Of a stretch of DNA of 64,000 bases, positions 1-64,000 are shown in pieces. The notes under the pieces are model-generated. The model was not told the DNA's origin, ran no database searches, and saw only the letters and a list, made by a program, of their open reading frames with translations. Made by a program: the position numbers and the translations under genes. Each line of letters opens with the position of its first letter. Position 1 is the stretch's first letter. Where the stretch lies: contig VJWM01000106.1 of the NCBI GenBank assembly GCA_010909165.1, forward strand, positions 744,001 to 808,000, given 5' to 3'. The stretch is from Anthoceros angustus. Lineage: Eukaryota > Plantae > Anthocerotophyta.

Positions 1-12
1 AGGGAGACATCC

Positions 13-511
13 GTGACTGGTGAATGGGATCACATGCCCAACTCAGCGGTGATTGCTGCAATTGCCAACGGGCCACGTTTGAAAGTAAAGTCCTATCGTG
101 GCTTGGATTCTCATGGCTATCACTACCGGACTATTGAGGCGGATGAAAATCGGAAGCGACAGGACTCATGGGTTTACGGACGATTTCACATTCGCCAAGT
201 ATCGGCAGTATTACGGCGCATCCGCGAAATTCTAGATGTACGGTGCGATGGAGGGGCGTTCGGTTTTCATCTTGATGTGGAGTGGTATGAATGTGACATC
301 AGCGAGAGCCACCATCGTTGAAGCGGGATTTCTGGGTTCCATGTTGTGGACACGAGGCGGCCTTACGTTATCATCGCGATGCCGTGGGCCATTCACATTT
401 CACGCACATTTGAAGCGGTCTTGGCACATCCGATGTCATGCCCGCAAAAACTGGCCGGATGATCGCACCAATTCTCCCAAAATCGATGGGCGGAGTGAAT
501 TCAACTTTTAA
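13..511 (+). pseudogene. C-terminal (DUF4216-like) fragment of a second, divergent CACTA transposase
   Basis: ANGPRLKVKSYRGLDSHGYHYRTIEADENRKRQDSWVYGRF aligns with the minus-strand copy VNGPRQTVTTYRGLETMGYHFRTMAGDVNKRSTRDSWVFGTF; frameshifted. Confidence 0.7.
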
Positions 512-3404
512 TTATTCGGACATTACGAGTTTGATAGCCTCGAGCTTGCTTCCAACACTCTCTACACATCGACCGGTCCGAGCAAATTGCTTAAACAGAA
601 AATGCTTGTAGCTATGCGTGCCCTTTCCACTAGCCATATGTCGCATCATCAAGAGCATGTCCGTTTTGTCTAACACGTTCAAAATCCACGATCGATCAAG
701 TTCGGATGTCATGCCGGTGGAACCAACAACAATCGCTTGCAAGCCACACCTCGAGCTTTTCAAGACATCTAGGAACTCGCCGAATGCTTACTCCTTTCGC
801 AATGCCTTGCCCACATCTTTGTGTCCTCCACCGCAAGATTTTCAATCCCTACATGGAGTCGGAGGGCTCCGGGCGCCGACCCAACTCGGACTTCACAAGC
901 GGAATGTTGTGAGCGGCATTGGCACACTTATTCCTAAGACCTTGTCAAGTTCAAGCTTTAGAGCTATGGCGGACTTCAACCTCAAAGTGACGTCGTCGCG
1001 GCTTAGTGTTCGATCGTATTCTCAAACTCGCTCCCAATCGACAAGCCAAACTTCATTTGCCTCCCAATTTTCAACGAGCCTCTTGCCACGGCTGGTCCTT
1101 TTCTTATCCGAATCCTTTGAAATTGCTGCACCTTGTCTTCATGTTCAAGCGGCGAGGAACCCGGCACGCCATCCGCCACCACCTCTGGATGGCTATGTGA
1201 AGGTGCATCACCGCTTGAACGGCGGATGCTGACTTCGCACAGGCTTTGTTTGTGGCTCTCCATTGCCCTCCACGGTTGCACCAGCCACGAGCTTCATAAG
1301 TTGAAGGTGTGGCCCGCATTAGCAGCAACGGCTCACAAATTTACGTCACGGGTATCCGTATTCACAATGAGAATGGCGTGCGGTGGCGGTTGGCGGTGAC
1401 ATGTTGTGAGCTGCCTTCACGGTGACGGTATGCTCACGCGAACTCCGGAGTAAGCCTAAATGCGGAAGGCGCGTGCGATGCGTAACGGTCGTAATCCATG
1501 CCATGCACGGACGTGAAGATAGGGGTGGGGCGCCAATGTCATTGTCCGGACATCCGATGAGGAGCGTGTAAATGGATTACAATTTGAAATTGCGGGGAAG
1601 AAGGCAATGGAGCTGGGCATGACGTCATGCTCGATCGCAAGTTTGATGGGAAAATGTGCCGCCGCCTATTGCCAATCTACGGAGGAGATCGGATGTGACA
1701 AGCGCCAAATTTTCTTTGCACAACGACGGCATGTCGAAATGGCGCGAGATTGGGGGTGGGATGGTGACATGGGTACCCCGATCAAGACAATAATTTTGAC
1801 AAGGAGAGGAGGTCCTTGGCGAGAACATTTAGACGAGCTTGAACATGTGGCTACCACGGGAGGAGCAACCCCAAGACTTTGGACAACACGAGGAGGGACC
1901 GAGGCGGATGTAGGGATAGGCTGGCGGCCGGTGGCCGCCCTGGAAAAATGGGCTTCTCGATATGCGGTTGGCGGTATTGTCATGGGCACCGAGGCACGTT
2001 TGATCTTGTCGCAAAAGCGAAGGGAGACCAGTGCATTTGCCAGAGCTCATTCACCAGCATGGGAGGGATGTGGTTGAAGCTGAAATCAAGAGGCAAGCAA
2101 ACCTTGGGCGGAGAAGTCGGCAGAGGTGCCACACGCGCTGCTTTGGAGGGTTGGAGGGAGAGAAAGCTTCTTTCCAAAGACGCATGAACGAGCTTGTAGT
2201 AACGCTGGCATTGGGGTGTCATGGACTCAGCAGTGTGGATGTGCGGCGACAACTTGTGGAGTTGATGGCGTGAGTACCCAAGAGCCACAAACTGGATTGG
2301 ATTCGTCGCAAGTTTGTGAGGAGCGATCGGGAGGAATCATTATGTGATGAAGAGGGTAAGAGAGGGTGCAGGAAACCCGAAACAACGGAGATACAACAAG
2401 CGGTGATACCCGGAATGTTACAAGCCCAATTTCAAGCCACAGTAGAAGTGGCGTCAAGAGGCAGCTAGATGTGGGGAACATGGCGTGAAACAACAACACA
2501 AAGGCGCTCGAGGCCCGCATTGCGAAGCATGGTGCAATGAGCACAAATAAATATGGTCGAAAGGGAAGATGGCATCTAGGAATGAAGAGATGGAGTCGAG
2601 TGGGTAGGGGGTTTGTCCCTACTGGGAGATCAAGTGGTGAGTTGGACAGTCTGTAAATAAGATGCAGCCTATGATTTGATCTACACTCAATTAACGAGCG
2701 TTTGTGGGTGCTATGCAGGTGGGGTTGAACTGCTCGAACTACAAAGACAATGTGAGGGGCGAATTAACAATGCAGAGGGCATATCAAGAATGGGGGCTGA
2801 AGTTTCGGAGAGGACACCTCGAAGGCACAAATTTGCGGGATATGGACATGGTGTTGTCCTCCCAACCAAGCCAACCGCCCACAAACAGGAGGATCATCAC
2901 ACGAAAATACATGAAGCGAAAGTCGGTTAGTCTTTGGATGAGGCGCTTCTAGGTTGCTTGAATTTGTATGTCATGAGTTGCTATAATTCCGGGCATGTGA
3001 TTCCGAGGTGGGATTATGTTTGCATCTTGATGCAGCCTTCACGCGCCGGAGAGCACGAGCTCTCTACGATGATAGATCATGGGGATGATAGCCAAACAAA
3101 AGTGCCCTCCGGCAGGAATGGAAACGGTGCGGTGAAGGAGAAGAGGGCGAAGCAACGGATGCGGGCAGTGCAAGCATGCTATGTGAAGGAGAAGAGAGCG
3201 AAGCTTCCCCCACCTTCAATTCCTGCATCCCGATACGCGTAGGTCTAGCGGCAATTCAGTTGTCAACACGCAATTTGTTGCCGAGATTATAGAAACTCAT
3301 TAGGTGTAAGCAGAAAGTCGGGATGGCACGTACGTTGACCATACAGGATATTATATTATTATCCTAATATATTCGAAATTACACGCACAATTCAAATCCA
3401 AACT

Positions 3405-3452
3405 CACGTCGAGCGTGTAACCATGTGGCACGTCGAGCGTGTAACCATGTGG
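3405..3452. repeat. 2 x 24-bp perfect tandem repeat CACGTCGAGCGTGTAACCATGTGG
   Basis: Read directly at 3405-3428 and 3429-3452. Confidence 0.9.
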
Positions 3453-3572
3453 CGGCTGCACATTGCATCGATGTGTGAAGGTCGTACGTAGACGTGGCGA
3501 TCGTATACCACAGCAAAAGCATGGGGCGTACTCCAGCCCACAGCGGGTACGTACCGACAACAAACCCCCCTA

Positions 3573-6500
3573 TTACGTAATATTGTGATTACCGCGGAAA
3601 TGTGAAGGGCCCAGATTTGTGATCCCGCCTGTATCGATACACTCGCCTTGTGTCCACAGCCGTGAAGCCACTGATGTCCGGATGCATGGATACAGGGGTT
3701 GTGGATGTCTCACAGGCAAACCACTTGACGAGGAGGACGAAAGCAGTGAAGTCCGCCCCCTCAAACGGAACGTCCAAAATGTCCTCCACTTGCCCATAAA
3801 AAGAAACTGGCTGGTCCTCCATGTCAAAGGTGCCGAAAACCCAACTGTCTCGAGTGCTGCGCTTATTAACATCTCCGGCCATGGTGCGGAAGTGGTACCC
3901 CATGGTCTCTAAACCTCTGTATGTTGTAACCGTCTGCCGAGGGCCGTTGACTATTGCCCGTATGTCTTCATATCGAGCCATTCCAGCCCTGCGTTGGGAC
4001 ACCGACCTCCAGCCAACTCATGAGGTTTGTCCCGTCGGTGTCACTTGCTTCAAACTCGGTGATAGCCTCCAAGGCCTCGAATGCAATATGAAGTGCCAAT
4101 GAAGGCGCTTGATTTTTCTTTTTTCTTTTGGCTTTCCCAATTGGCGCTCTACCGAACGATCAATAGAAGTGTCTTTGAAATAGAGGCTTGCCGGTTCGTG
4201 GCCGGAAGTCGGATGCATAAAACATACTTTCCATGGCGGTACCACAGGCCATACTCCCTTCCGGCTTGGCATGTTGGCGGATGGATGCCTTCAGATGCAT
4301 ATGTCTCTCGATAGGGTACATCCAGGGCATGGATCAGGCTGTGAGTGGCCACCTCGTCGACAAGGTGGATGATCATGTCTGCATAGGATTCCACAACACG
4401 GACGGGTAACAACGCTCTAATTCCACCATGGTGTCCACCACTTTCTGCGCATTCTGGGATGTCTCGAGTTAATTGCTTTCGCAAATCCACTGTAGATGGG
4501 TGGCGAAGGAAGCATACTGGACCATTTAGGCGCCGCAAAGCTATTAGTAAAGCGCATTAGCGGTGCCAATCGTGGCTCTTCAACCCGGTCACTTTTGACC
4601 CCGAAAACAAATCGAGAGGTTAGACCCAAACGCAGTAGGTGGTCGCACCTTACACAACTCATCCTTCACGCCCTGAATGTCCGCCTTTGACAGCGCGTAG
4701 GAGGCCGCCGGAAGGTGGGCTTCCCCGGTGTCGTCAATCACTGGCCACAACCATGGCTTGGAGTCCAAATCCATCATGTCAATGCGTGAATTGTGCGTAT
4801 CCCATCGTCCACTCCATATGTGCCAGAAAGCTTGGCAATTGTTGACCTCTGTGTGCATTACATCCCCCACTTGGGTATTGATGATGATAGGGCAAGTTGT
4901 CAATGAAAGCGGACCTTGGTGGCGCCCGGGCCCCGTGTGCCACTGTCACCCGGGGGCTAGCAAATTCACATTTCTTGGATGATGTCACGGTGGCGGAGAG
5001 AGGCGGTCGCGATTCCACATTGTTATTGAAATAGTCGCCTTCTTTAGGATCATCTTCGTGGGACACCACCGGCGTTTCCGTCACAAACAATCTTGTCCAA
5101 CGCATGCGACCAGCGTGGTACAAAGAGGTCCATAATGTGCGGTAACGAACTTGCAACCCAAAAGGGCACCAATCCGGGGTAATCACATGTTGCATGGAGA
5201 AGGGCGGCAAGGTGGAAGAAGTGAAGCGGATCCGTCTTGACTTTGAAAAATCTGCTGCACACCAACCCATAGCATGGCCAGCTCCTCTAAGGTTGAGGTA
5301 GACATCCAAATTCTTGACTGTTTGGCCCGGCACAATAAGCGGCATCGAATCGTTGCTTCTTTGTAGTCGACCACGGCGGAGGTTGTGGATGTCTCACGGG
5401 CAAACCACTTGACGAGGAGGACGAAGTCCGCCCCTCAAACGGCGTCAAAATGTCCTCCACTTGCCCATAAAAAGCGGCTGGTCCTCCATGTCAAAGGTGC
5501 GAAAACCAAGCGTCTCGAGTCTGCGCTTATTAACATCTCCGGCCATGGTGCGGAAGTGGTACCCCATGGTCTCTAAACCTCTATGTGTTGTAACCGTCCG
5601 AGGGCCGTTGACTATTGCCGTATGTCTTCATATCGAGCCATTCCAGCCCTGCGTTGGGACACCGACCTCCAGCCAACTCATGAGGTTTGTCCGTCGGTGT
5701 CACTTGCTTCAAACTCGGTGATAGCCTCCAAGGCCTCGAATGCAATATGAAGTGCCAATGAAGGCGCTCATGATAGCACTTTTTTCTTTTGGGCTTTCCC
5801 AATTGGCGCTCACAACGATCAATAGAAGTGTCTGAAATAGAGAGCTTGCCTGTGGTTCGTGGCCGCCGAAGTCGGATGCATAAAACATACTTTCCATGGC
5901 GTACCCGTGGCCATACTCCTTCCGGCTTGGCATGTTGGCGGATGGATCGCTTCGCACATGCATATGTCTCTCGATAGGGTACATCCAGGGCATGGATCGG
6001 TTGGTGAGTGGCCACCTCGTCGACAAGGTGGATGATCATGTGCATAGGATTCCACAACACGGACGGGTAACAACGCTCTAATTCCACCATGGTGTCCACT
6101 ACCGCGCATTGCGGATGTCTCGCGGGTTAATTGCTTTCCGCAAATCCACCAGATGGAGCTGAGGACGGAAGCATACCGACCATTTAGCGCCTGCATAAAG
6201 CTATTGGGAAGTAAATCGCATTAGCGGTGCCAATCGTGGCTCTTCAACCCGGTCACTTTTGACCCCAAACAAATCGAGAGGTTAGACCCAAACGCAGAGG
6301 TGGTCGCACCCATACAACTCATCCTTCACGCCTGAATGTCCGCCTTTGACTAGTAGGAGGCCAAGGTGGGCTTCCGTGTCGTCAATCACGCCACAACCAT
6401 GGCTTGGAGTCCAAATCCATCATGTCAATGCGTGAATTGTGCGATCCCATCGCCCACTCCATATGTGCGAAAGCTTGGCAATTGTTGACCTCTGTGCATT

Positions 6501-7700
6501 ACATCCTTCAGCCACAACTTGGGTATTGATGATGATAGGGCAAGTTGTCAATGAAAGCGGACCTTGGGTGACGCCTGTGCCCTTCCAGTGCCGCCACCCG
6601 GGGCGCAAAATTCGACATTTCTTGGATGATGTCCTGACGGAGAGGCGGAGGTCGCAGTTCCACATTGTTATTGAAATAGTCGTGACTGACCGCTAGGATC
6701 ATCTTGTGACACCACCGTTTCACACAAACAATCTTGTCCAACGTGATGACCAGGCTGTGCAAAAAGAGGTCCAGAATCGAAACACAGGTAACCAACTTGC
6801 AACCCAAAAGGGCACCAATCCGGTAATCACATGTTGCATGGAGAAGGGCAGCAAGGTGGAAGAAGTGAAGCGGATCCGTCTTGACTTTGAAAAATCTGCT
6901 GCCACACCAACCCATAGCATGGCCAGCTCCTCTAACGGGGTTGGAGGTAGACATCCAAATTCTTGACTGTTTGGCCCGGCACAATAAGCGGCATCGAATC
7001 GTTGCTTCTTTGTAGTCGACCACGGCGGAGGTTGTGGATGAAAAGCAGAACAGGCCATATAAGAGTATGAAGCGGACCGGTGACCGCTAGGATTGAACCC
7101 GTCTGTGGAGATGCCAAGGCGGATATTCCAATCTTCTAGCCCAAAATCATCAACTGCGTCCAAGCTACTCCAAGCAGGGTTATCGGCCATGATTCGCATT
7201 TGGCCGTCGACACTCCGGTGCTCCCTCCACCAAGTGAGCTGGCGGGCAGTGGATCGACAGGCGTACAGTCTCCGTAGACGGTTAGTGACAGGAAAATAAA
7301 ACATGGTTTTGCGGGGAATAGACTGACCGGTAGCACCAATCCGGAATTGTGGCTCATCGCAAAACTCGCCGTATGGCGGCCGAGGTCCCGAGCGACGCAA
7401 TCCCCACACCTGCCAAGCGTCGGACGCATCCATAGCCTATGTGCAACAACATTTTCCTCACATCGCGCTCGGTATCGTTTGATTTTGGCGAGAATGGAAG
7501 TTGACAAGGAAAATAGCGGACATGCGTCGAGATCTTGAAGCGGTCTGAATGTTGAGCAACGCGAGCGAGCCCTTGTATCTTTGGCATCCTCGGACCCGTG
7601 GTATCCAGTGAGATGCCTCTGTTCCCAATCCAGGCCGGGACGAGAACACACCAGCAATGCTCTCATCCGTGGCCCGTCAGCGCGCATCCATATCTGCACC
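3573..7700 (-). pseudogene. CACTA TnpD-like transposase (Transposase_21 + DUF4218 + DUF4216), multiply frameshifted and internally duplicated
   Basis: Motifs FYFPVTNRLRRLY...DGQMRIMADNPAW...NIRLGISTDGFNP, IWPVLLFIHNL..PLIVPG...KNLDVYLQP, MHMIIHLVDEVA..P..WMYPIER, and GYHFRT...YGQVEDIL...LVKWF. Confidence 0.9.
3697..7040. repeat. Tandem duplication (~1.65-1.68 kb) inside the CACTA transposase
   Basis: Units start at 3697 and 5381; the junction microhomology GGTTGTGGATG occurs at 3697, 5381 and 7030. Confidence 0.9.
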
Positions 7701-8852
7701 GTCGCAAATGGGAGTCACGAGAGCTGCGCAGTGCGCGCCACCGAAGGCCCCATCATGTCGTGGGCTGCCGAGGAAGAGTCCGCAGCGTCACAGGACACTG
7801 TTCATCCGGAGGTTGGGGGTGGAAAGGAGACCCTCCACAGTGCACGGGCACAGCACACGAGCAATGGAGAAGGTGAGAGCGCAGTGGGGTGGTCTACCAC
7901 CACCGGCGAGGCATAGCAATGCGCAGGAAATGGCTAACCTCGGCAAGCAGGCGGGCCCAAGAACGCTCGTGTCGCAACGCGATGTCCTGCCGAATCGGAT
8001 GTGTGCTGCCATCGCAACCCGGACATTGGCACAAAACCCGGGGAATTTGCCGATTACTGTATGGGATGTCCATCGGAGCTGGTCCGAGATATGGGAAAGG
8101 CGCACAGCTACCTCTACTGCCTACAGGGGGAGGGGAGGGGAGGGGGAGGCGGGGTGGAGGGAGAGGAGAGACAGAGCCGTTAAGCAGGGTCACGGGCCAC
8201 CGTCACAGGGCCGTGGTCCGTCCACCTGAACTCACGCCCCTTCGTCTGCCCAACGGATCCATCGGCCGGCGATGAAATGCATCGACTGTTCACGGTCAAG
8301 CTGGCGAGACAACAACTGGGAACCGGTGTTGAGGTTGTTCCCCCCGGTTTCGTCGGACGGGTTACGGCGGAACCCAAACCCAGCAATACCTCACGGTGAG
8401 GCGTTATCGTGCGATATATGACGTAGAACAGTGCGGAGGTTCGCCATAAAAGAATTGACGAGAATACGAAATCGTCTTAGGTCCGATAAAGCGCCTTATA
8501 CATATGATGACCTATAATACCCCCACCGTCATATACCACTTGTCATAAGGTGTGGCGATACGGGATGCGGGTGGACGACGGGTGTCCGATGGACATGCAC
8601 AACTGCTTGGGATATTTGCCCGGCTACCAGCCGGACGGGAAGATTGGGCACAATCCGGCGAGATGGTAACGCCCGGCTCAACTGTATGCACGCGACCGTC
8701 CGGCCATGGGTTACCCAAGAACTCACTCGCTTCCACGTCAAAGCAGATTCACGCACTAACAAAGACGCAAGATTGACACGGTGGGCTCACCACCGGTGCG
8801 TCAAATGGCACACGGAGGCATCAAATCGGCGTTATTAAACACGTCTTATAAC

Positions 8853-8871
8853 GGCCTGCATTGTAGTAGTG
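8853..8871 (-). repeat. CACTA terminal inverted repeat (5'-CACTACTACAATGCAGGCC)
   Basis: Reverse complement of ggcctgcattgtagtagtg; similarity to copia gag stops exactly here. Confidence 0.8.
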
Positions 8872-9465
8872 TGAAGACCCCACCATTGTGTCCAACTGGC
8901 GAGACTCTTTCGCCAACATCTTAGAGGTGACCTCCTCCCATGTGAGGGTGTCTTGGGCTACTAGGAAATCTATGAACCCTGACCAAGCTTCGGGCATAGA
9001 ACGATATAGAAACATCTTCTGTATGTCCTCTTGGATAGCAAAGCGCCATACATGCTAGCGTCAGCCAGTTGTGAGTCGATGTGCTTGGCAAATCGTCCTC
9101 AATACTTCAATGTCATCACACAACAAAACAAGTGAAATACTTCACCGCTCCCTTCTCGCCATATTTCTCATTGAGAAGATTCCAAATGTACTCGCCTTTT
9201 GTCGGTTCTCACCTTCAGGACTGCAGAGATTCATATAGGAGAGTCAGACCTTGTGGTCTCTCCGCATCCATTCTCTCTGCTCTCTCCCCTCATCTTCGGG
9301 TTTCGGCTCTTTGCCCTCGGCAATGCCATACACGTCCTCTGCCATTAGCAGAACCTTCATGGACCTTTTCCATACATGGAACTCCGCTCCATCAAACACC
9401 AGCATCCTCAAGGCCGCGGTGGTAACTGAGCCCATCGCCATCACAACTCCGTCCTCTTTTATCAA
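8872..9465 (-). pseudogene. Copia gag (UBN2/Retrotran_gag_2-like), disrupted
   Basis: LVFDGAEFHVWKRSMKVLLMAEDVYGIAEGKEPKPED...EWMRRDHK and FLYRSMPEAWSGFIDFLVAQDTLTWEEVTSKMLAKESR. Confidence 0.85.
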
Positions 9466-9485
9466 GTCTTGCGATTAGTGTTCTT

Positions 9486-9497
9486 GCTCTGATACCA
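9486..9497 (-). other. Primer-binding site complementary to the tRNA-iMet 3' end
   Basis: Minus strand reads TGGTATCAGAGC immediately after the LTR. Confidence 0.9.
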
Positions 9498-9767
9498 TAT
9501 AAGAACCAGCTCAGACACAACACAGCCTGGGCAACGCACAGGATCAACACAGTTAATAGACACAAGCAGAGGCAATGGATGGCACACGCAATGGTACCAC
9601 TGGCTTAGATAGACTCCAAAGTACTAGTCAATATGGTGCACAGGGTGCTACATATATAGCCCTTAGGCTAGGCAACTATCGAGGAGGTAAGCCCTAGACT
9701 CGAGAGTGCAATATCCTAGTATATCCTAATATACTAGAGTAAGTAGCACTGGATTGAATCTCTAACA
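9498..9767 (-). repeat. Copia 5' LTR (~270 bp)
   Basis: Begins TGTTAGAG, has a CTATATAT TATA-like box, and ends TTCTTATA next to the PBS (non-canonical TA instead of CA). Confidence 0.7.
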
Positions 9768-9880
9768 CCGTTGCGATCTTTTCCGGTTCCCGGCCCGCTC
9801 CCGCTCCTGCTCCCTATTAAGCCTGGACAAGGAGAATCACCAAGTGGTTGAACTCTGGACTTGAATTGAGGGCTGCTAAG

Positions 9881-10915
9881 ATGATGCCGGAGCCTCTATC
9901 TGTCTCCCTAGAGACGGGGACGGGGGCTCCCACGAAGGGCATCCCCCCCCTTCCCTCCCTTCCCTCCCTTCCTGGGACGATGCGCGGCACGATGACGATG
10001 CAGCCGTAATACAAGCTCGACGGCTGGTCCATTGGATCAGATACTGTCACAGGGTATTCTAGCGTAGGCTGGACAGGCTCAACGGTGGTTGATTCCTCTC
10101 GCATCAGATCAACGGGTATCGGACATGGAGTGGGTCACTACATTATGATATTTCCCCCATATTGAATCCAGTGTGCGCAACAGACTATTGAGCGAGAAAG
10201 TGCTTTACGTGATTTAGTCTAGGTATGTGCTAGCTATGTAGTCTAATTGGTATGATCACCTCTGCTGTTTGCAGATGGAAGCATACGACTAGCCAGCTGT
10301 GGCGTTTCAACTGTTTTGGCCAAATGAGATATAACAATGCGATGGAGCACTGCAAAAGGGAATACTTGAATGTTGTTGAAGCGCAACAGTGTGGAGGAGG
10401 AGGTAGCCAGGGATGAAGCTCTTAGGCGCCTGAACCAGTACTGGAACGGGGAGTATCTGCCAGACTGCGAACGCGAGCACTGAATGTGTTCCAGGGTTGG
10501 TATTGGGCACTCCATAAATCGAAGCTTGGTCAGCACGTCCGTCGACTTCGACTGTCTTCGTGAACGCTGGAATGGTTCTCGTGAACGCTGGGATGGTTCT
10601 CGTGAACGCTCGGACTGGCCAGTGAACCCGGAATTCCGCCAGGGCCAGCACTCTCACCAGCGCAAGACCCTGAACCGGCAGCTCAGGGACATTAAGCCGC
10701 GGCAGCCTTCGTGTCCGTACTACATGCGGCGGGGGCGAATGCGGGCTGCTCCCTACTTCGAACGCCCGAACCCTTCTCTTTGGCCAAGTTTGCAATCTTC
10801 AGGAAGGGCTGGCAATTTGAAAGCAGCTGCAGCCTTGGAGAAAGAAATGAAACCTCGATATACGTCCTTGGCTCGAGAAACGGATGACATTGAAACGCGC
10901 TTTCTGCTTAGGTAG
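9881..10915 (+). pseudogene. Orphan array gene, degenerate copy
   Basis: Homologous to 14339-15189 with the same GT/AG junctions (GAGTGG|GTCACT ... TTGCAG|ATGGAA) but with stops and frameshifts; 3 x 21-bp in-frame repeat at 10558-10620. Confidence 0.8.
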
Positions 10916-11070
10916 TCACGATTGGATGCGGTGAACAAAAACTTTTGGGTGCAGATGAAGGAGCAGGCAGGCGAGAAGCATCATTCGGTGAAGAAACTGC
11001 ACGATAAGAATTAGCAGCATTCTGGTCTGCCCTTCTTGATATGATGGTCGCACGCAGGTGCTCTCCCTTG

Positions 11071-12534
11071 TCATTGTCGTGGAGGATGGCTTTCATGCCC
11101 AACCAAATAACTGCGCACCCGCCCGTCCGTGTCTGTCCACCAGCTCAGACCCGGCTGTTTCCATGCCCTGATTTTTTTCTTCGTGCCCTGCATCTCCTGT
11201 GCCTGCTCCCACATCTGAGCACATCTATACATGTTGGTCTCCTCTTTTGCTGATTTGTGCATGAAGCTGCTTCCCCACCTCCAACGCTGCGCTGCCTACA
11301 CGTGCACATGCCTGTAGAAGGCACACAAATGTCACCAAGTCGGATGCAACTATCCCTTCTTCTTGCATATCTCTGTAGAGTTGAAGGGCTTCCTGGCCCA
11401 TGCCCCGCTGGGAATACCCTCCGATAAGAGCAGTCCAAGTCACCATATCTTTCCTATCAAGTCAGGCAAACACGCTGTAAGCATCCTCTAGGCTGCCACA
11501 CTTTGCATACATATCGACCGAACTGTTGGCTACAACCACATCAGCTTGATGCCCTAGTTCCCTAATTTGTGTGTGAAGCTGCTTAATTACCGATCTCCAA
11601 ACCTGCAACGCCCACACTTGCACATGCATTCAGGAGGTAAACAAATGTCATGGGATGGGGTACAGGGATGTCCTCGTCTTGCATGGCACTCTAAAGGTGA
11701 AGAGCTTCCTGAGCCATGCACTGCTGGGAGTACCCCGATATCATGGCATTCCACGCCACCACATCCTCCTGGCTAATTCCATCAAATACAACTTGAGCAT
11801 CTTCCACGCTGCCACACTTTGCATACATGTCTACCCAACTGTTGGCTACAAAGACATGGCCTTGTAGCCCTCGTTCTGTAATCTGTGCATGAATCTCCTT
11901 CCCTGTCTCCAAAGGAGGGGTACCCACACTTGCGCATGCCTGCAAGAGGCACACAACCGTCACAGAATCAGGTGCAGCCATCTCTGCTCGCATAGCACAG
12001 TACAATCACAGGGATTCGTGGCCCATGCCCAGCTGCGAGTACCCTGCTAGCATGGCATTCCATGTTACCACATCCTTCCCACCAAGTCCATCGAGGACTC
12101 GCTGGGCATCTTCCAAGCTCCCGCACTTTGCATACATGTCCACCAAGCCACTACAGACAAACAAATCAGGCTCAACCCCACTGGCCACCACATTTGCATG
12201 CCTAGCTTCCAAGTCTAATCCCCTTGCACAAGCTTGAAGGGTCGCCACAAACACATGACCATCTGGCTTTACGTTGGGCCCCCGCATCCGACGATGCAGT
12301 GTATGGCCTGCTTCTCTTCTCCATACTTCACATACGCAGAAATGATGGAAGACTACATGAAGGCATCAGGTACAGCTACCATTGCAAACACATCCATCGC
12401 ATCTTGCAACCTTCCATGTGACGCATACATTCGCAGGATGTGATTGCACTGGAACGTATTCGACTCGCACCCGATTCTCACCGACTCTGCGACATAAAAC
12501 AATATCCCTCTTCATCACACATTTCCTCACAACA
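11071..12534 (-). pseudogene. Degenerate, internally deleted and 5'-truncated paralog of the PLS-PPR gene at 24775-28428
   Basis: Same C-terminus WKQPGLSWWTDTDGRVRSYLVGHESHPPRQ* and the same PLS motifs; frameshifts; similarity ends at ~12534 where copia sequence begins. Confidence 0.9.
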
Positions 12535-13420
12535 TGCATCGGAAAGAAGGTAACTAGAAATCGCATTGATAAGTGGTTACATCTGAGTCAAACCCAACAC
12601 ATCAAAAACACTCTAACTCGATTCAATATGTTCGAGTGCAAGCCTGCATCCACTTCGCTTGCAGTGTGTGCGCCCTTGACACAGGCACCCAAGGATGATG
12701 AAGAACGGAAGTATGTGGAGTCCATCCCGTATCAGGAAGCTGTTGGTCGGATTAATTGGATAGGGACAACATTGAGGCCTGACCTTAGCCTCTCCGTGCG
12801 TGTCCAGGCCCAACAGATCGAAAACCCCGGCCCGGCTCATTAGTCGGCACTCAAACGTACTCTACGCTATCTGAAGGGGACAATGACCCATGGGCTTCTG
12901 TTTAAGGGCCCTCCAGCGAACTGTCCTGCGGTTAATCTCATCCCTCAACTGTACACTTATACGGATGCCGATTGGGGGAGATGTGGATTCGATGAAATCC
13001 ACTTCGGGATTCGCATTGATGTTATGCAAGGCTGCAATCGATTGGGGATGGAAGAGGCAAACTGCAATCGCCCTCTCTTCCACAGAATCCCAATACATGG
13101 CAGCTACGCAAGCAGCAAAGCGGGTTGTAGATCGTGTACGTCTTCTTGAAGAACTAGGTCTGGAACAGCTGAAGCCTGCCTGTGAGGATTAAGATCGACA
13201 ACCAATCTACCCTTGCTCTTGTGGGGAATCCGAAGTTCAGCTCAAGGTCAAAGCACATTGACTTGCAATATCACTACGTTCGTGAGAAATGTGCAGCAGG
13301 AGGGATGGAACTGTGTCACTGTGGAGATTCACTCCAACCCTGACCATGCGTTACCTAGTTTCTCCCAAGCCTCCTGGTACTGGAGTTCCAGGCGAGCCTC
13401 AATTGGAGTCAATTTGGCGT
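12535..13420 (+). mobile_element. Ty1/copia pol fragment (RT C-terminus + RNase H), degenerate
   Basis: LSQTQHIKNTLTRFNMFECKPAST...PYQEAVG...RPDLS...ENPGPAH*SALKRTLRYLKGT...YTDADW..KSTSGF...KRQTAIALSSTESQYMAATQAAK...RSKHID; a possible LTR start TGTTAGGG at 13422. Confidence 0.9.
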
Positions 13421-14338
13421 GTGTTAGGGTTCCAAACACTTCTTCACTACCCACAACAGAAAATCGTACATATTACCGTGGAGTATCTGATCGTATGTCC
13501 CATCCCTAGACATCCTGTAAGATGCAGAAACCGGAGCACGCCCTCGCCCGTCCCTGTGCGAAGAAAGACGGAGCACCTTGCCAAGGCATGCTCGGCATGA
13601 CTCGCCAAGGTCCTGATCCACCGAAACAAGCACAAATGAGAAGCCAACCCTTGTCTTAGCAGTACTGAAGCAGTCTCAAAAATGACACAAGCTTCAAGCG
13701 GTTTCAATTCCGATGTCATGCTCCGACAACAGATTGGAACTGCAAGCAGCTTGGCGTCAACGTTAACGTCTGTTATACATCCACCAGTCAATGTCCACGC
13801 TCCAGCCAGATGGACAAGGCATCTAGAAGAGCCTGAAACCCTAACCAGGGGAATGGGAAGCGCAAGAGCACCTCAATGTGAGATTTGCACTCCAAGCAGC
13901 TTGGGGAAACGTCTGTTAGATATCCAACAGTCATGTCCACGCTCCAGCTACATGGACAAGCTTAAGGCATCTACAAGAGTGTGAAACCCTAATCAAGAAA
14001 ATGGAAAGCGCATGAGCCCTCACTGTCCGATGCTTTTGAATTGACACTGGACAGGATCGATCCAATCCGATCCCCTGCTCTGCAACGGAGAGGTGCAACG
14101 GCACTTGGGACGGAGGATGTGTGAACCTCAACCTCCGTGGAGGCTTAAAAATGTTTCTTTAGAGTCGCCGGATGCATCATTGCAGGCTGCAGCTCGGGAG
14201 GCAAAGCGCTCTCCGGCCCTTGGATCCCGTTCCCGTTCCCGTTCCCCTTCCCCTTCCCCTTCCCGCTCCCTATTAAGCCTGGACAAGGAGAAGTGGTTGA
14301 ACTCTGGACTCCAATTGCTGCCGACCGAGGAGACATCG

Positions 14339-15189
14339 ATGCCGGGGCGTGGGGCAAGGGCACGCCGCCCATCCGTCCCTTCCTGGTACGGTGCGCGGGA
14401 CGATGACGATGTAGCCGTCGTAGAATTTCGACGGCTGGTGCTTTGGATCGGATACTGCCACAGGGTTTTCTACCGTAGGCTGGACAGGCTCACCCGGTGG
14501 TTGATGCCTCTCGCATCAGATCAAAGGGTATCGGACATAGAGTGGGTCAGTACATGCTACCATTTCCACCACACTGAATCCATGCAGCGGACTTTCTTGT
14601 CACCGTGGAGATTCAGCTGAAGAATGTGCTATACGTGATTTAGTCTGGGTATGTGGTAGCTATGAAGTCTAATAGGTCTGATCACCCCTGCTGTCTGCAG
14701 GTGGAAGCATCCGTCCTCATGCTGAGGACTTTCACCGGTTTTGCCCGATTGACATATGACCGGGCGATGGACCACTGCAGGAGGGAGTACTTGAAAGTTG
14801 TCGAAGCGCAACAGCGCGGCGGAGAGGTAGCCCGGGATGACGCTCTTAGGCGCCTGAACGAGTACTGGAACGGGGAGTATCCGCCCGACTGCGAATGCGA
14901 GTACTGCATGTGTTCCAGGGATGTAACTCGGCACTCCATGAATCGGAGCTTGATCAGCACGTCCGTCGACTTCGACATTCTTCGTGAACGCTGGGACCGT
15001 TTACGTGAAGTTCCCTCGGGCAGGCCCGTGAACCCGGAATTCCGCCAGGGCCAGCACTCTCACCAGCGCGACACCCTGAACTGGCAGCTCAGGGATATCA
15101 TGCCGCGGCAGCCTCCGTGTCCGCACTACATGCGACGGGGCCGAATCCGAGCTGCTCCCTACGCGGAACGCCCGCACCCTTCTCTGTAG
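14339..15189 (+). CDS. Orphan two-exon protein, 231 aa (exons 14339-14545 and 14701-15189), CxCxxC motif, unknown function
   Basis: Phase-0 GT..AG intron (TGG|GTCAGT..CTGCAG|GTG) joins both exons in frame; TATTAA box ~70 bp upstream; junctions are conserved in the other copies. Confidence 0.6.
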
Positions 15190-16589
15190 CCAGGTTTGCT
15201 GTCTTCACGAATGCCAGAACTGTCGAAACGACCATCTGGATCTGGATAGGATATGTAACTCAACACAAGAACATCCTGACCAACGGCTACTTGCATATTC
15301 GTGTTATTTGTTATTTGTTTAGGTTTTTCTTTTACAAGATTAACTCGCACCATAATAATTTAATTTAACTAACTTTAATTTTGCTTAAAGCATACATTCC
15401 TTTTGGCCTGTGAAACAGGCTTGGTCTTGGGACTTCGAAGTCATGCTCTGCAATTGGATATGGATTCATGATTCATGCCTCCTGCGCTTTTCGTCTGGGA
15501 AGGCTGCGAAATACACCAATCAGGGGATATCATCGATCTTCAATCCAGCCCGTTTCCGAAACATTGCAATGCTGGCTTGCAATTATTTACCCGAAATCGC
15601 TAATATGCCAGGAAGTGGTTACTACTAGTTACAAGGAACAAGGAGCCACTCTCTCCCACAAGGTAGATAGACGCACGTCTTTGAAGACCTAAAACAGCAA
15701 GGACTGCCAGAGCAGGTTCCAACGGATCCTTAGGGCAGCAAAAGCCGCTGCAGCCTTTGGGAAAGAAATGTTCCCGGTTACATATCCTACGCTCGAGGAA
15801 CGGGTGACACTCCAAACACCTCTTGACTACCTAAAACAGGAGGGTACTGCAGAAAACAGGTTTCAAAGGTTCAGCCAAAGCAGCTCCAGCCTTGGAAAAA
15901 GCAATGGAGCACCCTAAATGAGTTATAAATTCCTAAATACGTTACATGCTGCAGCATGCAGTGAAATGGTGGATCTGAGATTCAAGATGTTATCTGACTC
16001 ACTGGTTAGCGACATTCATGAGCATACGTGCAGATACCATAGTTCCCATGTCGGATTGCAGTCTTAAGCTGCACAAGAAGAAGAAGAAGAAGAAGAATTT
16101 TATTTAAGTCCACTAAGCGCAGTAAAACAATGTCAAGTGGCACAGTGCCCACAAACACTCCCTGATCGGACAGGCTATTGAAGGTCTCGGTGGCGGGCAC
16201 TTGGAAGGCGCAGCTTGTCACACTTCAGCTCCCGAGCGCGGAGAACTACCAAACGCACTAGTACTCGACAAGTCCTCATCCACCATAACCTGCAGGAATG
16301 AGAAGCCAACCCTTGTCTTAGCAGTACTGAAGCAGTCTCAAAATGACACAAGCTTCAAGCGGTTTCAATTCCGATGTCATGCTCCGACAACAGATTGGAA
16401 CTGCAAGCAGCTTGGCGTCAACGTTAACGTCTGTTAGATATCCAACAGTCATGTCCACGCTCCAGCCAGATGGACAAGGCATCTACAAGAGTGTGAAACC
16501 CTAACCATGGAATGGCAGCGCTAGCGCAACGCGCAACAGCTCCTCACAGTCAGATGCTTTTGAATTGACACTGGACAGGATCGATCCAA

Positions 16590-17400
16590 TCCGTCCCTTC
16601 CTGGTACGGTGCGCGGGACGATGACGATGTAGCCGTCGTAGAATTTCGACGGCTGGTGCTGGATCGGATACTGCCACAGGGTTTTCTACCGTAGGCTGGA
16701 CAGGCTCACCCGGTGGTTGATGCCTCTCGCATCAGATCAAAGGGTATCGGACATAGAGTGGGTCAGTACATGCTACCATTTCCACCACACTGAATCCATG
16801 CAGCGGACTTTCTTGTCACCGTGGAGATTCAGCTGAAGAATGTGCTATACGTGATTTAGTCTGGGTATGTGGTAGCTATGAAGTCTAATAGGTCTGATCA
16901 CCCTGCTGTCTGCAGGTGGAAGCATCCGTCCTCATGCTGAGGACTTTCACCGGTTTTGCCCGATTGACATATGACCGGGCGATGGACCACTGCAGGAGGG
17001 AGTACTTGAAAGTTGTCGAAGCGCAACAGCGCGGCGGAGAGGTAGCCCGGGATGACGCTCTTAGGCGCCTGAACGAGTACTGGAACGGGGAGTATCCGCC
17101 CGACTGCGAATGCGAGTACTGCATGTGTTCCAGGGATGTAACTCGGCACTCCATGAATCGGAGCTTGATCAGCACGTCCGTCGACTTCGACATTCTTCGT
17201 GAACGCTGGGACCGTTTACGTGAAGTTCCCTCGGGCAGGCCCGTGAACCCGGAATTCCGCCAGGGCCAGCACTCTCACCAGCGCGACACCCTGAACTGGC
17301 AGCTCAGGATATCATGCCGCGGCAGCCTCCGTGTCCGCACTACATGCGACGGGGCCGAATCCGAGCTGCTCCTACGCGGAACGCCCGCACCCTTCTCTGT
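16590..17400 (+). pseudogene. Orphan array gene, 5'-deleted near-identical copy of 14339-15189
   Basis: A deletion at ~16590 (microhomology ATCCG) removes the TATA-like box and ATG; small indels in both exons. Confidence 0.75.
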
Positions 17401-19060
17401 AGCCAGGTTTGCTGTCTTCACGAATGCCAGAACTGTCGAAACGACCATCTGGATCTGGATAGGATATGTAACTCAACACAAGAACATCCTGACCAACGGC
17501 TACTTGCATATTCGTGTTATTTGTTATTTGTTTAGGTTTTTCTTTTACAAGATTAACTCGCACCATAATAATTTAATTTAACTAACTTTAATTTTGCTTA
17601 AAGCATACATTCCTTTTGGCCTGTGAAACAGGCTTGGTCTTTGGGACTTCGAAGTCATGCTCTGCAATTGGATATGGATTCATGATTCATGCCTCCTGCG
17701 CTTTTCGTCTGGGAAGGCTGCGAAATACACCAATCAGGGGATATCATCGATCTTCAATCCAGCCGTTTCCGAAACATTGCAATGCTGGCTTGCAATTATT
17801 TACCCGAAATCGCTAATATGCCAGGAAGTGGTTACTACTAGTTACAAGGAACAAGGAGCCACTCTCTCCCCACAAGGTAGATAGACGCACGTCTTTGAAG
17901 ACCTAAAACAGCAAGGACTGCCAGAGCAGGTTCCAACGGATCCTTAGGGCAGCAAAAGCCGCTGCAGCCTTTGGGAAAGAAATGTTCCCGGTTACATATC
18001 CTACGCTCGAGGAACGGGTGACACTCCAAACACCTCTTGACTACCTAAAACAGGAGGGTACTGCAGAAAACAGGTTTCAAAGGTTCAGCCAAAGCAGCTC
18101 CAGCCTTGGAAAAAGCAATGGAGCACCCTAAATGAGTTATAAATTCCTAAATACGTTACACATGCTGCAGCAGTACTGCAGTGAAATGGTGGATCTGAGA
18201 TTCAAGATGTTATCTGACTCACTGGTTAGCGACATTCATGAGCATACGTGCAGATACCATAGTTCCCATGTCGGATTGCAGTCTTAAGCTGCACAAGAAG
18301 AAGAAGAAGAAGAAGAATTTTATTTAAGTCCACTAAGCGCAGTAAAACAATGTCAGAGTGGCACAGTGCCCACAAACACTCCCTGATCGGACAGGCTATT
18401 GAAGGTCTCGGTGGCGGGCACTTGGAAGGCGCAGCTTGTCACACTTCAGCTCCCGAGCGCGGAGAACTACCAAACGCACTAGTACTCGACAAGTCCCTCA
18501 TCCACCATAACCTGCAGGAATGAGAAGCCCAGCCTTGTCTTAGCAGTGAAGCAGTCTCAGAAATGACACAAGCTTGGTTTCAATTCCGATCTCATGTTCC
18601 GACAACAAATTTGAACTCGAACCAGCTTGGCGTCACAGTCTAACAGGTATCCAACAGTCACGTCCACGCTCCAGCCAGATGGACAAGGCATCTGGACAAG
18701 TTTGAACCCCTAACCATGGGAATGGGCAGCGCTAGCGCAACGCGCAACGGCTCCTCACAGTCAGATGCTTTTGAATTGGCACTGGACAGGATTGATCCAA
18801 TCTCGTCCGCTGTGACGTTACGGCCATGCGGAACGGCACTTGAGACGGAGCCTCAACCTCGTAGGACTTTGATTTGTTTCTTCAGCGTTGCCGGATGCGT
18901 CAACGCCGGCTAGAGCTCGGGAGGCAAAGCGCTCTCCCTTCGTTCCCCTTCCCATTCCCACTCCCGCGGCTCCCTACGAATAAAAACCTGGACAAGGAGA
19001 ACGTGACTTAATCATCACTGACGAAGTGGTTGAACTCGGACTCCAATTGCTGCCGAGGAG

Positions 19061-19894
19061 ATGGCGGGACGTCCGTTGCCCCAGGAAGGAGGGCTCCCAT
19101 CAACAGGATCTCGCCCATCCCTCCCTTCCTGGTCCGGTGCGTGGGACGATGACGATGCAGCCGACATAGAATTTCGACGGCTGACGCGATGGATCATGTA
19201 CTGTAACAGGGTTTTCTACCGTAGGCTGGACAGGCTCAACCGGTGGTTGATACCCCTCGCATCAGAACAAAGGGTATCGGACATGGAGTGGGTCAGGTTC
19301 CACCGCATTGAATCCACTACAGCAGGCTTTCTTGTCACTGTGGAGATGCATCTGAAGGATGTGCTATACGTTATTTAGGCTAGGTATGTGGTAGCCATGA
19401 AGTCTAATAGGTATGACCATCTCTGCTGTTTGCAGATGGAAGCATTCGACCGGCTGTTGAGTTACGCCATTTATGGCCAACTGACATACAAGAGGGCGAT
19501 GAAGCGCTGCAGGAAGAAGTACTTCAATGTTGTCCAAGCGCAACAGCGTGGCGGAGAGGTAGCCAGGGATGACGCTCTTAGGCGCCTGAACGAGCACTGG
19601 AACGGAGAGTATCCGCCCGACTGCGAATGCCAATACTGCATGTATTCCAGGGATGTAATCCTGCACTCCATGACTCGGAGCTGGAGCAGCGCGTCCGAGG
19701 AACTCCACCATCATCTTCAACACATGCAGGTGCCCTTGGACCCGGAGGACCGCCAGAGCCAGCACTTTCACGAGCGCGAGATCCTGCGCCAGCAGCTCCT
19801 GGACATTCAGAATCATCCTCCGCGCCCGTACTATCTGCAGCGGGCCCGAGTCCGAGCTGCTACCACATGCCGCGCCCGCTCATTCTCTGATTAG
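19061..19894 (+). CDS. Orphan two-exon protein, ~229 aa (exons 19061-19291 and 19436-19894), divergent paralog
   Basis: In-frame phase-0 splice TGG|GTCAGG..TTGCAG|ATG. Conserved RRL..WI.YC.RVFYRRLDRL.RWL.PLAS and AQQRGGEVARDDALRRLNE.WNGEYPPDCEC.YCM. The last codons vary by a homopolymer indel among copies. Confidence 0.6.
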
Positions 19895-21547
19895 CCAAGG
19901 GATCGCTACCGTTTGCAGTCTCGATGAATGCCAGAACGCGCCGAGCTTGATAGGTATGTGCGCTTTGTTGCATATATTCCTGTCATCATCTTGAACGCCT
20001 TGTTTAGACCTGACATCAAGTACAAAGTAGAAACAACTGAGCACGAGAACATCCCGACATAAGGAACATAATCACTGGATAGACTTTAATTTTGCTTGAG
20101 CATATTTACATTGATTTTGGCCTGTGAAACCCGACTTCCTGTTTGGTCTTTCGGACTTCAAATCATACTCTGCCCCTGGAAATCCATTGATTCCTCCAGC
20201 GCATTCGTCTGGGAAGGTTGCGAAACACACCAACCAGGAGGTATCATATAATCTTCAATCCAGCCCGTTCCGAAACCTTCCAATGCTGGCTTGCAAATAT
20301 CTACCAGAAATTGCTAATATGCAGGACGTGCTTACCACTAGTTAGTGACTACGAGCCTCTCCTCCATTAGGTAGATAGACACGTCTTTGAATAGGGCTGC
20401 CAAAGCAGGTTCCACGGGTCGTTAGGCCAGCAAAAGCCGCTGGAGCCTTGGAAACAGCAATGTTCCCGATCTACATCCTAGGCTCGAAGAACGGGTGACA
20501 CTTGTATGGATCACCCTCAATGCGTTATGCCTCAATGCGGTGTAGATGCTGCAGTGAAATGGTGTATCTGAGAGTGAAGATAAGGTCTTCCCACTGGTTA
20601 GCGAAATGAGAAGACGTGATATTATAATTCCCATGGCGGATTGCAGCCTTCAAGACTTCAGTCATTGGAGTGCACATTAAATGATGATCGGCAGGAAGGG
20701 ATCCAGACTCTCTATCTTGATGTCTTGTGCATCTGGCTGGAGCGAGGACATGACTGTTGGTGCTGCACATGCCCTAGGGCAACACTACATGCCCGGCATG
20801 ACTCGACAAGGTCCTGATCCACCGAAACAAGCAGGAATGAGAAGCCAAGCCTTGTCTTAGCAGTGAAGCAGTCTCAAAATGACACAAGCTTGGTTTCAAT
20901 TCCGATCTCATGTTCGGACAACAAATCTGAACTCCAACCAGCTTGGCGTCAACAGAACTTCTGTTAGGTGTCCAACAGTCATGTCCACGCTCCAACCAGA
21001 TGGACAAGGCATCTGGAAACGTTTGAAACCCTAACCATGAAAATGGGCAGCGCTAGCGCAACAGCGCCTCACCGTCAGATGCGTTTGAATTGACACTGAG
21101 CAGGATTGATCCAGTCCGTCCTCTGCAACAATACGGCCATGTGCAACGGCTCTTGGGACGGAGGATGTGTGAACCACAACCGATCCTATGACCCTTTAAA
21201 TTGCATCTTCACCGTTGGATGCATCAAAGGCAGGCTGGATGTCGGAGGCAAACCGCTCTCCCTCGGTTCCCCTTCCCGCTCCCGGTCCCTATTAGGCCTG
21301 GACGTACAAGGAGACGTGACTTGTCACTGACCGAGTGGTTGAGCTCTGGACTCAATTGAGCACTGTGCATTAGGAGATGCCATAGCCTCTGTCCCCCAGA
21401 AAGGAGGGCTCCCACCAGTTCCACCGTCGTCATCGTCAACGGACGGAGGTGCCCGAAGAGCAACAACGCCGGGCGAGAACTGGTACTAGCACCGGCATTT
21501 CATCCTGCTGCTCGAGACATCCAGGTGCAGCCCCGCGCCGTACTATA

Positions 21548-22650
21548 TGCAGCGGGCCCGAGTCCGAGCTGCTACCCACATGCCGCGCCCGCTCATTCTC
21601 TGATTAGCCAAGGGATCGCTACCGTTTGCAGTCTCGATGAATGCCAGAACGCGCCGAGCTTGATAGGTATGACCATCTCTGCTGTTTGCAGATGGAAGCA
21701 TTCGACCGGCTGTTGAGTTACGCCATTTATGGCCAACTGACATACAAGAGGGCGATGAAGCGCTGCAGGAAGAAGTACTTCAATGTTGTCCAAGCGCAAC
21801 AGCGTGGCGGAGAGGTAGCCAGGATGACGCTCTTAGGCGCCTGAACGAGCACTGGAACGGAGTATCCGCCCGACTGCGAATGCCAATACTGCATGTATTC
21901 CAGGGATGTAATCCTGCACTCCATGACTCGACAAGGTCCTGATCCACCGAAACAAGCAGGAATGAGAAGCCAAGCCTTGTCTTAGCAGTGAAGCAGTCTC
22001 AAAATGACACAAGCTTGGTTTCAATTCCGATCTCATGTTCGGACAACAAATCTGAACTCCAACCAGCTTGGCGTCAACAGAACTTCTGTTAGGTGTCCAA
22101 CAGTCATGTCCACGCTCCAACCAGCTTGGCGTCAACAGAACTTCTGTTAGGTGTCCAACAGTCATGTCCACGCTCCAACCAGCTTGGCGTCAACAGAACT
22201 TCTGTTAGGTGTCCAACAGTCATGTCCACGCTCCAACCAGATGGACAAGGCATCTGGAAACGTTTGAAACCCTAACCATGAAAATGGGCAGCGCTAGCGC
22301 AACAGCGTGGCGGAGAGGTAGCCAGGGATGACGCTCTTAGGCGCCTGAACGAGCACTGGAACGGAGAGTATCCGCCCGACTGCGAATGCCAATACTGCAT
22401 GTATTCCAGGGATGTAATCCTGCACTCCATGACTCGGAGCTGGAGCAGCGCGTCCGAGGAACTCCACCATCATCTTCAACACATGCAGGTGCCCTTGGAC
22501 CCGGAGGACCGCCAGAGCCAGCACTTTCACGAGCGCGAGATCCTGCGCCAGCAGCTCCTGGACATTCAGAATCATCCTCCGCGCCCGTACTATCTGCAGC
22601 GGGCCCGAGTCCGAGCTGCTACCCATGCCGCGCCCGCTCATTCTCTGATT
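21548..22650 (+). repeat. Mosaic of array fragments including partial exon-2 copies and a 3 x 58-bp repeat (22057-22240)
   Basis: Segments match 19.4-21.1 kb exactly but are joined out of order at 8-11 bp microhomologies. Confidence 0.85.
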
Positions 22651-24143
22651 AGCCAAGGGATCGCTACCGTTTGCAGTCTCGATGAATGCCAGAACGCGCC
22701 GAGCTTGATAGGTATGTGCGCTTTGTTGCATATATTCCTGTCATCATCTTGAACGCCTTGTTTAGACCTGACATCAAGTACAAAGTAGAAACAACTGAGC
22801 ACGAGAACATCCCGACATAAGGAACATAATCACTGGATAGACTTTAATTTTGCTTGAGCATATTTACATTGATTTTGGCCTGTGAAACCCGACTTCCTGT
22901 TTGGTCTTTCGGACTTCAAATCATACTCTGCCCTGGAAATCCATTGATTCCTCCAGCGCATTCGTCTGGGAAGGTTGCGAAACACACCAACCAGGAGGTA
23001 TCATATAATCTTCAATCCAGCCCGTTCCGAAACCTTCCAATGCTGGCTTGCAAATATCTACCAGAAATTGCTAATATGCAGGACGTGCTTACCACTAGTT
23101 AGTGACTACGAGCCACTCTCCCTCCATTAGGTAGATAGACACGTCTTTGAATAGGGCTGCCAAAGCAGGTTCCACGGGTCGTTAGGCCAGCAAAAGCCGC
23201 TGGAGCCTTGGAAACAGCAATGTTCCCCGATCTACATCCTAGGCTCGAAGAACGGGTGACACTTGTATGGATCACCCTCAATGCGTTATGCCTCAATGCG
23301 GTGTAGATGCTGCAGTGAAATGGTGTATCTGAGAGTGAAGATAAGGTCTTCCCCACTGGTTAGCGAAATGAGAAGACGTGATATTATAATTCCCATGGCG
23401 GATTGCAGCCTTCAAGACTTCAGTCATTGGAGTGCACATTAAATGATGATCGGCAGGAAGGGGATCCAGACTCTCTATCTTGATGTCTTGTGCATCTGGC
23501 TGGAGCGAGGACATGACTGTTGGTGCTGCACATGCCCTAGGGCAACACTACATGCCCGGCATGACTCGACAAGGTCCTGATCCACCGAAACAAGCAGGAA
23601 TGAGAAGCCAAGCCTTGTCTTAGCAGTGAAGCAGTCTCAAAAATGACACAAGCTTGGTTTCAATTCCGATCTCATGTTCGGACAACAAATCTGAACTCCA
23701 ACCAGCTTGGCGTCAACAGAACTTCTGTTAGGTGTCCAACAGTCATGTCCACGCTCCAACCAGATGGACAAGGCATCTGGAAACGTTTGAAACCCTAACC
23801 ATGAAAATGGGCAGCGCTAGCGCAACAGCGCCTCACCGTCAGATGCGTTTGAATTGACACTGAGCAGGATTGATCCAGTCCCGTCCTCTGCAACAATACG
23901 GCCATGTGCAACGGCTCTTGGGACGGAGGATGTGTGAACCACAACCGATCCTATGACCCTTTAAATTGCATCTTCACCGTTGGATGCATCAAAGGCAGGC
24001 TGGATGTCGGGAGGCAAACCGCTCTCCCTCGGTTCCCCTTCCCGCTCCCGGTCCCTATTAGGCCTGGACGTACAAGGAGACGTGACTTGTCACTGACCGA
24101 GTGGTTGAGCTCTGGACTCCAATTGAGCACTGTGCATTAGGAG

Positions 24144-24378
24144 ATGCCATAGCCTCTGTCCCCCCAGAAAGGAGGGCTCCCACCAGTTCCACCGTCGTCA
24201 TCGTCAACGGACGGAGGTGCCCGAAGAGCAACAACGCCGGAGCGAGAACTGGTACTAGCACCGGCATTTCATCCTGCTGCTCCGAGACATCCAGGTGCAG
24301 CCCCCGCGCCCGTACTATATGCAGCGGCGCCGAATCCGTGATGCTTCCCGATATCCACGCCGGCAGAGTCCTGACTAG
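24144..24378 (+). pseudogene. Deletion derivative of the orphan array gene (exon-1 head fused to exon-2 tail); a second copy lies at ~21375-21550
   Basis: MP*PLSPQKGGLP matches the paralog N-terminus; LLRDIQVQPPRPYYMQRRRIR matches the paralog C-terminus. Confidence 0.65.
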
Positions 24379-24774
24379 CCAAGAGATTGCTACCTTTTGC
24401 AATCGTTGTATGTTCGATACCCCAGTGAACAGTTGATGTCCCATACGCTTTGATCTGATGCACATACCGGTGACAGTGCAAAGACCTTTTTAAATAGCTA
24501 CAGCGGGCAGGCAATTTGAAATCATCTGCAGCCTTGGATAGAACAATGAAACCTCGATATTCGTCCATGGCTCGAGAAACGGGTGACATTGAAACGCGTT
24601 TTCTGCTTAGGTGTAGTCACGATAAGATGCCGTGAACATCTGTGCCTTCAGGGTGCAGATGAAGGAGCAGGCAGACGAGAAGCACCCTTCGGTGAAGAAT
24701 CTGCTTGATAAGAATTAGCAGCCTTCTGGTCTGCCTTTCTTGATATGATGGCCGCACACAAGTGATCTCCTATG

Positions 24775-36559: not shown

Positions 36560-37172
36560 CCCAAACCACCCATCTCATGTGGGCTATGTAGTGCTCGCCG
36601 TGCTATTGAAGCTTTGTTCTAGGCTACACACACCAAGTATATCGAGCTCAACAATAGAAGATAGGGGGTAAAGATAGTTTAGCTTAGAAAGTAGGAAGGA
36701 TAACGTTCGTGGATTCATCTAAAGCCAAGATGCTTAGGCAGGGACCTGTCCAAAGTTCTGTCCTTCTAATAATGGATCTCCTCATGAAGATTATGATGAG
36801 CACTTATGGTCATTCTGCAGTAGGGTTCTCAAGACTCGCAAACGGGAAACCAAGAAAAAGAACATCAAGCTATGCTCGACCTTCTTCCATGGAGGAGGAG
36901 AGGCTTGGTTCCAAAAACTTGAAGATGCTATAGCATGAGTTCTGTGACGAAGGAGGAAAGAAGTATGATTTAGAGAAGGGTGATTGGGTGCTTCGTGTGA
37001 ACATGAAAAGATATCTAAAGAGGAGTCTGCTAGTAAATTGAAGCTGCAATGGGAGGGCCCATTCCTAGTCAAAGAAGTGCATAACTCTGGTGCTGTTACC
37101 ATTTTGGTGCCCCCATTGTTTGAACGGATAAAAATATCAGGTGGTTCGCATTTCAAGAGATTTTACTGCTGA
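36560..37172 (+). mobile_element. Ty3/gypsy (Tat/Athila-like) integrase C-terminal relic
   Basis: KYDLEKGDWVL...SKLKLQWEGPFLVKEVHNSGAVTI...HFKRFY (GPY/F-type motif). Confidence 0.7.
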
Positions 37173-38486
37173 TCCGAGTGTGTGACTAGTGATGTGTGTG
37201 TAGAAGCATATGTTATTTTTGCATAAATGCTTGCTAGGTTAGGGTGATGTGCTCCACATGTTGAGTAGTGACATGTTTGGCTTATGGAACATACATCATA
37301 GGTAAGTGTTGAGGCCAATGATACGCTCTCGAGGCATCTGACATAAGATGCCTTGCTGGGCTTTAGGTTTTTGAACTTGATGTTTTAATGTGTGAGTTGT
37401 GTAGTCCTGATTTTCTTCTTATCTAGAGTCATCCAGTATAAGTAAGTGTTCCTGAGGCTTCACTATCAAGGATCTATGTGCATGTTTTTTAAGGATGGGT
37501 TGGTTCCTTGTGGGTTATCTTTGGTAGGAATGGCTGCCCAATAGGATTATATAACTTGTGAGCTAGTGGTTGGATAGAGTTTGCTACCTAATGAAATCTC
37601 TTCCCTCCAAACTTTGGTTGAAAATCAAAACTTGAGGTTTAGAAGACTAGACCAGATGACCAAATCAAGGTTTAACTTCTTGGATGCACAAAGATGGTGT
37701 TGGTCAATACTCCCTCCCCCTTCCCTTCTTCAGCCACCAAAAAGGGATCATCGGCCCCATTTCCGGATCCTTGGTGAGACGGGATCTATTGCACATCTAC
37801 TAATCTAAGGCTGCATAGTAAAGTAGAAAGAGAGGAGAAAAAGGTTAAACCTTGGTAGCCATGGCTAGCTTGGGGAGGTAACGAGTCAAAGAGACCAAGG
37901 TGCTATGTAAGGTGATCACGCAAATAGAGGGCAAGAGGAGTAGAGAGAATGACAATCATCAAAGGTAGAGGCTAAGCATAGGACAGGAAAGGAAGAAAGT
38001 ATGAGCTAGAAGCAGCTGGATAGATGACTCAATAGCTGCTAGGGTTTGTGTCTTATGGCTTCAAAATACCTACTTTGATCAACACAAGATACTTCGTGCT
38101 CAGACCGGCTGACGTGGCTATGAATGTGTCTCTGTTCGTGCTGCATTTTTTGTCTGGATGCCTCATATTAGACGCATGTACTAGAATCGTCGTCCGTTGG
38201 GATACTGACTCAAGGTCGTGCTTAGGTGAAGCATCTGACTGCATCTTGCGTAGCTCTAACTGCACTTTGTGAGACTAAGATCGATGTTTGACACATGTAG
38301 CAAGGAATGACGGTGGCCATGTGAGGACGACGTACGTCTAGGACAAGTGCAGGTTGAATGACAGAAAATGGGTGGTGTATTGTCTGTTTGGCTTCACTTG
38401 GCGGTCTGTTGGGCACAAGATTGCATGTGAATGGCTTCTGGGGATAGCATGCATGTGACGACCTGCAGATGGATATGGTGCTACCT

Positions 38487-38605
38487 GGATGCTCGCTTAA
38501 GCTTGCGGCTGAGACATGGACCTAGTTTTGCGAACGTTGCTACGGATGCTCGCTTAAGCTTGCGGCTGAGACATGGACCTAGTTTTGCGTAACGCGTTGC
38601 TACCA
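38487..38605. repeat. 2 x ~57-bp tandem repeat
   Basis: GGATGCTCGCTTAAGCTTGCGGCTGAGACATGGACCTAGTTTTGCG.. at 38487 and 38544. Confidence 0.9.
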
Positions 38606-39499
38606 CGGATGGATGTGCTTGCTGTTGACTGGATTGCAGGATCGCACTCGAATATTGGGAGTCCGCTGAAGGCAAGGGTCTCTTTTGGACGCAGTTTTTG
38701 ATCGGACGGGTTGGGCGACTGCTGGTTTTGCTGCTTCCTGCTACCATCGCTCATGGATTGCCTGCTGGGAACAATATTAATGACCATCTGGTTTGAGGGT
38801 TTTGCTGTTGCCTACCTGTGCGTGGAGCCATACAAGTGGCGCCTGCAAGTGGTGCTGCAAGCGACCTAATGTTTTTGCTACCACGATGGCTATTTGCTAT
38901 TGATTGCTGGAAATTGGTGTTGAGTGGTGCATAGCACGATGTGTTTCTACGGCTAGTGGATGCTGGATATGCAGGCTGGGTGGATCAAGACGGGGGCTGG
39001 TTTGCTTCCTGATTGATTCAATATAGGCTATCTAAATACATACCAACCGGCTGACGGGGGAAACAGCCAGACACACTGCATGCCTTTACATAATCATTTG
39101 TGTGCATGCTACAAATGTGATATATTATTACCAAGGAGGGCTGGGCATATGCTAGATCTCTCACAAACGGGGGCTGCTTATGGAATAGGAGATCTATGGT
39201 CTGAACTTCTGAAAATCCTTCCATGGGATTCTGGACTTTAAAATTTATCGCTGAATATCAGCTTTGCTTGAAATGACCTGGCTATATCAAGCAGCTTGCA
39301 TTTATGCGATGTAGTCTAGGAAATCTATCCACATGCCTTGCAGAGGCCTCCAAGTGGAAGAGAGGTCTTAAACTGACTGGCATATTATGACCGTCACAAT
39401 TTCTAGTGTACCACAGAGACGTTTGATAGATATATGAAAGTACTTATAGAATCATCTAAATGTAGTATTTTCAACTAGACAAAAGGAGGCTTAGTCGAA

Positions 39500-39831
39500 T
39501 CCGAGGCTCCATAAGTAAGATGTGGAGTAGAGTCCTTGGGAATTAATGGAGAGATCTTCAACAACAAACAACTAAACTTCAGGCTTGGTTAGTGCACCTG
39601 CACTTCACCGACAAGAGCTACGAGATCATAAGCTTGTGTAAGGTGGTTGCCCCCTTTCTAGCAATTTTGAAAAAAGATGTTTCTTGGTTTAGATGGACAA
39701 AGACTTGTGAAGGATCTTGGGAAGTGTTGAGGAATTTTCAGGTTTCTAAAGTTGTTTGCAAGGAAATTGTGACCACTGTGAACAGAGCACTATCCGATGG
39801 TGAAAACCCCATTTTTTATGTTGTACATTAA
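39500..39831 (+). mobile_element. Highly degenerate Ty3/gypsy RT-RNase H connection fragment
   Basis: CKVVAPFLAILKKDVSWFRWTKTCEGSWEVLR resembles the SKIAxPLTxLLKKDxxFxWTxxCQxAFExLK consensus. Confidence 0.5.
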
Positions 39832-40855
39832 TGGGGGTGAGATCGAGGTCCCAATAATGCACGAACCTCATTCATAGAGTTCCCAGTTAGGGAGGGCCGA
39901 TTGTACTTGCAAGGTGAAGGACCAAGCTAACCACTAACAGTATAATCTAGAGATTAAGGGCAACTTAGAAACTAACCTTTACTTATCTATAATTATCTTC
40001 AGTTCATGTTACATAGCTCCAAAGTTACAATTTAATGGTTAGATCGGTTCATTTTAAAAAGGAGATCAGAAATAAAATAAAAAAAGGAAAGAATTGTAGG
40101 TGTACAAGTAGGTCTGTATACATAATTTAATTAAATTATCCAATTTTGTTAAAACTTTGATGAGAAACGTCCAGTCATTAAATGAGCATGATAAGACTAA
40201 AACGACCATAGCTAGCAGCCATAGGCTTGGGAGCCAAGGATTGCGCACTTGTCTAGGAGAACAGGCTTTCATTCAACAATGCCTAGGAACCTTAACCGTT
40301 CTACGAAACCATTCGGAATCAATAGCATCGAATATATCACAATATATCAGAATCTCCTCCTGCATTTCTTTTCCTGGAGGTACAACTAATAAAGAAATTC
40401 GCGAGTGCGGAAATTGGTCACATGCATATATCCACACGAACTCACGAACTAGCAATAGAGCCAGTTAAACATCGCTTCAGTGTCACTGACGGTCCTTGGT
40501 CGCTTCAGTGAACTGATAGAGCCAATTAAACATCGCTTTGATGGCCCCGGACTCGCCAGACACTAACTCGCGAATCCCTTCCATGTAAAAATTGCTTCTC
40601 GGATCGTACATGTCCCGGTACAGCGCCGTGATACCGAGACACCCTACCAGGAGAAAGACGTGACCCACCATCCGTAAGATGTTGAACCATCTTCAATTCG
40701 GCATGGAGATCAACCTGGCTACCCCAAAACTACACCCACCAGCGAGAGAACAAACAATCTCTGCAGTCCGCCAGACTATCAGGAGCTGAGAGTCCTCTTG
40801 GAGTGAAGAGATTTACATTCGGGAGTCTTCTGCGAGAATCGGCTCAGAGGATTGC

Positions 40856-42659
40856 CTACACTTCCCGGACGGCGGTTATCTCACAGGGAGAGTGATTCTC
40901 GCCCACTCGCTTGTCACCAAGCTTCGGCTCGTCGTTGGTTTGCATCAGGTTGATTCTTCGGAGCATCCGAGTGTCCGAGTCTGGGGAGTTGGAGTCGGAG
41001 CCTGTCTCTGGCTCGGGTACAAGTGCCTCCAGTACCAGCACTTCCCACTTTCCAGCTCCTAGGACATTGTACACCAGCGTGCTCCTGCCCCCTGCCGTGG
41101 TTTTCACAGAACGCAAACTGAGACAACTTTTTTTTTTCTCACCGGACAACGGCAGGGAAGAAGACGGGCAACATAACTTACCTCCCAACCGCACAGCCTT
41201 CAGATGCAGCCTGCCACTGCCTTGTGTGCCAGAGATGGGAAAGCTGCAGGATGCTGAATGCCTGTCTGGGGCCACCCCTAGGGAGGCCCTGTACCATGAG
41301 CCGCTTTGGATGGAATCTCCTAAGGCTTCTTGCATCCGGGGATCCAAAGCAGCCTTCTCCATTGCCTTACTGGATCACACCACACAAGCTTGTCAAACCC
41401 GCTTGAAAAACGGTCAGACAGACACCAGCACAGCAGAAAACTACAGCAGCACTTCCTACCTGCTGCACCGTTGGTATATGAGCACGTCGTCCAGAGCACT
41501 GGCAGCAACGCCGCACGTGGCTGCCATCAACACGAGCGCGCCTGCCCGCCTCCCATACCTGTGGAAGACGCCACCCTCTTCCGCCTCACCCGACCTGCAT
41601 AGCACGCCCTGCACAATGTGTTGAGTCATGCGAGAGCTCAGACCTTCCATCAGCTCGCTCCCGACGCCCTATCCCCAGCCCTAGGACGCAGGCTTGGATC
41701 GCACACACCTTGCACCACATTCCTAAAGCCCACAGCGAACATCATGCTCACAGCCAAACACCAGCGAAGGATGCACTTTGCAGCAAACAGGATGATCCAG
41801 AGGGCCGTCCTCACCTGACAGACAAGCTACGAGAGCAGGGGGGCACCCGACCTGTCGCTTCTAGCTCCCGACCTGGGACTCTCAACCTCGCCAACACACC
41901 AGAGGCCCATGGCGCATGCGCTTTGCAGATTCTCATCGTGCCAATGTACAATCTCCACAGTTACACATCCCCTTCGCCAGCGAACATCATATTTCCTTTT
42001 CCACTCGAGTAAGGGTGTCGAGGAGACCTTTTAGGTTTCATCTTTGCCATCACGGCATCAGGCCCTGGTCATTGCACAAGCTTGGCTGCATTGCCTCACT
42101 ACCGATCTCTGCCTGGATTGGCTTGCCTAGAGCGTCAACACGCACTTCAGTAGCAGCCCGAGTGTGGGGTCAGTTGACATGTTCAGGTCTTCTGTTTCCT
42201 TCACTGAACAATTGAAACATGAACCGAAGTTAGAAATTTGTATGATTCAGTGCAGCTCTGATGTTCTGAATCAACCCTCTTCCTCACCACATCCTGCGTT
42301 GCAAATCTACAGCTCAGCAGTAAAGAGGATCCCGCAATTTTTCCTATGAACTCCGCTCTCCAAGGTCTTTGCAAATGCTTAACTATGTCTGTCACCAGTT
42401 GGAAACACTCTTTGCGTCTTCTCGTGTGAAACCGGAGTCCCACGGACTGGACAGATGGCACCAGGCGACAGCTCTGTGTCCCTCGCCACTTGTCAAAGTT
42501 GCATGGAGGCTTTATGCTCCTACTCTTACCTTCTTTCGTTCTGCGTGGCTGAAGACTCTGACTGTCTGACTGTCTGTGCGTCGAGATGGCTGAGGCAAGA
42601 AGATTGGTGAAGGTTCTCAGCCCTGCGTGCCGGAGGCTGCAACTGGAGGGGAGGAGCAT
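40856..42659 (-). CDS. Mitochondrial COA1-domain protein (cytochrome c oxidase assembly factor 1-like); 4 exons inferred
   Basis: GALVLMAATCGVAASALDDVLIYQRCS|SKAMEKAALDPRMQEALGDSIQSGSWYRASLGVAPDRHSASCSFPISGTQGSGRLHLKAVRLG|GRS..KWEVLVLEAL. Splice sites at 41460/41369 and 41182/41091 fit the frame. The presequence-like exon 1 carries an extra ACAG relative to the other copy. Confidence 0.8.
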
Positions 42660-42976
42660 TCACGGGCGCTGGCTTGGGACGGAAGCCGAAGCAAAGTACG
42701 ATTCGACTGGCGAGCGAGTAAATTCTGACGCCAAAAGCTCTTCCCAGCAGGCGAATCAAGACAGCCGGGATGATAAGCCGCGAGGAGGGTATGGAGCGGT
42801 GCAAGGGAACCCGCAGGAGGTGGCACAGGAGTCTCATCAGACATGGGCGAAGCAGGAGGAAGATCGCGGCGAAAGCTTAGAGGAAACCGGTTTCGACATC
42901 TCCAAGAGGACCAAGCCTTCAGGGGATGAATGAGCCTTACACAAATTGCTATTGTTCTTCCAGCTTGTTCCGGCTT

Positions 42977-43085
42977 CACATCGCTGAGGTCGCACTTGCA
43001 TTTGGAGAAGAAACGGCAAAGGTCGAGGTTGCATATCGCTGAGGTAGCAGTTGCTTTTGGAGAAGACACGGCAATGGTCGAAGCT
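42977..43085. repeat. 2 x 55-bp imperfect tandem repeat
   Basis: CACATCGCTGAGGTCGCACTTGCATTTGGAGAAGAAACGGCAAAGGTCGA at 42977 and CATATCGCTGAGGTAGCAGTTGCTTTTGGAGAAGACACGGCAATGGTCGA at 43032. Confidence 0.8.
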
Positions 43086-43384
43086 CCCATGTATACATTC
43101 ACAGCCGAAGCTATTTAAGTAAAAATTTGCGCGTTTTCCGGTTCCTGTGAGGCACCGCTTGTGTTTTCCAGTCCCCCACGGGAACTGGCTGTGTATTTAT
43201 GAATGATTATCCTCGAGCAAAATTGTCTGTACAAGGGCTTGCTGCTGCTCCTAACTGCCTGGTTCGATGCAAGGTTACAGGGACGGTGCCCGTCTCCTGT
43301 TCTGCCTTCCACGAAGCAGCAATTCTAACCGACAGCAGTGCACCTTTACCTTGCTGCTACTCCTTTACCTTGCTGCAAGTCAAG

Positions 43385-45821
43385 TTAGTGGCTTACAGCA
43401 AACGCCGTTAGAAGTAACCCGAAGACGAAGAAGGGTTGAGCGCTTGCCTGCAAGACAAGGTCATAGCATCAGACAGATGAAGAGATCGACTACCGGTTCT
43501 ACAAAGTTCAATGAAGCCTCGTACCTGGTACTTCACGTCATACTTCACAGGGTCCTTGAGGAGGTATTGGAACTGGCAGGGCGAAAACGGAATATTAGTT
43601 CGCACGTGAAGCACAGAGTTACCTCGTTGATGACAGGTGGGTAGGAGAAGCTACCTGAAAGAAGACTTGCGGAGCAAGCAATGCCAACAACCCCAGGCCG
43701 AAATATAGCTTGCCTTGTGAGAGGATCCAAACTGCCAGAGGACTGTCAGCTACACACTTGACTACAGAAATCGAGCAACTTCAGGAAGCGGAGAAAGTGG
43801 AGTCGTTTCAAACTGAAAATCGACAAAAGAGTAGCTTACGTGCAACGCCAAGCTGAGTGAGATCTATGGACCCCGCACAGATCCATTTTGCAGTTTCGGC
43901 GCCGAATGCAACGGGCAATGACTGGACCAGAAACATAATTTGGTTACCTTAAACAACTTTCGTCAGTTGCGTAACGTTGTCCACGGAATGTACGAATGAG
44001 TTTTTTACCTGCAGGCCCATAGCACGATCGCCCTCAATACTCTTAAAATCATTTACGATTGCTATGCCAAGCTGCACACGGGAAAATCGTATGATATTAG
44101 CCCTCGATGATTGTTGCAATCACAACTGCTCATTCAAAATGAACGATGGAAGTGGTGGTGATCAAGTACCCCAGCCGTGCTATACAACAAGGTCAAAACC
44201 ACAACCTCCGGAGTAAGAGTTCCAAACAAGGCCTGACCAGCCCACCTGCTCAATGACAAATGGACCAAAGTGAGAAATGTTACCTCATCGGTGCACAAAG
44301 AAACAGCCGTTTCCACACATGCATTCACGCCAAGCAACCTCTGAAAGTCTTCAGAGAGTAGTTACTGCACACTAAGGTTGGAATTTCTAGGAAAGATTCT
44401 ACATGAACATGTGGCACAAAGACACACCATGGCAGCGAGATGTAACTTGAGCCGAGAGCATAATTTCCAATCCACCCGCTCTGCTTCAACTGTTGAAAGT
44501 TCATTCACCACCAGTATCATTCATAAGATAATGAGCAAGTAGAACCTGCTGATAAAAGGGATCACAGAGATGCCATTCTCCACCACAGAAGCCTTGGAAG
44601 TCTAATTGTGGAATGTCCTTTCTACAGTATGTACATTGTTGAGGAAATCACCATACATACAGACTTTACCTTGAGAGGCGGCGCTGAATATATATATGAC
44701 AAAAAGGAACCACCCAGAGATAGGCAGAGGATAGTGGGAAATTCATGCCCCGCCTGCACCAAGCAAAACATTAAAGATACTCAACAACCTCTAAACACGC
44801 CTGAAAGCATAAACAAGATGGCAGTGTTGTGGAGAAAGTAAAGCTCACCCAGACATCAAGCCCGTAAGCTACTCCCAAGCCACCAAGCAGAAGCACCCAA
44901 ATTTGTGCAATAACCTGTTAACAGTCACAAAATTCAGACACCGCTGCCATCCCTCTTCTGCTGCCTGATGGACCTCAAGCAGTCTAGAGCTAGAACAAAC
45001 CTCAGTCTCAGATATTGCTCCAGAAGGAATTGGCCGGTAGGGCTCGTTGATGGCATCAATCTCACGGTCGTACCAGTCATTTATTGTCTGAATCAAGGAG
45101 TTACTTGAGTCAGGACAAATATCTGGTGCCACTTCAGTCTCACAGAAGGGGTCAGTCGATGTCCACCACATTGTATGACTACTGTAGCAGAGAAGCAACC
45201 CATAAACGAGGCACGCATGCTAGTAACCTGGGTATATCCCGTAAGCAGAGGTCCTGACATCAGCATGCAAGTCAGAGACTTGGCAACGTCTTCAGGGGTC
45301 CACTCGAAGTTCCCTGAAATCGGGAACGCTCAGTAAACCGAAAATAACACCAGGGGCGCAAAATGTACGCGATCATATCCCTTACCAGACGCAGCGGCAC
45401 CACACAGGACTCCCCATATGAGCGGAGCCCATGTCACGGGCTTAGTGAGCTGCAGCCTAATTTTCCATATATCCTGTACACGGAAAGGCTTCAGCTGCTT
45501 CAAGCACCCCGGTGGCAAAGCCAATGTGAGAACGGCACAATTTTACCGTCACAATACCGTCGTCTGTGATGCACCCTTCATTCCAAGCAGCTGATTCATT
45601 GCTGATTTTTCATCTTTCTCCGTAGCATCTTTGGACGGGGCACTCTCTGGAGCCGCTGCCTTTACAGCCACACCCCATTGTCGACGCTGCCTCTGCTTCC
45701 GACACGGCGAGAAGCTCACATCTACCCGCCTGCTGCACAGCAGACTGCAAGACGAGGGCACGCGAGTGTGGCAAGGGAGAGAGACCGGCAAGGAGGCAGA
45801 CACCAGCACTGCATTTGCCAT
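43385..45821 (-). CDS. CHLG: Chlorophyll synthase (UbiA prenyltransferase family), 13 exons, plastid transit peptide
   Basis: WKIRLQLTKPVTWAPLIWGVLCGAAASG, TGYTQTINDWYDREIDAINEPYRPIPSGAIS, WAGQALFGTLTPEVVVLTLLYS, NDFKSIEGDRAMGLQSLPVAFG, KDPVKYDVKYQASAQPF; GT/AG junctions traced; TAA ends at 43385. Confidence 0.97.
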
Positions 45822-45919
45822 GGCTTGGGCCTCTTGGCAGGCAGAGTCGACAGATTCAAACGATGGAAGGAAGCTTGGAAAAGGAAAATTACTTCCCAGC
45901 ACCTTCAGTTTTGGAACAG

Positions 45920-45934
45920 GGGTTTAGGGTTTAG
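45920..45934 (-). promoter_or_regulatory. Telo-box (CTAAACCCTAAACCC) ~100 bp upstream of the CHLG ATG
   Basis: GGGTTTAGGGTTTAG on the plus strand; telo-boxes are known plant promoter/5'UTR elements. Confidence 0.5.
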
Positions 45935-46483
45935 AGCTGTTCAGTTAAAGGCGTTTATTACTCGGAACACCGACAGCCGGAAAACATTTCAGTAGCTCGA
46001 AGCAGTGTAGCAGACTGAGGAAATCCACTCGCGCAGACGAGCAGAAGGGAGGCCAAAATAGCGTTAGACCGCATCAAACCTCATACAGACACTGAAAAGC
46101 CTGGACAAATCGCCAAGAGCTATTATTAGCTCAGTCAAGTGATCTCCTACATGTAGCTAACTACCTAGCTAAAACGGGACAAAATGTACACATGCATTAT
46201 GCTTCTAATAGGCAGGAGAGTTTTCTGTCCGCCAAAACTAGAAACATGGGACCATACACATGTTACGTGATGCTTGCTCCACAAGCTAGAGAGCACGCAC
46301 ACAAGAAGAGGACGCGATGCCGCAGCAGCTTTGAGAATGACGCCATCTTCTCGTCGAAGACAGCCCGGTATAAATACACCCGAGGTGCTGCTGTGCTGTG
46401 GCCCATAATCGAACTTCTCATCAGGTAACAAACACAGGTGGGCCAAGTAAATAAGACAACACAGGAATACAGGAACGTTAGCA

Positions 46484-49400
46484 CTAGCGGCGCGTCCGCG
46501 GCTTACAGCGGAATTCCGCCAGCAATGCTATGTGGTCCGAGGACCACTCTGGAGATGGCAGGGCAGTGTCCTTCCGCAAACTCTCCTCGTCCAGCAGCTC
46601 CAAAACGGAATCCACGGCCAAGGAATCCGCTGCATCACATAACACGCCAAATTTACTTGATTGATTTCATTCTCACAGAAAAGCCAGGCAGGTTATTAGG
46701 GAAGGGAGTGTAGTTTGAGCAAGCCGCCTACCAGTGTAAAAGATGTAGTCGAGGGTCCCCAAAAAGTCTCTGGTACAATTCGTGAAGAGAGGCTCATTAC
46801 TTAATGGCTCCATTCGCCGACGCTGACGCTCTAGTGCAGGAGTCGAACTTCCAAGCCTACAAAGACCTGAATACGCACTAACCTGGAGACAGAATGCGAC
46901 GAGAATGGTATTACAAAACTGCAAACCTCTACTGCGACTCTGCAGACGACCACAGCTTCAACAGGCTTACCAGAGGCAGCGAGTGGCAGAGCTTGCTCGA
47001 AGGACGGAGGATACCAAGCGGATCAGTCTGCAGTTCCGGATGGGTGGGATCTACCCTTCCTGACTTCAGAAGTGAATGTGGAGCACTGCCACCCACAATT
47101 GCAAACCATTCTTGATCAATAGACACGTCCACGCCGAGAGAGTTCTTTGAATCAATAGATGAGTTTCCAACGGCAAATATCAAGTCGCAATGACCACTGA
47201 AGACCAACCTTCCGGGAATCGAGTTGAAGTCACCGGCTACGAGCATCGGTATATCAGCACTCGCTGCGATCTTCTCCAGTCCCTTCAATAGGGTGTGGAC
47301 CTATAATTCATGAGCCCGCAAGGTTTCGAGTTATTCATCAGATGTCACCTGACGAGGTTCACGTCAACAACAGATTACAACACCAAAATGATACCTGCCA
47401 AATCTTCACGTCTTTCAACTCAGGATTCGCATGAATGTGTGTGTTAGCCTGAAAAGAGAGAATTCAACCGTTCGTCTTTAGAAGCTGGACGTCTCTATGC
47501 TGCCTCAGACCTCTTACTAAATCTTTAAGATGAAAACTCTTGAATCGTGCAAGACATATGTAAAAACTCACGAGTCTGTGAACATCACTAAAGCACTGGT
47601 ACTCTTCACCCTGAAGCTAATGATTCGGAGTTATGTCTTACAGCCGTAAACGACTCACCACACAAAGCAGCTGCCTTTTCCCTCCCAAGGAAGGGGAATC
47701 CAGTCCATGCACCGCTTCTTTAGCCTCCAACACCACGATAAGAGCAACATTATCCTGGACACCAAGCGGCACCTAAGTCAGTCTGACCCAACTGTGGGTT
47801 TAGGATTGATCCACGACCATCGACAATGAAATGTTTTCATTTTCTTAAATACACCTAACTAACCTTGAGCAATCGACTAAGAGCTGCCTTCTTGGATGCA
47901 CTGGGCACAAGTGCATCTGACAGCGACTGTGCAGCCTTGTTGAATTCCACCTGCATCACCACAGAAACCGGGTTACCCGACTGCTCACAACATGAATGGA
48001 ATCAAACAACCTTGTCCCAAATGAAAGACATCAGAGTACTACCTCTGCCCTTTTAGAATCACCAAAGAGTACCTCATATTTCTTTACAAGCTGAAACCGA
48101 TCACGTTTGTAGAAAGTGGCACAACCATCAATGATGTAGGAAGAGCCTACAAAAACCTGGAGGCCAGCATAATGAGCTCATTAGTCCAATAAGAGGAGTC
48201 CTCACACGCACGTTGGCTTTGATAAGATACTCATACAGAATCAAGGTATTCCAAGATACCTCTGAAGTCTTCTTCTTGTACACAGCATTGTAACCATGCT
48301 TGTCCAACTCTGGGCAAAAAAAGTCTTGGAAGTGATTACTCTGGACCTGCACCAACAAGAGAACAGAAAGACTTAGCTCAAAGACTGGTCTGCAACCACA
48401 GGGATTCACACCAACCATCGTAGACACTGCAAGCACACTTCTTACCTCCTGAAGGCACAAAATATCAGCTCGGTAACCAATTATCTCCCGCAGCAGATTC
48501 TGCCTGCGATATGCCCAAGAAAGAGCCCATGGAGGACAGTAACTGTACATCTCACTGGTGGCATAGATATCGGACAAAACATTGTAAGATAGAACTGTAA
48601 AGGTCCCGGGTAGTCCACCCCGTGGCTCCACGTCAGCTCCTACTGCAGTACCATCTGCTCCTGGATTGACATAAACCATGCGCCGTGGGGTAGGAGACGG
48701 AGCCGGGATAACCCGAGCAGTGAGTACGGCGTGGGCAGGAGCAGGTGCTATTCCAGTCAGTTTGTCCACGGCTGCGCACTCCAATTTAAGAACATAGCCG
48801 ACATCCTCAGCTGTGGGTGTATATGTTTTACCCTGCCCCACCTCAAACCACGTTTCCCCATTGCCACCCTGTTCAGAGGCAAAGCGAGAGCCATTACTAA
48901 GCACAATAGGAGGTGGTCCAGTGGTGATGCTGCCACCCGTGCTGTTGAACCTGCCATAGGGGTTATCCTCCTCCTCCCCGTTCTCCCGTGCTGCGGTGGC
49001 AGCACGTTCGTGCATAGTCCGGTGATGCCTCCATGCATCCGCGAAGCATTTAGTGCTGCAGTGGTAACTTTTGCTCACTGCCAGCTTCAACTTGACACAC
49101 GACAAACATTGCACCGTCGCTTGCTCTGCAGGATGCACACTGCACACCGCCCCCCTTTTGTCGCTCTGTATCCTGTACCTGCACAGGTTAGACCCGCAAC
49201 ATCCGTCCCGTCAGAACGTCCCTTACCACACCCCACTAGGGTACGAGTTTGAGGCTACAATTTCCTAGGAGGCAGCAGCAGCAGCAGCAGCAGCTAGGTC
49301 GGAGCGCGGAAAAGGCGCTCGACAGACGGGCCGACAGACAAGGGGAGCGCTAATCTCGAAACAAGGGGGCCAAAAACGCACCATCGACAACGCAGGTAGT

Positions 49401-49539
49401 GACCATCGACGGGAGCGGACTCGGAAATGTCATCGGTTGTGACAGTACCGTCCGATTTGCGCAGTAGCACATAGGGAGTGAGCTCGCAACCGGCAATGGG
49501 AATGTCGGATGGCAAATGCACCCGAAGCACGCTCAGCAT
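46484..49539 (-). CDS. CCR4: Carbon catabolite repressor 4 homolog (plant CCR4a/b-type poly(A) deadenylase, EEP fold), multi-exon
   Basis: MLSVLRVHLPSDIPIAGCELTPYVLLR, CSVHPAEQATVQCLSC..SYHCSTKCF, TFTVLSYNVLSDIYA..ADILCLQEV, LVAGDFNSIPG, GTLDYIFYT, PSPEWSSDHIALLAEFRCKPRTRR*. Confidence 0.97.
49271..49295. repeat. (CAG)n microsatellite in CCR4 intron 1
   Basis: GGCAGCAGCAGCAGCAGCAGCAGCT read directly. Confidence 0.8.
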
Positions 49540-51025
49540 GCTTTCCCCCTCCACGAACACACAGTTTGGCCGGTTCCTGCAGCAATTGGGCCGGCGCACC
49601 TAGGCTTGTAAACGCACAGAGCATTAGCAAAACCGCGAGGCGGATCCGCCATCAGATGCTCCCGCGCCCCGCCAGCCTTGCGCCCCTCTCAGTCCCCGCC
49701 TACCTGGACAGAAAAAACCTCCGCCCTACCCCCTCCCTAAACCTCCCTTCCGCACCACTGCTCCAGCGCCGGCCTTCTCCTCCCCTGCCTCGGTCATAGC
49801 CAAGTCAACCAATCCCCGATGTCTGCATGCGCAGCACCACCCCAGCCGCTGGCCTGCTACCGAAACCTCTTCTCTACCACCTCCATCCCCTCCCGACCGG
49901 GCCAACCCCGAAACTCCGCCCCGCCAGCCGCTGCATAGGCATAATCCTCCGCAGCTCCCCCGCTCCCTTTACCCTACCCTACCCTAGCCAAGCCCGCCCG
50001 GCATCTCCTCGACTCCGCGCCACTCCACCTAATTCCTCCGAACTGCACCCCGCCGGAGTCAGGAGCTCCGCCGGAATGCGGAAGCCGCCTCCAGGCACAG
50101 CAGCAACCGTAGCAACGGCAGCAGCAGCATTTCCAACCACAAGCTACAGGAATGCAGCCAGGCCACACAGCACAGCACAACACACCAACCTGCAAAGAAC
50201 CAGCCACTGCCGGCCGCCGCCGCCGTCCTCAATTCCCCGCACTTCCTCCGGCTGCTGCAGCGGGCGGGAGGCGAGCAAGCGCGGCAATCCCCGGCGGAAG
50301 GGGCAGGGCCTCCGGTGCGGCCCTCCTCCCAAACAGCTGCACAGCGCAGAGCGGAGCAGAAGCGAGCAGCGTGTGCAGCGGAGGAGGCAGAGATAGAGAT
50401 GGCGCCGGCAGCGCTCAAACGGAGCGAGGAAGGCGCGATGGCGGGAAGATACAGAGGAAGGCGCTCCTGCGCGAGTACCAACCCTCAAGATCGCGCTCTA
50501 GCGTGGATGCGAAAAAAAGCACAAGGGAGCAGAAGCTTTGGTGTTGTTGGCTTGGCTCGCGCCAGGGCCAGGAGGGGCCCAGTCACTGAGAGAGAAGAGA
50601 GCGACAAGCGACCAAGCCTCTACAAATCCCTCTACCATCCTATATTAGCACGCTGGATATTTTCCACTAACGCCTGGTATACCATCACCGCCCTCTCATC
50701 ACCCCGGCCCAACCCAGCCACCCAGCCGTGGTCTATCACTCATCAGCCACAGAACCAGCTCACGTACCCAGTCCAACAACGTCAGTATTGATCTCCTATT
50801 CAAACGCTCTTCCTAACAACGGTATCTTGTATATCAAATCATATAGGTACTTTAATATTTAACTTATTTTTTCTAAGAAAACAATATTTTATCATTAAAT
50901 ATACATACTGTGATTCATAATAATCTAAATTAGATATTAATCTCAGTGTGTACATAACTATAAAAAATGCTAATCTTATTATCTAGAAATATACATGTAA
51001 TACCAATCTCACCATAAAGCCGACC

Positions 51026-51049
51026 TCCGATGTACATATGTACATCGGA
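51026..51049. repeat. Perfect 24-bp palindrome TCCGATGTACATATGTACATCGGA
   Basis: The sequence equals its own reverse complement. Confidence 0.95.
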
Positions 51050-52381
51050 ACTCTTGGGTCTTGGTGTAAGATAATAAGTGCATTAAATGGTGACAAGGCC
51101 ACCCGTGTGACATCCGGCCACTTTCAATCACATTACGTATGATCGTAACTGTAATAAGTGTCAGTCTCATTATCTGAACGTATACACGTATGGCGACTCA
51201 CATGTTGAGAATCCTCATTGTTGTTTTGTTTTTTAGTGTCTTTTGTTTGTTTATGTGCTAACGACTGCCAGAGGGCATAGATTTTGTGATTGAAATGCTT
51301 GTTTGTGTGTGAAAGTGTCAACAAAGGGCGTTATAGAGTCCTAGGAAAGTTTAGACATGAGGTGTATGAGCTTGAATCTAACATATACTTAGCCTATTGT
51401 AAGGCGGAATTACGAAGCTGCCAAGAGGGCTGTAATGATATGGGCACGTGGCGGTAGGTGGAATGTGTGTCTTCATCCCTTTCTTTATCACCTTTATAAT
51501 TGCATGGGGAATTGACCTTTCTACCATTGGCTGGTAAATTAAGTACATAGTATGAAATCGACACAACATGCGCAGAGGGAAACCAGCGGGAATCTGGGCC
51601 GGGTGTAATGGTTTCCAAGATGGTTTTCTTAAGAGTTTGCTTGTTAGTGGGGACTAGGCAGTACACTGTTAACAGCGTCTGGGTAGAAAGGGGTTTCTCC
51701 AGTAACCCCTTCTTGCACATGTCTAGGGATGGACCCCTTTTTGCGCCATGCAAAATCCGAACACAAATTGGCTAGTATGTAGCAAACCCTCGTGTTTTTC
51801 CTATAACGAAGAAGCAGTTGCGGACACATAATGTGTGTTATTGAAATGTACAGCACAAATGACAGCATGAAACCATAGTCCACCTTGTGGACTTGTGTAT
51901 ATCAGGAAAAATATTACAGTTCGTGCGCAAACATGTGCGCGCCCTGCCTCTACCTGCCAATGCCTGATTTATGTTCACATTCTCAATCAGGTTACTCCTC
52001 AAACGTTTGTGTTTCTGATCTCGGGACAATAATGTCATCGTTGATAGACTGTAGGCGGGGATCGTGAACCGCAAGATTTTGATCTGTTGGGTTTGCCCTA
52101 TAAATCCGCCCATGCCAAACGCTCGTAAATCCGAATGTCCCAAGTGGGATCCTTCACCGCTGCTTGCTCATCGACTCGCTTCTTCGGTGTTTCTGATCCT
52201 TTCGTTGTTGCTTTCTCCTTTTTCTTCTGTGGTCCCTGGGATTGACTCAAATCCTGAAGATCGATGGGAGCGGAAGTGCCATGAGTTAAATGAAGAAACG
52301 ACGCTCTCGACTTGATAGACCTTCCGCCTGCTAACTCCTTTGCGAAAAAAACCGGATGCCCTCGCTTATGTGGTTTGGTTG

Positions 52382-53075
52382 TCAGTTCTTCCTCATCACT
52401 GGGGAAAACCTCATGCCTGTTATCCGTTGATCAATGAAAATGGTGCTTCTTTGCTCACAGTCGATGGCGATGCAATTGCGGCCTTCCAATAATCGCCAAT
52501 ATACCGCCGCTCCGAGCACCCATCTATTACCCACTCCCTCTCTCCGTGAAAAGGTCATAAGCGAACCATAAGCCCTATTGGTTTACGGTAAGGGTTTACA
52601 ACATGTCCATCGTTTGACACATTCAAAAGTTTCTTCACGACGGCGCTGTGTCTAATGAAAGCGGGCATGGCTCAATCTCGATGCATGTTGCACAGACCGC
52701 ATTTCATATCTTCGACGGTAGGGTGGACACCATACCCTACTGTAAAATATTCGCAATTCTCATATAGACCTTCATCTGCAATCAAATTATCTTTCTCCCA
52801 CACCATGGTATACACACCCCCGCGCACACCATTTACGCAGCGCATTCCGAACGTCCTGCATCTGATCTGGACCATGCATAAATACCACTCGAAAGGTTTT
52901 GCAGACCGTTACTGTCATGAACCCATCCATGATTTTTTCATAATCTTCGGATGTCATCTCCTGATCCCAGGATTCTGATACATTCCCTCTTGGCAAATCA
53001 ACAACCAGCAGTTTGTATTCCCGCTTTCCAAGATAGCCGGCCATTTCGCGAATATCACCGAATTACTTGGTACCG
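52382..53075 (-). CDS. Beta-class N4-cytosine/N6-adenine DNA methyltransferase-like domain (N6_N4_Mtase fold); frameshifted as assembled
   Basis: In order: K(V)IIGDIREM..YKLLVVDLPRG..WD (motif III-IV, 52999-52988), VWEKDN (52803-52786), CEYFTVGY, NPYRKPIGLMVR (motif X, from 52596), GEWVIDGCSG (motif I region, ~52533-52510), LEGRNCIAID (motif II), RI. Confidence 0.8.
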
Positions 53076-54830
53076 ACTTTTCTGTTTGCTTTTGGGACTT
53101 GGAACGTGGATAGTTTAGCATCATTGTCCTCCTCTGCTAATTCTCTCTGAAGGTCTTCCACCCTCTTCCAGTTCCTTGCTGCGTTGATATGCTCTTTGAA
53201 GCTATCTGGAATGACTTTTTCTTTGTACTCTTCTGCCTGCTTCAAAGTCTGCGAGTACCAAAAAAGCATTGTGAAATTTGACGTTGATGGGGGATGCGCA
53301 AACAAGTGCGCGCACCCTAATCCACAGTACCCGATAGCAACGAGAATAACTTACGATGTGGTCGAAAACCGGTTGAAACTTTGCGATATCATCCGCCGAG
53401 TGCCGTGGGTACTCTCTCTCAACCTCTCGCAAATGACGACACCGTAAACCCGAATGTAAAGTCGTTTGTATCACATTTAACTTTTTTGCCTTTATGATCC
53501 ACGTCTTCATGCCGCTCACGCTTAACTCTCCCTGAATTACTTTCTCCGGTCGAGAGCATAATCCGTTCGCCTCTCCGAGGCATTCTCGAACACCCGCCAT
53601 TTGCATGCATTGGCTTTACAATAAGATTCGGATCTCGCTGGTTCAGTTCGAGCCACGCTTGATTTCCTCTTTTGCTGCCTTTCCGCCTAGCTCGCCTTTC
53701 TCCCAAAGGTCGAATACTTCATCCACCCTATCCCGGACATGCGCCGGAGACTGCAATGCAGCATACGGTCAGTCTACCAACCGTGCATATCTTCACGGTC
53801 GCGGCATCCGATCACGCCGAGCATCCTGCATGATTGTATTTCCAGTCCATAGTAATGTTAACGCCATCCGCCGCAATCTTCATCTCATCATGGATGTATC
53901 GAACTTGCTCGATGAAGGACATCCGCTTTCCAAGATAGCCGCCATTTCGCGAATATCACCGATAATTACTTGGTACCGACTTTTCTGTTTGCTTTTGGGA
54001 CTTGGAACGTGGATAGTTTAGCATCATTGTCCTCCTCTGCTAATTCTCTCAAGGTCTTCCACCCTCTTCCGGTTCCTTCTTTGCGTTGATATGCTCTTTG
54101 AAGCTATCTGGAATGACTTTTCTTTGTACTCTTCCTTCAAAAGTGCGAGTACCAAAAAAGCATTGTGAAACTTGACGTTGATGGGGGATGCGCAAACAAG
54201 TGCGCGCACCCTAATCCACAGTACCCGATAGCAACGAGAATAACTTACGATGTGGTCGAAGACCGGTTGAAACTTTGCGATATCATCCGCCGTCGAGTGC
54301 CGTGGGTACTCTCTCTCAACCTCGCAAATGACGTACACCGTAAACCTGAACAGAAAGCTGTTTGTATCACATTTAACTTTTTTGCCTTTATGATCCACGT
54401 CTTCATGCCGCTCACGCTTAACTCTCCCTGAATTACTTTCTCCAGTGCTGATAGCATAATACGTTCGCCTCTCCGAGGCATTCTCGAACACCCGATTCGT
54501 CGCATGCATTGGCTTTACAATAAGATTCGGATCTCGCCCGTTCGTTCGGGCGCCACGTTTGATTTCCTCTTTGCCTTTTTGCGGTTTCCGCTCCTAGCTC
54601 GCCTTTCTCCCAAAGGTCGAATACTTCATCCACCCTATCCCGGACATGCGCCGGAGACTACAATGCTGAGCAGTTTTGGTCTACCACGCATATCTTCACA
54701 CGCGGCATCCCGATCACGCCGAGCATCCTGCATGATTGTATTTCCAGTCCATAGTAATGTTAACGCCATCCGCAATCTTCATCTCATCATGGATGTATCG
54801 AACTTGCTCGATGAAGGACATCCGCTTCAA
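53021..54830. repeat. ~900-bp tandem duplication inside the ParB/MTase gene
   Basis: CCGCTTTCCAAGATAGCC at 53021 and ~53923; junction microhomology CCGCTT also at ~54823. Confidence 0.9.
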
Positions 54831-57800
54831 ATCGGCCTTTACATTGTGATCCGTTGCCAAACATCTCATCTCGGCTTGCGTCAACCCGGCATAGATATGG
54901 GCTTCCATATATTGGTAGTGCGAATTCTCCGGGTCCTCGGCATATAGTCTCTGGAAAGCATAGAAGCTGTGATTTCCTCCTAACACTCCCATAGTGTATT
55001 GTTGTTTCTTCACTTATCCTTATCGTAGTCGTCGACTGTTGGGCACTCTCTTGGGTCTATCATACAAAGGAGGGGAAGTACTCCTTCTTGCACTGGTCCC
55101 TTTTTTATTTCTCGGAGAAGATGTTTTCCCCAAGACTCATCTACTCTTCTGATTTGAGCATCTCGGGTTAAATAATCAGCGCTTCTCAATTTGGTGATGG
55201 CAACCATGTCCGTGTGAGGGATGCATCTCTTCTTGTGTGCTGACTCCCGGATTTGGTTGAGAGGATCCTGCTCACCGCGCTCCACTCTATCTTGTCCGTC
55301 ATCAACGCTTTTGTAATCACCGCCTGCTGCGGACTATTGTCCTCGTCCATGCGTAGCCCTCTTCACGCTTTTGCCCTTGCCTTTCTTTTCACGAGTCTCG
55401 AACAATTTCAAGATCCTCCTCTGTCCTCCTTCTTGCACCGGTCCCTTTTTATTTCTCGGAGAAGATGTTTTCCCCAAGACTCATCTACTCTTGATTTGAG
55501 CATCTCGGGTTAAATAATCAGCTTCATTTGGTGATGGCAACCATGTCCGTGTGAGGGATGCATCTCTTCTTGTGTGTCGACTCCGATTTGGTTGAGAGGA
55601 TCCTCTCACTGCCTCCACTCTATCGCTGTCTGTCATCACGCTTTTGTAATCACTCGCCCGATTGCGGACTATTGTCCTCGGTATCGTAGCCCTCTTCACG
55701 CTTTTGCCCTTGCCTTTTTCACAGTAGTCTCGAACAATTTCAAGATCCTCCTCTGTCCTCGTCTTGCCTGCTCGGCCTTTCTTCCGCCTTCTTCTCTTTC
55801 GACGATATATCCCTTTGCTCTTTCGCCGGATACCGGATGTTTTCTAGACTCTTCAATATTTGTTCACCGATGGCAAAACAACTGATTTTTGGATGCATTT
55901 GAGGACCGTTTGGATAGTCCCTCACTTTGGGTCTCCTCATTCCTATTCATCTCGCTTGGGCGTTCAAACCCACGGCTTCAACATCCGCCTCCTCATCATC
56001 CCCCTCTTCGCGATCCCCACTATCTGCTTCATCCTCAAGCTCTCTATCCAGTGGCGCTTCATACCTTTCGGTATCTTGGTCCATGGAGTCTTCGTCGATA
56101 GTTCTTCCTCCATAGCAGACGGCGGCTTAGCAGATGTTGCAAATTGTGCCTTCCTTCCGCCTTCTCCACAATAGGTTGACCACCCACGCTTCCGGCCATC
56201 TTTGTCATAATTAAGCCAACTACGATCTCTTTGCGGAGAAACGCGGCACAAACGCGTCTGTGAAGAAAAACCAAGAGGATTACCATCCGCCGCAAAAATT
56301 GAACAATGGAAGACAAGCACAAGCACCGTGGCGGTGTGCGCGCACATGAGCGCGCACTTGTCGGCTCAGGCATGAGGCGCGCACGCGCACCATGGGCCTG
56401 CATGTGCCAAGGAGGGGTGCGCACGCGCGCACCAGGCGATGGCGGATGGCGGGCGCACTTGTGCGCGCCGGGAGGCGGGATGGCGGTGCGCGCACTTGTG
56501 CGCGCACCAAGCGCCCCGGGAAGGCGGGATGGCGGGTGCGCGCACTTGTGCGCGCACTTGTGCGCGCACTTGTGCGCGCGTGCGCGCACTTGTGCGCGCC
56601 GGAGGCGGGATGGCGGTGGGGGCGGGAGGTGGGGGCGGTGCGCACTTGTCGCGCCGCCGGCATGGAGGGCCTTTGGTGCACAAGAGCGTCGAGGCGGCCT
56701 ATCCTTCAAACCACTCGGTTAGAAGAAAAACCAAGAGGATTACCATCCGCCGCAAAAATTGAACAATGGAAGACAACACAAGCACCGGCCGGCGCGCACA
56801 TGAGCGCAAGATTTGTCGGCTCAGTAAGGCGCGTGGCCGCGCGCGCACATGGGCCTGCATGTGCCAAGGAGGGAGGCGGTGCGCGCGCACCATGGGCCCC
56901 GGAGGCGGGATGGCGGTGCGCGCGTGCGCGCGTGCGCGCACCGGAGGCGGGATGGCGGTGCGCGCACTTGTGCGCGCACCCGCCCATGCGGGGGTGGGGA
57001 GGCTGCGCACTTGTGCGCGCACCCAGCCAGCGGTGCGCGCGGCGCGCACCATGGGCCCCGGAGGCGGGATGGTGGGGAGGTGGGGGCGGTGCGCGCGCCC
57101 GTCACCAAGATAGGGGGCCTTTGGTGCACAAGAGCGTCGAGGCGGCCTATCCTTCAAACCACTCAGGTTAGAACTGAAAACATAGAATTAAGCTCACCTT
57201 GTCTAGTGTAAGAGCAACGTCAAGTCCTGTCCTCAGGTCCGGTGTGTTGCTGCGTCTCGCAATCAACTTGTCCGCGCTCAAGACAAGCATCCGATGACAA
57301 TTAGAAGTCTTCATGTAAAACTTCTCTTTCATAGTGCAGATCAAAAGCTTCACTCACATTTGATCGACTTGACTTCAAGCCCATAGAATGTAGCCCACCA
57401 CTATCTTCGTGTGTCTTCAACACGTCCATGTATCCATTGACCCATAACTGGATTGGATCAAAGTTGGCTGAGTGGAATCAATACCTTCTTCATGGATGCA
57501 CCATTCCTTATCAAGTAGACCTGTGAAGATGCGCATATCTCCTTCAAGGCGGTCCTTTCTCGAGGTGAAAGGGTTCTCGGCGTAGTGCGGAACAATGCCT
57601 AATTCGTCAAACAATGTCCGGGTACTATCTTGACTAACCCGGATGCTCCCTTCCCTCTTCTTCCTTTGAAGCCCCTTGGGACGCTCCACTCTTCCTTGGG
57701 AGTGCCCATGGCATGAGCCCATGTGCAACTTGGCCTTGGGTTTCACCACCTGTGCCATCACCCCCTGCCTTCCCGTTCCTCCAGCCCTTGCCTCGGCACA

Positions 57801-57878
57801 TGCATCGTTTCGCTTCGCTTGGAGGGAGGTTGAGGAGGATGGTCCACTACGTTGGCGTTTCACGGACTTTTCTCCCAC
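53076..57878 (-). CDS. N-terminal and middle part of the methyltransferase gene: upstream exon, acidic tract, ParB/Srx-like domain and helical linker; disrupted by indels and duplications as assembled
   Basis: Phase-0 splice LTLDK|GTGAGC (57197)..TTCACAG|TRLC (56257). DAQIRRVDESWGKHLLREIKKGPVQEGVLPLLCMID..MGVLGGNHSFYAFQRL..YQYMEAHIYAGLTQAEMRCLATDHN (LGGNHS at 54983-54966). The linker runs into the MTase at ~53070. Confidence 0.6.
55081..55770. repeat. ~345-bp tandem duplication
   Basis: CTCCTTCTTGCAC.GGTCCC..ATTTCTCGGAGAAGATG at ~55081 and ~55425. Confidence 0.85.
56263..57165. repeat. GC-rich minisatellite region (GTGCGCGCACTTGT units) in a putative intron, itself duplicated with a ~460-bp period
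   Basis: AAGAAAAACCAAGAGGATTACC at 56263 and 56723; arrays of GCGCGCACTTGT. Confidence 0.9.
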
Positions 57879-58129
57879 TACTTGACATATCTGGAATCAA
57901 AAACACGCAGGAATGAAAATCGGCCACATGTTAGCAACTGTCTGTAGAGAATACAATTTAAGGGGCACCAACCTGCTATTTCACAATTCTCGAGAAGGTG
58001 GGTGATGATTCTTGCAGAATCCTGCGAGAACACACGTTTCAGACCCTCTCGATGGAGAGCCTCCGCCCTGTTTCCTGCAAATCACCATAACATTTCAATT
58101 GTATTAGATTATGAACGACGGATCGTTCG

Positions 58130-59130
58130 GCATGCCCTTAGGCGCGCTTGTGGAAGCCCGAGGGCACGCCCTTCGGAGGAACATGTGGGCATGTCCGGCG
58201 CCATTGGGCGCCCTTGAGCACGACCCACGCCTGAGCACGCCTGGCGCCCGGCGCCCCACGCCATGGCGCGCCCGCTGGGCGCCAGGCACGCCATGGCCAC
58301 GCCTGCGGCGCGCCCCACCCTGGCACGCCGCGGCGCCTGTGGCCACACGCCGCCCATGGCCAGTGGGCACCCACGGGCCCTGGGCGCCATGGCGGCCCTG
58401 GGCGCCATGGCGCCCTGGGCGCCCACGGCGCCCTGGGCGCCCCACGGCGCCCTGGGCGCCACGGCGCCTGGCGCGCCACGCCTGGCGCCACGGCCAGCCC
58501 TGGGCGCCCATAGCCATGGCCCTGGCCCCGCCTTGGGCGCCCAGGCGCCTTGGCGCCATGGCAGCCCTGGGCGCGCCCATGGCACCCCTAGCCGGCGCCA
58601 TGGCGGCCCTGGGCACGCCCGGGCGCGCCGGCAGCCGCGCCATGGCGTGCCCAGGCGCCCAGGCGCCATGGCGCCCATGGCAGCCCTTGGGCGCCCAGGC
58701 GCGCCATGGCGGCCCGAGCCCGGGCGCCAGCCCCATGGCGTGCCCGAGGGCACGCCATGGGCCCATGCGCCGCGGCGCGCCATGGCCACGCCTGCATGGC
58801 AGCCCTGGCGCGCCATGGCTGGCCAGGGCGCGCCATGGCTGTGCCTTGGCGCGCTGGCACGCCTGGGCGCGCCTGGCACGCCTGGGCACGCCATGGCTGT
58901 GCCTGGGCGCCTGGGCACCCTTGGGCGCGCTGGCTGGCCTTGGGCGCGCCTCCGAGATCTGAGAGCCATGGCGCCTCCGAGATCTGTGAGGCTCACCGAG
59001 ATCTGAGGCGCCGGCTCCACTCCCCAACACCTAACTGACGCTCTCCTTGCCCGCCTCCAATCGCAAATCCCAAATCCGGATGCACGGTGATATAAGATCG
59101 AGATCTGAGAGCCATGGCGCGCCAAGGGCC
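58130..59130. repeat. Extremely GC-rich low-complexity spacer built from GGCGCC / GCCATGGC / CCCTGGGC units
   Basis: Read directly; lies between the divergent genes; GAGATCTG repeats at its right end and a telo-box AAACCCTAA at 59140-59148. Confidence 0.85.
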
Positions 59131-59430
59131 CTTTGGAGTAAACCCTAAAACGGGCTCTTCCTGCTTTTTGGGTGCACTGCTAATATGGAACCATGGTTAA
59201 TTAACTAGGCTTGAACCACTTGTTTAACCAAGGGTTAAGTAACTGGGTTTACTATACTTTGCGGCTGGGTTGCCGCTATGAGAGTTTATTTTGTGGGTCA
59301 TTATCATGTCCAACCATGAAGTCCCCTAATTTGAACGCTCGGATTACGGGGCCACTATCCTTTTCACATTCTCCTCTCATACCGTGTGGGCACCTTCATC
59401 TAGCATACAAAGAATGCAGCCCTCAAACAT

Positions 59431-62400
59431 ATGGCAAAATCGGGGGGGAAGCGGCATGGCATTCGGTTGCGGGCGACGCGGAATGTAGAAGACAGTTGTA
59501 GGAGCGGTTTCAAATCGCCTCGGGAGAGTGGGCATCGAGACATCGCGCACAGGTTCGCTGTTATGGATACGACGCCTGATGCTTCTATTCCAAAACGGGT
59601 AATGGTCATGGATACGACTCCATTAGAGAATGACGGAAGTTCTTCTTTCCCAAGGCCTAATCTTTTGATGCACCCTAACAAGGAAGTGGCTGACGTGGAT
59701 CTCGCAGAGAAGATGCTCTCGACGGCGCCGGCTATTCTACGATGCGATGACGAAGACGCTTCCATTGCTCCATCCAAGATTGCGACATCATTGACGGTGG
59801 TTTTGGAGGACTTGAGCAAACTTCAATCCCAAAGCTTTGTTTGAGACTTTCGTGCGAGCCAGCCCTCAAAAACGTCGGAATATCCCAGCAGACGGTGGAA
59901 GCGTGCGCAAAGGTTGTGTTCTACCGAGTTCGAGTGCATGGTCGTCGCATTGTTGTAGCAAAGGGTGTTTGCTGAAAGTTGGAAGGAAACATATAGAAAA
60001 CCTCAGGTATCGCTTCTTGGGAATGGGTCGAGAGCAACAGGAACTGTATTTGGAAAGTCTGCTTGAGGCAGTCCAAGTCGATCTCCACACAACAAAGGTG
60101 ATCAACTACCTTTCCGGAGACCGGAGAACGCAATGTTGTGTTCGAAGTTTTCGCAAGGTGTTCTGCATTGGATGGAGACGGTATCACGATCGTGAGCAGG
60201 TTCTCCGAACACACCATGGTCATCGAATGAAGGTCCAAGCCCGTCCAAAGCAAGACCATGTGCTAGAATGCATTGCTTGGATGGACCAATTTTTAAGGTA
60301 ATCGCGGAGCGCATGCCAAATGTTGCGGTGTTCAACCCTCCTATATCAAGGCGAGATCTTCCAAGACTACAAACGGAGGTGGCACGGGGATGTCAAACGA
60401 TCTCACTCTCATTTTGCGCATTATGGAAGATGCACTTCCCAAATGTCAAGATCCCCAAAGTGCGCCGCTTTTCCAAATGTGTGAAAGTGAAACTATCAAG
60501 ACGGCCATCGGGACATGATCGACGAGACCAAGGTAGGTCCAAGTGCGGCGCGCGCAAGTGCGCGCAAGTGCGCGCGACTTGCGCAAGTGCGCGCGCAAGT
60601 GCGCGCGCAAGTGCGCGCGCAAGTGCGCGCGCAAGTGCGCGCGCAAGTGCGCGCAAGTGCGCGCGCGCGCGCAAGTCTTGGCGCGCAAGTGCGCGCGACT
60701 TGCGCAAGTGCGCGCGCAAGTGCGCGCGCAAGCGCGCTTGATCGCCCCGCCTGCGCGACTTGTGCGCCAAGACAGCCAATGCGCGCCTCCTTGCAGTGGA
60801 GCCCTATCACACGCACTTATTCTCCGCTATGCAATATACGAATCTCACATCTTCATGGTTTCTTTGGCGTAACGCTTTGAGAGCGAATCGCGGTCGACAA
60901 GTTCGCTTAAAACAAGAGCGATCAAGCTTAGCGGCATCGGCTGAAGTGGACAACCCAAATATATTGGAATTGCTATAGATGGTATGGACGAGCAAGACCG
61001 AGCTCCGCACTTCAGGGGCCTCCAAAAGATTTCCGATGGGTTAATTCGTGTTCATGTTGTTGGTTGTTTGGTATACAATAATGTGATGAAGACGAAGGTG
61101 TATGTCAACTATCCGAACATCCGCAATGATGCCAACTCGACGATACATATTATTCAAGATATTATACTCAACTATGACGGTGTCTTGCCAAAGACCTTTA
61201 CCTTCAATTGGACAACACCGCGAGAGAACAAGAATATGCCGTTGTTTGCATATCCGAGTATGTTGGTGAAGAAGCGGGTATTCGAGAAGGTTAAAGTTGG
61301 ATTCCTTCTTGTCGGGCACACCCATGATTGATGGATCAAATGTTCTCTTGTTTTTCAAAAGTCTAAGACATAAGAAGGCAATGTCGCTACCAACTCGATG
61401 ACGCTTATTGAACAAGCGTATACCCCAAATCCAGTGAAAGTGATTACCGGTGTTATGGATTCAAGGTATGTATGGCCTTGGTATGGGCAAAAGGGGGCAC
61501 GGATGCTGCTTGGACGTTGAACAACCATAGTTATCAACATCAATTTAAAATCACGAGGAAGAACGCAGCGGGGCCATGGTTGTAGTGCTTGGCAAATATT
61601 TATCAACCACACCTCACCGGGAACCCGACGAGGGACTTGAGTTTCTTCGCCTCATCCCGAAACCCCCATCTGGGGCACCTGCAGCACTACAAGTACATGG
61701 GAAAGCTCCGGATCCCAACCCTCATAGATCATTGGATGGCATCGGAAGGCACTCAAGAGCCGATGCGAAGTACCTTACCAAAGGCCGACAAGATATGGTG
61801 GAACGGCTTTTGGGAGTCATGCGCTGATTTGTAAAAATCTCCAAAGGGGCGCCGACCATGAGCTAGAGATACCATGGCGGTACAATCGGGTAGAGGCCGA
61901 AAATAGCGATACCATCCTTGTGCGGATGTTCTGCTTCTCTCGGGTCCAGTAGCAAGGAACGTAGGGCCAAGGCAGATGTACCTTGGTAATTATATCCCGA
62001 AGGCAGCAAGGGCAAGGGAAAGTGCACGGTTCGACGGAGATGTGACTGAGATCCAGCGTGGCCATATGATTGCCGTTGCATGTGAGGCGGATGACCAAAA
62101 CAGGCCTTTTTGGGTTGCAGAGGTGGAGAACCTAGATTTCGACTGTGACGAACCGTACCTGGTCGTGCAATGGTGGGTTACGGAGAACAGTAATGCATTT
62201 GAAGGCCGATATATACCCGAAGAGATTTTGCCACAATCAGTGGACAAGAATGCTCTACGTCAAAGGCGGAAGCGTCCGAAGCATCTCGATTGCCTTGTGG
62301 TGGCGGAGACCTTTATTCTTTCATATGGGTTTGCCCTGACGCGAGAGAGCACGCTTTATGTGAGAACCCAAGAGCTCATAAAGACCAAGCTATTTGAACT

Positions 62401-62483
62401 CCACCATATGCAAATCGGGAAGCTGGGAATAAGGACAACGGCTCAGCCCACCACCTTGAGGCGCGAGGAGAAACGTTTCACCA
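59431..62483 (+). CDS. Sola-like DDD transposase (DUF7869-type core) with an N-terminal Cys-rich region and a C-terminal beta-rich domain; frameshifted as assembled
   Basis: HCCSKGCL..CCVRSFRKVFCI, LWKMHFPNVKIPK.SRFSKC..C, KYIGIAIDGMD..KT.LPHF (D at 60978), FYLQLDNT.RENKN (D at 61211), FLLVGHTHD..DQMFS (D at ~61334), HQFKITR, RPFWVAEV..YLVVQWW. Confidence 0.8.
60533..60796 (+). repeat. (GCAAGTGCGCGC)n minisatellite forming a putative GT-AG intron in the transposase; second copy at 62825-63070
   Basis: CAAG|GTAGGT..CTCCTTGCAG|TG; splicing keeps the frame into RVRLKQERSS in the second copy. Confidence 0.8.
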
Positions 62484-64000
62484 CACACCATGGTCATCGA
62501 ATGAAGGTCCAAGCCCGTCCAAAGCAAGACCATGTGCTAGAATGCATTGCTTGGATGGACCAATTTTTAAGATAATGCGGCGCATGCCAAATGTTGCGGT
62601 GTTCAACCTGCCTGACTCCTATACGAAGGGCGAGATCTTCCAAGACTACAAACGGGAGGTGGCACGGGCAGGGATGTCAAACGTATCTCACTCTCATTTT
62701 TGCGCATTATGGAAGATGCACTTCCCAAATGTCAAGATCCCCAAGTGCAGCCGCTTTTCCAAATGTGTACAGTGTGAAACTATCAAGACGGCCATTCAGA
62801 TTACGACAGATCGACGAGACCAAGGTAGGTCCAAGTGCGCGCGCAAGTGCGCGCGCAAGTGCGCGCGCAAGTGCGCGCGCAAGTGCGCGCGCAAGTGCGC
62901 GCGCGCGCAAGTGCGCGCGCAAGTGCGCGCGCAAGTGCGCGCGCAAGTGCGCGCGCAAGTGCGGCGCGCGCAAGTGCGCGCGCAAGTGCGGCGCGCGCAA
63001 GTGCGCGCGCAAGTGCGCGCGCAAGTGCGCGCGCAAGTGCGCGCGCAAGTGCGCGCGCGCCTCCTTGCAGTGGAGCCCTATCTGCACTTATTCTCCGCTA
63101 TGCAATATCTGAATCTCACATCTTCATGGTTTCTTTGGCGTAACGCTTTGAGAGCGAATCTGCGGTCACGAGTTCGCTTAAAACAAGAGCGATCAAGCTA
63201 AGCATCGGCTGAAGTCGCGGACAACCCAAATATATTGGAATTGCTATAGATGGTATGGACGAGCAAGACCGAGCTCCGCACTTCAGGGGCCTCCAAAAGA
63301 TTTCGCCGATGGGTTAATTCGTGTTCATGTTGTTGGTTGTTTGGTATACAATAATGTGATGAAGACGAAGGTGTATGTCAACTATCCGAACATCCGCAAT
63401 GATGCCAACCTGACGATACATATTATTCAAGATATTATACTCAACTATGACGGTGTCTTGCCAAAGACCTTTACCTTCAATTGGACAACACCGCGAGAGA
63501 ACAAGAATATGCCGTTGTTTGCATATCCGAGTATGTTGGTGAAGAAGCGGGTATTCGAGAAGGTTAAAGTTGGATTCCTTCTTGTCGGGCACACCCATGA
63601 TTGATGGATCAAATGTTCTCTTGTTTTTCAAAAGTCTAAGACATAAGAAGGCAATGTCGCTACCAACTCGATGACGCTTATTGAACAAGCGTATACCCCA
63701 AATCCAGTGAAAGTGATTACCGGTGTTATGGATTCAAGGTATGTATGGCCTTGGTATGGGCAAAAGGGGGCACGGATGCTTGGACGCTTGAACAACCATA
63801 GTTATCAACATCAATTTAAAATCACGAGGAAGAACGCAGCGGGGCCATGGTTGTAGTGCCGCGGCAAATATTTATCAACCACACCTCACGGGAACCCGAC
63901 GAGGGACTTGAGTTTCTTCGCCTCATCCCGAAACCCCATCTGGGGCACCTCTGTGCACTACAAGTACATGGGAAAGCTCCATCCCAACCCTCATAGATCA
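62484..64000 (+). repeat. Tandem duplicate of the transposase segment starting at ~60208 (period ~2.28 kb), running off the window
   Basis: ACACACCATGGTCATCGAATGAAGG at ~60208 and ~62484; downstream sequence is collinear through the DDD motifs. Confidence 0.9.

Follow-up and report, generated by a model that had tools for sequence, protein, structure and literature searches.

A decayed Sola1-type DNA transposon in Anthoceros angustus pairing a DDD transposase with a putative ParB-like/methyltransferase-fold gene

The right-hand part of a 64,000-nucleotide stretch of Anthoceros angustus DNA (hereafter the window) very probably holds a decayed copy of a cut-and-paste, Sola1-type DNA transposon, in which a DUF7869 DDD transposase is paired with a divergently oriented gene for a ParB-like segment, a linker and a domain of PF01555 fold. 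That confidence covers what the element is and the linkage of its two genes; the mechanism proposed below lies outside it. The window copy is dead, with frameshifts and stops in both genes, and the host genome subsequently made tandem copies of parts of each gene. None of the RNA contigs over the window covers the transposase or the methyltransferase gene. At its left, a short-read DNA contig from the same organism spans 49302-50944 unbroken and stops there, and rightward of 50944 there are just short, variant-rich short-read contigs of that organism. This transition from unique to repeated DNA places the left edge of the element approximately at 50945-51050 (no strand assigned). No terminal inverted repeats or target-site duplication were found within the window, and the right end of the element lies beyond it.

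An earlier note, made from the letters of this DNA, had claimed a Sola-like transposase on the plus strand, head-to-head with the second gene. It is indeed present at 59.8-64 kb, is of the DDD type and matches Pfam DUF7869. Its parts are as follows.

59816-62572, plus strand: Sola1-type (DUF7869) DDD transposase pseudogene, identified by Pfam, tblastn and motifs
59816-60532, plus strand: N-terminal CCxxxC region
60533-60796, plus strand: putative GT..AG intron with an array of GCGCGCGCAAGT
60945-61582, plus strand: catalytic core
61907-62572, plus strand: C-terminal region
62483-64000, plus strand: tandem duplicate of 60209-61731, 92% identical and with identical frameshifts, continuing past the window end

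Against DUF7869, the window pieces give E values of 1.7e-20 and 4.5e-21, and the transposase of an intact relative, contig L003, gives 1.7e-49; used as a tblastn query, the latter finds the window at 2e-39, with values of 2e-33 and 1.5e-26 also obtained for the gene at 59816-62572. The claimed motifs IAIDGMDEQ, LQLDNTA/RENKN and GHTHD*/LMDQMF are all there, read across frameshifts that fall inside the second and at the third, and they appear twice because 60209-61731 has been duplicated in tandem at 62483-64000. The transposase has VQxDNTxAxNKN and MVGHTHxQIDQxFS, signature motifs of the curated Sola1-1_Ec32 transposase, which bears out the Sola-like reading; the Sola1 class is an alignment-free assignment, made from motifs in common with that sequence in the published supplement.

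The second gene, described earlier as frameshifted, lies on the minus strand and was recovered at 52.4-55.3 kb: a ParB-like segment, then a linker, then the beta-class amino-methyltransferase motifs in order. Its parts, together with two candidate upstream exons, are listed here.

52385-53062, minus strand: beta-class (N6_N4) amino-methyltransferase-like domain, pseudogene, identified by motifs and intact relatives
53021-54827, minus strand: tandem duplication of ~905 bp, two copies, 91% identical (self-BLAST and translations)
54717-55333, minus strand: ParB-like N-terminal domain in two pieces, 55333-55013 and 55013-54717, with one frameshift between them (tblastn with the L003 ORF)
55078-55767, minus strand: tandem duplication of ~345 bp, two copies, 90% identical, of a basic region upstream of the ParB-like domain
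55950-56126, minus strand: acidic stretch (DEDSMDQD...EEGDDEEADVE), probable upstream exon of the accessory gene
57420-57896, minus strand: ORF of 159 codons, possible first exon of the accessory gene, assignment uncertain

Within 52385-53062 the motifs run GDIRE, DLPRG..WD, VWEK, NPYRKP, VIDGCS and RNCIAID, and every methyltransferase motif listed in the earlier note was found on the minus strand, in the order claimed there. These include LLVVDLPRGNVSESWD and NPYRKPIGLMVRL, as well as VWEK, EYF and LEGRNCIAID; GEREWVIDGCS is present too, a frameshift interrupting it before the expected GSG, and VIIGDIRE lies at ~53960, its tandem twin carrying FGDIRE at 53062. Two in-frame stops interrupt the domain, as do frameshifts at two places, near 52836-52790 and near 52537-52513. 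The ~905-bp duplication spans the stretch from the end of the ParB-like domain through the linker into the start of the methyltransferase domain, so that the same linker blocks occur twice in the translations and the linker ORF of L003 matches both window copies. As for the upstream exons, no homologue of the acidic stretch was detected in L003 or in a further contig with the gene pair, L007, and the 159-codon ORF has no family match and no counterpart in either of them.

As lone queries, the short methyltransferase and ParB pieces of the window matched no Pfam family, so the family was assigned through intact relatives, all of which (P and L sequences) derive from one Logan run. With the window piece 52790-53062 as query, phmmer retrieved P0006 and P0008-P0011, and the methyltransferase of P0009 finds the window in return (tblastn, E = 6.9e-17). 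Three of these relatives score above the PF01555 gathering cut-off of 26.7 bits (P0006, 50.1; P0009, 30; P0010, 47.3 bits). A family profile run against the PDB matched RsrI (3e-8), TTHA0409, M.BceJIV, MboIIA, DpnA, the rotifer N4CMT and CcrM, and an AlphaFold model of the domain (pTM 0.66) has CcrM as its best match (1.5e-12), followed by M1.HpyAVI, MboIIA, RsrI, rotifer N4CMT and PvuII. Moreover, residues 23-263 of P0010 align to phage DNA methylases (tblastn against phages, best E 4e-9). The earlier note had named PF01555, HHpred and AlphaFold as ways to check its amino-methyltransferase reading; through the intact relatives, the beta-class N6_N4 fold is recovered, and on profiles and a predicted model the C-terminal domain of the second gene is a genuine member of this fold.

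The N-terminal half of the claim stands in part. The ParB-like ORF of L003 finds the window by tblastn at E 5.7e-17 with 44% identity, and the domain contains VLGGNHS, with LGGNHS at ~54990. Pointing to ParB are the language-model neighbours of the core domain of L003 (DUF3723, 0.95-0.97; ParB_N, 0.91-0.93), one weak, sub-threshold PHROG match to a ParB-like family by the 54717-55013 piece (E 0.09) and the analogy with Ectocarpus drawn below. On the other side, the domain of the relatives had no match to Pfam ParB_N or among PDB sequences, and its structure model was unusable (pLDDT 50) and gave no fold match. We call the segment ParB-like, a weak assignment. The closest named neighbour by protein language-model features, fungal DUF3723, is a conserved accessory gene of the Starship giant transposons and is alike in being an accessory gene of large mobile elements, but it belongs to a tyrosine recombinase transposon class and lacks a methyltransferase fusion; the domain gave no sequence-profile match to PF12520 (DUF3723), and this neighbourhood is a lead only.

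The two genes are found together elsewhere. In L003, a minus-strand DUF7869 gene (56-1915) lies opposite plus-strand ORFs for the ParB-like domain (3375-4841), the linker and the methyltransferase (5635-6752), and in L007 the N-terminal exons of the transposase (251-1666, minus strand) lie opposite a ParB-methyltransferase gene at 2956-6379. The head-to-head pair is thus present in both at ~45% amino-acid identity to the window, and no nucleotide similarity was found between the window and either sequence, from which we infer that they come from a different species. Divergence between window and L003 runs parallel over the modules (transposase 44-50%, ParB-like 44%, linker 45%, methyltransferase 30-40%), which upholds the suggestion of one transposon lineage. 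Judged from these protein comparisons, the gene pairing is a stable feature of that lineage. Were the genes unrelated neighbours, a methyltransferase pseudogene having come to lie by chance beside a Sola-like element, one would expect what the window by itself offers, a single visible locus with no terminal repeats flanking the pair; we regard this as very improbable, since L003 and L007 share the divergent arrangement with parallel protein divergence and the arrangement is that published for Ectocarpus Sola1-1.

We give equally little credence to the ParB-methyltransferase gene being a domesticated host gene, like Marchantia DN4MT1, or bacterial or phage contamination of the assembly, even though its closest characterised relatives are phage and bacterial enzymes. 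The window copy contains two frameshifts and two stops in its methyltransferase domain, and an internal duplication; the same assembled stretch bears a PLS-class PPR gene and a spliced CCR4-like gene; and variant copies occur on short-read contigs of the same organism. In addition, DN4MT1 has the canonical TSPPY rather than DLPRG, according to the paper describing that enzyme, which speaks against the link to DN4MT1 suggested earlier.

Two blocks of repeats, neither assigned to a strand, also lie in the element.

56262-57173: two tandem units of ~460 bp, 79-80% identical, with 12-nt arrays built on the 10-bp palindrome GTGCGCGCAC
58100-59040: minisatellites rich in GC (period 9 to 64 nt), located between the two divergent genes

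GC content at 58-60 kb is 0.62. The window contains 13 copies of the palindrome where 0.06 would be expected, all within 53.3-57.0 kb, and a variant unit occurs 28 times; every copy of either lies within the element. It is conceivable, if unlikely, that the element's ParB-like domain recognises two sets of arrays as parS-like binding sites: those of the palindrome (56.3-57.0 kb) and those of GCGCGCGCAAGT in the putative introns of the transposase. This enrichment and confinement would fit such a role, as would the inverted-repeat tandem arrays reported beside ParB-domain accessory genes in red-algal Plavaka elements, but L003 and L007 have no such arrays and GC-rich minisatellites are common in the same part of the window.

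The methyltransferase domain departs from its phage relatives at one conspicuous position. In characterised amino-methyltransferases, the Tyr/Phe/Trp of motif IV, (D/N/S)PP(Y/F/W), stacks on the flipped base. Where the two aligned phage relatives have DLPYG, each of the seven eukaryotic members has DLPRG, and the base-stacking aromatic has therefore been swapped for arginine; the other motifs are invariant between the eukaryotic members and the two phage enzymes, making Tyr-to-Arg the sole unusual change. The case for self-marking with 4mC or 6mA, put forward in the earlier note, is weaker than stated there, motif IV having no aromatic. Intact members retain motif I (GCSGSG), the QKP motif and the aspartate of motif IV. 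In these members, the ParB-like domain would most probably bring the protein to the element's own DNA, where the methyltransferase domain would bind S-adenosylmethionine and then either methylate an exocyclic amino group or serve, with the cofactor bound, as a DNA-binding regulator of transposition or silencing. Should it methylate, adenine N6 would be the likelier target because motif IV has Asp, N6-adenine enzymes are the top structural matches and the phage relatives are annotated as adenine methylases.

An alternative that opposes this catalytic reading only, and not the identity of the element, is that the domain is a pseudoenzyme, a DNA-binding or regulatory module that has kept the fold and S-adenosylmethionine binding and lost methyl transfer. 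We consider this a substantial possibility, somewhat short of an even chance: the uniform DLPRG removes from motif IV the aromatic that defines active amino-methyltransferases, but motif I, QKP, W.K and the Asp of motif IV do not differ from those of active-type phage enzymes, intact ORFs are retained at 35-50% identity, a degree of constraint seldom seen in dead active sites, and arginine is also able to stack on bases.

Several known systems resemble parts of the element. The phage beta-class methyltransferases of Pseudomonas phage HU1 and Ralstonia phage RS-CA1 align over the full-length domain at 24-27% identity and share GD, DLP.G..WD, W.K, QKP, CxGSG and RN with the transposon proteins; however, they keep the Tyr (DLPYG), are ~240-260 aa long and have no ParB-like N-terminal extension, whereas in the transposon proteins Arg replaces the Tyr and the N-terminal regions are long. 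Marchantia DN4MT1 and the bdelloid rotifer N4CMT, both eukaryotic 4mC writers, have the PF01555-type fold in common with the transposon domain but are host genes, not transposon cargo; the rotifer structure matches the model at E 1e-9 and is not closer than bacterial N6-adenine enzymes. In red-algal Plavaka elements, the accessory proteins PAG2/PAG3 likewise join a ParB-like or N6-adenine methylase domain with a nucleic-acid- or chromatin-modifying activity (ParB-like fused to a 2OG-dioxygenase, methylase fused to a SET domain; Petroll et al. 2025), in another transposon superfamily and with fusion partners other than in the ParB-methyltransferase. The closest parallel is Sola1-1_Ec32 of Ectocarpus (Dinatale et al. 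2025, Genome Biol; PMC12477816), a 21.5-kb element with 282-bp terminal inverted repeats and a 4-bp target-site duplication, whose 1104-aa accessory protein (ParB plus N4C/N6A methyltransferase) is encoded on the strand opposite the transposase; that paper also cites earlier reports for green and red algal transposons. As in the window, a Sola1 transposase is paired with an opposite-strand ParB-like/DNA N4C/N6A-type methyltransferase gene, and the VQVDNTVAENKN and MVGHTHIQIDQIFS motifs of the Ectocarpus transposase agree with their counterparts in the window and L003. Sola1-1_Ec32 is intact in a brown-algal host, whereas the window copy is broken, sits in a land plant and has its ends outside view. 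The pairing, suggested earlier as possibly novel, had thus been published for Ectocarpus, and our literature search found no land-plant report of a Sola1 element with a ParB-methyltransferase. The architecture itself is known; what appears to be new is its land-plant host and its unusual catalytic motif.

On the plus strand at the right end of the window lie two matches to the Pfam family DUF7869, at 60945-61328 (1.7e-20) and 63182-63601 (4.5e-21), which bear out the Sola-like DDD transposase that the earlier note had claimed from the bare sequence. Further support comes from motif blocks held in common with the published Ectocarpus element Sola1-1_Ec32, whose transposase reads MMDGANQ, VQVDNTVAENKN and MVGHTHIQIDQIFS (supplement of PMC12477816). 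The corresponding blocks are MDQKK, VQMDNTAAQNKN and VGHTHDQIDQMFS in L003, a Logan contig carrying a relative of the element, and IDGMDEQ, LQLDNTA/RENKN and GHTHD/LMDQMF in the window. This correspondence, which is a motif-level comparison only, points to an element of Sola1 type. Sola1 itself is already known in land plants, since the best match of the Sola1-1_Ec32 transposase is a moss Repbase entry, Sola1-1_PPa (table in PMC12477816). The two DUF7869 pieces are twins, as they belong to a tandem duplicate of the transposase, and both carry identical frameshifts inside LQLDNTA/RENKN and at GHTHD*/LMDQMF. The transposase gene was thus already dead before the host genome duplicated it. We place the left edge of the element at approximately 50.95-51.05 kb, the point at which a unique contig from this organism's short reads stops. 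The right end lies beyond 64000, and an inverted-repeat search of the window for terminal inverted repeats gave minisatellite self-matches only. The element and its host surroundings comprise the following features.

24775-28428, minus strand: intronless PLS-class PPR gene of 1217 aa with a C-terminal E motif, read in the window
47800-50518, minus strand: CCR4-like gene with a MYND-type zinc finger and an endonuclease/exonuclease/phosphatase domain, covered by an RNA contig
53021-53928 and 53923-54827, minus strand: 905-bp tandem block running from the ParB-like end through the start of the methyltransferase, 91% identical
60209-61731 and 62483-64000, plus strand: tandem duplicate of the transposase, 92% identical

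The PPR gene, whose internal 312-bp periodicity appears as a tandem repeat, together with the spliced CCR4-like gene (49177-49379 and 50043-50189 are removed in its RNA contig), indicates a land-plant nuclear genome. The RNA contig of the CCR4-like gene stops at 50518, leaving about 0.5 kb to the edge of the transposon. For 52.3-55.4 kb itself no sequencing run was recovered, and among the runs found via this neighbouring host gene there were no RNA contigs over the accessory gene or the transposase. In short-read DNA contigs of the same organism the element is covered only by short variant pieces, and word depth is high over the transposase core, which fits a repeat. Where these contigs differ from the window copy by single bases (49001-55000 and 58001-64000), G>A and C>T predominate, a pattern that methylated-cytosine deamination in silenced repeats would give.

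Head-to-head with the transposase, minus-strand translation from 55.4 to 52.3 kb yields first a segment with VLGGNHS at its end (55333-54717), next a linker and then the methyltransferase motif series (I/F)GDIRE, LLVVDLPRGNVSESWD, VWEK, EYF, NPYRKPIGLMVRL, GEREWVIDGCS and LEGRNCIAID, so that the bipartite accessory gene proposed earlier is recovered with its motifs in the stated order. The ParB-like part is split by one frameshift at 55013, and the methyltransferase part contains two frame changes (near 52836-52790 and near 52537-52513) besides two in-frame stops. The copy in the window is a fossil, dead and without function.

Since the window's own methyltransferase and ParB-like pieces, searched singly against Pfam, gave no match, the family was assigned via relatives. 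When the 91-residue piece 52790-53062 was put through an exhaustive phmmer search, five true relatives emerged (P0006 and P0008-P0011). Its five top matches (P0001-P0005) were rejected; they are bacterial SprB/FlgD-Ig repeat proteins in which one 30-residue stretch is matched repeatedly, a compositional effect. Word-indexed protein searches with P0009, the ParB-like ORF of L003 and the alignment A1 added only a sixth methyltransferase relative (P0013), one further protein (P0014) and the contig of P0011, and returned no named eukaryotic relative or Ectocarpus protein. All accessory-gene relatives in the protein databases come from one Logan assembly, SRR33208241 (contigs L001-L004 and L007), and no other member turned up among 5.8 billion clustered proteins, probably since genes of transposons are seldom annotated.

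The window pieces align with these relatives at E 1e-11 to 1e-17, and three relatives exceed the gathering cut-off of PF01555 N6_N4_Mtase (26.7 bits), with 50.1 bits for P0006, 30 for P0009 and 47.3 for P0010. Searched against the PDB, the family profile matches RsrI, TTHA0409, M.BceJIV, MboIIA, DpnA, the rotifer N4CMT and CcrM. An AlphaFold model of the domain, built from the relatives (pTM 0.66, core pLDDT 80-90), folds like CcrM (Foldseek 1.5e-12) and M1.HpyAVI (2.7e-11), with further matches to MboIIA, M.BceJIV, RsrI, rotifer N4CMT and PvuII, and in tblastn nearly the whole methyltransferase domain of P0010 aligns to phage DNA methylases. Together, these profile scores, PDB matches, model fold and phage alignments establish a beta-class amino-methyltransferase fold, and the earlier assignment of this half of the protein stands. 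The window and all relatives display the beta-class order (motif IV N-terminal, then an HPxQKP-like motif, with the FxGxG of motif I C-terminal), which reads DLPRG, W.K, (S/N)PY(Q/R)KP, DGCSGSG and RNV(I/V)AVD.

Motif IV is DLPRG in the window and the six relatives, that is, in every eukaryotic member, and none of these seven sequences matches the canonical (D/N/S)PP(Y/F/W/H). Two phage enzymes, the methylases of Pseudomonas phage HU1 and Ralstonia phage RS-CA1, align DLPYG opposite the eukaryotic DLPRG, with the GD, W.K, QKP, CxGSG and RN motifs invariant between the eukaryotic members and both phage methylases. The Leu therefore characterises the parental phage-type subfamily. As read from this alignment, the true departure in motif IV is a change from Tyr to Arg at the predicted base-stacking position, and it is not a product of decay, since it is conserved across the eukaryotic members. 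Kept across deeply diverged members, this substitution poses a concrete biochemical question.

The N-terminal domain is less readily named. It is conserved, since an ORF of L003 (3375-4841) matches window 55001-54741 with 44% identity (E 5.7e-17), and the same domain occurs in L001 and P0014. ParB proteins display a conserved GxxR or DGHHR-type motif after the central strand and use the arginine of a GERRxR box for CTP binding; measured against this general ParB consensus, the VLGGNHS(W/F) of the family retains the Gly and the His and is devoid of the GERRxR-box Arg. Neither the window pieces nor the L003 ORF matched PF02195 ParB_N at E up to 1. PDB sequence searches with the L003 ORF and with the domain profile gave no match, nor did NCBIfam searches with the L003 domain, P0014 and the window pieces. 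The sole profile signal is PHROG 6392, "ParB-like partition protein", at E 0.093. A structural model of the domain was too poor for use (pLDDT 50, pTM 0.39; nothing below E 2 in Foldseek). Protein language-model features place it next to fungal DUF3723 (0.95-0.97) and ParB_N clusters (0.91-0.93), and the structures predicted for its top neighbours can be superposed on those of ParB_N proteins at TM 0.58-0.65. The authors who described the Ectocarpus homologue assign it a ParB-like domain (PMC12477816). The domain is thus probably ParB-like: of the ParB/Srx-like segment claimed from the sequence, the conserved domain and its ParB_N neighbourhood hold, but the profile databases lend it no significant match and its model no usable fold. 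Phage ParB-methyltransferase fusions were considered as a source of profiles and discarded, as the four phage loci encode plain methylases without ParB_N.

As a separate observation, the named family closest by language-model features (for L003:3975-4430 and window 54717-55333) is DUF3723 of fungi, which Starship giant transposons carry as a conserved accessory gene. This hints that related DNA-binding accessory domains are carried by unrelated giant eukaryotic transposons.

That the two genes form one element had been claimed from this locus alone, and the same head-to-head pair is found on two other contigs. On the 9.1-kb L003, a 619-aa DUF7869 ORF faces, on the opposite strand, the ORFs of the ParB-like domain, the linker and the methyltransferase; on the 16-kb L007, the N-terminal exons of a transposase face a ParB-methyltransferase gene, the remainder of the transposase lying past the contig end. 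Neither contig shows nucleotide similarity to the window, and the modules have diverged from L003 in parallel (44-50% identity for the transposase, 44% for the ParB-like domain, 45% for the linker and 30-40% for the methyltransferase). Identical layout and parallel divergence argue for long-term linkage, and we regard the linkage of transposase and accessory gene as real. L007 also carries, 5-9 kb downstream of its ParB-methyltransferase gene, an Ulp1-type Peptidase_C48 gene (11918-12892, minus strand, 5.5e-45) and a RecQ-like helicase fragment (15394-15961, plus strand), which may be cargo of a large element or mere neighbours.

The element also contains arrays with a 12-nt unit; they are based on the 10-bp palindrome GTGCGCGCAC, which occurs in 13 copies against 0.06 expected. 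A variant, GCGCGCGCAAGT, has 28 copies, each of which falls within a putative GT..AG intron of the transposase. The sites of the two units are listed first below, and the 64 kb contain neither outside these sites. The arrays may be protein-binding arrays or a lineage-specific minisatellite. Reading those of GTGCGCGCAC as candidate parS-like sites stays speculative, since the arrays are absent from L003 and L007. Local tandem segmental duplications are in turn unusually frequent in the window, within and outside the transposon (units of 0.35-2.3 kb, 79-98% identity), and a tandemly duplicated block also holds a fragment of a CACTA/En-Spm type transposase.

56336-57022, 60533-60796 and 62825-63070: array sites of the two units
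3697-7040, 14368-18808, 19537-24401, 53021-54827, 55078-55767, 56262-57173 and 60209-64000: tandem duplications
6720-7433, minus strand: CACTA/En-Spm type transposase fragment (Pfam Transposase_21, 1.1e-10)

How might such a protein act? The ParB-like domain could target the methyltransferase domain, which would bind its cofactor, to DNA of the element itself; the methyltransferase domain would then methylate this DNA, more likely at adenine N6, or it might regulate without catalysis. We consider it rather unlikely that this land-plant Sola1 lineage maintains an accessory protein with a Tyr-to-Arg methyltransferase under long-term constraint, and that intact copies elsewhere in the genome are active, either as writers of 6mA, 4mC or an unexpected mark on their own DNA via ParB-like targeting, or as new cofactor-dependent regulators of the transposon. 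If true, land plants would thereby have their first amino-methyltransferase system carried by a transposon. A transposon that encodes an enzyme for both binding and modifying DNA could label itself, adjust its own transposition or disturb silencing by the host. Were the family recurrent in land plants, it would widen the known host range, and would be a tractable place for asking about bacterial-type amino-methylation on plant transposons.

According to a review of eukaryotic adenine methylases, N6-adenine methyltransferases are few in land plants. The suggested connection to Marchantia DN4MT1 is rejected by motif, since DN4MT1 is a host gene with TSPPY, in contrast to the transposon gene with DLPRG described here. 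Red-algal Plavaka elements have accessory genes with ParB-domain and N6-adenine-methylase (Petroll et al.). The closest parallel in architecture is Ectocarpus Sola1-1_Ec32, a 21.5-kb element (Dinatale et al. 2025, PMC12477816) whose opposite-strand gene encodes a 1104-aa protein with ParB-like and methyltransferase domains, predicted to make 4mC or 6mA. It displays the same opposite-strand pairing of transposase and ParB-methyltransferase as our element, so the combination raised in the earlier note was already in print for this alga. A full-text literature search gave no report of a Sola1/ParB-methyltransferase module in land plants. Given the published Ectocarpus architecture, only two things are new here, the land-plant host and the conservation of the DLPRG motif.
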